Assembly: GCA_022790575.1 (NCBI GenBank)
Contig: JAAVXM010000050.1
Coordinates: 5,515 to 69,514 of the forward strand
Length of the DNA stretch: 64,000 nucleotides
Direction: 5' to 3'
DNA from: Clostridia bacterium
Lineage (GTDB): Bacteria > Bacillota > Clostridia > TANB77 > CAG-508
The notes under the pieces were generated by a model. It was not told the DNA's origin. It did no database searches and saw only the letters and a program-made list of their open reading frames with translations. Every line of letters begins with the position of its first letter. The first letter of the stretch is position 1. A program made the position numbers and the translations under genes. Below are positions 1 through 64,000 of the stretch, piece by piece.

Positions 1-773
1 AAAACTCCATATTGACCATTTTTAGCAACTATTAAATATATATTATCTGTATTTGATACTTCAGCTAATCTGATTACTTGATTATATTCTGTATCTAACA
101 TTTTGCTTCCTTCAAAATCATAATAACCATATCTATATCCTTCATCTGTTATATTACATACTATATATCCTGATTTTTTATATCCATCTTTTTCACTATA
201 AAATTGGTCTGATGTTATTGAATCATAGTTACTTTTTATTAATTGATAGCCTCTGTCATTTATTATCCCATATTTATTATCTTCTTTTACTAGGATTTCT
301 CCTTCTTTATATCCTAAACTTGAAATTTCTTCATATTTTGCTTCAACAATTATTTCCCCATTAAGTCCTATTAATCCAAATTTTCCATTATCTTCATATA
401 TTAATACATTTTTTTCATATGCTGATTCTGCTATTATATTTGTTAATTGTAGTGGTTGTACATTTTTATATTGTTTTAATATTTCCTCATTTTTATTATT
501 TAATATTATATTCTTATCTTCTTCTCTACATACAAATACTGGCTTATGTATATTGGGAATAATTATCTCTTCATATTGTGGCTTGATTACAACATCTCCT
601 TCAAGATTGATTACTCCAAATTTTTCATTTTCTTTTAATAAATAATAAGACATTGAATTGTCTTCTGTTTTATTTTCTATTTTGTGCTTATTGGGTATAT
701 ATATTGATATCAATAAGCTTATTGCTATTATTACTATACTAATTACTACTATTATACTTGTTTTCTTTACCAT
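1..773 (-). CDS. WG-repeat (KWG / WG_beta_rep-like) protein with N-terminal membrane anchor; 3' end lies beyond the window start
   Basis: Absent from the ORF track because it is open at the window edge. Manual minus-strand translation from ATG 771-773 (RBS AAGGAGA at 781-787) gives MVKKTSIIVVISIVIIAISLLISIY. This is followed by repeated units KFGVINLEGDVVIKPQYEEI / KFGLIGLNGEIIVEAKYEEI / KYGIINDRGYQLIKSNYDSI. Confidence 0.6.
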   Translation of the reverse strand, partial: MVKKTSIIVVISIVIIAISLLISIYIPNKHKIENKTEDNSMSYYLLKENEKFGVINLEGDVVIKPQYEEIIIPNIHKPVFVCREEDKNIILNNKNEEILKQYKNVQPLQLTNIIAESAYEKNVLIYEDNGKFGLIGLNGEIIVEAKYEEISSLGYKEGEILVKEDNKYGIINDRGYQLIKSNYDSITSDQFYSEKDGYKKSGYIVCNITDEGYRYGYYDFEGSKMLDTEYNQVIRLAEVSNTDNIYLIVAKNGQYGV

Positions 774-941
774 TTTAAGTTCTCCTTCTCTTTTTTCTTA
801 TTTTACTATGTTGTGTTTAATTTTTCAATATTTTTTATCATTTTCCTTGTTTTTTTTAGTATATTATTATATAATCTTTACATAATATAATAAAAGGTAA
901 AAAATGCTAAGTAATTTATGCATTGTGAAAGGAATGGTTAT

Positions 942-2333
942 ATGTCAAACTTAGATATAAAAAGTTTATTTAGAAATACATCAGAGTATAGTAATAAAGA
1001 AGTTTCAATTGAGGGATGGATTAGAACTGTTAGAGACTCAAAAACTTTTGGCTTTATTGAATTAAATGATGGTTCTTTTTTTAAGAATGTTCAAATTGTT
1101 TTTACAGATAAATTGTCAAATTTTAATGAGATTATTAAGCTTACAATTAGTTCATCTATAAAAGTTACAGGAACATTGATTATTACAGAAAATGCTAAAC
1201 AACCTTTTGAAATTCAAGCAACATCAATTGAAGTAACAAATCTTTGTCCTACTGAATATCCACTTCAAAAAAAGAGACATTCTTTTGAATATTTACGTAC
1301 AATTGCACATTTACGCCCTAGAACAAATACTTTTAATGCAGTTTTTAGAGTTAGAAGTGTATTAAGTTATGCTATACATAGGTTTTTCCAAGAACGTGGA
1401 TTTGTTTATGTTCACACACCTATCCTAACTTCTAGTGATGCAGAAGGTGCTGGCGAAATGTTTAATGTTAATTCTTTTAATTTAGCCGATATTCCAAAAT
1501 TAGAGGATGGAAATATTGATTTTTCAAAAGACTTTTTTGGTAAATCTTCTCATCTTACTGTTAGTGGTCAATTAAATGCAGAAACTTTTGCTACTGCATT
1601 TAAAAATGTTTATACTTTTGGACCTACTTTTAGAGCTGAAAATTCTAATACTGTAAAACATGCTGCTGAATTTTGGATGATTGAACCTGAAATTTGTTTT
1701 GCAGACTTAAATGATGATATGGATTTAGCTGAAGATATGATTAAATATATCTTTTCATATGTTTTAGATAATTGCCCAGAAGAGATGGAGTTTTTTAATA
1801 ATTTTGTTGATAAATCTTTATTAGACAGATTGCATAATGTTATCAATTCTGATTTTGGTAGAATCACTTATACTGATGCAGTTAAGGAATTAGAGAAAGC
1901 TAATGACCAATTTGAGTATAAAGTTTCTTGGGGGGTTGATTTACAAACTGAACATGAAAGATATTTGTGTGAAAAAGTTTTTGGAAAACCTGTTTTTGTT
2001 ACTGACTACCCTATGGATATTAAGGCTTTTTATATGAAACAAAACCCAGATGGTAAAACTGTCGCAGCTACTGACCTTCTTGTTCCTGGTATTGGAGAAA
2101 TTATTGGTGGTAGCCAAAGAGAAGAAGATTATGATAAATTAGTTTCTAGAATGAAAGAACTTAATATGGATATGAATTGTTATGATTGGTATCTTGACCT
2201 TAGAAAATATGGTAGTGTACAACATTCTGGATTTGGTCTTGGATTTGAAAGGGCTATTATGTATTTGACTGGCATGCAAAATATTCGTGATGTTATTCCT
2301 TTCCCTAGAACACCTAAGAATTGTGAATTTTAA
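942..2333 (+). CDS. asnS: Asparaginyl-tRNA synthetase
   Basis: ORF 918..2333. It has the N-terminal OB anticodon-binding pattern [26 protein letters not shown] and class IIb core motifs ([32 protein letters not shown]). Start moved to ATG 942 (MSNLD), preceded by AAAGGA at 928-933. Confidence 0.95.
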
Positions 2334-2348
2334 TTTTTAAATTTTAAT

Positions 2349-2395
2349 ATAGCATAAATTCAATAGTTTATTTCTACTGAATTTATGCTATTTTA
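2349..2395. terminator. Bidirectional intrinsic terminator between convergent asnS and the glucan synthase gene
   Basis: Perfect 14-bp stem ATAGCATAAATTCA (2349-2362) / TGAATTTATGCTAT (2378-2391), flanked by A/T runs on both sides. Confidence 0.7.
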
Positions 2396-2406
2396 AATAT
2401 TATTTA

Positions 2407-5400
2407 TTACATTTCAACTTCTATATTAAAAATCCTACCTGAACCATCAAGACTTATTTTATTTTCTTCTATTAGTTCACTATTTACTGTGATTTTAGAA
2501 ACTCCAGTATTTTTTCTATTCGGATTTTTTACTCTTATATTATAAATACTTTCCCCATATTTATATCTTATACTATATTCTTCCCAGTCTTTTGGTATAC
2601 ATGGCTCGAAACTCATAGTATTATGATAAATCTTTAGTCCGAGTATATATCTTATCCCTGCCAAGTAGTACCAACTACTAGAACCAGTATACCAGGTCCA
2701 ACCACCAGAACCAGCTAAGTTTTGTGCTCCATATATATCTGCTGCAATAACATATGGTTCAACTTTATACTTATTTGCTGCATCTCTTGTCCTTGAATGT
2801 TCAATTGGGTTAATCATCTTGTATAGTTCCACTGCTTTATCTCCTTTGCCAATCATAGCCTCTGCAATAATTGCCCAAATTGCACCATGTGTATATTGTC
2901 CTCCATTTTCTCTAACACCTGGTAAATATGATTTGATATAACCTGGTTCTAATTTACTTTTTTCAAAAGGAGGGTCAAGTAATTTAATAATACCATTTTC
3001 TTTGTCAATAAGATGATTTTCTAAGCTTTCCATTGCTTGAAGTTGTTTAGTCTCTTCTCCTGCATTAGAAATAACAGACCAACTTTGGCTAATTCCGTCA
3101 ATTCTACATTCTTCATTTTCCATACTTCCATAAACATCACCATTATCTGCAAATGCTCTTTTGAACCATCTTCCATCCCATGCATTTTTGTTCAGATTAT
3201 CTTTAAGTTCTTGCATAATCTTCTTATATCTCTGGCTAGTCTCATTATCTTGCCTATTCATTGATATTTTTACAAACTCTTTTAAAATATCATATAAGAA
3301 AAATCCTAACCAGACACTTTCACCTTTGCCTTCTGGTCCAATATTACTAAGACCATCATTCCAGTCACCTATTCCTATTTTAGGCAGACCATAAAATCCA
3401 AAATTACAAGCTCTATCTATTGCTCTTTTACAATGTTCATAAATTGACTCTTCATGTTCTCCTGGTAAATAAATATCATATTTTTCTTTTTCATCTCCTT
3501 GTAATTCTTTCCCTTCTAAATATGGCGTTTCTATATCTAAAATACTGTAATCTCCTGTGTGTTTAGTATATTGTATAACAGAATATGGTAGCCATAACAA
3601 ATCATCTGAAAATTTAGTCCTTATTCCTCTATTATTTTCTTCATGCCACCAATGTTCAACATCTCCTTGTATGAATTGATGTTTACTATGCTTTATAATT
3701 TGATTATATAATATTTTGCTATCTATATATTGAGTACAAAATGTGTCTTGTAATTGGTCTCTATATCCATATGCTCCTCCAGATTGATAAAATCCACTTT
3801 TTGCTAATAGTCTACTTGACATTGTTTGATACATAGCCCAACCATTCAACATTATATTTATTGATTCATATGGTGTATTAACCTGAATTCTACCTAAAAT
3901 GTCATTCCACATATTTTTTACATTATCATATTCTATTATACAGTTTTGAATTTTTGAGTACTTATATGCTATATCTTTTACATTCATTATATTATCATCT
4001 GCACCTAGTATTATTGATATTTTTTTATCTGAAAAACTTTCTATTTCAACTTCTATCTCTATTGCCATACATGTCTTTTTCCCAATCCCATTATCATTAT
4101 CAAGTCTCATGTGATTTAATGCTACTGGATTTGAAATTCCACCTCTACCAAAAAATGTCTTTTTATTACCTGTATATGATTGTATTTTTTCACTACTTGA
4201 TATATAAGCAATATTAGAAAATCCCTCTGTTTTATATAGATTTTTTGCTATTAATACATTTGAATTGTCTTCATACTGTAATTTCAAATATTTATCTGAT
4301 TTTATTTCATCTTCTGCTAATACAGGTTTTACATAGTATATAACTTTAATTTTCTTCTTTTTTGGTGCATTATTTTTTAATGTTAATATATTTATTTTTA
4401 CACTATCTTCTCTTGGAACAAATACTTCTAGTTCTTGCAAAATTTCATTACTATTGTGAATATATTTTGCATATCCAAAACCATATATTGTATTATAATT
4501 TTTATCGTCTGGCTTTGGCATCGCTGTAGGAGACCAGCACCTTCCATTTTCTTCATCCTTTAAATATATTGCTTCTGATGGTATATTTATAGCTGCACTA
4601 TTATGCCAACTTGTAACTCTATTTAATCTACTATTTTTATACCAAGTATACCCTCCATTTCCTTCTGTTACTACTGTTCCAAAGTTCTTATTAGCCATAA
4701 TATGACTCCAGGTTGTTGGAATTTTGTTCTCATTATTTGTCCTTATTATATACTCTTTTCCATCTTCTGAAAATGCTCCATATTCATTATAATATTTTAA
4801 GTTTTGATTATTTCCAATAATATCAATGTCTTTTGTGTCATCTGGTTCACTATTATATTTTTTATTTTTTTCAACTATTCTATAATTATCTAAAATATCT
4901 TCTTCCATATCATTTATTATATTTTCTAGATTTCCTAAATGACTATCTATTACAAGTTGTGAAACAAATTTTATTAAATTTACATCTTGAATATCCATCT
5001 CACTTTTTGAAAGAACAAATATCCCACCATAACTATTTTTTAAATATGCTAAATGACTATTTAATATAGCACTTTCTATTTCATCTCTTATATAATTTTC
5101 ATAACTATAATTTTCTTCATCTATTATTACTAGTTCAATTGGTACATTTTTTGTTTTTAAATATTCAAATGCTTTTATCATTTGTTTTACAACATATAAG
5201 TCATTAACATATTTTATTGTTACTGTAATAATTGGTAAATCGCCTGATATTCCATATTTCCACAGGTCTTTTTGCTCATATATTTTATATGCTAATTCGT
5301 CTTTCTTTTTTATTGGATTATCAAATACTAAATATGATGCTATTGTTTGATATATATCTATGTCTCTTCCTTTAACTTCTAAATATCTCGATTCTGCCTC

Positions 5401-8400
5401 TGTCTTTGCTTTTACAATTTCAAATTCTCTTGTTATATTTTCTAAAATATCATATTTTTGTGCATTGTGAATTGCTAATTGCTTGTCATATTCAACTGAT
5501 AATATTAAATCTACATAATTGTTCTTCCCTGGTTTTACTTTTACTGTATTTTTTAATGCTACAACACCTTCTGTTGTTAATCCTATTTTTCTTGATAATG
5601 GTGTAGAATTTTTTATTGCTGTTGGTATTCCTAAATTGTTTCTTCCTATAAATTTTTCTTTATTTATTTCAAATTCTGTTTCTCCTATTTTTTCACAATT
5701 TGTTTGCATTTTAGCAATTAAATATAATTGACTTTCATTTAGTTCCCTATTTCTTCTTTTTACAATATAATTATTATTTTCTTCATCATATTCATATACT
5801 AAAAATAGGTTATTAAATGCTTGATGTGCATAGTCTTGTTCTTTTTTTGAAAGTACTGGTTCAAAATAACTGGTTATTTCAAATATTTTTTCTGTTTCTG
5901 TATTGTTCTCAATTTGTAGTCTTCTTATTTCTACTGGGTCATTTGCATCTACTGTTATTTTGAATTTTGTTTTTATTTCTCCTTTTGTTTTTTCAAATTG
6001 ATTTTCGTCTGGCATAAATTGAATTGTGAATTTATCACTGTTCTCTTCTCCAGTTGCTGACCATATTTCATTTGTTTCAATATCTTTTACATAAAAGAAT
6101 ATTCCTTGTTTATAATCATCTGTCTTTTTAAATCTGTTTATATAATTTTCATCAAATTTACTTACACCTTCTCCTAACTGATTTATTATTACATTATATC
6201 TTTCATTTCCAATAACATTTCCTCTAATTATTCTTTCATCTATTCTGTTATATTCTCTAATTGTGTAATTTTCATAATCTTGATATTTTATTTTCTCTGG
6301 CTTCTCTTTATTTTCTTTAGTTATTGTAAATGTCTCTGGCATTCTTTCTTGTAATAATATACTTACAGCCTCTATTTCAGGATTTTTCATAAATCTTTTT
6401 TGGAATATTTTATCATTTATTAAATTATTTATTGATAGTAATATTAATGCTTGATGATGTGCCATATACGTTTTTACTGTTTCTGATATTTTGCCTTTTG
6501 ATACTCTTTCTGGAGTGTAATCTATTGATTCATAAAATCCATATTTGTCATACATTCCTTCATCTTCTAAATTTTTTAGATTTTTTAATACTTCTTTTGG
6601 TTTTTCTGTTATAGCTAGTATAGTTCCATAACTTGATACTACCATATCATCTGCTAGACCTCTTTTAAGCCCTAGCCATGGTATTCCAAAAGCTTTATAT
6701 TGATAATTTGAATGTAAATCTCTTAAATTAAATGCTGATTCTGATATTCCCCATGGTATTCCTAGTTTTTGACTATATTGAATTTGATTCATTATTAAAA
6801 ATTGACATGACTCATCTAATAAACTGCCTTTATATGTCGGAATATTTATATTTGGCATTAAATACTCAAAGGCTGTACCAGACCATGATATAAGCCCTTT
6901 ATATTTTTTTAATACTGTTAGTGTCCTACTTAAATTATTCCAATGTTTTGCTTCTACATCTTTTTTTGCTATTGCAACTAGACTCGCTTGTCTCGCTTCT
7001 GAAGCTAATAAATCATAATATGAATCTGTTAGTTTGTTTTCTTCTATATTAAATCCTATTGAAAAAAGTCTTTGCTCATTACTATATAATATTTTAAAAT
7101 CTGTTTCTTCTATCATTTGTGTTAATTTATTTATTAAGTCTTGTATATCAACTTCATTACTAATTTCTTGTGTTTTCTCTTGATATTTCCCTTCTTTTAA
7201 TTCTTCTAAAAATGATTTTGCTGTATACATATATCCTATTAAATTCCCACTATCAACTGTTGATACATATCTTGGTATTAGCGGTTGTCTAGTTTTTATA
7301 TTGTACCAATTGTATAGATGTCCCTTCCATTTTGGCAATTCATATACAGAATTAATTATATTTTTTAATAATTTTAAGCTTTCTTCTAAACTTTCGAATC
7401 CTAAATCATAACTTGATATAACTGCTAACATTGAAAGTCCAATATTTGTTGATGATGTTCTTGGCACAATTAATGTTTTTCTTCCTTCTTGATAATTATC
7501 TGTTATTAAATAATTATTTTCTTCTGTTATATACTGTTTGAAAAATCCCCATGTTCTTTTTGCTATTTCTAGTGTTTTTTCTTTTTCTTCATTATTTAAT
7601 TCTTGTACTTTGCTAAATTCTTTTGGTATTTTACTAACTTTATACATTATATATGGTGTAATTATCCACAATACTCCAACAATTGTTAATAACACATTGA
7701 AATTAAATGTACTAAATATTATAGCTATTGTTCCAAATAATACATTTATAAACATCATTTTATAATAGTTCTGTATATTTGTAACAGATTGCTTTTCCGC
7801 TTCTTCTGATGTCATCCATTCTAGTAAATTCTTATGTGTTATTGTCATTCTATATATTGTTTTTATTATAGATTTAATTGATATATATGCCTTATGTGGT
7901 AATGTGCCTATTGTTAAAGTTGCTCTATATATTGCTCCCTTTAAACCATCTATATGTGGAGTAAATGTTTTTTGCTTTTTTTCACCTTCTTTTCTAGAAA
8001 TCAGTAAATTTAATACTTCTAATATAAATGGATATATACAAATTACAACTATTCCTATTGTTAATAGTGTTGAATTCCCATTAAATATCATCATATATAA
8101 TAATAAAATTATTAAAGAAATTTCAAATAAACTCCTTCTCAAATTGTCAAATATTTTGAATTTTGATAATGTATTTAATTTACTATTTAACCATTTTGTA
8201 ATCTGCCAGTCTCCTCTAATCCATCTTGATAGTCTATTAATAAAACTTGCATATTTTAATGGATACCCATCCATTAACATTATATCTGACACTAAAGCAC
8301 ATCTCAAATAATTTCCTTCTAATAAATCATGACTAAGTACTGTGTTTTCTGGTATCTCATTTTTTAATACTTCTGAAAATGTTTTAACATCATATATTCC

Positions 8401-10485
8401 TTTTCCTGTAAATATACCTTCATTAAAATTATCTTGATATGTGTCTGATATTGCATTTGTATAACTATCTATTCCTCCTGCTCCTGCAAATATTTTGGCA
8501 AATAAATTTTTGTTGCTTATATCTAAGTTTATTCCTATTCTTGGTTGCATTATTGCATGACCTTTTACTACAACATTTCTAGTTTTGTCTATTTCTGGCT
8601 TATTCAATATATGTGACATGGCCCCAACTAACTCAAATGCTGTATTTAATACTAAGTCTGTATCTGAATCTAATGTTATTACATATTTTATTTGTGGCAA
8701 TTCTTCTTGATTTATTGTATTTACTCTAAATTTATTTTTTTCATGTTTTAAAATGTATTCATTAAATTGTGTTAGTAGTCCCCTCTTTCTTTCCCATCCT
8801 AAATATTTTTGCTCACTCTCGTTATATTTTCTTTCTCTATAAATAAAATGAAATATTGGGAATCCATTTACTTGGTATTTTTCATTTAATTTCTCTGTAA
8901 CTTTTATTCCATATTCTTCTATTTGTTTGTCAAATTCTTCTTCTTTATTTTCACTTTCTGAACAATCTCCTAGTACTGCAAAATATAAATTGGGACTCTT
9001 ATTGGCTAAATAATATACTTCTAACTTTCTGAATAATTCATTTACTTTTTCTATATCTTTTATAATAGTTGGTATTACTACAAATGTTGCATTTTGTTTA
9101 TCTATTCCTTTTGAAAAGTCCATCTTTGGAATTAGCTTTGGCTTTATTATTTTACCTAATATATATTGTATTGTTTGTATCACGATTTCTGATATTGGTA
9201 TGAGAAGAATAAGTGTAGTAAATATAACTTGAACATAATTTTGCGATATACATTTTGCTATTATTAACGATATTACCATTGTCAAAACAACTATACTACA
9301 TATATATATACTTATTTTATTTTTGTTTGTCATTTCTTTTTCTTTATATTCTAGCTTTTCATATAAATTTTGTTTTCCTTCATTTATCAAATAATATCCT
9401 ATATGGCTTTTCTTTTCATTTTCTTCATTTTGCTCACATAACTCTATTGCTTTTTTTGCTATATATATTTCTGATATTTTTGTTTTTTTAGCCATTTCTT
9501 TTATTGCATTTCTATAATATTCCTTTGTCTTGTATTCCATTTTAGGATATATATTTGCTGGGTCTTTGTTTAATATTCCTTCTACTCCATTTATATCTTC
9601 AAATATTTCTAAAAAATTAATTCTTTGTATCTTTTTTATACTTGTTATACTATTTGCCATTGATATTTTTCTTATTGCTGTATCAAAATGCTCTTTTTGT
9701 ATTGCATCTAATACTGTTATCCCTGTCTTTTCTACCTCTTCTTCTAATATATTTAAGTATCCATATGCCTTTTTACCATATTTTTTTAGTGAATATGACA
9801 TATATTCAATAAATGGATATTTCATACTTTTGAATTCTTTATACTTTAATCTTGTACCTTCCATATGATTAAATTGTAATTCATTTTTTGCCTTTTTTTC
9901 TACAAGTCTTTCTATTATGCTTCTTACTTTGTATTTTTGTATTTGTGCACTATATATTTTCTCACATATTTCATTTATATTTTGTATTATTGCAATTTGT
10001 AAAAATATGCCTATATTCCATATTTCTTCCATAGTTAATGTTTTCTTTGTTTGATATGCTTCTAAATATTTTTCTAAATTTTCTTTTCTTATCTTATTGT
10101 CTGTATATGCTACAATTTCTGTTGCTAATACATATATCCTAGCAAACCCTGCATATTTTCCATTTTGTACTCCTATAAAATTTGTGTATTTTTTTATTGT
10201 CATTTCTTTTTGTATTTGTCGCACTACTTCTTCTATTATATAAAAATTGTCTAATATCCATTCTCCTGCGGGATGTATATTTATTCCTAGCTTTATATGT
10301 TCATTTAATAGATTATATACCTCTTTTATATTATTATATTCCTCTAATAAACTTGGTATTGGATAAGTGCTTTTACTTGATTTGTTTCTTAGTGTGTATT
10401 GCATTGCCATTTTTTCTAAGTGTTTTTTTAGCTGTTCTTCATCTAATATAGCACTTTCTATATTTATTTTTTGATATTTTTTCAA
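2407..10485 (-). CDS. Cyclic beta-1,2-glucan synthase-like protein (Cgs/NdvB/ChvB architecture: GT84-like membrane glycosyltransferase, alpha-helical glucan-processing region, C-terminal GH94 phosphorylase domain)
   Basis: 2692-aa ORF. GT motifs VITLDSDTDL and RWIRGDWQ are flanked by multi-TM segments. The middle region contains SSTNIGLSMLAVISSYDLGF. The C-terminal GH94-type signature is GGAYGYRDQLQDTF, with Trp/Gly-rich (alpha/alpha)6-like sequence after it. TTG start at 10485 is preceded by AAGGAGTGG. Confidence 0.8.
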   Translation of the reverse strand: MKKYQKINIESAILDEEQLKKHLEKMAMQYTLRNKSSKSTYPIPSLLEEYNNIKEVYNLLNEHIKLGINIHPAGEWILDNFYIIEEVVRQIQKEMTIKKYTNFIGVQNGKYAGFARIYVLATEIVAYTDNKIRKENLEKYLEAYQTKKTLTMEEIWNIGIFLQIAIIQNINEICEKIYSAQIQKYKVRSIIERLVEKKAKNELQFNHMEGTRLKYKEFKSMKYPFIEYMSYSLKKYGKKAYGYLNILEEEVEKTGITVLDAIQKEHFDTAIRKISMANSITSIKKIQRINFLEIFEDINGVEGILNKDPANIYPKMEYKTKEYYRNAIKEMAKKTKISEIYIAKKAIELCEQNEENEKKSHIGYYLINEGKQNLYEKLEYKEKEMTNKNKISIYICSIVVLTMVISLIIAKCISQNYVQVIFTTLILLIPISEIVIQTIQYILGKIIKPKLIPKMDFSKGIDKQNATFVVIPTIIKDIEKVNELFRKLEVYYLANKSPNLYFAVLGDCSESENKEEEFDKQIEEYGIKVTEKLNEKYQVNGFPIFHFIYRERKYNESEQKYLGWERKRGLLTQFNEYILKHEKNKFRVNTINQEELPQIKYVITLDSDTDLVLNTAFELVGAMSHILNKPEIDKTRNVVVKGHAIMQPRIGINLDISNKNLFAKIFAGAGGIDSYTNAISDTYQDNFNEGIFTGKGIYDVKTFSEVLKNEIPENTVLSHDLLEGNYLRCALVSDIMLMDGYPLKYASFINRLSRWIRGDWQITKWLNSKLNTLSKFKIFDNLRRSLFEISLIILLLYMMIFNGNSTLLTIGIVVICIYPFILEVLNLLISRKEGEKKQKTFTPHIDGLKGAIYRATLTIGTLPHKAYISIKSIIKTIYRMTITHKNLLEWMTSEEAEKQSVTNIQNYYKMMFINVLFGTIAIIFSTFNFNVLLTIVGVLWIITPYIMYKVSKIPKEFSKVQELNNEEKEKTLEIAKRTWGFFKQYITEENNYLITDNYQEGRKTLIVPRTSSTNIGLSMLAVISSYDLGFESLEESLKLLKNIINSVYELPKWKGHLYNWYNIKTRQPLIPRYVSTVDSGNLIGYMYTAKSFLEELKEGKYQEKTQEISNEVDIQDLINKLTQMIEETDFKILYSNEQRLFSIGFNIEENKLTDSYYDLLASEARQASLVAIAKKDVEAKHWNNLSRTLTVLKKYKGLISWSGTAFEYLMPNINIPTYKGSLLDESCQFLIMNQIQYSQKLGIPWGISESAFNLRDLHSNYQYKAFGIPWLGLKRGLADDMVVSSYGTILAITEKPKEVLKNLKNLEDEGMYDKYGFYESIDYTPERVSKGKISETVKTYMAHHQALILLSINNLINDKIFQKRFMKNPEIEAVSILLQERMPETFTITKENKEKPEKIKYQDYENYTIREYNRIDERIIRGNVIGNERYNVIINQLGEGVSKFDENYINRFKKTDDYKQGIFFYVKDIETNEIWSATGEENSDKFTIQFMPDENQFEKTKGEIKTKFKITVDANDPVEIRRLQIENNTETEKIFEITSYFEPVLSKKEQDYAHQAFNNLFLVYEYDEENNNYIVKRRNRELNESQLYLIAKMQTNCEKIGETEFEINKEKFIGRNNLGIPTAIKNSTPLSRKIGLTTEGVVALKNTVKVKPGKNNYVDLILSVEYDKQLAIHNAQKYDILENITREFEIVKAKTEAESRYLEVKGRDIDIYQTIASYLVFDNPIKKKDELAYKIYEQKDLWKYGISGDLPIITVTIKYVNDLYVVKQMIKAFEYLKTKNVPIELVIIDEENYSYENYIRDEIESAILNSHLAYLKNSYGGIFVLSKSEMDIQDVNLIKFVSQLVIDSHLGNLENIINDMEEDILDNYRIVEKNKKYNSEPDDTKDIDIIGNNQNLKYYNEYGAFSEDGKEYIIRTNNENKIPTTWSHIMANKNFGTVVTEGNGGYTWYKNSRLNRVTSWHNSAAINIPSEAIYLKDEENGRCWSPTAMPKPDDKNYNTIYGFGYAKYIHNSNEILQELEVFVPREDSVKINILTLKNNAPKKKKIKVIYYVKPVLAEDEIKSDKYLKLQYEDNSNVLIAKNLYKTEGFSNIAYISSSEKIQSYTGNKKTFFGRGGISNPVALNHMRLDNDNGIGKKTCMAIEIEVEIESFSDKKISIILGADDNIMNVKDIAYKYSKIQNCIIEYDNVKNMWNDILGRIQVNTPYESINIMLNGWAMYQTMSSRLLAKSGFYQSGGAYGYRDQLQDTFCTQYIDSKILYNQIIKHSKHQFIQGDVEHWWHEENNRGIRTKFSDDLLWLPYSVIQYTKHTGDYSILDIETPYLEGKELQGDEKEKYDIYLPGEHEESIYEHCKRAIDRACNFGFYGLPKIGIGDWNDGLSNIGPEGKGESVWLGFFLYDILKEFVKISMNRQDNETSQRYKKIMQELKDNLNKNAWDGRWFKRAFADNGDVYGSMENEECRIDGISQSWSVISNAGEETKQLQAMESLENHLIDKENGIIKLLDPPFEKSKLEPGYIKSYLPGVRENGGQYTHGAIWAIIAEAMIGKGDKAVELYKMINPIEHSRTRDAANKYKVEPYVIAADIYGAQNLAGSGGWTWYTGSSSWYYLAGIRYILGLKIYHNTMSFEPCIPKDWEEYSIRYKYGESIYNIRVKNPNRKNTGVSKITVNSELIEENKISLDGSGRIFNIEVEM

Positions 10486-10569
10486 AAAAATCCACTCCTT
10501 GCGTTTTTACTCTATTATTCGCATTTTATGGATTTTTTATGCATTTTAAATTTGATTTTTCAAAAACTA

Positions 10570-10606
10570 AAAAACAGTATAAAAATTTAAATTTTATACT
10601 GTTTTT
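10570..10606 (-). terminator. Intrinsic terminator downstream of the GH25 muramidase gene
   Basis: Stem ACAGTATAAAA (10574-10584) / TTTTATACTGT (10592-10602), with a T-run on the minus strand immediately after. Confidence 0.6.
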
Positions 10607-10617
10607 ATTTATTATTT

Positions 10618-12750
10618 TTATCTATAATATATGTTCATATCTACATTCCCTGTAATTCCATCAACTTTCCCTTGTGATGTATATTGCCACATTTTATATG
10701 GTTTGTTATATGAACAACTGCTTCCCCATTGAGCAACCCATTTTTCGTAAACATCTATTCTTGGATTATTTAACTTGTAATTAAACCAATATAAGTTTGC
10801 ATATATTCCTACTTTGCTATATCCATTTGATTTTATCTTTTCACAAAATGCTACAGCCATTTCTACAAACATTTCATTACTTGGCATTCCATTACTAATT
10901 TTGTAGTCATCATCTTCTAGGTCATACCATATTCCAAGTTCAGGATTATGTCCTCTTACTAATCTTAATACATGGTCTGCTTCTGATAAAGCTCCTTCAA
11001 CATTTAATGCATATGAATATATATATATTCCATATGGTATTCCTAGTCTTTCACATTCACTAACATTATATTTAAACATTTGGTCATCTTGTGATATATC
11101 ATCTTTTCCATATCCACATCTGATTATTGCAAAATCTATTCCAGAATTTTTTACTTTTACCCAGTCTATCTTTCCTTGATGTTTAGATACATCTATCCCT
11201 GTTAGATGATTTGGAAATAAATTTACCAATATACTTACATTTTTTACTCTTCCATTAATATCTTCAATTGGAGTTGAATATATACTATTTTCTGTAAATA
11301 CTTTTGTATATTTATAACCATCTTCGCTTAATTTCCATGTTGGTTTTGTGTCTTTCATTTTTACTGATGAAATAATATCAACTTCTGCTCTTACTTTATC
11401 TATATATAAATATCTTACTTTTATTGTTGAATTATCTGATTCTGTATATGTATATTTTTTCATTTTGAATTCTATTTTTACTTTTGTTTTATTTCCATGA
11501 ACATCTTCAACATATGTGAAGTAACTTTGGTCTGTAGTAAATGTGTGTTGATATGTCATTTTATCTCCACTTAAAGTCCAATTTGGCTTTGTCTCTCCTA
11601 GTTCTTCATTTGCTTTTAAACTTACAATTACTTTATCATCATCAGTGTATTTATATTCAACTAACACTTCTGGTGAAGTTAAGTCTATTGCATCTATATT
11701 AAATTTTACCTCTATTATATTTCCATATTTGTCAACTACTGGTGTTGAATATGAAATATTTTCTGTAAATACTTTTGTATATATCTTTTTATCTTCACTT
11801 AATTTCCATGTTGGCTTTGTATCTTGTAACTCTGTATCTGATTTAATCATTGCAGTAACTTTATTTGTATTATAATCATATGCCCAATCTGTTGTTATTT
11901 TTGCTATTTTTACTTCTTTTATGTCTAATTCTGCCATTAATATGTTTCCATTTGTATCTTGGACTGGTGTTGAGTATTTTTGGTTTTCAGAAAATACTTT
12001 TGTATATGTTTTTCTGTCTTGACCTAATTCCCATGTTGGTTTTGTGTGTTGTAATGGTACACTTGAAATTATTTTTGCTGTTACTTTATTTGTATTTTCA
12101 TCATACTTCTTTTCTACTGTAATTGTGAAGTCTTTTATTTGTGTTATTTCTAATTTTACATCTATTATTTGACCATTTTTATCTTCTACTGGTGTTGAAT
12201 ATGTTTGATTAGCTGAAAATACCTTTGCATATGTCTTTCTGTCTTGGCTTAATTGCCATGTTGGCTTTGTATTTTTTAATTCTACATTTGATGTTATATA
12301 TGCTATTACTTGATTTGTATTTTCATTATATTCATATCTTACATCTACTTGTGTTGGCACTATCTTTGTTACATTTATTTGTACATCTATAATTTCTCCA
12401 TTTATGTTTTCTACTGGTGTTGAGTATGTTTGATTTGTAGAAAATACTTTTGTATATGTTTTTCTATCTTGGCTTAATTGCCATGTTGGTTTTGTATCTT
12501 TTAATTCTATATTAGATATTATATATATTGTTACTTGGTTTGTACTTTGATTGTATTCTTCTCTAACCGTTACTTTATCTCCAACTGCCCTTTCATTATT
12601 TCCTTTTTGAATTACACTATCGATATTCTTATTATATTCTTTTACTGTTTTGTCTTTATTTAAAGTTGTATTAGCATTTACATATCCTGAGAACATAATC
12701 CCAAAACATAGTAGTAATGTTATAATCTTTAAAATTATTTTATTTTTCAT
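10618..12750 (-). CDS. Secreted GH25 muramidase (lysozyme) with six N-terminal ~75-aa tandem repeats
   Basis: Signal peptide MKNKIILKIITLLLCFGIMFSGYVNA. C-terminal GH25 pattern GIDVSKHQGKIDWVKVKNSGIDFAIIRCGYG...WQYTSQGKVDGITGNVDMNIYY. Repeats are listed as a separate feature. Confidence 0.85.
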   Translation of the reverse strand: MKNKIILKIITLLLCFGIMFSGYVNANTTLNKDKTVKEYNKNIDSVIQKGNNERAVGDKVTVREEYNQSTNQVTIYIISNIELKDTKPTWQLSQDRKTYTKVFSTNQTYSTPVENINGEIIDVQINVTKIVPTQVDVRYEYNENTNQVIAYITSNVELKNTKPTWQLSQDRKTYAKVFSANQTYSTPVEDKNGQIIDVKLEITQIKDFTITVEKKYDENTNKVTAKIISSVPLQHTKPTWELGQDRKTYTKVFSENQKYSTPVQDTNGNILMAELDIKEVKIAKITTDWAYDYNTNKVTAMIKSDTELQDTKPTWKLSEDKKIYTKVFTENISYSTPVVDKYGNIIEVKFNIDAIDLTSPEVLVEYKYTDDDKVIVSLKANEELGETKPNWTLSGDKMTYQHTFTTDQSYFTYVEDVHGNKTKVKIEFKMKKYTYTESDNSTIKVRYLYIDKVRAEVDIISSVKMKDTKPTWKLSEDGYKYTKVFTENSIYSTPIEDINGRVKNVSILVNLFPNHLTGIDVSKHQGKIDWVKVKNSGIDFAIIRCGYGKDDISQDDQMFKYNVSECERLGIPYGIYIYSYALNVEGALSEADHVLRLVRGHNPELGIWYDLEDDDYKISNGMPSNEMFVEMAVAFCEKIKSNGYSKVGIYANLYWFNYKLNNPRIDVYEKWVAQWGSSCSYNKPYKMWQYTSQGKVDGITGNVDMNIYYR
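11221..12579 (-). repeat. Six in-frame tandem coding repeats (~225 bp / ~75 aa each) inside the muramidase gene
   Basis: The core motif TKPTW(Q/E/K)LS.D.K.YTKVF..N..YSTPV.D.NG recurs at aa 86, 161, 236, 311, 387 and 468. Copies 1 and 2 are nearly identical at protein level. Confidence 0.8.
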
Positions 12751-12888
12751 AATAAATCAATTTCCTTTCATTTCAAATTATTCAAATCAGAAAATATTTA
12801 GTTTATTATTTTTATCTTTCTGACTTATTCATCTCATAATATTCTATCATTTTTTATTATTTAATTCAATCGTTTTTTTGCATTACAT

Positions 12889-14763
12889 TTAATTTCTAGG
12901 TTTAGAAACATTTGACATTCTATATAATATATATCCTTGTATTGTAGTTTCTTTATTCATAATACTTTGTTCTACATAATTAACTAGTTCTTTTTTCTCT
13001 TTATTAACAATAATCCAGTCTACATGGTTTTCTATTAGTTTATTATTAAATTCTTTAATTGAATATTCGAAATGTTCTATATCATATATTTGTTCTAATT
13101 CTAATCTAGCTTTTTCTATTTCTTGATTATTAATTTTATGTTTATATAATTCTCTTGAACAAATTAGTTTTATTTTTGAAGTTAATTGTCTCATCATACA
13201 ACTATGATATGAGTCAGATGGTGCTAATACTACTATGTCGTCTCTATTCTCTTCTTTTTGTAGAATATAATTGGTTTGTTCTATTATATATTGGGGTATT
13301 CTTTGTGCATTTTCATTTAATGGCTTTTTATAAGCAAATTTCCCATTTATTATAAGCAGTAATAAACTTATTACAATAACAATCATTTTTACATTTTTGT
13401 TTTTTCCTTTAACTAGCAATATTGTAATTGCATATGCTATTGATGTTTCTATTGGCAGTAGCCATAATACCCTCCAAAATGTTGCAGAACTTGTTAAGTA
13501 TTTTGCTATAATGTTTGATAAAAATGGATTCCATATTGTTATCAAATTTATTAATTGTATTATTAAAAAATATATTTTGGCTCGTTTACTTCCTAATAGT
13601 GCTATAACAATTAATGATACTAAATAATATAAAATATAAGCTTTACTTCCATACAAAGTTAAACAGTACTTGATACTTACTTGTTCACGTGGTAATTCGA
13701 TTTGTACTGGATAATTTTTTATTAAAACTACTAATATAATTACATATATTAATATCGGTATAAATGTTATAATCATATTGCCTATATCTTTTATTTTTAA
13801 TTTTACTATTTTCAATATTCCAAATGATAAATATACAAATGATACTATAAATATTGATGTTGAACTTAAATGTACTGCAGCTAGATTTGCTAAAAATAGT
13901 ATAATTATATCTGCTTTATTTGTCACACTAATCATTCTTAGTAATGATGCTATAATTACATTTAATATTATATTTATAAATAATGCTTTTCCTTGCCATA
14001 TTTTGTACAATAAACATCCAGCTTTAAATTTTGTTGAAAAACATGTAAATATAAATATTACTGATAAAAATATAATAAATATCTTAGAACTTCTTTTATT
14101 TAATATTGTGTTTGCAAAATAATAATATGAAATATATGAAATTCCAATAAATATTATTGGTATTAATGTATGATATATTATTGTTGGATTTAGATTAAAT
14201 ATCTTAGAAAATATCGCAACAGATAATTCATAACTTGGAATTCTTTCTAATGGAGTTAATAATGAATATTCTCCATTACTATACCCCATACTTGGCTCTT
14301 CCATATAAATATTTTCACTATCTATACTTGTTGTTGTTAAACTCACATAATATGAATCATCTGCATTTTCTGTAAAAATGGTTACAGTTGCAATTATTTG
14401 AAATATAATAAGTGCAATCATGATACAAAATATTACTTTGTCTAAAATAGGTTTATTATTTATGTATTTCTTTAAATCGATTTTATTTTTATTTGATTCT
14501 TTTCCTCTATTAATCAAAAATGATAACACTATTAATGTTAATATTAGTACTATATTTAAAATACAACAAACTTTAAATGATGTATGTAGTATAATACATG
14601 GTGTTAGAATAATCTGATTACTTGCAAAAAACAGTATTGTCCCATATATTATTGTATTCACAATTTTGCTTTGAGTTTGACCAATAAACTTTTCTACTAA
14701 TTTTCCATATCTATATATAATAAATAAAAGTACAATTATATATAACATGCTTTTTATTATCAT
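12889..14763 (-). CDS. Polytopic membrane protein, DUF6077-like; putative GT-C-type glycosyltransferase/polymerase with C-terminal soluble domain
   Basis: 624 aa with more than 10 predicted TM helices. There is an extracytoplasmic-loop motif ENADDSYYVSL after early TMs and a ~140-aa hydrophilic C-terminus. GGAGGG RBS. Located at the distal end of the polysaccharide locus next to wzx. Confidence 0.5.
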   Translation of the reverse strand: MIIKSMLYIIVLLFIIYRYGKLVEKFIGQTQSKIVNTIIYGTILFFASNQIILTPCIILHTSFKVCCILNIVLILTLIVLSFLINRGKESNKNKIDLKKYINNKPILDKVIFCIMIALIIFQIIATVTIFTENADDSYYVSLTTTSIDSENIYMEEPSMGYSNGEYSLLTPLERIPSYELSVAIFSKIFNLNPTIIYHTLIPIIFIGISYISYYYFANTILNKRSSKIFIIFLSVIFIFTCFSTKFKAGCLLYKIWQGKALFINIILNVIIASLLRMISVTNKADIIILFLANLAAVHLSSTSIFIVSFVYLSFGILKIVKLKIKDIGNMIITFIPILIYVIILVVLIKNYPVQIELPREQVSIKYCLTLYGSKAYILYYLVSLIVIALLGSKRAKIYFLIIQLINLITIWNPFLSNIIAKYLTSSATFWRVLWLLPIETSIAYAITILLVKGKNKNVKMIVIVISLLLLIINGKFAYKKPLNENAQRIPQYIIEQTNYILQKEENRDDIVVLAPSDSYHSCMMRQLTSKIKLICSRELYKHKINNQEIEKARLELEQIYDIEHFEYSIKEFNNKLIENHVDWIIVNKEKKELVNYVEQSIMNKETTIQGYILYRMSNVSKPRN

Positions 14764-14806
14764 TTGTATATCTTCCCTCCATTATTTTTTTCAATTTTGC
14801 TTTTTG

Positions 14807-16267
14807 TTAACTTTGGCTTATTTTTGTTTTGCTCTTTTTTAGTCCATCAAGAACTTGTTTAATAACATCAATTAAAAACTGGTATTTCAATAATAATAAC
14901 ATTACTAAATATACAACTACACCTGCAATAATCTCTATAGCTGTATTAATTATACCTACACTTAAATAGTGAGATAATAAATTTACTACTATGTACATAA
15001 TAATTCCACTTATTAAGCATTTTATTGACAGTTTTAAAATATGTATTATTGAAAATTGTTGTTTAACATATTTTAGTTGAGTACCTAAAATTACTATCTC
15101 TGCTATTATTGATGCTATTGCTGCTCCTATTGCTCCAAAATATTTTATTAATATTATATTTAATATAATATTAACTATTGCTCCTATTGTAACAGATTTT
15201 GTGAATATATTTTGTTTTCCTGTTTGTACTAAATATTGAGTCCCTGTTATTCCATTGAGTCCCATTATAAGTACTATTGGGGCTGTTGCTATTAAGATTG
15301 AACTTACTCCATCAAACCCCTCTCCATAAAACCATGGAACAAATTTTGTTGCAATTCCCATCATTCCAAACATCATTGGAATTGCAAGAAACCATACAAA
15401 ATTAAATGATTTCTCTAAACATAATTTTATTTCTTTTTCATCTTTTACTGAATATGCATTTGCAATTCTTGAATTCATTACAATTTGTAGTGCACTTACT
15501 ACTGTTAGTGTCGCTGTTACTATTTTTTGTGCTTGGTCATAATAACCTACTTCTGTCATGTTTTTTGTAATTTCACCTATCATTACTTTATCTAATACTG
15601 TATATATTTGAATTGCTATTTGTGGGATAAATAATGATAATATTGGTTTCATATGTTTTTTTATTTCTAATTCTTTTATTTTTACTTTTTGTAAATATTT
15701 AGGTAAATACACCCATAATGTCATATTTCCTATTAATTCTGCACTAGTAAATATTACAAAATACTTCCATAAATCTCCTTCAGTTTTTACTACTGTAAAT
15801 GTTAAAACTAAACTTATTGCTTTTACTACTACATTTCTTACAACCGTTTTATCAAACTCTTCCATTCCTTGGAATAACCAACTTATATCAAACATATATC
15901 CTATCATTTGTATTATAAGTATTTTATAATATATTGCATACTCTCCACTTCTACCATATATTAAATAAAATAAAAGAATTGATATACTTAATGTAACTGT
16001 TCTTAAAATTACTATTTCATAAAATGCTTTGCTTCTTGCTTTTTTATCTTCTCCTTTGTATGCAATTTCTCTTTGACCATACATTGAAACTCCTAGTGTT
16101 CCAAATAAGATAAAATATGTGACTACTGATACAGTATAACCATATATTCCTATATTTTCAGCTCCCAATATTCTTGATAGATATGGAATAATTATTAATG
16201 GTAATAGTACTGTTAACATTTGATATATTAAATTATATATATAATTTTTAGCAATACTTTTTTTCAT
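14807..16267 (-). CDS. wzx: Oligosaccharide/polysaccharide flippase (MOP superfamily, Wzx-like)
   Basis: 486 aa, about 12-14 TM. N-terminus NYIYNLIYQMLTVLLPLIIIPYLSRILGAENIGIYGY is typical of PST-family flippases. Confidence 0.85.
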   Translation of the reverse strand: MKKSIAKNYIYNLIYQMLTVLLPLIIIPYLSRILGAENIGIYGYTVSVVTYFILFGTLGVSMYGQREIAYKGEDKKARSKAFYEIVILRTVTLSISILLFYLIYGRSGEYAIYYKILIIQMIGYMFDISWLFQGMEEFDKTVVRNVVVKAISLVLTFTVVKTEGDLWKYFVIFTSAELIGNMTLWVYLPKYLQKVKIKELEIKKHMKPILSLFIPQIAIQIYTVLDKVMIGEITKNMTEVGYYDQAQKIVTATLTVVSALQIVMNSRIANAYSVKDEKEIKLCLEKSFNFVWFLAIPMMFGMMGIATKFVPWFYGEGFDGVSSILIATAPIVLIMGLNGITGTQYLVQTGKQNIFTKSVTIGAIVNIILNIILIKYFGAIGAAIASIIAEIVILGTQLKYVKQQFSIIHILKLSIKCLISGIIMYIVVNLLSHYLSVGIINTAIEIIAGVVVYLVMLLLLKYQFLIDVIKQVLDGLKKSKTKISQS

Positions 16268-16318
16268 TATCTCTCCTTTTTATTAATTATAATTTATACT
16301 TTATATTTTATGTTTTGT

Positions 16319-17341
16319 TTAAAACTTGATATCAATTTTCAATTTGTCAACTAAAAATCTATATACTTTAATATATACCATAGGCATTCCCATCTTGTAG
16401 AATAATGAAACTCCCCAAAAAGCTATATGTTTAAATCCTTTTTTCACTGAATATCCTAGTTTCAAAAATGGTGATTTTCTCCAATTTGAGAAATTCTCGT
16501 CTAAATATTTAATTGTTTCTTTTAACATTTGATTCATATTAACTGTTTTATCGTAAGAAATTCTATACATTACTGATGTTCCTAAGTGTAAAAATGCAAA
16601 TGTATCTAGAATATATTTCATTTCTTCATATTTTTTAGATTTTATATATAATTCCTTTACCTCCAAAAGGTATTTTTTTAGGTTTTTTACATCTTGCTCA
16701 TTTATTGTATGTATTTGTGAATCATATCTCAAATAATAATGATATAATATGTCTGGTACAAATGCTATTTTATTTATTATAGTATAACAACTTGCCAAAA
16801 ACATGGTATCATTAAAGCCTCTAAATTCTAAAAATCTTAAATCTTTTATTTTCTCTCTTCTATAAACTTTATTCCATGGTGCTGGATTTACAAATAATAT
16901 GCAATCATCTTTTACTGAGTTTCCAAAATTAATCATATTTCTTGCTACTACTTTGTTTGTTTTTAAATCTATTCTTTCAAATCCACATACGGCTAAATCT
17001 GCATCGTTTTCTTTTGCTGCATTATATAGTTTCTCTGCCCAATTGGGTTCAACATAATCATCTGTATCTACAAATGTTACATATTCACCAATAGCTCTTT
17101 CTAATCCATAATTTCTAGTTGTAAATTCTCCTCCATTTTGCTTATGAAATACTTTTATTTTATCTGGGTATCTTTTTTGATAATCTTCTATTATTTGTGG
17201 TGCACTATCTGTTGACCCATCATTAACACATAATATCTCAATTTCTTGTAATGTTTGATTTACTAATGAGTCTAAACACCTTGGAAGATATTTTTCTAAG
17301 TTATATACAGCTGCTACAATTGAGAGTTTTATATTACTCAT
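16319..17341 (-). CDS. Family 2 glycosyltransferase
   Basis: LSIVAAVYNLEKYLPRCLDSLVNQTLQEIEILCVNDGSTD and a DxD-like VDTDDY motif. Confidence 0.85.
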   Translation of the reverse strand: MSNIKLSIVAAVYNLEKYLPRCLDSLVNQTLQEIEILCVNDGSTDSAPQIIEDYQKRYPDKIKVFHKQNGGEFTTRNYGLERAIGEYVTFVDTDDYVEPNWAEKLYNAAKENDADLAVCGFERIDLKTNKVVARNMINFGNSVKDDCILFVNPAPWNKVYRREKIKDLRFLEFRGFNDTMFLASCYTIINKIAFVPDILYHYYLRYDSQIHTINEQDVKNLKKYLLEVKELYIKSKKYEEMKYILDTFAFLHLGTSVMYRISYDKTVNMNQMLKETIKYLDENFSNWRKSPFLKLGYSVKKGFKHIAFWGVSLFYKMGMPMVYIKVYRFLVDKLKIDIKF

Positions 17342-17397
17342 TTTATTCTCATTCCTTTCACTAGGTATAAATCTGGTTATAAAAAATTTGAATATTT

Positions 17398-17754
17398 TTA
17401 TTTATTATTTTTCTCTAATTCTTCTACTCTTTTCTTTAAGGTAGATATTTCTTGTATTAGCAGTATATTTCTATTTTGTTCTTTTGATATTAGTGTTGTT
17501 AAATTATATATTAAATATAGAATTATAAATATAGCTATACTAAATATCATATTTATTGGCATTTCAAACCCCAACAGACTAGCAGCATCTTCTACTAAAT
17601 TAGGTACAAGTAATGCAATAATCAATATTATCCCTGTTATAGACCAAAAAATCAAATAGTTTATTCTCATATTTTTCTTCTTTACTGCTTTGACTATACA
17701 TAATAAGTATATTACTAAAATAATTATTAGTGCTATTTTTAATGATATTTGCAT
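17398..17754 (-). CDS. DUF2304-like small membrane protein with C-terminal coiled-coil
   Basis: 118 aa with 3-4 TM and a tail ISTLKKRVEELEKNNK. Its ATG overlaps the stop of the upstream GtrB-like GT2 (TAATG at 17752-17756), which implies translational coupling. Confidence 0.55.
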   Translation of the reverse strand: MQISLKIALIIILVIYLLCIVKAVKKKNMRINYLIFWSITGIILIIALLVPNLVEDAASLLGFEMPINMIFSIAIFIILYLIYNLTTLISKEQNRNILLIQEISTLKKRVEELEKNNK

Positions 17755-18470
17755 TATCTTTTTCCTCCTCTTCTTCTAAAACTTATACTATCTATTATTA
17801 TTGCTAATACTACTTTAACCATATAGTCTACAGTTTTCCATAATCTTATAGAAGATACTCCACCTGTTCTCTCATTCATACTTACTGGGACTTCTTCTAT
17901 TTTATATTTATTTACTAATAATGATACTGTTGATTCTGGCTCTGGATACTCTATTGGATATTCTTTTGCAAATTCTTCTATAACTTTTTTATTGGCAGCT
18001 CTAAATCCTGATGTTGGGTCTGTTATCTTTTTTCCACAAAAAATTCTGATGAAAATTGAAATAATCTTTGAACCCAATCTTCTCATAAATGTAGATTGGA
18101 ATTCACTTTCTTTTTTGTCCAAATACCTTGTTCCAATAGACATGTCAGCTTGTCCTTTTATTATTGGTTCACATATTGCTGAAATGTAACTAACATCATG
18201 TTGTCCATCTCCATCAAATTGTATTGCTATATCATAATTATTTTCATATGCATACTTATATCCTGTTTGAACAGCCCCTCCAATACCTAAATTCTGTATT
18301 AAATTTATATGTTTTATATTGTTTTCTTTCAAAATATTTAAAGTATTATCTTTAGAACCATCATTTATAACAATATAATCAATTTCTTCACCATATTCTT
18401 TTATCTTTTTTACTGTGTTTACTATATTTTCTTGTTCATTATATGCTGGTATAATTAATAGTATTTTCAT
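17754..18470 (-). CDS. Polyprenyl-phosphate glycosyltransferase (GT2, GtrB/DPM1-like)
   Basis: MKILLIIPAYNEQENIVNTV..VINDGSKDNT..QFDGDGQHD; short soluble GT2 of the bactoprenol-sugar synthase type. Confidence 0.85.
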   Translation of the reverse strand: MKILLIIPAYNEQENIVNTVKKIKEYGEEIDYIVINDGSKDNTLNILKENNIKHINLIQNLGIGGAVQTGYKYAYENNYDIAIQFDGDGQHDVSYISAICEPIIKGQADMSIGTRYLDKKESEFQSTFMRRLGSKIISIFIRIFCGKKITDPTSGFRAANKKVIEEFAKEYPIEYPEPESTVSLLVNKYKIEEVPVSMNERTGGVSSIRLWKTVDYMVKVVLAIIIDSISFRRRGGKR

Positions 18471-18484
18471 TAACTTTCCCCCTT

Positions 18485-20038
18485 TTACATATATCTACCC
18501 ATTATTGCTAATAATGTAAATATATTTAATACAAATGACATTGTCATCATTTTGGTATTTAAATTCTTAACTTCCCAATTTGTATCTTTTTTCACTAAAC
18601 ATAATAATAGCAAAAATAAAATTGGTGTATAATATCTTCCTTGTACTCCACATATTCTTTCTAACCCAACTGGAGTCCATGTTAAATACATATATATTTT
18701 TAATAATGCTGATATTGCAAGCAATAAAGTTATTATCCAAACCTTAGATTTTGCACTTATTGAATATTTGCTTTTTTCAGATATTGCTGATATTACTAGT
18801 AATATTATAAATATTAATATTATTCCCATATTTACATCAACATCTAACCAGCCTAGTTGTGCTCCAACAGCCCCAAATATATATTCTTGTCCATACATTA
18901 AGAATTCCATTATAAATGTTTTTGTAAATTCAAGTGGTTGTTCTTTAATGTATGATAATTGTCTTCCTGCATCAACATTTGCTGATTTAAAATATTCAAC
19001 AAATACTTCTGGTGCTGACTTGAATCTTGATGTAAATACAAACCATACACTTGAAAATATCGCACCTATTAAAATCATTATTCCTATTGTTTTTAATGTT
19101 TCTTTTCTTTCTTCTTTGTTTTTAAATAATTTAATAAATAAAATTCCTGCAATTAAAATATAAATATATTTAAACATTGCTATTAATGCTGTTAATACAT
19201 ATAAAATAATTTTATCTTTTTTCGTTAGTGGTGTTTCTTTAAATACCATGTATAATAAATGAACTATATAATAAACTAATGTTATATTTAATATTGCATC
19301 AGCTGAACAAGACCCTACTTGCTGTAACATCATTGGCATACATAAATATATTGACATCATAATTTTTCCAAATGGTATTTTTCTTATTGTAAAATAACTA
19401 AATATTAAAAATATTACTATATTAAATAATCTTGCTAAATAAATTGCTAAAAATATATTAATATTTAATAATCTACATATTGCTATCGAAAATGAAGTTC
19501 CAATATATAATATTGGTGAATTACCTTGAGCTGCACATGCTATTTTAACTTGTTCTGAATAATTCGTTTCTTTTGATATTTCATCATATACATTTTTATA
19601 ATTTTGAATACGTAAATATGAGTAATTTTCTATCTCTTTTGTTATTACTGAATATGAATTTCCTTGTTCATCAATTTGTGTAGCTAAATTCCCTAATGAA
19701 ATATCATATGCTTTTACAATATGAGAGCCTTCATCTGGTACATTTAGTGGCAATACAAATATTGCATATCCTATACTTATTGGAATTGCAAATGCAAGAA
19801 AAATCTTTTCTACTACACCTTTATTTTTTTTACAAGTATATATTATTATTGCAATAACTACTATTCCTAGTATTATTGAATATATTATTTTATTTAATGG
19901 GTAATATCCTTGATATGCTTTTGTTGTGAATACACTTAGTACCTGTGTTGCTAGTAATGTTGAGATAAGAAATTCTATAACATATGTTGATTTACTTAAT
20001 ATTGTATTAAATATTTTTAATATCTTTTCTTTTTCCAT
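18485..20038 (-). CDS. DUF2142-like polytopic membrane protein; putative GT-C glycosyltransferase using a lipid-linked sugar donor
   Basis: 517 aa, many TM. It has a first-loop motif NVPDEGSHIVKAY resembling the PDE..H signature of DUF2142. It sits directly upstream of the GtrB-like/DUF2304 pair. Confidence 0.6.
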   Translation of the reverse strand: MEKEKILKIFNTILSKSTYVIEFLISTLLATQVLSVFTTKAYQGYYPLNKIIYSIILGIVVIAIIIYTCKKNKGVVEKIFLAFAIPISIGYAIFVLPLNVPDEGSHIVKAYDISLGNLATQIDEQGNSYSVITKEIENYSYLRIQNYKNVYDEISKETNYSEQVKIACAAQGNSPILYIGTSFSIAICRLLNINIFLAIYLARLFNIVIFLIFSYFTIRKIPFGKIMMSIYLCMPMMLQQVGSCSADAILNITLVYYIVHLLYMVFKETPLTKKDKIILYVLTALIAMFKYIYILIAGILFIKLFKNKEERKETLKTIGIMILIGAIFSSVWFVFTSRFKSAPEVFVEYFKSANVDAGRQLSYIKEQPLEFTKTFIMEFLMYGQEYIFGAVGAQLGWLDVDVNMGIILIFIILLVISAISEKSKYSISAKSKVWIITLLLAISALLKIYMYLTWTPVGLERICGVQGRYYTPILFLLLLCLVKKDTNWEVKNLNTKMMTMSFVLNIFTLLAIMGRYM

Positions 20039-20045
20039 TAATTAA

Positions 20046-21092
20046 TCATTCCTTTTCTAGCTTCGATTCTCGTATTGATAAAATTTCTTTGTCTTTTTTG
20101 AAGAAATTTATAAGACTCTTGTTTATCATATATAGTAATTTTGCAAATATTATTATTTCAAGCCATATTGTTATATATAATAATACAGTTCCTGCAATTC
20201 CATATACTTGTCCTTGAAAATTGCTTTCAACTTTTTGTATTAAATAATGATGAACTAAAAATATTGCATAAGAATATTTACCAATTGTTGTAAATATCTT
20301 TTGTATTATTATATTTTTTATTTTTTGTCCTACATATGCTATAGTAATAAAAAGTCCATATGCTGAGATATTTGTAAACAATACTAACATGTTCATATCT
20401 TTTGCTGGTAGTAAATATCCTATAATTGCTATAATTAGCCCTATCCCTGCTTGCCATATTTTAAATTGTTTTACATTTATTATATACATTCCCAATAAAA
20501 AGCTATATATAGATACTATAAAGTTTTTATTTATTGGCATTGTTCCATTTTTGTAAAATAGTAATACTGCTAAATTTAATATTGTTGCAATTACAAATGT
20601 TGTTTTTGGATATTTATTTACAATTTTCCTTAAAAGCGGAAATACCAAATATATTAATACTATACATCCTAAAAACCATTCACCAATTAAATAAAATGTC
20701 TTTATATATGGGCTTAAATATCCATCCATTGCAAATAGTGATGCTAACATATTTTGTGGTGGTAGCCCCCACACATTTCCTTTATTCATATAAAATAAAT
20801 ATATAAATAGTGCTCCATATGCTATCCAAAACATTGGATATATTCCTACAAATCTTTTTTTTATGTATTGCTTCAATTCTAACTTTTCTTTATAGTTATA
20901 CATAAGAGATGCACCTGATATCATAAAAAATAGTGCAACTCCTATGATTCCCCATTTTCCATTAGAAAATATTGTGTTTGTTCCAACAATATTATTCTCT
21001 GCAAAATGAGCATAAAAATGGTATGTTACTATCATGAACATTGAAAGAACTCTTATAAAATCTATATAAAATATTTTTTCCTTTTTATCCAC
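20046..21092 (-). CDS. Acyltransferase family 3 membrane O-acyltransferase (OafA/WecH-like)
   Basis: 348 aa, about 10 TM, N-terminal FYIDFIRVLSMFMIVTYHF motif. Confidence 0.8.
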   Translation of the reverse strand: MDKKEKIFYIDFIRVLSMFMIVTYHFYAHFAENNIVGTNTIFSNGKWGIIGVALFFMISGASLMYNYKEKLELKQYIKKRFVGIYPMFWIAYGALFIYLFYMNKGNVWGLPPQNMLASLFAMDGYLSPYIKTFYLIGEWFLGCIVLIYLVFPLLRKIVNKYPKTTFVIATILNLAVLLFYKNGTMPINKNFIVSIYSFLLGMYIINVKQFKIWQAGIGLIIAIIGYLLPAKDMNMLVLFTNISAYGLFITIAYVGQKIKNIIIQKIFTTIGKYSYAIFLVHHYLIQKVESNFQGQVYGIAGTVLLYITIWLEIIIFAKLLYMINKSLINFFKKDKEILSIRESKLEKE

Positions 21093-21093
21093 T

Positions 21094-23316
21094 TTATCTT
21101 CCCCTTAATTTTCCCTTTAGTTTTTTTGCCACTTTCCATATTTTTGTTCTTCTCATTGTTTCATATCTATGAACAACATGTCCATATAAGGCTCTATATT
21201 GATTGAATTCTTGTTCTTTTGATTTCCTTCTATAGTCCATGAATTGATATACATCTATTACTTCTTTGCTTGTGTCTGCATTTTCATATAATTTATTATA
21301 ATATTCTTGCATTTCTTCAATTGGCTTGAATTCATATTTTTCATAATTATTTTTCTTTTCTCTATACTCTTCACGATTTTTACTTATTTCTTCAATTTTA
21401 TTTAATATATCAGCAGCACTTGAATTTATATCTATAGTCCATCCTAGACCATCTTTTTTTACTCTATCTCCTACTGCACCTATATTAAATGTAATTACTG
21501 GAATTTGCGCCATATAACATTCTGTAAGTGTATATGAGTATGTTTCAGGCCAAGTTGCAAAAATACATACTAAATCTATATCATTTTTTATAAGTAATTG
21601 AGGTAATTCTCCTCTTGTATATTTTCCATGGTTTATATAACTTGAGTGACTTCTTGCAAGTTCTCTATCTTCTGATTTTCCAAATAAATGTATTTTTATA
21701 TTTGATTTTTTGTTTACTTTTATTAATTCTTTTAAAATATTACTTCCTTTATGTATTGCCATTGAACCTACAAATGCTATGTTAAAATACTTTGATATTC
21801 TTGCACTTTCTGATGGTTTTGAAATTATTACTCCATGTTCAACTACTTCTATTGGCAAATCTTTGTATACTTTATCAAATAATTTTTTTGTATTTTCAGA
21901 AGGTACAATTATTTTATCAAATTCTTTTAATACTTGTTTACATCTTGTTTGCCAATTTGTTAATATATTGCTATTTACTCCATATCTTATGTTTAAACAT
22001 TTTGCACAATCTTTTGTTTTATCATATTCACAATATTTATCTTTATATATCATATTTATTGATGGACATATCATATATAAATCATGTAATGTAATTATTG
22101 AAAATATCTTTCTTTTTTTAGCTATCTCTATTGCATCAAATGTTTGGAATAAGAAGTGGTGTACATGTAAAACATCTATACTAAAACTATCAAATATATT
22201 TTGTAGCATTTCTTTATATGAATTATTTGTATATACTATTTGCCCATAATGTTGTATGTCTGTTTTGTAATTTGCAATTTCTTTTGCATATTCATCTGTA
22301 TATAAGTATAACTTAAATCTTGGTAAATCATATTTGTCAGGTGCTATTACAAAACTTGCAATATTGTTTTTCATATTTGATTTTATAATGTCTTTTATAT
22401 GAAGTGATGTTCCCCCTGTCATTTCCATATTTTCTTCCCATTCATTTACTAAATATAATATTCTCTTTTTGCCATATAATTTTATGTTTATATTTATATT
22501 TTCTTGTATATCTCTTATTGGATTATTTGCAATAAAATTATCTGTTTTTTGTACATATATTGGGTGTTTTTTTCTTAAAAATCCCATATGTTCTTCTATT
22601 AATGCAGCTCTTGTGGCAGTCATGTTTTCTTTTTTAAAACTTTGTGTTCCTTTATGATATATAAATGTGTTATCACATAATACATTTATATATCCATGGT
22701 CTAATGCTCTGTAGCAAAAATCATTTTCTTCTCCATATCCTTTACCAAATGTTTCTGCATCAAATATACCTAATTCTTTTATTACCTCTCTTTTTATATA
22801 CATACAAAATCCATTTCCTGTTGTTAATTGAGGATATCTGTTTTTTGAACTTTTTTCTATCATTTCTGCATATTCTTCTAATGTCATGTTTTTTGGTAAT
22901 TCATTATCTATTCCAAAATTTGGCACAGAACAAATTGTCCCATTATTTGTAAGTGGTGTAACTGTTGCTATATACTTGTTTGAATAAGCACATTTTTGGA
23001 TTTTCTCTACCCAATTTTTTGTTACTTCTGTATCACTATTTAATAAAATAACATCATTTTTTGAATATGACATTCCTTTATTTACTGTTCCTACAAATCC
23101 TAAATTTTCTTCATTATCTAATACTTCTATATTTTTGTCTGTATTTTCTTCTTGATATTTTTTTAACATTGGAAATATTTTTTCATCTGGACTTTTATCA
23201 TTTATCAAAATTAATGTATGTTTATTTAAATCTGTGTTTCTAATTACACTTTTTATACATTCTTCTGTGAATTCGTATGCATTATATACTGGTACAATTA
23301 TATCAACACTTTTCAT
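21094..23316 (-). CDS. Bifunctional glycosyltransferase (N-terminal GT2, C-terminal GT4/GT1-type domain)
   Basis: N-terminus VDIIVPVYNAYEFTEECIKSVIRNTD..ILINDKSPD..LLNSDTEV. The C-terminal half has a GT-B pattern (ILYLVNEW..GGTSLHIKD; VGSMAIHKG...GKSED; PETYSYTLTE). Confidence 0.8.
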   Translation of the reverse strand: MKSVDIIVPVYNAYEFTEECIKSVIRNTDLNKHTLILINDKSPDEKIFPMLKKYQEENTDKNIEVLDNEENLGFVGTVNKGMSYSKNDVILLNSDTEVTKNWVEKIQKCAYSNKYIATVTPLTNNGTICSVPNFGIDNELPKNMTLEEYAEMIEKSSKNRYPQLTTGNGFCMYIKREVIKELGIFDAETFGKGYGEENDFCYRALDHGYINVLCDNTFIYHKGTQSFKKENMTATRAALIEEHMGFLRKKHPIYVQKTDNFIANNPIRDIQENININIKLYGKKRILYLVNEWEENMEMTGGTSLHIKDIIKSNMKNNIASFVIAPDKYDLPRFKLYLYTDEYAKEIANYKTDIQHYGQIVYTNNSYKEMLQNIFDSFSIDVLHVHHFLFQTFDAIEIAKKRKIFSIITLHDLYMICPSINMIYKDKYCEYDKTKDCAKCLNIRYGVNSNILTNWQTRCKQVLKEFDKIIVPSENTKKLFDKVYKDLPIEVVEHGVIISKPSESARISKYFNIAFVGSMAIHKGSNILKELIKVNKKSNIKIHLFGKSEDRELARSHSSYINHGKYTRGELPQLLIKNDIDLVCIFATWPETYSYTLTECYMAQIPVITFNIGAVGDRVKKDGLGWTIDINSSAADILNKIEEISKNREEYREKKNNYEKYEFKPIEEMQEYYNKLYENADTSKEVIDVYQFMDYRRKSKEQEFNQYRALYGHVVHRYETMRRTKIWKVAKKLKGKLRGR

Positions 23317-23330
23317 AATTATTTACTCCT

Positions 23331-25019
23331 TTAAATATTTAGTGATAATCCTGTATTTTTTTTGCTTAAATTTGGACTAAAATATATGTCTCCCTTTTCA
23401 TAATAAGCTTTCCATTTGCTTAATATCTTTTGTTCATCTGTTTTGTCTGCTTGTTCTACTTTTTCAACACATATAGAAACAATTGGGTTTAGTACAACTT
23501 GCTTTTTGTCATCTAATATTTTTAAGCAAGTATCAATACTCACTCCTAGTCCACTCATTTCCTCTGTAAATTGTCCTATTTTTATAAACTCTTCTTTTCT
23601 TATCATTGCATATTTTACATACACACATGATACATTATGTATTATAAGTAATCTCTGCATATATGTACCAATATCTTTTGGCGCACCTTTATACAAGAAA
23701 TCACCTATTCCATTCATTCCTAATATAATCCCACTATGTTCAACTTGTCCTTGCTCATTATATAACTTTGTTCCAACAATTCCAACTTCTTCATCTTGGC
23801 ATATTCCAACTAAATCTTCTATATATGTCTGTTTATCTATGTTTACCAGATTTTTATCTAATATCATAAAATATTCGCCTTCTGCCTCTGCAACAGCTTT
23901 ATTGTAAGCTTTAAATACATTTTCTTCTGGTTTTATTGTTTTTATATCATCTATTTGTTCATTTGATATTACAATTATTTCATAGTTACTATATGTTGTA
24001 AATTTTACCTTTTCTACTAGTTCCTCTATTTTTGGTTTTGCTTCATTTTGTGCATCTATAATTATACTAACTTTTGGGTTTCCTTTTACTTTATATTTAA
24101 CTTCATAGCTTCCTGGAGTTAGTCCATCTGTTACTTCAACTTCTGTATCTAAACTTCTTTTTATATGGTCTTTTATAACTTTTTTTCCTACCTCAAAAGC
24201 ATATGGTTTTGAATCTGAATTTCCTGCTGTTGAGTTTTGATGTACTCTCCAATGATATAATACTTGTGGTATATGAACTATTTTATTTGTTTGCTCAAAT
24301 GCTCTTGATACTATATCAAAATCTTGGCTTCCATCATATTCACTTCTAAATCCTTCAAGTTTGTCCATAAGTTCTTTTTTAAATACACTAAAATGACATA
24401 TATAATTAGCACTTCTTAATGTGTATGGTGATGCATCTGGCTTGAAAAATACTCCATACCTAATTCCATCTGCTTTTTCTAATTTGTCTTCATCTGAATA
24501 TATAAATTCCACATCAGGATTTTCATTTATTGCCTTTGCAACCTCATATAATGAAAATGCAGGCAATAAATCATCATGGTCTAATAACCCTATATAATCT
24601 CCTGTTGCTAATGTTAATGCTTCATTTGTGTTCCCTGAAATCCCTTTATTTTCACCTATATATTTGTATTTAATTCTACTATCTTTTTCGACAAATTCCT
24701 GCATATACTCTATTTTTTCTGGTGAACCATCACCTAAACATAATTCCCAATTAGAGTATGTTTGTTCTTGTAGACTTTTTACTAGTTCTTCAAAAAATTT
24801 TTTTGGTGTATTATATACTGGAACTACAATACTAATTTTAGGTGTAATTTTAAATTTAACTTTCTTTTGTTTTTCTAGTTCTTCCTTATTTGGTTCATTT
24901 TCTCCTATCCACTTTTTATATATTCTTTCTTCTTGTGTATATTTCCCAAAAACTTTTGTATATACTTTCTTAGCCATTTGCCTTCTTTTTGAGTCTTGTG
25001 GTAAAATTTTTTCTAACAT
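23331..25019 (-). CDS. Two-domain family 2 glycosyltransferase
   Basis: First GT2: ISIVVPVYNTPKKFFEELVKSLQEQTYSNWELCLGDGS..LDHDD. A second GT2-like half begins VSIIIDAQNEAKPKIEELVEKV. Confidence 0.8.
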   Translation of the reverse strand: MLEKILPQDSKRRQMAKKVYTKVFGKYTQEERIYKKWIGENEPNKEELEKQKKVKFKITPKISIVVPVYNTPKKFFEELVKSLQEQTYSNWELCLGDGSPEKIEYMQEFVEKDSRIKYKYIGENKGISGNTNEALTLATGDYIGLLDHDDLLPAFSLYEVAKAINENPDVEFIYSDEDKLEKADGIRYGVFFKPDASPYTLRSANYICHFSVFKKELMDKLEGFRSEYDGSQDFDIVSRAFEQTNKIVHIPQVLYHWRVHQNSTAGNSDSKPYAFEVGKKVIKDHIKRSLDTEVEVTDGLTPGSYEVKYKVKGNPKVSIIIDAQNEAKPKIEELVEKVKFTTYSNYEIIVISNEQIDDIKTIKPEENVFKAYNKAVAEAEGEYFMILDKNLVNIDKQTYIEDLVGICQDEEVGIVGTKLYNEQGQVEHSGIILGMNGIGDFLYKGAPKDIGTYMQRLLIIHNVSCVYVKYAMIRKEEFIKIGQFTEEMSGLGVSIDTCLKILDDKKQVVLNPIVSICVEKVEQADKTDEQKILSKWKAYYEKGDIYFSPNLSKKNTGLSLNI

Positions 25020-25020
25020 A

Positions 25021-27687
25021 TTACTTTCTCCCTTTAAAAAATCTTTTTATTTTATTCTTTATTTTACTATTTTCTATTTTTTCATTTTCTAAACTTTTTA
25101 TATATTCGCCTTGTTCCTTATTTACTTTATTTGCATCTTGTAAATATTTCTCAACATTTTCTATATGTGCCTTAAGTTCTTCTCTTTGTTTCTCTAATTG
25201 TTTAATATATTCTTCTTTTTTTATTCCATCTTCTTTGTAATCATTTAATTGTTTCTTTGCAATTGCTACTTCATTTATATCTACTAACTTCTCTAATGAA
25301 TTTTGATTTATCTTCTTCATTTCATCATCTATTATAATATTTTGAATATATTTTTCTATTTTTTCAAATATCTCTAAGTACTCTGTAAGATTGAATTTAT
25401 TTAACATTTCTGTATATTGGAATATTTTATTTATTTCTTGATTATATACATATAAATTATTTATTGCTCTATATAATATGAACTCAATTGGAATCCTTTC
25501 AATATACCATTCTTGGTCAAATAATATAAAATCTCCATTATCTAAAAAGATATTTTCAAATACAATGTCTATATATCCATCTTTTATTATTGTTAAATCA
25601 TTTACTTTTTCTGAGTTGATATTTATATTTTCATTTAGCTCTACAGGTTCATCTTTTATTAACTTGTTTTTTATACATGTATACCATTTATCTATTAATT
25701 CATATGTTCCATCTATATCTTTATTTAATAATTTTTGTGCTAGAATTTTGTCTAATGTGTCTAAATTTATATATTTACAATATATATGATTTTCTCTTTT
25801 TTCATCAATTATATTAAATCCTAGTTTTTTAAGTTCTATACTGTTTCTTTCTATTTTGTTAATATGCTCTTCTGCTTGCTCAGAACATATATCCTTTTCA
25901 ACGTAATCATCATATATTTTTGTCATTAACCTATATTTAGCTTTTCTTATGTTATTAAAACTAACAAATTTGGGTTGGTCTTTTTGTTTATTATTAATTT
26001 CTATAAAATATGAATTAGCAAAATCCTTGAATTTCCCTTCTTTTGTTATTTGTTTTAATGCTCTTAATTCATCAAATACTACTGCACTACCATTTCTATA
26101 GCAGATGTTATACATTAATTTTGTTGTATTTTCATTTGGCATATATTCATCTGAAAATATAACATTACACATTCTGTAATTTGGTAATGGATAATAAAAT
26201 TTGTAATTTTCAAAACCATTTTGTTTTAATTCTTTTTCTATACTACTTTTTGAAAATGTCTTTTTATCATCTTCCATTATTGTTGCATATATATTTCCAT
26301 ATTTAGGTTTTGCTCCTGCAAATGCTGAAATTGAAAATTTATTATCTACTATTAATAATATAATTCCATTTTCTTTTAAATATTTTTTTACATCTTTTAT
26401 ATATTTTAAATCATATAAAATTATATAATCATATTGTTTCTTTTCAAAATTCATTAATCCTGTAGTAATTTCTAATATATCTGAATCTTCTTTAAAATTG
26501 TACCATTTTAATATATTATTTCTAGCTTCTAGATTTTCTTCTATTATAGAAATATCTATTTCATCCATTAAAGCTTTCTCTTCATTTATATTGTCATCAT
26601 TTGTTTCACGGAACATATTAGTTCCCATCTTTTTTAAGTGTTCTATATTGTAATATACAGATTGGTCTATTGGTTTTACTGCTATATAGTTATTGTCTTT
26701 TAACCAATTCTTTAATATCTCTATCATTTCATCTTCAGTTGTTTCATTTTGAATTAAGTCTGGCATCATATTTATAAGTCTCATTTTATAATCTGGTTTG
26801 AATTCATTTTTATGAATTAATGCATGATAAAGTAGTGTATAAAAATAATCTGTTTCATTTAATGTAAAAAATCCTTTTTCATTAAATACTCTATTTTTAA
26901 GAATTCTTTCTTCTAATTCTTTACAATAATAATTGTCTCCTATATGTCTTAAATCAAAATTTGCATATTTATCTTCAACTTTTGTTCTATAATGAATTCT
27001 ATATTCTTCTGGGAAGACTTTTTCAGCATTTAATACATAAATAGCATTTTCATATGAATCACATATTATATCTATGTCATTATGACCATTTACATATATC
27101 TCATCTGGCAGACTCTCATAATTTCTTAATATTGCATAATTCAAGCAATTATTTAATGCATAAAACATATCATTTACTGATTTCCAGTTTTCTGCTCCAA
27201 ATAAATCCTTTTTTATTGATATAATTTCTTCTTCTTTTGTAATTTCTTTTAAATAGTCTTTTAAATTTTTATCTAATAATAATGTTATATCATGGTTAGT
27301 CTCTATTTCATCATTTGTTGCATGTACTTTATGACCACCTCCTGTCATTTGTCTAAACATTTCTTTGCAATCAAACATATTTATATTAACTACTTTTTCA
27401 CCTGTACTTGTATTCCTTTTTTCATATATTGGATTTTCATCATTTACTATTATTAGCAAGAATTTCCCTTTGCCACAATGTTCTGCCTTTTCTTCTGCAT
27501 TTGGCAAATTTGTTCCATAAAACCTTATTATATTTTCTATGAACTTTTCTTGACTCCATTCTATTTCATATACATTTATAATGTCAAACTTCTCTTTTAT
27601 TTCTGCCAATATTTCTTGTTTTTTATATATTGCATTTTCCCATAAAATGAATAAATGTGTTTCTTTCTGTTTCATATTCAACCTCAT
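25021..27687 (-). CDS. Multidomain WbdD-like protein: N-terminal unknown and NTase-like regions, degenerate class I methyltransferase-like segment, kinase-like domain, C-terminal coiled-coil and basic tail; candidate polysaccharide chain terminator/length regulator
   Basis: 888 aa. The likely start is ATG 27675 (MKQKE), which has a GAGG RBS. Motifs: NYAILRNYESLPDEIYVNGHNDIDIICD; ILEITTGLMNF..YDYIILYD..ILLIVDNKFSISAFAGAK; kinase-like GYIDIVFENIFLDNGDFILFDQEWY. Aa ~785-875 are heptad-rich (KQLEKQREELKAHIENVEKYLQD), ending KIKNKIKRFFKGRK. Confidence 0.5.
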   Translation of the reverse strand: MRLNMKQKETHLFILWENAIYKKQEILAEIKEKFDIINVYEIEWSQEKFIENIIRFYGTNLPNAEEKAEHCGKGKFLLIIVNDENPIYEKRNTSTGEKVVNINMFDCKEMFRQMTGGGHKVHATNDEIETNHDITLLLDKNLKDYLKEITKEEEIISIKKDLFGAENWKSVNDMFYALNNCLNYAILRNYESLPDEIYVNGHNDIDIICDSYENAIYVLNAEKVFPEEYRIHYRTKVEDKYANFDLRHIGDNYYCKELEERILKNRVFNEKGFFTLNETDYFYTLLYHALIHKNEFKPDYKMRLINMMPDLIQNETTEDEMIEILKNWLKDNNYIAVKPIDQSVYYNIEHLKKMGTNMFRETNDDNINEEKALMDEIDISIIEENLEARNNILKWYNFKEDSDILEITTGLMNFEKKQYDYIILYDLKYIKDVKKYLKENGIILLIVDNKFSISAFAGAKPKYGNIYATIMEDDKKTFSKSSIEKELKQNGFENYKFYYPLPNYRMCNVIFSDEYMPNENTTKLMYNICYRNGSAVVFDELRALKQITKEGKFKDFANSYFIEINNKQKDQPKFVSFNNIRKAKYRLMTKIYDDYVEKDICSEQAEEHINKIERNSIELKKLGFNIIDEKRENHIYCKYINLDTLDKILAQKLLNKDIDGTYELIDKWYTCIKNKLIKDEPVELNENININSEKVNDLTIIKDGYIDIVFENIFLDNGDFILFDQEWYIERIPIEFILYRAINNLYVYNQEINKIFQYTEMLNKFNLTEYLEIFEKIEKYIQNIIIDDEMKKINQNSLEKLVDINEVAIAKKQLNDYKEDGIKKEEYIKQLEKQREELKAHIENVEKYLQDANKVNKEQGEYIKSLENEKIENSKIKNKIKRFFKGRK

Positions 27688-27734
27688 TCTTTCATAATGA
27701 ATTCACTAATATTAAAATAAATATAAATTTTGTC

Positions 27735-29000
27735 TTATACTTTTTTAAACTCAACTTTTGTATCTGTAGCAAAATATCCAACAACAATCTTTTTTGACAT
27801 AACTTCAAAGAATAATGCATCATAGTTCCTATTTATTGGTACTACTTCTCCATCTACTCCAAATTTGCTACAACTTATCGACAATGTGTATTTACCTGGT
27901 GCTAACATTAGCTTTTGCTTAAATTCACATATGTATTCTTCTCCCTTTTTACAACTGCCTGTGTATAATTTCTGTATATTTGTGTTTGTTCCACATATCT
28001 CTTTTCCTATAAAATCTTTTATTGTAATTGAAAATGTAGGACATTCAATATCTTTCAAAAATCTAGCTTTTAATTTTATAGTAATTTCTTCATCATTATA
28101 CATTGCTGGTACTGGTTCATCCTTTTCATTAAAAATACCATAATCTAAAATTTTCACTTCTCCTGTACCATATACAATCATATTTGGATTTAAGTCAAAG
28201 TTCTTTTTCCATTTACTTTCTTCTTCAACTTCTTGAAATTCTTGTTCTTTACATCTGTCTTTATCTAACATCCCTGTTATTAGTTTTTTGTATTTCTCTA
28301 CACCTTCTTTTACATCTCCATCATATATCTTTTTACCAGAGTTTAAAATAATAACTCTACTACAGTTTTCAAGTACATCTGCAACATTATGTGTTACATA
28401 TAAGATTGTCTTTCCTTTTTCTTTGAATTGTTGGAATTTCTTGAAACATTTTAATTGAAATGCCATATCTCCTACAGATAATACTTCATCAACTATTAAA
28501 ATATCTGGGTCTACATTTATAGCACATGCAAATGCTAGACGTGCAAACATTCCTGATGAATATGTTTTTACTGGTTGATATAAGTGGTCTCCTATATCTG
28601 CAAAATTTATTATATCCTGTTTTGTTGATTCTATTTGCTCATTTGTTAATCCCATTACTTGTCCATGTTGATATATATTTTCTTCTCCTGTTAATTCAGG
28701 ATTAAATGCTGCTCCTAATTCTAATAGTGAACTAATTTTACCATTTACATTTAGTTCACCAGATGTTGGACTTACTACACCTGTTATCATTTTTAGTAAT
28801 GTTGATTTTCCTGCCCCATTTTTTCCAAGTATTCCTAGCACTTCTCCTTTATTAATATTTACATTAAGGTCATCTATAGCACTAAATGTCTCATGATTAT
28901 GAACAAATGGAAATACCGCTTCTACTAATCTTGCTTGTTTATTTTTAAACATCTTATATTCTTTTTTTACATTCTTAATTTCTATTATAGGTTCACTCAT
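27735..29000 (-). CDS. wzt: Polysaccharide ABC transporter ATP-binding protein (Wzt/TagH family) with C-terminal ~150-aa extension (Wzt_C-like glycan-binding domain)
   Basis: Walker A GKNGAGKST, signature YSSGMFARLAF, Walker B ILIVDE. Beta-rich C-terminal extension EVKILDYGIFNEKDEPV...KYTLSISCSKFG. Confidence 0.9.
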   Translation of the reverse strand: MSEPIIEIKNVKKEYKMFKNKQARLVEAVFPFVHNHETFSAIDDLNVNINKGEVLGILGKNGAGKSTLLKMITGVVSPTSGELNVNGKISSLLELGAAFNPELTGEENIYQHGQVMGLTNEQIESTKQDIINFADIGDHLYQPVKTYSSGMFARLAFACAINVDPDILIVDEVLSVGDMAFQLKCFKKFQQFKEKGKTILYVTHNVADVLENCSRVIILNSGKKIYDGDVKEGVEKYKKLITGMLDKDRCKEQEFQEVEEESKWKKNFDLNPNMIVYGTGEVKILDYGIFNEKDEPVPAMYNDEEITIKLKARFLKDIECPTFSITIKDFIGKEICGTNTNIQKLYTGSCKKGEEYICEFKQKLMLAPGKYTLSISCSKFGVDGEVVPINRNYDALFFEVMSKKIVVGYFATDTKVEFKKV

Positions 29001-29032
29001 ATATAATTCTCCTCTTTATGTTTTATATTTTA

Positions 29033-30061
29033 CTATTTAGAACTATGATTTCCTCTCTTCTTTAAAACATATCTAATTCTAAATAGAGGTCTGCCTATTG
29101 CTGGTAAATTCATAATTATAAAGTTCAATATATAATAACTAATTTTTTCTGTTTTATACAATTCATGAAATACATTCCAATTTCTAAAATTAAAGTTTCT
29201 CTTATCTTGTAACATTTTATAATATTCATATGCTTTTTTATTTAAATTTTGTAATTCTTCAGGAAATTTATCATTATATTCAACATATGTTCCAAAAACT
29301 CCTAATTTAACATTTATAAATAGTTCTCTTACTTGGTCTAATTTCTTAAATCCATGAGAAATTTTATTTACTCCTACTTGGTTATTTCCATGTTGCCTAT
29401 ATTTTATATATTTTTCTGGAATATATGCTACCTTTCCATTAATTCCTGCCATTATTCCAATCCAGTGGTCATGTATTAAATATTTTGAGTTTTGTGGTAA
29501 TGGAATAATATTTTTTATCGTTTTACTTCTTGCTAATATTGTACATCCAGTTACACAATTGTATAAATAGTTTAATCTATTACTATTTATATATTTATTA
29601 ATTTTTCTATTTAATAGCATGAAATCTCCAAAAGATTCATACATTGTTTTTAATTCTTGGTCTACTACTTCTAAATCTCCAAAAACCAAGTCCGCATTTT
29701 CACTTTTTAATTTTTCAAATGATTTCTCTACTTTTTCTTTTAGCCATACATCATCTTGGTCTGCTAACATGTAATATTCACTTTGTACTTGTTTAAGTAA
29801 AAACTCTATATTTTTTACTACACCTAAATTATGTGGCTGTATAACTAATTTTATTCTACTATCTTTTTTTTCATATTCTTTTAAAATTTGTGTGGTACTA
29901 TCTTTTGAACAGTCATCTGATATTATTAAACTTATATTTTCATATGATTGTTGCAAAATACTATCTATTTGTTCCTTAAGATATTTTTCACCATTATATG
30001 TAGCTAGTAATATATCTATTTTTTCATTCATTTTAAAAATCATTCCTCTCTTATCATGCAC
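29033..30061 (-). CDS. Family 2 glycosyltransferase (paralog of 30882..31892)
   Basis: IDILLATYNGEKYLKEQIDSILQQSYENISLIISDDCSKD..ADQDDVW. The probable true start is ATG 30031 (MNEKID), by alignment with the paralog N-terminus MEEKVD. Confidence 0.85.
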   Translation of the reverse strand: MHDKRGMIFKMNEKIDILLATYNGEKYLKEQIDSILQQSYENISLIISDDCSKDSTTQILKEYEKKDSRIKLVIQPHNLGVVKNIEFLLKQVQSEYYMLADQDDVWLKEKVEKSFEKLKSENADLVFGDLEVVDQELKTMYESFGDFMLLNRKINKYINSNRLNYLYNCVTGCTILARSKTIKNIIPLPQNSKYLIHDHWIGIMAGINGKVAYIPEKYIKYRQHGNNQVGVNKISHGFKKLDQVRELFINVKLGVFGTYVEYNDKFPEELQNLNKKAYEYYKMLQDKRNFNFRNWNVFHELYKTEKISYYILNFIIMNLPAIGRPLFRIRYVLKKRGNHSSK

Positions 30062-30073
30062 ATAAGGTTTGGA

Positions 30074-30865
30074 TTATAATACATCTGCAAAATCCTTTTT
30101 ATTCTTTTTGAATACATGGTTTCCCCATATAAACATGAATATAGTTATTACCCAAAAGATTATAGTATATATACCATGACCTGCTGTTATGATATTTCCT
30201 CCCATAAATGCTTGCCTAAATGCTGTAACTAGATATGTGAATGGCATACATTGAACAACTTTTAATATTGTGTGGTGTTCTGCTAACATTGATACACTCC
30301 AAACAATAGGTGTTGCCCAGAAAAATAATTGCATTAATATTCCTAATAAATTCGAAAAGTCTGGTACAAGTGTTGTTAATGCTGATGTTAATCTTGTAAA
30401 AGCCACAATAAATGCATATAATGCAACAACCACATATAATATAATTAATACATTTGGTGTATATCCAAATACTGCACATAATATTGTTGCAACTAATATT
30501 AAAAATATTGATACAAAAGCACTTCCTATTATTGAGATTATTGGTATTATATCTACTGGAAATACTACTTTTTTTACCAAATAACTATAATTCCTTATTG
30601 ATGAACTCGCACTCATTATACTATCATTTATACATTGCCATATTGCCATTCCTGGTAAAAACCATACTACATATGGAGAACCTCCATCTCCTTGCATTCC
30701 AAATATAAATTGAAATACTATTACATACATCATCATAAATACAAATGGTTGTAAAAATCCCCATATACTTCCTAAACTTGTACTTGCAAATCTGTTTTTA
30801 AAATCGTTTTTTCCAAGCTTCCATGCAATCTTTTTATTTTTCCATAATATTTTTATAAATTCCAT
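30074..30865 (-). CDS. wzm: Polysaccharide ABC transporter permease (Wzm/TagG, ABC-2 type)
   Basis: 263 aa, 6 TM. N-terminus KLGKNDFKNRFASTSLGSIWGFLQP is typical of ABC-2 polysaccharide exporters. Confidence 0.85.
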   Translation of the reverse strand: MEFIKILWKNKKIAWKLGKNDFKNRFASTSLGSIWGFLQPFVFMMMYVIVFQFIFGMQGDGGSPYVVWFLPGMAIWQCINDSIMSASSSIRNYSYLVKKVVFPVDIIPIISIIGSAFVSIFLILVATILCAVFGYTPNVLIILYVVVALYAFIVAFTRLTSALTTLVPDFSNLLGILMQLFFWATPIVWSVSMLAEHHTILKVVQCMPFTYLVTAFRQAFMGGNIITAGHGIYTIIFWVITIFMFIWGNHVFKKNKKDFADVL

Positions 30866-30881
30866 TGTTTACTTTTCCTTT

Positions 30882-31892
30882 CTATTGTGCATCTATCATA
30901 ATATATTCATTTTTTATTTTAGCAAACTTTATATATCCAATTATTGGGAAATGAAATAATATAATTTCTCTTATGCTTTTTTTGAATTGGTTCTTACCTG
31001 CAAGAATTTTAAAATATCCTATTATATTTAAGTTTATCTTTTTTGATTTTAGAATACTTTCATAATATTTCTGAGCTTGTCCTATAATTTTGTTGTTTTG
31101 CTCTTTTTGGCAATATTCTTTACACATTATTATACCTTTTAAATATGCTCTTTCTATTGCATCTGTTCTATATTTTAAATATGACTCATATCCTTCTCCA
31201 TTTTGATTTTTCCACCTTGTAATATTATTATTTAAGCTTCTTCCTCCAAATACATTACTTGCATGTAATCTGTAATCAAATAATGGCTCTTTTATATAAC
31301 TTATCCCTTTTCCTTCATTTGCTATAAATGCAGCTAACCAGTCATGTGCTATAACACTATCTTTAAATGGTATCATTTTTTCTTTTACTTCTTTTGTAAT
31401 TATTTGTGAACACCCTATTCCTACACATCTAGTTACTGCTAGTCTATTTGTTCCCTTTATTATTGGAACATTTTTGTATTTAAAATAATCTTCTTGTAAT
31501 ACAACTCCATCTTCATCAACTTGTCTACAATTGCTATATACCATGTCAACATTATCTCTTACTATTTGTTTTAAACTCTTTTCTACTTTGTCTTTATGCC
31601 AAACATCATCATGGTCTGAAAACATTATATATTTAGATGTTGATTGTTTTAATAAAAATTCAAAATTTTTATTGTATCCTAGATTTGTTTGTTGAATAAA
31701 TAATTTTATTCTTTCATCTTTTTTTTCATATTCTTTTAATATTTTTTCTACTTCTGGTTCTGTTGAATTGTCATCACTTATATATACTTGCATATTTTTA
31801 TGTGTCTGTTTTAATATACTTTCTATTTGCTTTCTTAAATATTTTTCCTTGGTATTATATGTGGTAACTAATATGTCTACTTTTTCCTCCAT
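30882..31892 (-). CDS. Family 2 glycosyltransferase
   Basis: VDILVTTYNTKEKYLRKQIESILKQTHKNMQVYISDDNSTE..SDHDDVW. First gene of the co-directional locus. Confidence 0.85.
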   Translation of the reverse strand: MEEKVDILVTTYNTKEKYLRKQIESILKQTHKNMQVYISDDNSTEPEVEKILKEYEKKDERIKLFIQQTNLGYNKNFEFLLKQSTSKYIMFSDHDDVWHKDKVEKSLKQIVRDNVDMVYSNCRQVDEDGVVLQEDYFKYKNVPIIKGTNRLAVTRCVGIGCSQIITKEVKEKMIPFKDSVIAHDWLAAFIANEGKGISYIKEPLFDYRLHASNVFGGRSLNNNITRWKNQNGEGYESYLKYRTDAIERAYLKGIIMCKEYCQKEQNNKIIGQAQKYYESILKSKKINLNIIGYFKILAGKNQFKKSIREIILFHFPIIGYIKFAKIKNEYIMIDAQ

Positions 31893-31958
31893 ACAATACT
31901 CCTTTCACTTTATTGTTATAATTGTTTTTTATATTTCTATATAACTTTGAATTTTATT

Positions 31959-33206
31959 CTAAAGTGTTGATAAAGCTTTTAATATACCTAGTTTTCCATA
32001 CTCATATGTTAGTCCACCTTGCATATATGCAATATAAGGACTCCTTATTGGTCCATCACAACTTAGTTCTATTGTTGACCCTTCTGTAAATGTTCCAGCT
32101 GCCATAATTACTTTATCATCATATCCTGCCATTATACTTGGTTCTGGTATTACATTTGCATCTATTGGTGAACCTTTTTGTATTCCTTGGCAGAATTTTA
32201 TTAACTTTTCTGCTTCTCCTAATTCTAATGTTTGAACTATGTCTCCTCTTTTTTCATCAAATGATGGTTCTACTTTATATCCCATTTTTTCTAACATTCT
32301 ACTTGCAAAAATAGCTGTTTTTACACTACTTGCAACTACACTTGGTGCAAAAAACAATCCTTTTAAAAATGCTGTATTTTGGTTTAATGATGGTCCTATT
32401 TCTTTTCCAACTCCTGGTGCTGTTAATCTTTCTGCACATAGTTCTATCAATTCTTTTTTTCCTGCAATATATGCTCCACTTGTTGCAATTCCTGCTCCTA
32501 AATTTTTCATTAGTGAACCTACTATTATGTCTGCTCCTACTTCTGTAGGTTCTTTTTCTTCAACAAATTCTCCATAACAATTGTCTACCATTATTATTAC
32601 TTCTTTGTTTACTTCTCTTATTGCTTTTATTGCTTTTTCTATTTTTTCAATTGTTAAACTCTTTCTTGTTGAATATCCTCTTGATTTTTGTATTTCTATT
32701 AATTTGATGTCTTTCTTTTTGGCTCTTTGTCTTATTGCTTCTATATCAAAGTCATTATTAACTAATTCTATTTGCTCATATTTTACTCCAAATTCTTTTA
32801 ATGAACTTCTGCTTTTTTCTTTGCTTATTCCTATTACTGTTTGCAATGTGTCATATGGTGCTCCTGATATACTTAACATTGTATCTCCTGGTCTTAATAT
32901 TCCAAATAGTGTTACTGCTAATGCATGTGTTCCTGATATTAATTGTGCTCTTACTAATGCATCTTCTGTTTTCATTATTTTTGCATATATTTCTTCTATC
33001 TTGTTTCTTCCAACTTCATCTATTCCATATCCTGTTGATGTGTGCATATGCATCTCTGCTAATCCACTTTCTTGGAATGCTAATAATACTTTGGCACTAT
33101 TTATCTCTTTTATTTTATCTACTTTTTTTAATTGTTCTTGTATGTCTTTTTCTACTTGTTCTGATATCTCCATTATTTCCTTTTTTATACCTATTTTTTC
33201 ATACAT
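31959..33206 (-). CDS. PLP-dependent methionine gamma-lyase-family protein (YnbB / 'aluminium resistance protein' family)
   Basis: 415 aa. NSAKVLLAFQESGLAEMHMHTSTGYGIDEVGRNKIEEIYAKIMKTEDALVRAQLISGTHAL and SLMKNLGAG match the YnbB-type pattern. Confidence 0.75.
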   Translation of the reverse strand: MYEKIGIKKEIMEISEQVEKDIQEQLKKVDKIKEINSAKVLLAFQESGLAEMHMHTSTGYGIDEVGRNKIEEIYAKIMKTEDALVRAQLISGTHALAVTLFGILRPGDTMLSISGAPYDTLQTVIGISKEKSRSSLKEFGVKYEQIELVNNDFDIEAIRQRAKKKDIKLIEIQKSRGYSTRKSLTIEKIEKAIKAIREVNKEVIIMVDNCYGEFVEEKEPTEVGADIIVGSLMKNLGAGIATSGAYIAGKKELIELCAERLTAPGVGKEIGPSLNQNTAFLKGLFFAPSVVASSVKTAIFASRMLEKMGYKVEPSFDEKRGDIVQTLELGEAEKLIKFCQGIQKGSPIDANVIPEPSIMAGYDDKVIMAAGTFTEGSTIELSCDGPIRSPYIAYMQGGLTYEYGKLGILKALSTL

Positions 33207-33260
33207 TCTTTTATTTTCTTCTCCTTATTTTTCTTTTGCTCTTATTTTATCCTAAAATCC

Positions 33261-33290
33261 AAAAAATAGCAAGTTTTCCTTGCTATTTTC
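33261..33290 (-). terminator. Intrinsic terminator after the pilin-like FGE-domain gene
   Basis: Stem ATAGCAAG (33266-33273) / CTTGCTAT (33279-33286) with a 5-nt loop. The A-run at 33261-33266 gives a U-run on the minus-strand RNA. Confidence 0.6.
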
Positions 33291-33313
33291 CTTATTTCAT
33301 ATTCATTTTTATA

Positions 33314-35023
33314 CTATTTCAAATACAATGATGGTCTAAATCCATCCCAGTCATCAGTTTTTCCATTAATATCTTCTCTATAACCTGCAGGTTTTACTGT
33401 AGCTGTATCATTATATTTTCCTCCTCTACTTGCACGTGCTCCTTGTACAACTACTTCCTCTACATATTCTAATTGGTTTCCACCCATATCATAAATATTA
33501 CATACTGGGGTAGTTAGACCTGTTTTCATCTTTTGACCTGTATAATTTCCTTGAACTGAATTTGTTGGATATGTTGGATAACTTTTTTCTATAAATTTAA
33601 GTGTTGTATCCCACCCTTGCCCAGTAGTCAACTTCGAATATACATAATCAGCCTCATAGTTATTTACATCTGCAAAATTTGTTGCCAAATTATTTGCTGT
33701 AGTATTTGCTAAACCACTATATGCTGTTTGGCCCTTTTTTACAACAACCTTATTATTTACATTTCCAGCCTCAAATCTCCCTATATAAAATCCACCATAT
33801 TTCTTTATACTATTAAAATCTGTTACATTTATTTGGTCATTACTTGTATCTATTGCTATTCCTTTTCCAAAATCTGTTCTTTTATATTCTGTTGCTGATG
33901 TTACATTTTGTCCTTCTCCACCTTCAACATAACATGGTATCCATACAAATTGGTTTCCTGTTTTGTCTTCTATTACTTTTCCCCCTTGTATTGTTGATGA
34001 ACTTTCAGATGATTCAATAAATCCTTTCGGAAGCCACCATTCCCCATCTGGAGCTATCTTTTTTGTATTCTTTCCTTTAGTCTGTACCGTTACCTCTTTT
34101 TCCTCTGATTCATTTCCACATTTATCTATTGCTTTCACTCTTATTGTATATGTTGCTTCAATAGTTGTTTTGATTATTACTTTTTCATTAAAATTGAAAT
34201 CTCCTGTTACTGGAGTTACTCCTTCTTCTGGAGTTATATTGTAATGAAAATTACTTACTCCTGATTGGGTATCTGTCGCTATTGCACTCAACTCAATATT
34301 TAGACCATCTACAATTGAAGTTACATCTCCCATTACTGGTCCTGTTCCATCAATTCTAAGTTGTACATCTATTGTTTTCGAATTTGTATTTCCATTACTA
34401 TCTGTTGCTTCAATTGTAATTGTTGTATCTTCTGTTATATTTTCTATCTTATATCTACCATTTGTTTCTATTGAAAAATCTGAAATTGGTGTTGAACCTT
34501 TTTTTGCAATTACTTTTGTAATATTTCCTCCACTGAATGTTTTGATTATACCTGTTATGCTTACTTCTGCTTCTGATGGTTTTACCCATCCATCACTGGC
34601 ATTGTTACTTACTTTTGCTGTTATTAGTATTTGATTCTCTATTGTTGAATTTCCAGCTATTTTTGGCACACTTCTATCTATTTCAAATGCATAGTTATCA
34701 ACAATAATAATGTTATCTATGATTTCTACATTTTCTATTTCATTTGAAATATATTCATCTAAAAAAACATTTTCATTATACTCGCTATTTGTCTTTTTTT
34801 CTACTTGCGCACTATTTAAAACCATTTCCAACTTTTCTCTTGCCTCAGCTTTACTGTTTTCCTTTTTTGCTTTTTGTGCTTGAGCTATTATTCCATTTTC
34901 TCCTGTTAACATTGCTATACTTACACCTGCTAAAATAAGCAAGACTATAAGTGTGACAATTAATGCTATCAATGTAATTCCTCTCGTACCTCTCATTCCA
35001 ACTTTCCTCCTATGTTTCAACAT
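33314..35023 (-). CDS. Prepilin-like N-terminal anchor protein with Ig-like middle region and C-terminal FGE-sulfatase / C-type-lectin-fold domain
   Basis: The likely start is ATG 34996 (MRGTRGITLIALIVTLIVLLILAGVSIAMLTGENG), with GGAGG 9 nt upstream. The middle region is beta-rich (TITIEATDSNGN, KAIDKCGNES). C-terminal FGE-like landmarks: NQFVWIPCY, GGFYIGRFEAG, NIYDMGGNQLEYVEE, ARASRGGKY, DGFRPSLYLK. Confidence 0.65.
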   Translation of the reverse strand: MLKHRRKVGMRGTRGITLIALIVTLIVLLILAGVSIAMLTGENGIIAQAQKAKKENSKAEAREKLEMVLNSAQVEKKTNSEYNENVFLDEYISNEIENVEIIDNIIIVDNYAFEIDRSVPKIAGNSTIENQILITAKVSNNASDGWVKPSEAEVSITGIIKTFSGGNITKVIAKKGSTPISDFSIETNGRYKIENITEDTTITIEATDSNGNTNSKTIDVQLRIDGTGPVMGDVTSIVDGLNIELSAIATDTQSGVSNFHYNITPEEGVTPVTGDFNFNEKVIIKTTIEATYTIRVKAIDKCGNESEEKEVTVQTKGKNTKKIAPDGEWWLPKGFIESSESSSTIQGGKVIEDKTGNQFVWIPCYVEGGEGQNVTSATEYKRTDFGKGIAIDTSNDQINVTDFNSIKKYGGFYIGRFEAGNVNNKVVVKKGQTAYSGLANTTANNLATNFADVNNYEADYVYSKLTTGQGWDTTLKFIEKSYPTYPTNSVQGNYTGQKMKTGLTTPVCNIYDMGGNQLEYVEEVVVQGARASRGGKYNDTATVKPAGYREDINGKTDDWDGFRPSLYLK

Positions 35024-35074
35024 TTTTATATATTTATTCTCCCTCTTGATAAAACATATTGAGAATTATATGGT

Positions 35075-35095
35075 GGGTAACAAAAGGGTAACAAA
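35075..35095. promoter_or_regulatory. Tandem direct repeat GGGTAACAAA x2 (11-bp phasing) upstream of the pilin-like gene; possible operator
   Basis: GGGTAACAAA at 35075-35084 and 35086-35095, about 80-100 bp upstream of ATG 34996. The G/C content is unusual for this AT-rich spacer. Confidence 0.3.
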
Positions 35096-35235
35096 TTACA
35101 TATTATATTGATTTTATTTATTATATTTCTTTAAAAATTCTTCTAATTCATTTTCATTCGAAAATATTTCTTCAAATATGTTATTTAGATGTATTTCGAT
35201 TATAACATAAAATTTTACAGTTTCATATTACTATA

Positions 35236-36429
35236 TTACTTTTCTAATAGCCAATCTATAATATTTTTATGGATAACTCCTTTTCTTGATAAATTCTTTT
35301 TATCTAACGAAAGTACATACTTAGGCACATTATCATTAATTCCAAAAAATGCTCCAAATTCACTTTTTATTGCACTTTCTTCCTTTAACAAATATGCAAC
35401 CTGAATATATATCTTTTCATCTGCTTTTGTTGCAATAAAGTCAATCCATCCATCTTTAAGCTTACCTATATAAATATCATATCCTCTTTTTAATAGTTCA
35501 TTATATACAACATTTTCAATTGCAAAACATTTATTAGATTCAAAGTCTTTATTTTTTATTTGAGCAATTCCTAAATCTGTCATATAGTATTTATTTAGCG
35601 TTTTTAATATTGCTTTTCCATGAATATCATATCTATAAATCTTTTTTATTATTAATGCTTTGCATAATGCATCTATATACATATATAGTGTTTCAGTAGA
35701 TACTGATTTCCCTTTGCCTTTTAAATATTTTATAATATTATCTGCAGAAAATTCTTTTCCTGTAGTATCAACAATATATTGTAATAATAAATTAAGTAAA
35801 ATAGTATCTTTTAATCCCAATCTCTCTACTATGTCTCTTAATATAATTGAATCAAGTACACTATGAAGATAATCTTTAATATTACTTTCTTCTATAAATT
35901 GAGTTCTACTTGGAAGTCCTCCCCATTTTATAAAATCCCAAAATGTTTTTTCATTTTTAGGGTCTTTTTTAGTTAACTCTGTATACTCGTTATAATTTAA
36001 AGGATATATATTAAATAATACACATCTTCCAGATAACACAGTTGAAAGTTCATTTGATAACAATCTACTACTTGAGCCAGCTATAAATATACTCATATTT
36101 TTTGATATTGTTTTTAATGAGTTTACAACCGCTTCAAACTTTTCTACTCTTTGAATTTCATCTAAAAATATATAATATTTTTTATTATCTTTAATCATCT
36201 CTTTAATATATTTGTTTAATTTCTCACCATCTTGTAATTCTTCATGTTCTATTAATTCAAAATTGATATATATAATATGCTCCTCATTTACACCTTTTTC
36301 TTTTATTTCATCAATTATTTGATTTAATATTACTGTTTTTCCACTCTTTCTTATTCCTCCAAGGATTTTTACTAAATCTGAATTGTAAAATTTCCTTATT
36401 TTTGACAAATAAGCTTCTCTTTTTATCAT
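35236..36429 (-). CDS. AAA+ ATPase with DUF4143-type C-terminal domain (AAA_14 family)
   Basis: 397 aa. N-terminus MIKREAYLSKIRKFYNSDLVKILGGIRKSGKT carries a P-loop variant. Walker B-like YYIFLDEIQ. Overall layout is typical of AAA_14/DUF4143 proteins. Confidence 0.8.
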   Translation of the reverse strand: MIKREAYLSKIRKFYNSDLVKILGGIRKSGKTVILNQIIDEIKEKGVNEEHIIYINFELIEHEELQDGEKLNKYIKEMIKDNKKYYIFLDEIQRVEKFEAVVNSLKTISKNMSIFIAGSSSRLLSNELSTVLSGRCVLFNIYPLNYNEYTELTKKDPKNEKTFWDFIKWGGLPSRTQFIEESNIKDYLHSVLDSIILRDIVERLGLKDTILLNLLLQYIVDTTGKEFSADNIIKYLKGKGKSVSTETLYMYIDALCKALIIKKIYRYDIHGKAILKTLNKYYMTDLGIAQIKNKDFESNKCFAIENVVYNELLKRGYDIYIGKLKDGWIDFIATKADEKIYIQVAYLLKEESAIKSEFGAFFGINDNVPKYVLSLDKKNLSRKGVIHKNIIDWLLEK

Positions 36430-36477
36430 TTTTTACCACCTATATTTATTATAGTTTTTTATCTTAGGCTTGTCAAG

Positions 36478-37671
36478 TTATTTCATAAATGCGAAATAAC
36501 TTTTATCATCTTTATGTTGAACTTTACCTTTATCTAAAACTATTGTTTCATCTGCTATATCCATTAATTCTTTTTTATGAGTTATAACAATAATTGTATG
36601 ATTACTTCTTAATTCCTTTAATAAATTAGTAATATTTTGAATTTTATCTATGTCTAATGATGATGTCATTTCATCAAATATTAATATCTTAGATTCCTTA
36701 AGTAATATTCGTGCTAATGAGAGAAGCCTTTTTTGACCACCAGATATATTTTGCTCTCTAATCATTTGACTAGCAGACATGATGTTTTCGCTTGATGAAA
36801 ATAAAGTATCAAAATATGAAATTACAATTAGCATTACCCCTATAGTCATATGTTTATTTATTATTAATTCCATACATATAAAATAAAGTATTGTCTTAAA
36901 TACAATTAAAAAGCATTTTAAAATTGATTTTCTATATCTTTCATATTTTTTCTTATTATTATATATTTTTTTCCAAGACTTATATATTAAATCATATTTA
37001 TTATCCATTGAAATAGAAATATCTAGAGTTTGAATATCTTTTAATCCTAACAATATTTGATTGGTTAGTCCAATTAGATTATCATATTCCTTTTTTTGTT
37101 CTTTAGAATACTTAATAACCATATTATTTAAATAATTGCTCCTTGCTACATAAACTAAATCAACTATTATTGTAAGCATTGCTAAAAAAATATTAATTTT
37201 AAAAAAATAAAATAAAACAACAATGCATTTTAGCATATTTAAAATAATTGCTAAAATGTTATCAGCCATTTCTCCAATATTTATAATATCACTTATCAAA
37301 CTATTAATTATTTTTTCTGTTGATATTCTTTCCTTATATTCTTCATCAAAACAATATATTTTTTTAACTATTTTTTTATATATAGTTATATAATTATCTT
37401 GATAAAAATTTTGATACATATACATAGTAAAATACGACATTATATTATTAAGTATTTTTAGAAAAAAATGAGTAACTATACTAGCAGTTGCTGCAATATA
37501 TAATGAATTTGTTAAATTTTCAGTTATCCTAGCAACAAATATTGGAATTACTAATTCTAATACTTCTTTCAAAAAATATCCTATATAATATGGTATTAGC
37601 TTTTTCTTATCTTCATTTATTAAATTATAATAATTTTTTACTATTTCTTTAAATTCATTTATCATTTTCAT
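36478..37671 (-). pseudogene. ABC exporter (fused TMD-NBD) with an in-frame loss of the Walker A / Q-loop part of the NBD; probably non-functional
   Basis: A ~300-aa six-TM exporter domain runs directly into ...SASQMIREQNISGGQKRLLSLARILLKESKILIFDEMTSSLD...TIIVITHK. The signature, Walker B and H-loop are present. No GxxGxGKS/T is seen anywhere in the ORF. It is 397 aa, shorter than the fused TMD-NBD exporters I recall (well over 500 aa). Confidence 0.55.
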
Positions 37672-37699
37672 ATCAATTTAATTATCTCAAAAAAATCAT

Positions 37700-37736
37700 A
37701 AAAAAACTTGATATTTTTTTATTAACAAATATCAAG
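37700..37736 (-). terminator. Intrinsic terminator after the AraC-family gene
   Basis: 10-bp stem CTTGATATTT (37707-37716) / AAATATCAAG (37727-37736) overlapping the stop codon. It is followed on the minus strand by a 7-nt U-run (A-run 37700-37706). Confidence 0.7.
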
Positions 37737-38511
37737 TAATTGGTATTAATATTTCTGTAAAGTCATCATAGTACACTTCAATTATAGGCATATCTAATAA
37801 TTTATAATTTAATGATTTAATGTATTCTTTTATCCATTTATTTATATTGTCAATTATATCATTAGAATTAAAACTAGTAATTTTTATTGAAAAATAATTA
37901 CACTTTTTTATACATATTTCTTTAGAACCATTAAATTTTTTATCTAATAAACAATAATAGGATACATCTCCATTTTTTTGTAAATATCCATAACGCTTAT
38001 TATTAATAAATTCAGGATACTTTGATTTAATGTCTCTCCAAAAATCAGGTATTTCCTTGCTTCTATTGCTATAATTAATATTTTTTGCAATATAAAATAA
38101 ATTAAATTCTTTATTCTTATATATTTTATAATCTATATTATAATTTTTTATACTCTCTTTAAATACAATTTTATTAAATAATTTTAGTTGCTTGCTGTTT
38201 TTTAAATCTTTTGGTGTAATCCCTTCAAACTTTTTAAATGCTCTATTATAACTTGATGGCGAATTGTATAAATATTTATATGAAACATCTGTTATACTTT
38301 CCCCATTTAATATATCTGTAACTGAAAGACTTAGTCTACGTAATCTAATATATTCATTTATTGTTTTTCCTGTTAAACAAGTAAACACACTTTTTAAATT
38401 ACTTTCATTCAGACCTATAAGGTGCGATAATTCTGAAATAGTTATTTTATCTAAAATATGTTCTTCTATGTAATCAGTTATTTTATTTAATTCGTTATAT
38501 ATATCATACAT
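37732..38511 (-). CDS. AraC-family transcriptional regulator with GyrI-like effector-binding C-terminal domain
   Basis: N-terminal double HTH: ITISELSHLIGLNESNLKSVFTCLTGKTINEYIRLRRL...YNSPSSYNRAFKKFEGITPKDL. It has a ~150-aa C-terminal domain. Confidence 0.85.
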   Translation of the reverse strand: MYDIYNELNKITDYIEEHILDKITISELSHLIGLNESNLKSVFTCLTGKTINEYIRLRRLSLSVTDILNGESITDVSYKYLYNSPSSYNRAFKKFEGITPKDLKNSKQLKLFNKIVFKESIKNYNIDYKIYKNKEFNLFYIAKNINYSNRSKEIPDFWRDIKSKYPEFINNKRYGYLQKNGDVSYYCLLDKKFNGSKEICIKKCNYFSIKITSFNSNDIIDNINKWIKEYIKSLNYKLLDMPIIEVYYDDFTEILIPIT

Positions 38512-39085
38512 ATTATCCTCCTGGCATTTATTATGTAATTCTATTTCTTAATACAATTGTTATCTAATATTTTTTGTCTCCTGTATACCTTTTATTCTAT
38601 AGTTTTATTATTTTTTATATTTACATTTATAAAAATAGTAGATATTATTGATAAAACAAAAATAACTATAAATACTTTTTCTCCTATAAAGGCACTCAAA
38701 ATCGCTAGTATTGAAAATACAATCACTTCTGTAAAGTATAGACTCATTTGTCCTACTGAAGATAATAAATCGTTATCTTCTTTTGATTCTTTAATAATAT
38801 TTTGTATTGATGTTTGTATCGATGTCTCATAAACTTTTGAAATATTGTCACTAACTGTTTTATTTATAGATATTATAAATTTATCTTTTACAAATAGATA
38901 TATCAATGTGATACTATAGTAACTACTGAAAATGCTTTAAAGTCTTGTAATATTAAGTATAAATACAAAGGGAGAAATTGTCTTTCTATTATATGATTAG
39001 TTCTTAATGCATATATGATTTTATATTTATTTTTGCTATGTATTAAATATTTTATGTTATAATAATACTTTCACAATTTTAGCAT

Positions 39086-39132
39086 AAAACAAGCCATTTG
39101 TAAAGTATCTAAACTTCACAAATGGCTTGTTT
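39086..39132 (-). terminator. Long hairpin downstream of a 50-codon GC-richer ORF remnant
   Basis: AAACAAGCCATTT (39086-39098) pairs with AAATGGCTTGTTT (39120-39132). The U-tract is only short, so terminator function is uncertain. Confidence 0.4.
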
Positions 39133-39401
39133 CAACTGATTAGAGGCAATATTCACTAATCACTTCATAGGCTCTGAATTTATCTGGCTCTATGAGATAA
39201 GTGTCTTCGTCAATGTAAAAGGGCTCAGCTATTTCACTTGGAAAAGCTCTTGCAGCAGAATGAGTACCTAATAAGTATTCGCCCATTTTCATCCATTCTC
39301 TTTCAACTTTAATGAAAACGTTACTACCAAAATCATTATTCCTATAAAAATTACTATTGTTTTATTAATTTATGCATATTTTCTTCTATTTCAAATTTAT
39401 T

Positions 39402-39719
39402 CTATGCTACTTTTATTCCTGTATCAATTATTTCTTGCACAAAAGGATTTCCTTCTTCAAAATCTTTTACCTTTATTGGGTGTGGCTCTATTCTTAAATC
39501 TATATTTTGTGTCAACATCATTAATTCTACCATTAAATCAAAAACATTATTATCACTATTAATAATAATAGCTATATCTATATCACTATCTTCATGATTT
39601 GTTCCTTTTGCATAAGAACCAAATAAATATACTTCTTTAATATTATAATGTTTTGATATTTCTTTAATATATTCTTCTACACTTTTTAAAATATCTATAT
39701 CAACATTTCTTTTAGCCAT
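39402..39719 (-). CDS. Minimal nucleotidyltransferase (MNT/MntA-type, pol-beta fold), orphan antitoxin-like gene
   Basis: 105 aa. Motif EVYLFGSYAKGTNHEDSDIDIAII (GS..[DE].D). Strong RBS GAGGAGG upstream. Confidence 0.8.
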   Translation of the reverse strand: MAKRNVDIDILKSVEEYIKEISKHYNIKEVYLFGSYAKGTNHEDSDIDIAIIINSDNNVFDLMVELMMLTQNIDLRIEPHPIKVKDFEEGNPFVQEIIDTGIKVA

Positions 39720-40023
39720 GACCAGACCTCCTCTATATTGTTTATTTGTTCAGATATATATTCTTTTGTACATCTTTCTGCTAATATATTCAAATTATGA
39801 ATTTTAGGTGGATATCATACATTTTCTTCCTCTCAATCTATTCTTATTATAGCATTAAAGTTAAATTTTTACTACATTTTGTTGTAAATATTTTTGATAA
39901 TTTATTTGTTTTCCTTTAACCTCTTGTTATAAGAAAGTGTTGCTCCTTGTTCTCTACAATAAATTATTGGTATAAAATAAAAAATGTTCTTATGAACTCT
40001 AAGTTCCATAAAAACATCCATAT

Positions 40024-40098
40024 TGGCTGGGCTGGTGGGATTCGAACACACGCATGCCAGAGTCAAAGTCTGGTGCCTTACCGCTTGGCTACAGCCCA
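40024..40098 (-). tRNA. tRNA-Gln (anticodon UUG), CCA encoded
   Basis: The minus-strand sequence TGGGCTGTAGCCAAGCGGTAAGGCACCAGACTTTGACTCTGGCATGCGTGTGTTCGAATCCCACCAGCCCAGCCA folds as a cloverleaf. The anticodon loop is CTTTGAC and the T-loop is GTTCGAATC. Confidence 0.95.
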
Positions 40099-40116
40099 AT
40101 GTTTAAATTTTTAAGA

Positions 40117-40194
40117 TGGGGTGGAAGATGGGACTCGAACCCACGATCTCCAGTGCCACAAACTGGCGCGTTAACCAGCTACGCCACATCCACC
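40117..40194 (-). tRNA. tRNA-His (anticodon GUG) with encoded G-1 and CCA
   Basis: Minus-strand sequence GGTGGATGTGGCGTAGCTGGTTAACGCGCCAGTTTGTGGCACTGGAGATCGTGGGTTCGAGTCCCATCTTCCACCCCA. The anticodon loop is TTGTGGC. There is an extra 5' G opposite C73, and one U-U mismatch in the acceptor stem. Confidence 0.95.
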
Positions 40195-40226
40195 TTGTTT
40201 CAGTTCATTTCGTGAACACATATATT

Positions 40227-40255
40227 ATTTTAATATGAATTTTACAATTTGTCAA
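40227..40255 (-). promoter_or_regulatory. SigA-type promoter for the tRNA-His/tRNA-Gln pair
   Basis: Minus strand: TTGACA (40250-40255), 17-nt spacer, TAAAAT (40227-40232). It lies about 30 nt upstream of the tRNA-His 5' end. Confidence 0.65.
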
Positions 40256-40414
40256 GATTTTTATTAAATTTAATTTCATCATTTATAAAAATTGTTGTTT
40301 AATATTATTATCTTGATTAATAATTTCAAAAAGAACTAAGCTTTGCCTAGTTCTTCTTGAGAAAAAATTTAAGTTGTGAGCATTATCATTATATCCATTT
40401 TTATAGAAAAAATA

Positions 40415-41317
40415 CTATTCACCTTTTCCTTCTGGTAAAGCATTAGGCAATTCAACTTTTATTCTAATTCTGAATACATATGTTACAGCTTTTATTAACT
40501 TGCTGTTTTTAAACTTCTGCCATAATGATACTTTTTTATCAAAAGAAACTGATTCTTCATATTCTTGTATCTCTTTATTTATTTGTTCTTCTTCATTTAC
40601 TTCAATTACTTGAGGAGTAACTTTATTTTCTACTTCATCGTCTCCTATTATTACATCTTCACTTTGTATTTCCGCAGACATCTCTACTGGTTTTGGTATA
40701 ACTTTTAGTGCATCTGCTACTTCTATTCCAATATAGCTTAAAGCTTTTGATCTGTCTTCAAGTCTTTCCATATCAATTTCAATGTGTAAATTTGTCTCTA
40801 AGTTATTAACTCTAGCATTTAAAAGTTTTAATGCATCTTGATAGTTTTGACTTTGCTTATTTTTGTCTTTTCCTACTAGTCTAAGTGTTTCTATTACTTC
40901 TTCTGAAAATATTCCTTCTGCCTCTGCTTCTTTAACTTTATCTTTCCAGTTGTCTTCCTTATATTCTGCTGCATCTATTAAATCTTTTAACTTTCCTGCT
41001 AAAGCAATGTTTTCTTCTCTTTGTCTAATTAGTTCTTCTACTTTTTTAGTATTTTCTTCAAATTGATTTGTGGCATATTCAACTAGTTCATATGCTGCAT
41101 CATATACACTTATTGGAAAGTTTTTCTTTTTTGGATATTCTATTAAATAAGCTTTTATTGATTCAATTAAGTCTTTGAAGTATGTGTCATCTTCTAATTG
41201 AATGATTTGCTTTTTACTATTTGGATTTATCATTTTTTGAACTTTATCTATATTTGATAGTATTTTTTCTTCTGTGATTACCATTCTCACATTTACTATG
41301 CCTGATTTCCTAGACAT
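40415..41317 (-). CDS. Hypothetical acidic coiled-coil protein
   Basis: 300-aa ORF with strong RBS AAGGAGGA. It is Glu/Lys-rich with predicted helical heptads. No recognisable family motif. Confidence 0.6.
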   Translation of the reverse strand: MSRKSGIVNVRMVITEEKILSNIDKVQKMINPNSKKQIIQLEDDTYFKDLIESIKAYLIEYPKKKNFPISVYDAAYELVEYATNQFEENTKKVEELIRQREENIALAGKLKDLIDAAEYKEDNWKDKVKEAEAEGIFSEEVIETLRLVGKDKNKQSQNYQDALKLLNARVNNLETNLHIEIDMERLEDRSKALSYIGIEVADALKVIPKPVEMSAEIQSEDVIIGDDEVENKVTPQVIEVNEEEQINKEIQEYEESVSFDKKVSLWQKFKNSKLIKAVTYVFRIRIKVELPNALPEGKGE

Positions 41318-41412
41318 GCAAATTCCTCCTTTTTCCTGTGTAGTCTATCTTCAAATTCTATTATAGTATATACCATTTTCCGTAAAACTACAAGTTTTTT
41401 GACGTTTTTTTA

Positions 41413-41461
41413 TATTACATTTTTATTACAAAAATATTACAAATGTAATATTTTTGTAATA
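41413..41461. repeat. Phased heptamer array: TATTACA x3 direct, then TGTAATA x2 inverted, all at 11-bp spacing. It includes a perfect 17-bp inverted repeat.
   Basis: TATTACA at 41413, 41424 and 41435. TGTAATA at 41444 and 41455. Inverted repeat ATTACAAAAATATTACA (41425-41441) / TGTAATATTTTTGTAAT (41444-41460) with a 2-nt spacer. Confidence 0.5.
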
Positions 41462-41481
41462 TTTCGAAAAAGGTTTTAAAA

Positions 41482-43200
41482 TTAATTTGCAAATATCTTC
41501 TTCAATTCCTCATGTCTCTTAACTTTCAGCGTTGTTGTTTTTATTAATTCTTCTTCTGTTATAATCATTTCTCTGATATATTTATATTTTGGCATTAGAT
41601 TGTTAACTTCTTTTACCTTTTGCCATAAAAAGTCTTTTATATCTTCTTCTCCCTCAATATTATAAAGTTCTTTTATTAATTCTTTGTCATAAACAATTTT
41701 AACACAAACCTTTACATCTCCATCTTGCTCTGTTTTTTCATATACAAATGACTCTTTTATTCCTTCTACCTTATTTAGTAATGTTTCAATTTCTTCTGGG
41801 AATACATTTTTACCATTTTTCAATACTATTACATTTTTCTTTCTTCCCATTATATAAATATATCCGTCTTTATCTATTTTCCCTAGGTCTCCAGTATGTA
41901 ACCACCCATCTGGTTCAATTGTTGATTTTGTGGCTTCTTCATTTTCGTAATAACCTAGCATTATGCTATCACCTTTTGCTAATAATTCTCCTATTCCTTC
42001 TTCATTTGGGTCTTCAATTTTTACTTCTACACTTGGCATCTTTCTTCCAATTGAACCAAGTCTTCGTTCTCTAGTTATTTCTGCTGCAATTACTGGTGCT
42101 GTTTCTGTTAATCCATATCCTTGTACTAAATCAATTCCTAAATTGTTAAATCCTTTTTCTGTTTCTGGGTCGAGCGCAGCTCCTCCAGCAACAGCAACTA
42201 CTAATTCTCCACCTAAACTTTCATGTATTTCATGGAATATTTTTTTTCTAATGTCAATCTTTAACTTTAATAGCGCTTGTGTTATTTTTATTCCTTTTTC
42301 TACTTTTGGCAGTTTTCCACTTTTTTCTATTGTTTTCATTATTTTTCTGTATATTACATCAAATACTGCTGGTACTGAAATCATGGCTGTTATTTTAAAT
42401 TCTTTCATGTTATCTGCCATGTGTTTTACTCCTTCACAAAAACATAAACATGACCCTATTGATATAGGATATAAAAATCCAACTGTACATTCAAATACAT
42501 GGTGTAAAGGCAAGAATGACAAGAATCTATTGTTTTCATCTAACTGAAATCTTTGAGCTATGTCCATTATGTTTGTAACTATATTTTTGTGTGACAACAT
42601 TACTGCTTTTGACATTGCTGTTGTTCCTGATGTAAATAACATTATTCCCATTTCATCATTATTTATTTGGGCATCTATATATTCTCTGTTTCCTTCTTCT
42701 ATAAGTTTTTTCCCTTTTTCTACCAATTTATTCTGAGCATATATTCCTTCATCATTTTCTTTTAAATCCATTGATATGAAATATTTTAAATTTGTATTTT
42801 TCTTTTCTCTTAATTCATTCATTACTTTTTCATATTTCTCTGAATAAAATATAGCATCTACTTGAGACCTAAGTATTAAACTTTCTATTTCATTGTCTGG
42901 TAAAGCTTTGTCTAATGGTACTACTATTCCTGTTCCAGCAACAATAGCCAAATATGCAAGTTCCCATTCATATCTGTTTTCTGAAATTACAGCTATTCTT
43001 TTATCTTTTAATCCCATATCAACTAATGCTGTCCCTAATGCGTTTATTTGACTTCTAAATTCTTTATGCGTAATTATTCTAAATTCTCCCTCTGTTTCAG
43101 TCTTAAACATATATGCAGGTCTTTCCCCATATGCTTCTCCTGATTTTATTAACATGTCCTTTAAGTCAATAAATTCCATTTTATTATTTTCTGTTTTCAT
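41482..43200 (-). CDS. Long-chain acyl-CoA synthetase (AMP-binding, FadD-like)
   Basis: AMP-binding motif MLFTSGTTAMSKAVMLSH. Also GYGLTETAP, HTGDLG and MGRKKNVIVLKNGKNVFPEEIE. Confidence 0.85.
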   Translation of the reverse strand: MKTENNKMEFIDLKDMLIKSGEAYGERPAYMFKTETEGEFRIITHKEFRSQINALGTALVDMGLKDKRIAVISENRYEWELAYLAIVAGTGIVVPLDKALPDNEIESLILRSQVDAIFYSEKYEKVMNELREKKNTNLKYFISMDLKENDEGIYAQNKLVEKGKKLIEEGNREYIDAQINNDEMGIMLFTSGTTAMSKAVMLSHKNIVTNIMDIAQRFQLDENNRFLSFLPLHHVFECTVGFLYPISIGSCLCFCEGVKHMADNMKEFKITAMISVPAVFDVIYRKIMKTIEKSGKLPKVEKGIKITQALLKLKIDIRKKIFHEIHESLGGELVVAVAGGAALDPETEKGFNNLGIDLVQGYGLTETAPVIAAEITRERRLGSIGRKMPSVEVKIEDPNEEGIGELLAKGDSIMLGYYENEEATKSTIEPDGWLHTGDLGKIDKDGYIYIMGRKKNVIVLKNGKNVFPEEIETLLNKVEGIKESFVYEKTEQDGDVKVCVKIVYDKELIKELYNIEGEEDIKDFLWQKVKEVNNLMPKYKYIREMIITEEELIKTTTLKVKRHEELKKIFAN

Positions 43201-43214
43201 TATAATCTCCTCTT

Positions 43215-43784
43215 TTATTTTATTCTTAAACCATTTATCACTGTATTTTCATATTCATGATATAATTTCATTATTTCCATCTTGTTCTCTTCTCTTTTTT
43301 TATATACTAATGTAGAACATATTAGTCCATAGATTTCTGATGCTATTGCACGTGAATCTCCTTGTTTTATTTCACCTATTTTTATACCTTCTTGTACAAT
43401 CTTCTCAATCTTGCTTATATATTCATATACAAGGTTTTGGCATCTTTTATTTCTTTCTTCTTTTCCCCAAAATTGGCTCAATAGTATTGTTATTATATCT
43501 TCATATTTGGCAACAATCTTTATCTGTATTAATACTATTGCCTTTATTTTATCTATATAATTACTATGCTTTGCTGTTTTTATATCTATACTATTTTGTA
43601 ATAACTTTATTCCTTCTTCTATTAAGAAATTAAATATTTCTTCTTTGCTCGAAAAGTGATAGTATAAAGTTCCTTTTGCTACTCCAACTGTTGCTGTTAT
43701 TTCTTCTATACTTGTTGCTTCATATCCTTTTTCTGCAAATAGTCTCATTGATGTTTCAAATATCTTTCTTTTGGTTTTATTCAT
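43215..43784 (-). CDS. TetR/AcrR-family transcriptional regulator (probable operon with the acyl-CoA ligase)
   Basis: N-terminal HTH RKIFETSMRLFAEKGYEATSIEEITATVGVAKGTLYYHFSSKEEI. Confidence 0.85.
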   Translation of the reverse strand: MNKTKRKIFETSMRLFAEKGYEATSIEEITATVGVAKGTLYYHFSSKEEIFNFLIEEGIKLLQNSIDIKTAKHSNYIDKIKAIVLIQIKIVAKYEDIITILLSQFWGKEERNKRCQNLVYEYISKIEKIVQEGIKIGEIKQGDSRAIASEIYGLICSTLVYKKREENKMEIMKLYHEYENTVINGLRIK

Positions 43785-43818
43785 TTACTTCACCCATTAT
43801 TTATATTTTTACTTTTAT

Positions 43819-43847
43819 ATTATATAATCTCATCACTATTTTTGCAA
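43819..43847 (-). promoter_or_regulatory. SigA-type promoter of the tetR-acyl-CoA ligase operon
   Basis: Minus strand: TTGCAA (43842-43847), 17 nt, TATAAT (43819-43824). It lies about 35 nt upstream of the TetR ATG. Confidence 0.5.
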
Positions 43848-43925
43848 GATTTATTTTTTTGTTAGAATTATTAGTCAAATTTATTTTATGTATTCTCTTT
43901 TGGTTTACGTTTTTTAATATTATTT

Positions 43926-44019
43926 TTATCCACAGCATGTGGATAATGTGGATAACTCTGTGAATAACTTTAAATAGGCACTTTTTTTTCACACTTTATT
44001 CACATTAAATTGTTGATAA
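43926..44019. promoter_or_regulatory. DnaA-box cluster (3 perfect and 3 single-mismatch 9-mers within 94 bp)
   Basis: Perfect boxes: TTATCCACA at 43926-43934, and TGTGGATAA at 43938-43946 and 43947-43955. One-mismatch boxes: TGTGAATAA at 43959-43967, TTATTCACA at 43996-44004, TGTTGATAA at 44011-44019. Confidence 0.65.
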
Positions 44020-44078
44020 TTTATTTTACATTTATTTGCAATTTTTATCTTTGTTTTATGTAACCGTTAAAGTTAATT

Positions 44079-44381
44079 TTACATTAATTTAAAATAAATT
44101 ACTAAAATCACTTCCAATATAAAGATTGCAGGCAATCCAACTGTAAATTTTAGTTTTTTTGTTTTATGCCTAAATGTATACATTCCAGCAATTGTACCTA
44201 TTCCCCCACCTATAATTGTTATTAAAAGCAATGTGTTTTCTGGTATTCTCCATTTCCCCCATTTTGCTCTTCTTTTGTCTGACCACATAATATAAAAACC
44301 TATTAAATTTATTACTATTAAATATATTATTATATTTTTTATTGTAAATATTTCACTTAATGAAATTGAACTTTCTATCAT
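44079..44381 (-). CDS. DUF1294 membrane protein
   Basis: MWSDKRRAKWGKWRIPENTLLLITIIGGGIGTIAGMYTFRHKTKKLKF matches the DUF1294 signature. Confidence 0.8.
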   Translation of the reverse strand: MIESSISLSEIFTIKNIIIYLIVINLIGFYIMWSDKRRAKWGKWRIPENTLLLITIIGGGIGTIAGMYTFRHKTKKLKFTVGLPAIFILEVILVIYFKLM

Positions 44382-44426
44382 ACCAACTTGTCAAGAAAAA
44401 ACTTGACTCCCCTTTCTGTATATATT

Positions 44427-47400
44427 TTATCCAAATAAACTTATTTGATTACTTTGACTCATTCCTTCTAAACATCCAAAGCTTTTTAATAATTCTGTAA
44501 CTGAGTCTCCAATCCTAGCACGATTTTTCATATCATCTATTGACATGAACTTTTCCTTATCTCTAGCACTAACTATATTTTCTGCTGCTATTGTTCCAAG
44601 TCCTGCAATACTATTTAATGGTGGTCTTAGATATTCACCTTCAATTTTGAATTTAGTTGCATCAGATTTGTATAAATCTATTGGTAAAAACTTGAAGCCT
44701 CTCTCATACATTTCTAACACTAATTCTAAGTCATCATACATATCTTTGTCTTTTGGAGTTGCATTGTTTCCCATCATGTCTATTTCTTTCATCTTATTTT
44801 TTACTTTTTCTTTTCCATTTATCATAACTTCTGCATCAAATGCTTTTGCTCTTATTGAATAATATGCAGCATAATATGCAAGAGGTATATGTACTTTAAA
44901 CCATGCTATTCTAAATGCATTTGTAACATATGCTGCAGCATGTGCCTTTGGAAACATGTATTTTATTTTTTCACATGATTTTATATACCAATCTGGTACA
45001 TCATTTTCTTTCATTAATTCTATGTATTGAGACCATTTGTCCTCTTTTCCTTTAGCAACTTTACCCTTACGCACAGACTCCATTATTTTGAATGCTTTAT
45101 CTGATGGAAGACCTTTCTTTATTAAATAAATCATAATGTCATCTCTACAACATATTGCTTCTTGAAGAGTTACTATACCTTCTTCAATTAGAGTTTTAGC
45201 ATTGCCAACCCATACATCTGTACCATGTGATAAACCAGACAAACGAATTAACTCATCAAATGTTGTTGGATGTGTATCTAAAAGCATGCCTCGTGCAAAT
45301 TTTGTACCATATTCAGGTATTCCAAATGTTCCTACTTCTGAATTTATTTGCTCAGGCGTAACTCCTAATGCATCTGTTGAATTAAATATCGACATTGTTT
45401 CTTTATCATCTAATGGTATTTCCGTTGGTGCTATTCCTGTTAAGTCTTGTAGCATACGTATTACTGTAGGGTCGTCGTGTCCTAGTATATCAAGTTTTAA
45501 TAAATTACCATCTATTGAGTGATAATCAAAATGTGTTGTAATAATATCTGATGTTGCATCATCTGCTGGATGTTGTACAGGTGTAAATTCGTATATTTCT
45601 CTTCCTTTTGGTACTACTATAATTCCTCCTGGATGCTGACCTGTTGTTCTTTTTATCCCTGTACATCCTACTGATAACCTTGAAACTTCTGCTTTGTTTA
45701 CTGGTATATTTCTTTCTTCATAATATTTTTTTACATATCCAAATGCTGTTTTGTCTGCAACTGTACCTACAGTTCCTGCTTTAAATGTTGTTCCTTTTCC
45801 AAATATTATTTCTGTATATTTATGTGCTTTTGCTTGATATTCTCCTGAAAAGTTTAAGTCTATATCTGGTTCTTTATCTCCATTAAATCCTAAGAATGTT
45901 TCAAATGGAATATCCATTCCATCTTTTTCTAACTTATTTCCACATTTAGGACATTCTTTGTCTGGTAAATCAAAACCATTTCCAACTCCATAATCTTCAA
46001 ATTCTGAATATTTACAATTTGAACATCTGTAATGTGGTTGTAATGAATTAACTTCTGTTATTCCTGTCATATATGCAACTAATGATGAACCTACAGAACC
46101 TCTTGAACCTACTATATATCCATCTTCATTTGATTTCCATACTAACTTTTGAGCTATAATATACATTACTGAATATCCATTACTTATAATTGAATTTAAT
46201 TCTCTATCAAGTCTTGTTTGTACAATTTCTGGTAATTCTTCTCCATATAATTCATGTGCTTTGTCATATGCAATATTTTTTATATCTTCTTCACATCCTG
46301 GTATATGTGGTGGACATTTTTCTGGTGAAATTGGACTTATTCTATCACACATATCTGCAACTTTATTTGTATTTGTTACTACAACTTCATATGCCTTTTC
46401 TTCTCCTAAATAACTGAATTCTTGTAGCATTTCTTCTGTTGTTCTTAAATACAATGGAGCTTGATTGTCTGCATCTTTATATCCTTGTCCCGCTTCTAAA
46501 ATACGTCTATATATTTCATCTTGTGGGTCCATAAAATGTACATCACATGTTGCAACAACTATTTTACCTAGTTTGTCTCCTAGTTCTACAATTTTTCTAT
46601 TTATGTCTTTTAAATATTCTCTATCTGGCACTTTTCCTTCTCTTACTAAAAATTCGTTATTACCTATTGGTTGAATTTCTAAATAATCATAATCTTTCGC
46701 TATATTTTCTATTTCTTCATCAGATTTTCCTAGTTCTATTGCTTGATATAGTTCTCCAGCTTCACATGCACTTCCTAATATTAATCCTTCTGAATATTTT
46801 TTATATAAACTTTTTAATATACGTGGTTTTTTATAAAAATAATCTAAATGTGATAAAGAAACTAATTTGTATAAGTTTTTTAGCCCTACATAGTTTTTTG
46901 CTAAAATTATTGCATGATATGTATTTAATTTTTTATATTCATCTTTTATAGTTTTTTCATCTCTTCCTTTTGTGTCAATTTCATCTAATGTTCTTATATC
47001 TTTATTTTTTAGCATTTCTATCATTACATTAAAAACTTTTACTGTAGTATCTACATCATCTAATGCCCTATGTGCTACTTTTACAACAATTCCTAACTCA
47101 TCTGCTATTTTTCCTAGTTTGTATTTTTTTAAATTCGGGAAAAGGTCTTTTGCAAGTGAAAGAGTGTCAATACATGTATAATCAAATTCTAGACCAAGTA
47201 CTTTTGCATTATGCTTTAAAAAACCAACATCAAATCCCGCATTATGCGCTACTACTACTGAGTCTCCTAAAAATTCTAGGATTTTTGGAAATACCTTATC
47301 TATTGTCTCTGCATCTTTAACCATTTCATCTGTTATATTTGTTACATCTACAACTCTTTGAGGAATTGGTTTTTCTGGATTTACAAAACAACTAAATTCA

Positions 47401-49274
47401 TCTATGACTTCTCCATTTTTTACTTTCATTATTCCAACTTCTGTTATTTTTTCTGTAATTGGAGAAAATCCTGTTGTCTCTAAATCTAATACACAATATG
47501 TTGTATCTATACTTTGCCCTTTCGAATTTTTTACTGATTTTTCTTTGTCTGGGGCCAAATATGCTTCCACTCCATATATAACCTTCATGTCTGGATTGTC
47601 TCTTCCAAGTAATTTATGCGCCTCTGGGAATGCTTGTACTACTCCATGGTCTGTTATTGCAATTGATTTCATTCCCCATTTCATTGCTCTTTTTATTAAA
47701 TCTGTTGCTGAAGTCATTGCATCCATCTGGCTCATTTTTGTATGCATATGCAATTCTACTCTTTTTACTTCTGCATTATCTTCTCTTACCTGTTTTGGCA
47801 ACCCTTCTGATTCAACTATTGTATTAATCATTATTGTTAACTCATTTGAAAATTGGTCCATTTGAGCCTTTCCTGCTAATTTGACTCCTTTTGCACCATT
47901 TAATCTTTTTATGATTTTTGCTGCATTGTTTTTTGGCAAAAATGCTTTACATGTCATTGTCCCTGTTCCATCATATATATCTATAGATAATATTACTTTG
48001 CCTGATTTTGTTTCTTTGTCTTCCATTGCCTGAATTTCGCCATCTACGCATACATTTCCAGACTCTGGATTTAATTCTGATATTTTTATTAATTCTTCTT
48101 TAATACTTATTGATTGTCCCAATATTAGTGGACTACTATAGTCTTCTTCTGGTAATGGTGACATTCCTTCATCTGATATTTCTATTATTGTATTTGCCAT
48201 TACTGTTATATCTCCTACATATGAATCAAGCCCAGCTTTTCCTATTGTTTTTATTGCCTTTGCTGAATTTATATTTTCTAATATTTGGTTTCCTTCTGAT
48301 ATGTCTTTTGCAAATGATTTACATGTAATTATCCCTGTTCCATCATATAATTCAAAAACTAACATTCCTTTTCCAGTTTTTGTTTCTCTACATTCACAAT
48401 TTACAATCCTTCCTTCTAATGTTATTCTTCCATCTTCTGAGGTTATATCTTTTATCTTCTTTTTCTTTTCTTTTGCCTTTGAGGCTTTACCTAATATTAT
48501 ATTTTCTTGTTGTTCTTCTATATCTGGCATATACCCTAGTTCTTCATCTGATGGCATAACATAGTCTGCATCATTATAAACTCCTTGTGGAATTGGTGGT
48601 GGAATTTCTCCTTCCATATAATTGTCTGGAATATTTTCTCCTGCTTGATGTTGCTCTGAATTATTGTAATAGCTATCTTCTTGATGTGTTCTTATTGCCA
48701 TCCCCCTCATTGCATCTTGCACTGCCTGATTTTCAATTTCTCTTGCCTGTTCCTTAAACCTTTCTACTTCTTTTTGAGTTATCTTTTCTTCTATATTGAT
48801 TGTATATATTTTTCCAAATATATTTTGTATTACTTTCTCTAATTCTTTGTCAAGTTTTCTTGCTTTTAAAAATTCTGCTCCTTTTATTTTCATATACACA
48901 TTTATCTTATTTACTGTTACTTCTATTTCACTTTTTAATAGTAATAGTGGTCTCATTAGTGGATATTTATGTGCCATATAACATATTAAGTTTTCCCATT
49001 CTGTTTCAATCGATTTTTTGTGTACTCCTTCTTCATATTTGATTATTATATGTACTTGTCCAAATTGAAACCTCTCTCTTAAAAACTTTTCAAAATACCA
49101 TACTTCTTTTATTTCTACATATTCTTTTGCATATACTTCTATTTCTAATATGTTTTGTTTTTTTAATAAATTTAGTTTTAATATTTCTACATCAGCTATA
49201 CTACTATTTGTTTTGTAATCACTAAATACTTCACTTATTCTTTTGCTTTTTGGCTTATCTATTTTTTCTTTCAT
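44427..49274 (-). CDS. polC: DNA polymerase III alpha subunit, PolC type, with duplicated OB-fold and acidic insert
   Basis: 1615 aa. PHP N-terminal part VELHMHTKMSQMDAM. The DEDDh exonuclease is inserted (YCVLDLETTGFSP...VAHNAGFDVGFL...HRALDDV). Zn-finger CSNCKYSE...CPKCGN. Polymerase core and HhH regions follow. Extended -10 TGaTATAAT at 49307-49315 upstream. Confidence 0.95.
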   Translation of the reverse strand: MKEKIDKPKSKRISEVFSDYKTNSSIADVEILKLNLLKKQNILEIEVYAKEYVEIKEVWYFEKFLRERFQFGQVHIIIKYEEGVHKKSIETEWENLICYMAHKYPLMRPLLLLKSEIEVTVNKINVYMKIKGAEFLKARKLDKELEKVIQNIFGKIYTINIEEKITQKEVERFKEQAREIENQAVQDAMRGMAIRTHQEDSYYNNSEQHQAGENIPDNYMEGEIPPPIPQGVYNDADYVMPSDEELGYMPDIEEQQENIILGKASKAKEKKKKIKDITSEDGRITLEGRIVNCECRETKTGKGMLVFELYDGTGIITCKSFAKDISEGNQILENINSAKAIKTIGKAGLDSYVGDITVMANTIIEISDEGMSPLPEEDYSSPLILGQSISIKEELIKISELNPESGNVCVDGEIQAMEDKETKSGKVILSIDIYDGTGTMTCKAFLPKNNAAKIIKRLNGAKGVKLAGKAQMDQFSNELTIMINTIVESEGLPKQVREDNAEVKRVELHMHTKMSQMDAMTSATDLIKRAMKWGMKSIAITDHGVVQAFPEAHKLLGRDNPDMKVIYGVEAYLAPDKEKSVKNSKGQSIDTTYCVLDLETTGFSPITEKITEVGIMKVKNGEVIDEFSCFVNPEKPIPQRVVDVTNITDEMVKDAETIDKVFPKILEFLGDSVVVAHNAGFDVGFLKHNAKVLGLEFDYTCIDTLSLAKDLFPNLKKYKLGKIADELGIVVKVAHRALDDVDTTVKVFNVMIEMLKNKDIRTLDEIDTKGRDEKTIKDEYKKLNTYHAIILAKNYVGLKNLYKLVSLSHLDYFYKKPRILKSLYKKYSEGLILGSACEAGELYQAIELGKSDEEIENIAKDYDYLEIQPIGNNEFLVREGKVPDREYLKDINRKIVELGDKLGKIVVATCDVHFMDPQDEIYRRILEAGQGYKDADNQAPLYLRTTEEMLQEFSYLGEEKAYEVVVTNTNKVADMCDRISPISPEKCPPHIPGCEEDIKNIAYDKAHELYGEELPEIVQTRLDRELNSIISNGYSVMYIIAQKLVWKSNEDGYIVGSRGSVGSSLVAYMTGITEVNSLQPHYRCSNCKYSEFEDYGVGNGFDLPDKECPKCGNKLEKDGMDIPFETFLGFNGDKEPDIDLNFSGEYQAKAHKYTEIIFGKGTTFKAGTVGTVADKTAFGYVKKYYEERNIPVNKAEVSRLSVGCTGIKRTTGQHPGGIIVVPKGREIYEFTPVQHPADDATSDIITTHFDYHSIDGNLLKLDILGHDDPTVIRMLQDLTGIAPTEIPLDDKETMSIFNSTDALGVTPEQINSEVGTFGIPEYGTKFARGMLLDTHPTTFDELIRLSGLSHGTDVWVGNAKTLIEEGIVTLQEAICCRDDIMIYLIKKGLPSDKAFKIMESVRKGKVAKGKEDKWSQYIELMKENDVPDWYIKSCEKIKYMFPKAHAAAYVTNAFRIAWFKVHIPLAYYAAYYSIRAKAFDAEVMINGKEKVKNKMKEIDMMGNNATPKDKDMYDDLELVLEMYERGFKFLPIDLYKSDATKFKIEGEYLRPPLNSIAGLGTIAAENIVSARDKEKFMSIDDMKNRARIGDSVTELLKSFGCLEGMSQSNQISLFG

Positions 49275-49355
49275 TTTTGCACCTTCTCGCTTTTTTCGTT
49301 TGACTCATTATATCATATTTTCTTTTATATAACTATATATAGTTTATATTTTTTG

Positions 49356-49385
49356 TTGAATTTTTTTTATTTTCTATGCTATAAT
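49356..49385 (+). promoter_or_regulatory. Plus-strand SigA-type promoter with extended -10
   Basis: TTGAAT (49356-49361), 18-nt spacer, TGcTATAAT (49377-49385). It is divergent from polC. Confidence 0.45.
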
Positions 49386-49450
49386 CTTTTCAATAATTTA
49401 TCTATTTATTTCACTTCTAAGTATAAAATAAATAACTAACTTAAAATGTA

Positions 49451-49699
49451 ATGACACAATTATATTTTGTTAATAAAAATAGCATAAAAGAAGAAAAAGA
49501 AGCCAAGATAAATTGGACAAATGCTTGGAGCAAAAAATATCCAATACTAGCAACATATCAAAAAGAGGTAGATATATCAAAATATAGTACTGAGATTAGA
49601 AAAATGTTAAATAGTTTAGTTTATAATTATGGTTATAGCAAACTAGATAGTATGTTAGTATTAAAAGATATCTTATATCATGAATGGAAAAGTAGCTAA
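49451..49699 (+). CDS. Hypothetical 82-aa protein (no Shine-Dalgarno; coding status uncertain)
   Basis: The ORF lies between a good promoter and a long hairpin. The sequence is not low-complexity (NWTNAWSKKYPILATYQKEVD), but no RBS precedes the ATG. Confidence 0.3.
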   Translation: MTQLYFVNKNSIKEEKEAKINWTNAWSKKYPILATYQKEVDISKYSTEIRKMLNSLVYNYGYSKLDSMLVLKDILYHEWKSS

Positions 49700-49707
49700 A
49701 AATTAAT

Positions 49708-49776
49708 AGAAATTCTAATTATTTTATGGAACAATTCACAAAATGCAATAGAACCATAAAACAAGTTAGAATTTCT
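49708..49776 (+). terminator. Long two-tier hairpin followed by a T-rich tract
   Basis: Outer stem AGAAATTCTAA (49708-49718) / TTAGAATTTCT (49766-49776). Inner stem TTTTATGG / CCATAAAA. It is followed by TTAATTTTTAT. Confidence 0.4.
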
Positions 49777-49841
49777 TTAATTTTTATGAGATTATTAAAA
49801 AACTAACATTTTTACTTATTTTATTTGAAATTTAATATATA

Positions 49842-51504
49842 TTAAGTTATATTCATATATACATACCAATAGGTATTATCAGAATTTGCATTTCCTTTTG
49901 GATAGGTATTACTTGAATTTGAATAAACATACCCTTTTCTTTTTGTACCTTTTTTGGGCGTGTCTGTTCTAATTCTCTCCTTTTTAGTTACAGAAAAAGT
50001 ATATGTTGTAGCAGTCTCACTTTTTAAAATATATTTATAAACATCTTTACTATCATCTGAATCTAATGCATAAAATTTCCCGTCTTGACCCCCAACCTTC
50101 AGTTGCTGAAATCTTAGCTGAAAGAGTTCCACCGCTATAAGCTGGTCCTCCACCATATTCCCATCCTTTTCCTGTATCACTTCTTAAATGTGGTTCATCC
50201 TTACAAATTATATGAGGATTATTACTAATTGTACTAAGAGTCACATCAGGGCACGTCTCCCACCCACTTTCACTATAAGACACATCAAAGTCTACACTCC
50301 ACATTTCCCATGTATACATTTTAGTCCTAGCAGATGTTGAAATTTGTTCCATATTTCCTGCAATGTCAAAAACCTTTATATAACACTCTTCTTCTCCCAT
50401 ACTTCCTCTTGCAAAGTTATAAGTTGCTGTTTGTTCATTTGTTGTCACAGTTTCTTTTAATACACCACCTACATAGAATTCATACCTCTCTATACCAGAT
50501 TCTACATCTGATGCCTTTGCAGTTAATTTGAATTCATTTTCTGACACTGGCGCTGAAGTTAAAGTTGCTGTTGGCATCTTGTTGTCAAAATAAAAGGGTT
50601 CACTTCTTGTTATATAATTTTCCCCACTTTCTGTTTCTATTAATGTCCATAAATAGTAAATTCCTGTTACCTCATTTTTTATAAGCGTCTCTCCATTATT
50701 ACAAGTTATTGTAAAGGAGTTTGCTTCTGGCTCTACTGTTGTATTTAACCATTGGTATTTTATATTCTTGATATTATCTTCTGTTCCTTTTGCTACTATT
50801 TTTACTTGATGTTGCTTTTTGTATATTTCATCTCCATTTGGACTATATTCAATATTTGCTATAATCCCCGCTACTTTTACTTTTTCTGATAATGCTATCC
50901 CTGCATATACTTTAATAGTATAAATCCCATTTTGTTTTGCTATAAAATCTTTTGTTATCTGTTCTTTTGAATTTCCACATTCATAAGTTTCTATCACTTG
51001 TCCATATTGTATTATCTCAATTTTACTTATTCCATTTTTTTCTTCTTTGGCGGTTATATTTATTGTTGCTGTCTTTTTGTCTTCTGCTAATGTTACTGTT
51101 GTCCCAATTTGGGGAAATACTGTGTCTTTTTCTTTTCCTAAATATTGTCCAATTTTTGGTACACTTCTATCTATTTCAAAAACAAATCCATCTACAATTA
51201 CAATATCTCCTTTTATTTCAATATTTGTAATTTCTTCTTTCATCATATTGTCTAAATATTCTTCTTCATTATATTGGAGGTCTGTGTGTTTTTTTATTTT
51301 TGCATTTTCAAATACTAATTCTAGCTTTTCTCTGGCTTGTGATATTGCTGTTGCTTCTTTTGCATTTTGTGCTTGACTTATTATTCCGTTTTCTCCTGTT
51401 AGCATTGCTATACTAACACCTGCCAATATCAATAATACTATAAGTGTGACAACTAATACAATTAATGTCCCAAAATTCTTATTGAATATTACATATTTTC
51501 TATG
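49842..51504 (-). pseudogene. Decayed paralog of the pilin-like surface protein (33314..35023): no usable start codon and a +1 frameshift
   Basis: ORFs 50053..51432 and 49842..50180 overlap in different frames. Reading one G fewer in the G5 run (C5 at 50089-50093) joins ...SATEGWG to QDGKFYALDSDD. Upstream of the track's TTG start, the frame reads stop-HRKYVIFNKNFGTLIVLVVTLIVLLILAGV with no ATG/GTG/TTG. The N-terminal ~110 aa are homologous to the intact paralog (LAGVSIAMLTGENGII.QAQ.AK...FEIDRSVPKI). Confidence 0.6.
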
Positions 51505-51543
51505 TTATAATAATCCTAAAAATAATAAAATAATTAATAAGTT

Positions 51544-52032
51544 GTGGAGGATAAAGTGAACAAATATATGGAGATAGCCAAAAAACTATCTGAAGAAAAT
51601 TTAGAAACAAATAATGGTGGTCCATTTGGAGCATGTGTTGTAAAAGATGGAAAAATAATAGGAAAAGGTTCAAATCATGTATTAAAAAATAATGACCCGA
51701 CTGCACATGCTGAAATAATGGCAATAAGAAATGCATGTGAAAATATTAACTCTTATAACCTAAGTGGATGTGAATTATATACATCTTGTTATCCATGTCC
51801 AATGTGCTTATCTGCAATAATCTGGGCAAATATAAAAATAGTATATTATGGTAATACCAAAGAAGACGCTACAAATATAGGTTTTAGAGATGACTTCATT
51901 TATAATTATATAAAAGATTTAAATTCTAATAAAAATAACAATGATATACTGAAATTAGAATGTATAGATAGAGATGAAACACTAAAAACATTTAATAAAT
52001 TCTTAAATAAACAAGATAAATTTATATATTAA
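51544..52032 (+). CDS. guaD: Guanine deaminase (CDA-fold, GuaD type)
   Basis: GGPFGACVVKDGKIIGKGSNHVLKNNDPTAHAEIMAIRNA...YTSCYPCPMCLSAIIWA closely parallels Bacillus GuaD. The likely start is GTG 51556 (GGAGG at 51546-51550) or ATG 51568. Confidence 0.85.
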   Translation: MEDKVNKYMEIAKKLSEENLETNNGGPFGACVVKDGKIIGKGSNHVLKNNDPTAHAEIMAIRNACENINSYNLSGCELYTSCYPCPMCLSAIIWANIKIVYYGNTKEDATNIGFRDDFIYNYIKDLNSNKNNNDILKLECIDRDETLKTFNKFLNKQDKFIY

Positions 52033-52039
52033 CTTATAG

Positions 52040-52078
52040 AAAGACCTACAAACTTTTCCGAAGTTTGTAGGTCTTTTA
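52040..52078. terminator. Bidirectional intrinsic terminator between convergent guaD and adhE
   Basis: Perfect 16-bp stem AAAGACCTACAAACTT (52040-52055) / AAGTTTGTAGGTCTTT (52061-52076), with a 5-nt loop and flanking A/T runs. Confidence 0.8.
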
Positions 52079-52084
52079 TATTTT

Positions 52085-54685
52085 CTATTTTCCATAATAA
52101 CTATCTAATAGTATTTGTTTTATTTCTGAAACTAATGGCACTCTAGGATTTGCTGTTGTACATTGGTCCTCAAATGCTCTATCTGATAGTAAATCAATTT
52201 TGGCTAGGAATTCATTTTCATCTATTCCTGCATCTTTAAAACATTTTGGAATATTTAAATCTTCATTCAACTTTTTAACTGCATTTATTAAAGATTCAAC
52301 ACCTTCTTCAACAGTATCAGACTTTAACCCTATTATCTTAGCCATTTTAGCATATTTTTCATCAGCAATAAAAAATTCATATTTAGGCCATGAAACAAAT
52401 TTTGATGGTTTTGTTGCATTATATTTTATAACATATGGAAGTATTATTGCATTAATTCTTCCATGTGGTAAATGAAATTCTGCTCCAATTTTATGAGCCA
52501 TAGAATGTGCAACTCCTAAAAATGCATTTGTAAATGACATTCCTGCTATTGTACTAGCATTATGCATTTTTTCTCTTGCTAGTTTATTACCTCCATGTTC
52601 ATATGCTTCTTTTAAATAATTAAATACTAATTCTACAGCCTTTTCTGATAATGCATCTGTGTAATCTGATGCCATTACAGATACATATGCTTCTAATGCA
52701 TGTGTTAATACATCCATCCCTGTATCTGCTGTAACAGTTTTTGGTAAACTCATTACTAAATCTGGGTCAATTATAGCTACATCTGGTGTCAATTCATAGT
52801 CTGCAAGAGGATATTTCTTGTTTTTTACTTTGTCTGTTATTACAGCAAATGATGTTACCTCTGAACCTGTTCCAGATGTTGTTGGAATTGCAACCATTTT
52901 TGATTTTGAGCCCATTTTAGGGAATTTATAAGTACGTTTACGAATGTCCATAAACTTTAATTTCAATCCTTCTGGGTCTGCATCTGGGTTCTCATAAAAT
53001 AACCACATTCCTTTTGCTGCATCTATCGGGCTTCCTCCTCCTAATGCAATTATTACATCAGGATTAAAATTGTTCATTGCCTCTACACCTTTATTTACTG
53101 TATCAAAAGATGGGTCTGATTCAACTTCACTGAATATTTCACAGTGTACTGGTTTTTCTCTTTTTCTTAGGTGATATAATATTTTGTCTACATATCCTAA
53201 TTTTTGCATTCCTTCATCTGTTACTATAAATGCTCTCTCTATATTTGGCATTTTTTCTAAATATGATATTGAACCAGCTTCAAAATATATTTTTTCAGGT
53301 ACTTTAAACCATTGCATGTTAACTCTCCTTTTTGCCACTCTTTTTATATTAATTAAATTTACACTTGATACATTTGCTGTTGTTGAATTCCCTCCAAATG
53401 AACCACAACCAAGTGTTAATGATGGCATATTTGTATTATATATGTCTCCTATTGCACCATGTGTTGATGGAGAATTTACAATTATTCTTCCTGCTTTCAT
53501 TGTTTTTGAAAATTTTAATATTATTTCTTTGTCTTCTGCATGAATTACTGCTGAATGTCCTAGTCCTCCAAATTCTATTAATCTTTCTGATTTATCTATT
53601 CCTTCTTCTTCATCTTTTACAATATAATATGTTAATACTGGGCTTAGTTTTTCTTTAGAAAATGGGTGTTCTTCCCCTATTCCTTCTTCATATACAACTA
53701 GTACTTTTGTATCTTCTGGTACATCAAATCCTGCTTCTTTTGCTATTTGAGCTGGACTTTTCCCTGGTACATGAGATTTTAATTTGTATCCTCCAATTGT
53801 TTCAAACATACTGTTTTTCAACATTTCTTTTTCTTCTGGATTTACAAAATAACATCCAGCTTCTCTCATTAGCTTTTCAAATTCTTGATATATGTCTTTA
53901 TCAACTAATACTGCTTGTTCTGATGCACATATCATTCCATTATCAAATGATTTTGATAATACTAAATCATTTACAGATGTTTTTAATTTTGCTGTTTTGT
54001 TTATATAACATGGTACATTTCCTGGTCCTACTCCCAGTGCTGGCTTCCCACATGAATATGCTGCTTTTACCATTCCTGTACCACCTGTTGCTAATATTAA
54101 GTTTACATCTGGATGGTTCATTAATAATCTTGTTGCAAGTATTGATGGCTCTTCTATCCATAATATGCAATTCTCTGGTGCTCCTGCTTTTATTGCTGCC
54201 TCTCTCATTATTCTTGCTGCTTCTACACTACATTTCTGCGCTGATGGATGGAATCCAAATACTATTACATTTCTTGTTTTTGCTGCTATTATTGATTTGA
54301 ACATTGTTGTTGATGTTGGGTTTGTTACAGGTGTTACCCCTGCTATTATTCCTACTGGCTCTGCTATTTCCACAAAGTCGTCTTCATCATTTTCATTTAT
54401 TATTCCTACTGTTTTTTCATATTTTATACTGTGGTATATATATTCTGTTGCAAACATGTTTTTTGTTATTTTATCCTCATATATTCCTCTTCCTGTTTCT
54501 TCTATTGCCATCTTTGCTAATTCCATATGATGTTCTAATCCTGCCATTGACATCATTCTTGTTATGTTATCTACAGTTTCTTGATTTAATTTTAAGTATT
54601 CTTGTGAAGCAATTTTGGCTTTTTCTATTAATTCATCTATCATTTGTTTTACTCTTGCTTCTTCTTCTGGGCTTTGATTTTCCAT
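52085..54685 (-). CDS. adhE: Bifunctional acetaldehyde-CoA / alcohol dehydrogenase
   Basis: 866 aa. The N-terminal ALDH domain contains the catalytic MICASEQ. The C-terminal Fe-ADH domain has GGGSPIDAAK and the His cluster HSMAHKIGAEFHLPHG. Confidence 0.95.
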   Translation of the reverse strand: MENQSPEEEARVKQMIDELIEKAKIASQEYLKLNQETVDNITRMMSMAGLEHHMELAKMAIEETGRGIYEDKITKNMFATEYIYHSIKYEKTVGIINENDEDDFVEIAEPVGIIAGVTPVTNPTSTTMFKSIIAAKTRNVIVFGFHPSAQKCSVEAARIMREAAIKAGAPENCILWIEEPSILATRLLMNHPDVNLILATGGTGMVKAAYSCGKPALGVGPGNVPCYINKTAKLKTSVNDLVLSKSFDNGMICASEQAVLVDKDIYQEFEKLMREAGCYFVNPEEKEMLKNSMFETIGGYKLKSHVPGKSPAQIAKEAGFDVPEDTKVLVVYEEGIGEEHPFSKEKLSPVLTYYIVKDEEEGIDKSERLIEFGGLGHSAVIHAEDKEIILKFSKTMKAGRIIVNSPSTHGAIGDIYNTNMPSLTLGCGSFGGNSTTANVSSVNLINIKRVAKRRVNMQWFKVPEKIYFEAGSISYLEKMPNIERAFIVTDEGMQKLGYVDKILYHLRKREKPVHCEIFSEVESDPSFDTVNKGVEAMNNFNPDVIIALGGGSPIDAAKGMWLFYENPDADPEGLKLKFMDIRKRTYKFPKMGSKSKMVAIPTTSGTGSEVTSFAVITDKVKNKKYPLADYELTPDVAIIDPDLVMSLPKTVTADTGMDVLTHALEAYVSVMASDYTDALSEKAVELVFNYLKEAYEHGGNKLAREKMHNASTIAGMSFTNAFLGVAHSMAHKIGAEFHLPHGRINAIILPYVIKYNATKPSKFVSWPKYEFFIADEKYAKMAKIIGLKSDTVEEGVESLINAVKKLNEDLNIPKCFKDAGIDENEFLAKIDLLSDRAFEDQCTTANPRVPLVSEIKQILLDSYYGK

Positions 54686-54808
54686 TTTTCTCTTTTTCCT
54701 TTCTTGGCTTCTATTTTTTTAATTTTAGCCACATCTTTAGTTTATCCATTATATTATATATTATGTCTTTTCTTTGTCAAGTATTTTAAAAATTTTTTTT
54801 ATATAACA

Positions 54809-56746
54809 TTAAATAATTATCTTAAAATCAATTTCCCTTAGTAATTTATTTGCAGAAATAACTTGTATATTTACACTATCACCTATTTTATAAACCTTAT
54901 GTGAAACTTCACCTACAGCTTGTTTTTTCTCTTCATCAAAAATATAATACTCATTTTTCAAAGTTTCATATCTAACCAAGCCTTCTACTGTATTATCTAA
55001 CTCTACAAACATTCCAAAATTAGTAATAGACGAGATAATGCCCTTATACTCTTCTCCAATTTTACTCTCCATAAATTCCGCTTTTTTAATATCTTCTGCC
55101 TCTCTTTCAACCTTTATAGCAGTTCTTTCTCTTTCAGAGCAATTTTCAGCTCTCTTAGTTGCTCTTTTGAAATACTTTGTAACAAAAAACTCATTTACAT
55201 TATAATCTTGTTCTATATATTTAGATATTATTCTATGAATAAATAAATCTGGATATCTTCTTATTGGTGACGTAAAGTGGCAATAATATTTACTTGCAAT
55301 TCCAAAATGTCCTTTATTTTCGGATTCATACTTGGCCACTCTAAGAGTTCTTAATATTATATTTGAAACAACTTTTTCTTCATCTTTTCCTTTTGCATCA
55401 TCTAAAATTTTTGCAAACTCATTTGGATATATAATATCCTCTTTTGATATTTTAATTTTATATCCAAAATTAAATAATGTTTTATTCAATTCTTTCACTT
55501 TGTCTAAATCTGGTGCTTCATGATTTCTATATATAAATGGTGCCTGTAACCAATAAAATTTTTCTGCAACAGTTTCATTTGCAATTAACATGAATTGTTC
55601 TATAATTTCATTTGCAAAATATGTTTCATATTTTTTTACATCTATTGCAAAGCCATCTTGGTCAAGTATAATTTTACTCTCTGGAATATCTAAATTAAGA
55701 TATCCATTTTCTTTTCTTTTTTCTTTTAATATTGTAGCCAATTCTGCCATAAGTTCAAAATCTTTTATATATCTTTCATATTTTTTTGACACTTCTATAT
55801 CTGAATTATCAAGTATTTTTTGTACATCTGTATATGTCATTCTTTCTGTTACTCTTATTACAGCTTTATATATATCAGATGATACTATTTTTGCTTTTGG
55901 TGTTATTTCCATTGAGCATGATAATGTATATCTATCTTCTCCTGCATTTAAACTACATATTCCATTTGATAGTTCTCTTGGAAGCATTGGAATAACTCTT
56001 CCCAGCATATATATACTTGTACCTCTTAAATAAGCCTCCTTATCTAGCTCTGTTTTTTCTTTTACATAGTGACTTACATCTGCAATATGAACATCTAATT
56101 TGTAATTTCCATTTTTCAGTTTTTCTACATGTATTGCATCATCTAAGTCTTTAGCGTCTTCCCCATCTATTGTAAATATTATATCTTCACGTAAATCTTT
56201 TCTATTAGATATTTCTGATTTATTAATTTTTGTTCCATATGCTTTTGCTTCTTCAACTACTTCTTCTGGGAATTTATATGGTAATTCATATTGTTTTATT
56301 AATGCTAACATGTCTACTCCAGCTTCATTTACTCCACCTAATACTTCTATTATCTTTCCTTCTGCATTTTTTCCTTTTTCTGGATATTTTAAAATTTTCA
56401 CTAATACTTTATGCTTGTCTCTTGCTTTTCCCCAATTTGACTTTGATACAAATATGTCTGTCCCAAATTTTTTGTCATCTGGAACAACAAATCCAAAATT
56501 CCTACTTTTTTGAAATGTTCCCACTATTGTATCTTTTTCATGTCTAATTATTTTTATTACTTTTCCTTCTTCTTTTTTGTCTTCTTTTTTTGGACCTACT
56601 ATTTCTATTTCTACTGTATCTCCATTTAGTGCATTAAATGAATTCTCTTTTGAAATAAATACTTCCTCTTCCTGCTCTTCTACTTTTACAAATCCAAATC
56701 CTTTCTGATTTTTATTATATACTCCTATCTTTGTTTCTCTTTTCAT
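54809..56746 (-). CDS. rnr: Ribonuclease R (RNB family 3'-5' exoribonuclease)
   Basis: Cold-shock-like N-terminus GFGFVKVEE. RNB motifs FTIDGEDAKDLDDAIHV and HFGIASKYYCHFTSPIRRYPDL. C-terminal S1 domain ITNFGMFVELDNTVEGLV. Confidence 0.9.
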   Translation of the reverse strand: MKRETKIGVYNKNQKGFGFVKVEEQEEEVFISKENSFNALNGDTVEIEIVGPKKEDKKEEGKVIKIIRHEKDTIVGTFQKSRNFGFVVPDDKKFGTDIFVSKSNWGKARDKHKVLVKILKYPEKGKNAEGKIIEVLGGVNEAGVDMLALIKQYELPYKFPEEVVEEAKAYGTKINKSEISNRKDLREDIIFTIDGEDAKDLDDAIHVEKLKNGNYKLDVHIADVSHYVKEKTELDKEAYLRGTSIYMLGRVIPMLPRELSNGICSLNAGEDRYTLSCSMEITPKAKIVSSDIYKAVIRVTERMTYTDVQKILDNSDIEVSKKYERYIKDFELMAELATILKEKRKENGYLNLDIPESKIILDQDGFAIDVKKYETYFANEIIEQFMLIANETVAEKFYWLQAPFIYRNHEAPDLDKVKELNKTLFNFGYKIKISKEDIIYPNEFAKILDDAKGKDEEKVVSNIILRTLRVAKYESENKGHFGIASKYYCHFTSPIRRYPDLFIHRIISKYIEQDYNVNEFFVTKYFKRATKRAENCSERERTAIKVEREAEDIKKAEFMESKIGEEYKGIISSITNFGMFVELDNTVEGLVRYETLKNEYYIFDEEKKQAVGEVSHKVYKIGDSVNIQVISANKLLREIDFKIII

Positions 56747-56865
56747 TTATCTTCCTTTCTTGCACATTTGGAGTTAGTCTTTTTAATTTGTTAATTGAAG
56801 ACTTTACCTATTGCACCTTTAATTACTATAAAAGAGCAGTTATACAACTACCCTTTTACTTTTTC

Positions 56866-57114
56866 TTATGCTATGTATATTATTGATAATACTATTGTAA
56901 CAATTACAAATAATATTCCTAAAATGATTGTCCATCTTTTTTGCATTCCTTCTTTTGTTCTACCTTTATTTTTTTCAAAAAAGTTGTTTGTAGATGACCC
57001 TGTTATTGTTGATGATAACCCTGCATCACTTTTAGCTTGAATCATTGCTAAAATAGATATAGCTATACATATTATAAATTCTGCTATTATTAATATTATT
57101 TTCAATATTTGCAT
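56866..57114 (-). CDS. secG: Preprotein translocase subunit SecG
   Basis: 82 aa, two TM. Central motif MIQAKSDAGLSSTITGSS is typical of SecG. Confidence 0.85.
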   Translation of the reverse strand: MQILKIILIIAEFIICIAISILAMIQAKSDAGLSSTITGSSTNNFFEKNKGRTKEGMQKRWTIILGILFVIVTIVLSIIYIA

Positions 57115-57181
57115 TTAGTATTCCTCCTAACTGTTTTTTTATTCATTCCTATACTATAAATGTTATTCTACCATATATTTC

Positions 57182-57865
57182 TTAAAAAATCAATGCTAGA
57201 GTGTTAAAAATTGTAACTTTTATCATAATATCCACAAATAACCTACAGTTTGTTCCTTTTATGGTTCCTTCATTTAACTTTTTGAATCCTTGTACTACTT
57301 TTTTTATTTCTTTACTACTTGCATACTCTTGTTCTTCCATATATTCTTTGGCTAAATATTCAGCTTTTATCATTGCATCATTTTCTAAGAAAATCCTTAT
57401 TGTATAATAGACAAATCCCAATATTAATAATATATTTGAAAATATAATTTCATTTGGTAGCTTTTTTATTATTATTAATATTGTTGTAATTAAAAAGTAC
57501 AATAAATATATATTTGAATATATAAAATTGAATATTAACATTTTTTTATCTTGTATTGAATGTAAACATTCATGTGCCATAGTTTGTATTCTTGTATAAC
57601 TTCCTCTTGTATTTCCTATTGATATCTTGTTTGGCATTGCAAGATATAATGTTGCATTTGACTTTTCGTCTTCTTCTATTTGTGTATTTTCATTGTTCAA
57701 TTTTTTTAGTATTTCTTTACATATTGTTTTGTTATCTGGATATTTTTCTGCTATTTTATTAAGTTCTTCATTTGTTGCAATTTTTTCTAGTTCTTTTATA
57801 TTGCATCTCATCATAAATTCAACTACAATTATTGCTATTATAGCTATTATTATAATTAGTTCCAT
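57182..57865 (-). CDS. Putative membrane zinc metallopeptidase (HExxH; YugP-like size and topology)
   Basis: 227 aa with an N-terminal TM, MAHECLHSIQD (HExxH) and two C-terminal TM helices. Confidence 0.45.
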   Translation of the reverse strand: MELIIIIAIIAIIVVEFMMRCNIKELEKIATNEELNKIAEKYPDNKTICKEILKKLNNENTQIEEDEKSNATLYLAMPNKISIGNTRGSYTRIQTMAHECLHSIQDKKMLIFNFIYSNIYLLYFLITTILIIIKKLPNEIIFSNILLILGFVYYTIRIFLENDAMIKAEYLAKEYMEEQEYASSKEIKKVVQGFKKLNEGTIKGTNCRLFVDIMIKVTIFNTLALIF

Positions 57866-57922
57866 TATTGTTTTTCCTTTCTCTTAAACTTCACTAACTA
57901 TATATATTCAATTCTCTTGATT

Positions 57923-58258
57923 TTATTTTATCAAATTTTGTACTACTTCTCCAATTATTTTGTTAATGTCTGCAATCATTATATTAAATTTCATCTCTGC
58001 ATCAAAATATTTGCTTGCTTCTTGGTTTTGAATTAATTCTCCATATAGTTCTTGTACATTTTTCATTTTTTCCTCATTGTCTCTTCCTGTTTGTAATGCA
58101 ATTATTTGTGCCTCATATCTCGCCTTTTCAAATTCATCTATTTTTTTCTTTAATTCATAATTTAGATTAATTGCTTCTTTTGCTGTTTTATATGTTATAT
58201 ATTCTTCTGATTCTTTTATTTCTTGTGCTAATTTATTTGCTGTATCATATACCTTCAT
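57923..58258 (-). CDS. YlbF/YmcA-family regulatory protein
   Basis: 111-aa helical protein. The opening MKVYDTANKLAQEIKESEEYITYKTAKEAI and the later QNQEASKYFDAEMKFNIMIADINKII match the YlbF-like pattern. Confidence 0.6.
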   Translation of the reverse strand: MKVYDTANKLAQEIKESEEYITYKTAKEAINLNYELKKKIDEFEKARYEAQIIALQTGRDNEEKMKNVQELYGELIQNQEASKYFDAEMKFNIMIADINKIIGEVVQNLIK

Positions 58259-58279
58259 TCTATATGCCTCCTTTTTTAA

Positions 58280-58322
58280 TAATTAAAAACCAGAATTTCA
58301 GTTATGCACTTAATTCCGGTTT
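58280..58322 (-). terminator. Intrinsic terminator after the GT4 gene
   Basis: On the minus-strand RNA, AAACCGGAAUU pairs with AAUUCUGGUUU (one G-U pair). It is followed by UUAAUUAUU. Confidence 0.5.
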
Positions 58323-58358
58323 AACATTTCTATATTATTATCTCTATTTTTACTACTT

Positions 58359-59651
58359 CTATGCATATGCTTGACGCTTTTTGAAAGATAGTAAATTTGT
58401 AATTTCTTTTTCTGTCCCTTTTGCTCTTTTTGTTTTTTGAGCTTTTTCTTGTTCTTGTTGCTTTCTTTGTCTTTCTGCCATTGTTTCACATATTGCTTTT
58501 TGATATGTAAAATGTGTATCTTGTGCTATTTTTATCCAATTATAATTGTTTTTAACTTTTGATTTTGCCTTTTTCACTATATTTGCATATAATTCTGGAT
58601 TGTATAATAATTCTAATATTGAGTCTGCTATTGAGTTTGCATTTCCACAATAACTTTTCATTCCTGTTTCTCTATGCTCTACAATTTCTCCTAGTCCTCC
58701 TGAGTCTGAAACTACTATTGGTCTTTCTGCTAACATTCCTTCTAATGCTACTATTCCAAATGGCTCATATAAACTTGGGAATACTGATATGTCTGCTGCT
58801 TTATACATTTTTTCTACATCTTTTTGATTTAAATATCCTGCAAAATATACTTTATTTGATATCCCTAATGCCTCTACTTCTGCTTTTAACTCGTCTAACA
58901 TTCCACCTTTTCCTGCTATTACAAGCTTAGCATCATGATATCCTTGTAATATCTTTGGCATAGCTGCTATTAAGTGTTGTATTCCTTTTTCATATACAAG
59001 CCTTCCCATAAATAATATTATTTTCTCATTGTCCATAGCAAATCTTCTTCTAAATGAATAGTCTCTATCTATTCCAGAAAATTTATTTAAATTAACTCCA
59101 TTTGCTACTACATTTATTTTTTCAAATGGTAAACCAAATAATCTTTGTATCTCACCTTTCATGTAATTGCTGTTTACAATTACTTCTGTTGCCTCATATG
59201 TAAGCATCCATTCTGTATCATTTATATATCTTTGTGTTTCATCATGAATTCCACTGTTTCTTCCAGCTTCTGTTGCATGTATTGTTGCTACTATTGGGAT
59301 ATTATATGAATTTTTAATTGATTTTGCAGCACTTGCTACTAACCAATCATGTGCATGTATTACATCAAATTTTCCTTCTTCTGCGATAATTTGATTTACT
59401 TTTGTTATCATATTAAAGTTCATCTGCATTATCCAGTCTATAAAGTTATTTGAATTTATCATGTAATTGTCTACTCTATGTACTTTTACACCCTTGTCAT
59501 CTTCAAAGTATGGTGCCTCCCCCTCTCTGTATGTTACTACTGTTACCTCATGACCATCTTTCATTAATCTGTGTGACAAGTCATATACGACTTTTGATAT
59601 TCCTCCAACAATTCTTGGTGGATACTCCCATGTTAGCATCAATATTTTCAT
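58359..59651 (-). CDS. Family 4 (GT-B) glycosyltransferase with basic C-terminal tail
   Basis: MKILMLTWEYPPRIVGGISKVVYDLSHRL; the E..(7)E-type region PSLYEPFGIVALEGM. The C-terminus is Lys/Arg/Gln-rich. Confidence 0.8.
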   Translation of the reverse strand: MKILMLTWEYPPRIVGGISKVVYDLSHRLMKDGHEVTVVTYREGEAPYFEDDKGVKVHRVDNYMINSNNFIDWIMQMNFNMITKVNQIIAEEGKFDVIHAHDWLVASAAKSIKNSYNIPIVATIHATEAGRNSGIHDETQRYINDTEWMLTYEATEVIVNSNYMKGEIQRLFGLPFEKINVVANGVNLNKFSGIDRDYSFRRRFAMDNEKIILFMGRLVYEKGIQHLIAAMPKILQGYHDAKLVIAGKGGMLDELKAEVEALGISNKVYFAGYLNQKDVEKMYKAADISVFPSLYEPFGIVALEGMLAERPIVVSDSGGLGEIVEHRETGMKSYCGNANSIADSILELLYNPELYANIVKKAKSKVKNNYNWIKIAQDTHFTYQKAICETMAERQRKQQEQEKAQKTKRAKGTEKEITNLLSFKKRQAYA

Positions 59652-59761
59652 TGATTTACCCCTTTCTTAAGTTCAATTTTCTTTCGTTTATTACTGCTTT
59701 TTATATTCTATACAAAATATTACAAAATGTAAACATTTTTCCTAAATTTTTTCAAAATATT

Positions 59762-60679
59762 TTATATATTCTTTTCTACTAATGGTAATATTTGTTTTTT
59801 TCTTGATACTACACCTGGCATAACTGCAATATTATCTTTAATTTCATATTCTTTAGAGATTGCATCAGTTCTATCTCCTAGAATGATTGCTTCTGAATTG
59901 CTATTTACTATATCTGTAATAACAAATACAAATAAGCTTAACCCTTTTGCTAATATTTCTTTATTTATTTCTCTTTCTAATTTTTCTTTTCTTTTCATTA
60001 CATCTGGTATACTCACAGTATTAACTTGTGCAATCACATATTTTATATCTTCTTTTTCTACTGTTTTTGCATCTAAATGTATTAATTCTTCTTCTATATA
60101 TTTGTCTAAATTTGTACCTGCTTTTAACATTTCTAATCCATATTGATTTATATCAACATTTGCAATTTTAGCTAATTCTTCAAGTGCATTTTTGTCTTTT
60201 AATGTTGTTGTAGGTGATTTTAAAAGTAGTGTGTCTGAAATTATACTACTAAGCATTAGTCCTGCAATTGTAGGTTCAATCTCAACATTGTTTAATTTAT
60301 ATAATTCAAATAGTAATGTTGATGTACATCCTACTGGTTGTGCATAATAAAATAATGGTTCTGATGTTCTAAAATCATTTATTCTATGATGGTCAACTAC
60401 TGTATCTATTTTTGCATTTTCTATTCCTTCTACAGATTGAGAAAATTCACTATGGTCAACTAATACTACAATTTGACCTTCTTCAACTTTTTCTAATAAT
60501 CTTGGTTCTTCAACATTAAAGTATTTTAATGCATATTTTGTTTCTTCATTTATTTCGCCTAATCTACATGGTGTTACTTCCATTCCCCTTAATTTTGTTT
60601 GTAAATTTGCCATTACTATACTTGAACAGATTGAATCTGTGTCTGGGCATTTATGTCCAAATACTAAAATTTCTTTCAT
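59762..60679 (-). CDS. ppaC: Manganese-dependent inorganic pyrophosphatase (family II, DHH)
   Basis: ILVFGHKCPDTDSICSS, VLVDHSE, VVDHHR and a DHHA2 C-terminal domain. Confidence 0.9.
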   Translation of the reverse strand: MKEILVFGHKCPDTDSICSSIVMANLQTKLRGMEVTPCRLGEINEETKYALKYFNVEEPRLLEKVEEGQIVVLVDHSEFSQSVEGIENAKIDTVVDHHRINDFRTSEPLFYYAQPVGCTSTLLFELYKLNNVEIEPTIAGLMLSSIISDTLLLKSPTTTLKDKNALEELAKIANVDINQYGLEMLKAGTNLDKYIEEELIHLDAKTVEKEDIKYVIAQVNTVSIPDVMKRKEKLEREINKEILAKGLSLFVFVITDIVNSNSEAIILGDRTDAISKEYEIKDNIAVMPGVVSRKKQILPLVEKNI

Positions 60680-61611
60680 TATTTATCTTCTCCTATTCTT
60701 TTTAATATTTCAATTAATTCTTCTTTATTAAATTTATATCTTTTGTTACAAAATTGACATTGTATCTCTGCTTTCTCGTCTTCTTCAATCAATTCTGAAA
60801 GTTGTTTTTTCCCAAGTGTTACTAGACTATCTGCAAATTTTTCTTTACTGCAACCACATTCATATATTGGCTGAATTGAAGCATCAATTACTTTTACATT
60901 TTTATCTCCTGTTATTTTTTGGGCAATTTCTTTTAAACTCAAGTTATTGTCTAACATTTTTGACATTGCTCCTGCCTCAAATATTGCTCTTTCTATTTTA
61001 GATATTTCCTCATCTGTTGCATCTGGCATAGGTGTTATTATATACCCTCCACTAGCTTTTACTCCATTTTTGTCTACTAAAACACCTAGTGCTACAGCTG
61101 TCTGCTTTTGTTCAGATGTTTGAAAATAATTTGCAAAATCATCTGCTATTTCTCCAGATGTTAATGGACTTATTCCTATATATGGCTCTTTTAATCCAAT
61201 ATCTTTTATTACATTTATAAATCCTTGTTGTCCCACTGCTGTTCCAACATCTAGTTTTCCAAATTCATTTAATGGAATATCTACTGTTGGATTTGTTATA
61301 CATGCTTTTACATGTGGAAAATTGTCTGATACAGACACCATTTTTCCTATTGGTCCATTTCCTTTTAATTGTATTGTTAGCTTATCTGTTTTATTTTTCA
61401 TCTCACAACCAATTAGTGCTGTAATTGTTAGTAGTCTCCCAAGTGCTGCTGTTGTTACTGGACTTAAATCATGTATCCTTCTTGCTTCTTCAACTAAATT
61501 TGTTGTTGAACTACAAACTACAGAAATTTTACCATCATATGCTAAAAACTTTATAATCTCATCTTTGGTCTTGTCCATTTTTCTTATATTATTTTCTGTT
61601 TCTTTTAACAT
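60679..61611 (-). CDS. hslO: Redox-regulated chaperone Hsp33
   Basis: C-terminal zinc centre CGCSKEKF...CQFCNKRYKF. GGAGG RBS before ATG 61611. The stop overlaps the ppaC start. Confidence 0.9.
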   Translation of the reverse strand: MLKETENNIRKMDKTKDEIIKFLAYDGKISVVCSSTTNLVEEARRIHDLSPVTTAALGRLLTITALIGCEMKNKTDKLTIQLKGNGPIGKMVSVSDNFPHVKACITNPTVDIPLNEFGKLDVGTAVGQQGFINVIKDIGLKEPYIGISPLTSGEIADDFANYFQTSEQKQTAVALGVLVDKNGVKASGGYIITPMPDATDEEISKIERAIFEAGAMSKMLDNNLSLKEIAQKITGDKNVKVIDASIQPIYECGCSKEKFADSLVTLGKKQLSELIEEDEKAEIQCQFCNKRYKFNKEELIEILKRIGEDK

Positions 61612-61628
61612 TTATATTCCTCCATTTA

Positions 61629-62729
61629 TTATTTATGCTCAATTAGTTTAGTTTTTTCATCTTTTTCTTTTATAAAGTTTCTATATCCTATAGCAACTGC
61701 TGCTATTATCATAAGAAGAAAAGATAATGCTTTCCATATTCCACTGTCAAATAATATTATTGCAAACATTCCAAGTGACGCACTTAAACCATATAAAATT
61801 AATACTGCTTGTTTTTGAGAAAATCCTTTTTCTACTAATCTGTGGTGCAAGTGTCCTTTGTCTGGTTTGAATATTGCTTTTAATGACTTTCCTTTTGCTA
61901 CCCTTCTTGTAATTGCAAACAATACATCAAATATAGGTAATCCTAATACTATTACTGGTAATACTATTACTGCTGCTGTATATGTTTTTGCAACTCCCAG
62001 TATTGATACTACTGCTAACATAAAGCCAAGAAAATTTGAACCTGTATCTCCTATAAAAGTTCTTGCTGGTGCAAAATTATATGGTAAAAACCCAACTAAA
62101 GCTCCACTCATCGCTGTTACTATTACTGTTGCTATCATCGGTGAACCATTCATTATAAATATTATTAATAATGATACACATGAAATTAACGATATTCCAG
62201 ATGATAGCCCATCTAATCCATCTATTAGATTTATAGCATTTGTTACTCCTATTATCCACAAAACTGTAATAATTGTGGAAAATACCTCACTTAATCCAAC
62301 TCTATATAAAAATGGTATATCTAAATGCTCTATCTGTGTTCCAAATGCTACTACAATTATTGCTGCAATTGTTTGTCCTATTAACTCTTGCCATGGTTTT
62401 AATGTTTTTATATCATCAATAATCCCAACAATTGCAATAACTAATATTCCTAATAATATTCCTAATAGTTTTTTTCCATATTCCTGTTCAGTGAATAATT
62501 CTAAACTTCCTTCTATACTCATAATTACTGTTAAATATAACATTGAAATAATAAATCCTAATATTACTGCTGGTCCTCCAAATTTGGGCATTCTCTTTGT
62601 ATGCATTCTTCTTTTGTCTCTTGGTATATCTACTGCACCAATTTTATTAGCTATTTTTATAGTATATGGTGTTGCCATAAATGCTACTATAAATGCTAAT
62701 ATAAATGCTATCGCTATATTTCCCCACAT
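61629..62729 (-). CDS. Polyprenyl-phosphate HexNAc-1-phosphate transferase (MraY/WecA/TagO family)
   Basis: 366 aa, about 10-11 TM. Motifs DIPRDKRRMHTKRMPKFGG, IGIIDDI, NAINLIDGLDGL and FIGDTGSNFLG. Confidence 0.85.
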   Translation of the reverse strand: MWGNIAIAFILAFIVAFMATPYTIKIANKIGAVDIPRDKRRMHTKRMPKFGGPAVILGFIISMLYLTVIMSIEGSLELFTEQEYGKKLLGILLGILVIAIVGIIDDIKTLKPWQELIGQTIAAIIVVAFGTQIEHLDIPFLYRVGLSEVFSTIITVLWIIGVTNAINLIDGLDGLSSGISLISCVSLLIIFIMNGSPMIATVIVTAMSGALVGFLPYNFAPARTFIGDTGSNFLGFMLAVVSILGVAKTYTAAVIVLPVIVLGLPIFDVLFAITRRVAKGKSLKAIFKPDKGHLHHRLVEKGFSQKQAVLILYGLSASLGMFAIILFDSGIWKALSFLLMIIAAVAIGYRNFIKEKDEKTKLIEHK

Positions 62730-62744
62730 TTGCTTTAGCCTCCA

Positions 62745-63191
62745 TTATTTCATATTTTCTTTTTCTATTTCTTCTATTATTTTAACTCTCTCTTCATGTC
62801 TTCCACCTTCAAATTCTGTCGCTATCCACGCTCTAGTAATACAAATTGCTTCTGCTGCTGTTATATAATCTGCTCCTAGTGCTAATAAATTACTGTTGTT
62901 ATGCATTCTTGAAAATTTAGCTTCTTGCTCATTATCGCATTTTGCACATTTTATCCCTTTGAATTTGTTTGCTGCTATACTCATTCCTATACCTGACCTA
63001 CATATTAATATCCCTTTTTCACATTCTTTGCTTTGCATTTTTTTTGCCACTGCTTTTGCTATTTCTGGATAGTCTACTCTGTTTTCTGTTTCACAACCAC
63101 AATCTATATATTCTATTTCTTTTTCTTCTAAATATTTTTTTATTTCTTCTTTTAATTTATACCCTCCATGGTCACTCCCTATTGCTATCAT
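62745..63191 (-). CDS. rpiB: Ribose-5-phosphate isomerase B
   Basis: MIAIGSDHGGYKLKEEIKKYLEE..ILICRSGIGMSIAANK..RMHNNSNLLALG. Confidence 0.9.
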   Translation of the reverse strand: MIAIGSDHGGYKLKEEIKKYLEEKEIEYIDCGCETENRVDYPEIAKAVAKKMQSKECEKGILICRSGIGMSIAANKFKGIKCAKCDNEQEAKFSRMHNNSNLLALGADYITAAEAICITRAWIATEFEGGRHEERVKIIEEIEKENMK

Positions 63192-63238
63192 ATTATCACT
63201 TACCTTTCATTTTTATTATTTCTAATTTCTTCGTATTT

Positions 63239-63267
63239 AATATAACATATTATTACATTTAGTGCAA
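63239..63267 (-). promoter_or_regulatory. SigA-type promoter of rpiB
   Basis: Minus strand: TTGCAC (63262-63267), 17 nt, TATATT (63239-63244). Confidence 0.5.
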
Positions 63268-63422
63268 TATTTTTTCTAGTATAAAGAAAAAAAGCCATGG
63301 TTATTCCATAACTCTCTTTTTTTAACATAGCAATACATATCAATAAAAAGCTTAATATTAACTTAGCATAAGAGCTTGAATATAAGCTTTGAATGTAAAC
63401 GGAAAAGCCAGTAGTAACACTT

Positions 63423-63471
63423 CATGCCTTATGGGAATAGTTCACTAAGTGAAAAGGACCCATAAGGCATG
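63423..63471. other. Nested hairpin in a GC-richer intergenic segment (possible structured RNA or recombination/operator site)
   Basis: Perfect 13-bp inverted repeat CATGCCTTATGGG (63423-63435) / CCCATAAGGCATG (63459-63471). It encloses an inner hairpin TTCAC-TAA-GTGAA (63441-63453). Confidence 0.4.
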
Positions 63472-63624
63472 TTAGAATTACTATAGGTTTTAAAGGATTA
63501 CCGAAAAGTGAAAAGAATACTCACTCTTTTTTATAAATATCTTGACAAAGTTTTATACTCATTGCAATTTCTAAATCTAAAGCTATTTTTCACTTTTTAA
63601 TTTTCGCGACAGTGTCGAGAAAAT

Positions 63625-63795
63625 TTAAGACTTTCTATTCTTCATTATCTTGTTGTTTTCTATTTCATCAATATCTTTAATATGCAATTCAATTTCTTCT
63701 GCTTTTGGTAATTGTGATTGCAAATATTCTGGTATATCTTGTAACAGTTTATATTCGCTACCCCCAACAGGTTTGTTTATATCTTTTAAAGCATA
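63625..63795 (-). pseudogene. Start-less ORF fragment of unknown family
   Basis: The minus-strand frame reads EYALKDINKPVGGSEYKLLQDIPEYLQSQLPKAEEIELHIKDIDEIENNKIMKNRKS-stop. There is no start codon and a stop lies immediately upstream. Confidence 0.35.
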
Positions 63796-63798
63796 TTC

Positions 63799-64000
63799 TT
63801 ATGTATAAATTATTTCATTATATGCAATTTCTTCAGCATGATTTTTTATATTATTTATACTCTGTACCCATAACATTTGATTATTTGCTTTTAGTTCTTC
63901 TGTAACATTTTCTTTTTTAGATATTTGTTTTACTAATTGCTCAACTCTTGCCTTACATTTTTGTGCAACAATTTTCCCGCAATTTGCTTAGTTTTTTTAT
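63799..64000 (-). pseudogene. TnpV-like transposon protein, C-terminal remnant (frame broken upstream)
   Basis: Minus-strand translation ...GKIVAQKCKARVEQLVKQISKKENVTEELKANNQMLWVQSINNIKNHAEEIAYNEIIYT-stop. By recall, it resembles the conserved C-terminus of TnpV proteins of clostridial Tn4451-type elements. In-frame stops occur at the window edge, so the N-terminal half is out of frame or missing. Confidence 0.5.

What the first reader, a model, noticed from the sequence alone, without database searches (positions are those of the whole stretch)
25021..27687. WbdD-like kinase/coiled-coil candidate 'molecular ruler' in a Gram-positive ABC-transporter polysaccharide locus, with a gutted methyltransferase module
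Seen in sequence:
- An 888-aa cytoplasmic protein is encoded directly upstream of the Wzt-type ATPase gene (transcribed just before it).
- It contains a protein-kinase-like block (GYIDIVFENIFLDNGDFILFDQEWY, a D..N catalytic-loop plus metal-binding-D arrangement).
- A class-I methyltransferase-like stretch precedes it. Its motif I is ILEITTGLMNF (no GxGxG), and only ~6 residues separate it from the YDYIILYD strand.
- It has a ~90-residue heptad-rich C-terminus and a terminal basic amphipathic tail, KIKNKIKRFFKGRK.
- Two further N-terminal modules are present, one with an NTase-like DIDIICD motif.

Established knowledge: in E. coli O9a, WbdD (methyltransferase-kinase-coiled coil-membrane helix) caps the growing O-antigen. 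Its coiled coil sets chain length, and the Wzt C-terminal module recognises the cap.

Inference: this protein is a terminator/ruler for the wall polysaccharide. It may work by phosphorylation only, since the methyltransferase looks deleted. Chain-length control in Gram-positive ABC-dependent wall-polysaccharide pathways is poorly described.
Basis: partly seen in the sequence, partly recalled or inferred. Interest (0 to 1): 0.7.

Follow-up and report, generated by a model that had tools for sequence, protein, structure and literature searches.

The report
Multi-headed polysaccharide chain-terminator enzyme
This gene of an uncultured gut Clostridium most likely encodes the enzyme that caps, and so stops, a growing cell-surface polysaccharide before export; its kinase half belongs to a terminator class proven in Klebsiella in 2024, while its front half is an uncharacterised two-domain module that may add a new kind of cap.

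Summary
The ORF is real (25021-27687, minus strand; probable start at M5, giving 884 aa). One error: the gene lies directly downstream of wzt, not upstream.

The protein has five parts:
- an NDK-fold domain;
- a nucleotidyltransferase-fold domain;
- a methyltransferase remnant without its SAM-binding core;
- a kinase-fold domain with invariant K598/D707/N712/D724;
- an 83-residue helix with about six clean heptads and a basic tail.

Residues 388-888 show no detectable homology to WbdD. They are clearly homologous to the methyltransferase-kinase terminator of Klebsiella pneumoniae O7 ORF6 (hhalign 99.6%, E 7e-24). D707 aligns with the proven catalytic D441.

Relatives occur in 80 Clostridia genomes. 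All 77 loci with enough flanking DNA also encode Wzm and a Wzt with a carbohydrate-binding module.

So the functional reading (kinase-only terminator) is supported. WbdD membership is not, and the ruler role is untested.

The new element is the N-terminal module. It belongs to a family of about 1,600 clusters with no Pfam model. In Clostridia it can stand alone with its own coiled coil and a WbdD-like 'SWK' tail. The Wzt binding module co-varies with its presence.

Verdict: a new variant of a known kind.

The parts
25021..27687 (-). Whole ORF, 888 codons; likely real start is the ATG at 27675 (M5), giving 884 aa
27208..27675 (-). aa 5-160: nucleoside-diphosphate-kinase-like fold with conserved GGGHKxHATN...E motif (H119, H122, T124, N125, E129)
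   Evidence: AF2 pLDDT 92. Foldseek hits to NDKs: E 3e-4 to 1e-2, probability 1.0, target-normalised TM up to 0.66. Invariant residues. Sequence-level match to E. coli Ndk is not significant.
26632..27195 (-). aa 165-352: nucleotidyltransferase-like fold with invariant H202, D204, D206 (DIDII), D245/D251, Y287, H288, K293
   Evidence: Foldseek hits to MenT1 (8an5_B) and ANT(2'')-Ia (5kqj); invariant residues
25993..26526 (-). aa 388-565: remnant of an O7-type class-I methyltransferase. Strands 2-3 and the SAM loop are deleted. The DNxF(G/S)IxxFAG, YPLPNY and FANSY motifs are retained.
25303..25992 (-). aa 566-795: protein-kinase-like (APH-like) domain. K598 in strand 3; catalytic loop D707-x4-N712; metal-binding D724 (DQEW).
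   Evidence: Foldseek hits to Mph/APH/MTR-kinase/Bud32/RIO, E 9e-5 to 2e-3. Invariant residues. D707 aligns with the proven catalytic D441 of K. pneumoniae O7 ORF6.
25030..25278 (-). aa 804-886: single long helix; clean heptads at aa 828-869 (25081-25206)
25024..25077 (-). aa 871-888: basic tail KIENSKIKNKIKRFFKGRK. It looks like a degenerate form of the NSxSWKxTxPxRK tail found in relatives and in WbdD.
27735..29000 (-). Wzt: ABC ATPase plus C-terminal carbohydrate-binding module (Wzt_C), transcribed immediately before the ORF
30074..30865 (-). Wzm permease (ABC2_membrane)
29033..30061 (-). GT2 glycosyltransferase between wzm and wzt
23331..25019 (-). GT2 protein (562 aa; GT2-type matches in both halves, aa 63-220 and 337-416), candidate polymerase component. 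Its RBS lies inside the end of the ORF.
21094..23316 (-). GT2 + GT4 protein (740 aa), candidate polymerase component

Best explanation
The ORF encodes a soluble, membrane-peripheral chain-terminating enzyme. It belongs to an ABC-transporter (Wzm/Wzt)-dependent cell-surface polysaccharide pathway in an uncultured low-GC Clostridium.

**Proposed mechanism**
- GT2/GT4 polymerases extend the glycan on a lipid carrier at the cytoplasmic face.
- The kinase-fold domain (aa 566-795) uses ATP to phosphorylate a hydroxyl of the non-reducing terminal sugar. This stops extension.
- The methyltransferase domain that methylates this phosphate in the Klebsiella O7 prototype has lost its SAM site here. It survives only as a structural or acceptor-binding scaffold. 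The cap is therefore an unmethylated phosphate, possibly further modified by the N-terminal NDK-like/nucleotidyltransferase-like module.
- The C-terminal coiled coil oligomerises the protein and holds the catalytic heads away from the membrane-proximal basic tail and the polymerase.
- The carbohydrate-binding module of Wzt then recognises the cap and admits only capped chains for export.

**Shown**: folds, conserved catalytic residues, homology to the O7 terminator, and gene linkage.

**Inferred**: the substrate, the cap chemistry, the spacer/ruler role, and cap recognition by Wzt.
For: **Homology to the O7 terminator**
- hhalign of the 108-sequence family profile against nine O7 ORF6-N orthologs gives probability 99.6%, E 7e-24, over 292 columns. 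The orthologs were rebuilt from SI Fig. 9 of PMC11231755.
- The alignment spans the methyltransferase and the kinase N-lobe up to the catalytic loop. GYIDIVFEN aligns with GFIDAVPQN, and D707 with D441.
- hmmsearch E-values range from 5e-23 to 3.5e-11.
- The paper shows that O7 ORF6 phosphorylates O-3 of the terminal rhamnose, then methylates the phosphate, and that D441A is inactive.

**Kinase fold and catalytic residues**
- The AF2 model has pLDDT 93.7.
- Foldseek matches APH, Mph, MTR kinase, Bud32 and RIO with probability about 1.
- K598, D707, N712 and D724 are invariant in 108 homologs.

**Methyltransferase decay**
- The window's core is 21 residues against about 66 in intact relatives. 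Only 9 of 108 homologs keep GxGxG.
- Ten loci carry a separate intact methyltransferase of the same type, with its own coiled coil.

**Genomic context**
- All 77 GTDB loci with enough flanking DNA encode Wzm and Wzt+Wzt_C on the same strand: upstream in 76, downstream in 1.
- The same layout occurs in metagenome loci.
- The order wzm-wzt-terminator-polymerase matches E. coli O9.

**Coiled coil and tail**.
Against: - There is no biochemical evidence for this protein or any Clostridial relative.
- Foldseek TM-scores to kinases are low (0.2-0.48).
- The O7 alignment could be tested only up to the catalytic loop, because the published alignment ends there.
- The coiled coil is short: about 42 clean heptad residues within an 83-residue helix. 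That is a far shorter coiled coil than in WbdD, so a ruler role is not assured.
- The window protein lacks the SWK tail motif found in many relatives.
- The polymer, its terminal sugar and the donor for the N-module are unknown.
- The N-module could change the cap chemistry entirely.
Confidence: 0.6

Rival explanations
1. Composite or novel cap. The N-terminal NDK-like/nucleotidyltransferase-like module is itself a terminator head. It either acts on the kinase-installed phosphate (for example nucleotidylation or phosphoryl transfer through a phospho-histidine) or caps a different hydroxyl. The epitope read by Wzt would then be something other than phosphate or methyl-phosphate.
For: - The module is strongly conserved, with catalytic-looking invariant residues.
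- It has no Pfam or NCBIfam model.
- It spans about 1,639 clusters at 50% identity.
- It is fused in turn to methyltransferase, ePK kinase, GT2 and TPR domains.
- It often lies immediately after Wzt+Wzt_C.
- Stand-alone copies in Clostridia carry their own coiled coil and NSxSWKxTxPIRK tail, like the kinase and methyltransferase terminators.
- The Wzt binding module diverges more between loci that differ in N-module status, at equal ATPase-domain identity: a difference of 0.147, reached by 0 of 2000 permutations. The 12 nearest binding-module neighbours of the window's Wzt all come from N-module loci.
Against: - No activity is known for the module.
- The match to NDK is at fold level only; hhalign against E. 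coli Ndk is not significant.
- 45 of 61 informative metagenome loci with the module have no detectable Wzt_C nearby, so it is not a dedicated terminator.
- The co-variation test is confounded by shared ancestry.
Confidence: 0.25
2. Decorating enzyme rather than terminator. The kinase phosphorylates internal residues or a subset of chains without controlling length or export, as the terminal pyruvate does in Klebsiella O1.
For: - The coiled coil is short.
- The locus also holds a Wzx-type flippase and components for post-export glycosylation, so several modification routes coexist.
- PMC11231755 notes that a terminal group is not always needed for export.
Against: - Linkage to a Wzt that carries a carbohydrate-binding module is invariable. 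In every studied case that module marks cap-dependent export.
- The protein is homologous to a proven terminator.
Confidence: 0.1
3. True WbdD ortholog: a diverged member of the WbdD methyltransferase/eukaryotic-like kinase family.
For: - It has the same module order (methyltransferase, kinase, coiled coil, basic tail) and the same gene order.
- Relatives share the post-coiled-coil S-x-S-W-K/R motif with WbdD: 46 of 54 WbdD relatives and 28 of 108 family tails, against 0.02 expected by shuffling.
Against: - hhalign of the family against the WbdD family aligns no part of the kinase, and only motif I of the methyltransferase at 54% probability.
- WbdD relatives score on Pfam Pkinase/APH; this protein scores on none.
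- WbdD is not among the top 50 fold matches.
- Significant homology goes instead to the O7 class, which the authors describe as different from WbdD in sequence and structure.
Confidence: 0.03

Closest known systems
K. pneumoniae O7 ORF6 N-terminal methyltransferase-kinase terminator (PMC11231755, 2024)
   Same: - Sequence homology is significant across the methyltransferase and the APH-like kinase up to the catalytic loop.
- They share the motifs ENQLGLKYFAG/DNxFGIxxFAG, PLPDYK/YPLPNYK, LANSF/FANSY, and FIDAVPxN/YIDIVFEN with the catalytic Asp.
- In both, the catalytic modules are followed by a coiled coil.
- Both lie in a Wzm/Wzt(CBM) locus.
   Different: - The SAM-binding core is deleted here.
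- No Ig-like binding module lies between the kinase and the coiled coil (the AF2 model is all helical there).
- The polymerase GT2 modules are on separate, translationally coupled genes.
- An extra 350-aa NDK-like/nucleotidyltransferase-like module sits at the N-terminus.
- The host is a Clostridium. The paper lists only proteobacterial and cyanobacterial orthologs.
E. coli O9a / K. pneumoniae O3 WbdD
   Same: - The module order and the gene order wzm-wzt-terminator-polymerase are the same.
- The logic of terminator plus Wzt binding module is the same.
- Family members share the S-x-S-W-K/R tail motif after the coiled coil.
   Different: - The kinase shows no detectable sequence homology.
- The WbdD kinase is eukaryotic-like (Pfam Pkinase); this one is APH-like and unannotated.
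- The WbdD coiled-coil region is much longer. WbdD is a trimer with a mapped membrane helix (PMC3482155, PMC11231755).
WsaE of Geobacillus stearothermophilus (S-layer glycan)
   Same: It is a Gram-positive, Wzm/Wzt-linked enzyme whose terminal modification is proposed to stop chain growth (PMC2943079).
   Different: WsaE caps with a 2-O-methyl group from an active methyltransferase fused to two rhamnosyltransferases. It has no kinase. Not compared at the sequence level here.
Aminoglycoside/macrolide phosphotransferases and Bud32/RIO atypical kinases
   Same: These are the best fold matches of aa 566-795, with the Lys / D-x4-N / D catalytic arrangement.
   Different: Sequence-only searches find no similarity. 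The likely substrate is a lipid-linked glycan terminus, not an antibiotic or a protein.
Nucleoside diphosphate kinase; MenT/ANT(2'') nucleotidyltransferases
   Same: These are the fold matches of aa 5-160 and aa 165-352. An His-containing loop lines up with the NDK catalytic His loop. A DxD motif is present as in nucleotidyltransferases.
   Different: Sequence similarity is not significant. The two folds are fused and sit in polysaccharide loci. Function is unknown.

Membership tests
O7 ORF6-N type methyltransferase-kinase terminators | Sequence homology across the methyltransferase and the unannotated kinase domain | tested here: met
   hhalign probability 99.6%, E 7e-24, 292 columns. hmmsearch E 5e-23 to 3.5e-11. 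Targets were rebuilt from an OCR copy of SI Fig. 9 and end at the catalytic loop.
O7 ORF6-N type methyltransferase-kinase terminators | Catalytic Asp equivalent to D441 | tested here: met
   D707 aligns with D441 and is invariant in 108 homologs
O7 ORF6-N type methyltransferase-kinase terminators | Intact SAM-binding glycine loop (G91/G93) | tested here: not met
   ILEITTGLMNF has no glycine loop, and strands 2-3 are deleted (21 against about 66 residues). Only 9 of 108 family members keep GxGxG.
O7 ORF6-N type methyltransferase-kinase terminators | Coiled coil following the catalytic modules | tested here: met
   AF2 helix at aa 804-886 and six heptads
O7 ORF6-N type methyltransferase-kinase terminators | Phosphorylation, then methylation, of the terminal sugar | not testable with these tools
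   Needs enzymology and NMR/MS
WbdD family | Eukaryotic-like kinase domain homologous to WbdD (Pfam Pkinase/APH hits) | tested here: not met
   No Pfam hit. hhalign of kinase against kinase gives nothing. WbdD relatives carry PF00069/PF01636.
WbdD family | Active N-terminal class-I methyltransferase | tested here: not met
WbdD family | Extended C-terminal coiled coil followed by a membrane-binding and polymerase-recruiting region | tested here: inconclusive
   A shorter coiled coil and a basic tail are present. The S-x-S-W-K/R motif is present in relatives but not in this protein. Binding cannot be tested here.
WbdD family | Encoded next to a wzt that carries a carbohydrate-binding module, followed by the polymerase | tested here: met
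Nucleoside diphosphate kinase family (N-terminal domain) | NDK fold | tested here: met
   Foldseek probability 1.0, E 3e-4 to 1e-2, target-normalised TM up to 0.66
Nucleoside diphosphate kinase family (N-terminal domain) | Sequence homology and the catalytic His/Ser/Glu set | tested here: inconclusive
   hhalign against E. coli Ndk is not significant (probability 0.25%), but HKxHATN overlies THGSDS. No Pfam NDK hit.
Nucleotidyltransferase fold (second domain) | NTase fold with paired metal-binding carboxylates | tested here: met
   Foldseek hits to MenT1 and ANT(2'')-Ia. D204 and D206 are invariant, and D245/D251 are conserved.

The most novel reading that the evidence does not exclude
The N-terminal NDK-like/nucleotidyltransferase-like module is a previously unrecognised class of glycan-terminus-modifying enzyme: a third terminator 'head' beside the methyltransferase and the kinase.
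- In gut Clostridia it is delivered to the polymerase complex by the same coiled-coil and SWK-tail device as the other heads, either on its own or fused to them.
- It would build a cap chemistry not yet described, for example a nucleotidylated or pyrophosphorylated sugar terminus.
- The carbohydrate-binding module of Wzt would have co-evolved to read that cap.
Probability: 0.3. Interest if true: 0.75.

Novelty: new variant of a known kind. Interest (0 to 1): 0.55.

Why it matters
- **Chain-length control in Gram-positives.** How ABC-transporter-made wall polysaccharides are sized is well worked out in a few Enterobacteria only. This locus extends the second (APH-like) methyltransferase-kinase terminator class, proven in 2024, into uncultured human and animal gut Clostridia.
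- **A modular toolkit.** There the terminator occurs as separable heads (methyltransferase, kinase, N-module). Each can carry its own coiled coil and a shared tail motif that WbdD also has.
- **Natural experiments.** The graded decay of the methyltransferase across the family contrasts phosphate with methyl-phosphate caps.
- **A handle on an unannotated family.** The N-module is a widespread enzyme family with no annotation. Its genomic position and its co-variation with the Wzt binding module make its function directly testable.
- **Caveat.** If the cap is simply phosphate, the finding is an incremental extension of a known mechanism.

Tried and rejected
- **Sequence-only annotation.** Pfam and NCBIfam scans of the whole protein gave nothing significant. 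The only hints were Methyltransf_23 at E 0.082 and coiled-coil-type noise. phmmer against PDB sequences gave chance hits only. The family profile against PDB hit methyltransferases but no kinase.
- **WbdD homology.** I fetched WbdD from E. coli HS and built a 54-sequence family alignment. hhalign on whole proteins and on separated domains aligned only the motif-I region at 23-54% probability, and nothing in the kinase. Rejected.
- **NDK sequence homology.** hhalign of the N-terminal domain against E. coli Ndk was not significant. Only the fold evidence is kept.
- **N-module as a dedicated terminator.** 45 of 61 informative metagenome loci lack a detectable Wzt_C, and one homolog sits in a Wzy-type locus. 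Rejected as a general rule.
- **N-module fusion versus methyltransferase decay.** The core is reduced in 15 of 20 fused proteins against 49 of 116 others. This is a trend only and is not corrected for phylogeny.
- **Other dead ends.**
  - The 456-aa gene between wzm and wzt in L005 is not an N-module.
  - Literature searches found no description of such a protein in Clostridia.
  - A Pfam scan of alignment A3 exceeded the size limit.
  - One script call printed nothing.
- **Organism.** It could not be named. The exact protein occurs only in two metagenome runs.
Full report
**The observation**

The window is about 25% G+C, and almost all genes lie on the minus strand. An 888-codon ORF occupies 25021-27687 on the minus strand. 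A GAGG ribosome-binding site lies 8 nt upstream of the second ATG (27675). The database copy of the protein is 884 aa, so M5 is the likely start.

The neighbours, in order of transcription, are as follows:

| Coordinates | Gene product |
|---|---|
| 30882-31892 | GT2 |
| 30074-30865 | Wzm |
| 29033-30061 | GT2 |
| 27735-29000 | Wzt (ABC_tran plus Wzt_C, E 3.9e-33) |
| 25021-27687 | this ORF |
| 23331-25019 | GT2, 562 aa |
| 21094-23316 | GT2+GT4, 740 aa |
| 20046-21092 | acyltransferase |
| 18485-20038 | DUF2142 |
| 17754-18470 | small GT2 |
| 17398-17754 | DUF2304 |
| 16319-17341 | GT2 |
| 14807-16267 | Wzx-type flippase |
| 12889-14763 | DUF6077 |

Wzt is transcribed first and the ORF follows 47 nt later. 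The ORF's stop codon abuts the start of the next GT2 gene, whose RBS lies inside the ORF's last codons. No terminator-like site on the coding strand interrupts the cluster. PolC, AdhE and RNase R elsewhere in the window mark a Bacillota chromosome.

**Anatomy**

Sequence-only methods annotate nothing. Homolog searches show that the protein is modular. Residues ~5-350 form one unit, here called the N-module. Residues ~388-800 form a second unit that also exists alone as 500-600-aa proteins.

AlphaFold2 models built on these alignments are confident, with pLDDT 92.3 and 93.7.

- **aa 5-160: NDK fold.** Foldseek places this stretch on nucleoside diphosphate kinases (probability 1.0, E 3e-4 to 1e-2, target-normalised TM up to 0.66).
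- **aa 165-352: nucleotidyltransferase fold.** The matches are MenT1 and ANT(2'')-Ia.
- **Conserved residues of the N-module.** Across 76 homologs the conserved positions include Y57, K67, T93, K108, R112, the loop GGGHKxHATN, E129, H202-x-D204-x-D206, D245/D251, Y287, H288 and K293. Sequence comparison with E. coli Ndk is not significant, although HKxHATN falls on the catalytic THGSDS loop.
- **aa 388-565: methyltransferase remnant.** The family profile hits class-I methyltransferases (3cc8, E 1.3e-5). The window protein has only 21 residues from the start of strand 1 through the FDYI strand, against about 66 in intact relatives, and it has no glycine loop.
- **aa 566-795: protein-kinase-like fold.** The order of secondary-structure elements matches that fold. 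The best fold matches are macrolide and aminoglycoside phosphotransferases, methylthioribose kinase, Bud32 and RIO (E 9e-5 to 2e-3, probability about 1, but TM only 0.2-0.48). K598, D707, N712, D724 and R581 are invariant in 108 homologs.
- **aa 804-886: one long helix.** Clean heptads cover aa 828-869. The heptad score is 6.5 against 3.7 +/- 0.8 in shuffles, reached by 3 of 1000.
- **Tail and topology.** The last 18 residues carry a net charge of +7. There is no transmembrane segment.

**What it is related to**

WbdD was taken from the E. coli HS O9 locus, where the order is wzm-wzt-wbdD-wbdA. A 54-member WbdD family alignment was built. Profile-profile comparison aligns only the methyltransferase motif-I region (probability 23-54%) and nothing in the kinase. 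WbdD relatives score on Pfam Pkinase/APH; this protein does not.

The literature points to a better relative. PMC11231755 (J Biol Chem 2024) shows that K. pneumoniae O7 ORF6 carries an N-terminal methyltransferase. That is followed by an unannotated 223-residue domain resembling the kinase AmiN, and then a coiled coil. The enzyme phosphorylates O-3 of the terminal rhamnose and methylates the phosphate. D441A abolishes the activity. The authors call this pair different from WbdD in sequence and structure.

I rebuilt nine ortholog fragments from the machine-read SI Fig. 9.

- The family profile finds them at E 5e-23 to 3.5e-11.
- hhalign gives probability 99.6%, E 7e-24, over 292 columns, reaching the catalytic loop. 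There GYIDIVFEN aligns with GFIDAVPQN, and D707 with D441.

The C-terminal half is therefore a homolog of the O7-type terminator, not of WbdD. The published alignment stops at the catalytic loop, so the kinase C-lobe could not be compared.

**Context in other genomes**

- A scan of species-representative genomes returned 80 loci, all from uncultured Clostridia MAGs, mostly from gut samples. Every one of the 77 loci with enough flanking DNA encodes Wzm and Wzt+Wzt_C on the same strand: upstream in 76, downstream in 1.
- The terminator gene is directly adjacent to wzt in 24 loci. In the rest it is separated by one to three genes.
- The intervening genes fall into five groups:
  - a membrane-anchored metallo-beta-lactamase-fold protein in 30 loci;
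  - a GT2 in 22 loci;
  - a stand-alone intact methyltransferase of the same O7 type, with its own short coiled coil, in 10 loci;
  - a stand-alone N-module in 4 loci;
  - MetK in 2 loci.
- Full-length orthologs lie in near-identical loci. In locus L007 the two halves are split: an N-module+GT2 protein is followed by a methyltransferase-like/kinase/coiled-coil protein.

**Decay of the methyltransferase**

Across 108 homologs the SAM loop is canonical in 9. It is G-x-N-x-G in many others and is deleted to 20-45 residues in at least 34. The conserved function of the family is therefore the kinase plus the methyltransferase's C-terminal scaffold, which holds the motifs DNxFGIxxFAG, YPLPNYK and FANSY. 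Where methylation is kept, it is sometimes supplied by a separate paralog. The window's locus has no methyltransferase gene, so a methyl-phosphate cap is unlikely there.

**The coiled coil and the tail**

The region after the kinase varies from 29 to 212 residues among homologs. It often consists of 14-residue KQxYIxxLE repeats in variable copy number. Three kinds of C-terminal ending occur:

- NSxSWKxTxPxRK in 30 of 108;
- ENMKxVKxxKKLRG in 22 of 108;
- short basic/aromatic tails in 51 of 108, including the window protein.

The first ending is the same motif that follows the coiled coil in WbdD (HRSRSWRMTKGYRY at residue 592 of E. coli WbdD). It is present in 46 of 54 WbdD relatives and in 28 of 108 family tails, against 0.02 expected by shuffling. 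Length variability fits a spacer or ruler role but does not prove one.

**The N-module**

- It belongs to a family of 1,639 clusters at 50% identity (514 of them at E <= 1e-30) with no Pfam or NCBIfam model.
- It occurs alone, or fused to methyltransferases, eukaryotic-like kinases, GT2 or TPR domains.
- Several fusions lie immediately after Wzt+Wzt_C. In a metagenome sample, however, only 16 of 61 informative loci show this, and one homolog is in a Wzy-type locus.
- In the Clostridial Wzt-linked loci, stand-alone N-modules carry their own ~35-residue heptad helix and NSxSWKxTxPIRK tail. Environmental stand-alone copies lack both.
- At equal identity of the ATPase domain, the Wzt carbohydrate-binding module is less conserved between loci that differ in N-module status. 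Median identity is 0.45 against 0.59 in one bin and 0.50 against 0.75 in another. The overall difference is 0.147, reached by 0 of 2000 label permutations.
- The 12 nearest binding-module neighbours of the window's Wzt all come from N-module loci.

Together these points suggest that the module is a third terminator head that shapes the epitope Wzt reads. The co-variation test does not remove shared ancestry.

**Mechanism and verdict**

The best-supported reading (confidence about 0.6) is a kinase-type chain terminator of the O7 class.

- It phosphorylates the non-reducing terminal sugar of a lipid-linked glycan made by the downstream GT2/GT4 enzymes.
- The dead methyltransferase acts as a scaffold.
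- The coiled coil and basic tail position the heads at the polymerase and membrane.
- Wzt exports only capped chains.

Folds, catalytic residues, homology and linkage are shown. The substrate, the cap chemistry, the ruler function and recognition by Wzt are inferred.

The kind of system is known (WbdD; O7 ORF6; WsaE in Gram-positives), so this is a new variant, not a new category. The open and more interesting question is what the N-terminal module adds.

Noticed in passing
window 2407-10485 (-): A 2,692-aa ORF with a TTG start carries GH94 catalytic and supersandwich domains plus a glucoamylase-like domain. This is the architecture of cyclic beta-1,2-glucan synthase or phosphorylase, which is unusual in a small low-GC Clostridial genome.
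   Followed up: no
window 12889-20038 (-): The same operon holds a small GT2 (17754-18470), DUF2304 (17398-17754), and two large membrane proteins: DUF2142 (18485-20038) and DUF6077 (12889-14763). This looks like a lipid-carrier-based, post-export glycosylation set; compare the three-component systems of PMC11127046. A Wzx-type flippase (14807-16267) coexists with Wzm/Wzt.
   Followed up: no
L010:4890-5849 and 29 other GTDB loci: In 30 of 77 related loci, a membrane-anchored metallo-beta-lactamase-fold protein (HxHxDH; Pfam Lactamase_B, 3.5e-7) lies between wzt and the terminator gene. It could be an extracytoplasmic phosphodiesterase acting on the cap. The window has no such gene.
   Followed up: partly
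L012:2756-3937, L034:3787-5019, L089:17966-20092: A short motif (N/R)SxSW(K/R)xTxPxR follows the coiled coil in Clostridial kinase, methyltransferase and N-module terminator proteins. The same motif occurs in proteobacterial WbdD (residue 592). It may be a shared docking element for the polymerase or the membrane.
   Followed up: partly
homolog tails, e.g. P0003, P0124, P0133: The coiled coils are built from 14-residue repeats (DNxxKQxYIxxLE) in one to four copies. This would let the helix length change in two-heptad steps.
   Followed up: partly
L008, L095 and many marine metagenome contigs (L107-L175): The N-module is widespread outside Clostridia. One database entry is named for Candidatus Pelagibacter. 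There it is usually fused to a eukaryotic-like protein kinase domain and mostly lies away from any detectable Wzt_C.
   Followed up: partly
window 33314-35023 (-) and 10618-12750 (-): A 569-aa ORF has no Pfam match. A 710-aa protein has a GH25 muramidase domain only in its last 180 residues, leaving about 518 N-terminal residues unannotated.
   Followed up: no
window 35236-37671 (-): An AAA_14/DUF4143 ATPase gene lies next to a 397-aa ORF that combines an ABC transmembrane region with only the C-terminal part of an ABC ATPase domain. The second ORF may be a truncated or frameshifted exporter.
   Followed up: no
L015:2629-3768: In two related loci a SAM synthetase (MetK) gene sits between wzt and the terminator genes. 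This fits methyl-cap formation in loci that keep an active methyltransferase.
   Followed up: no
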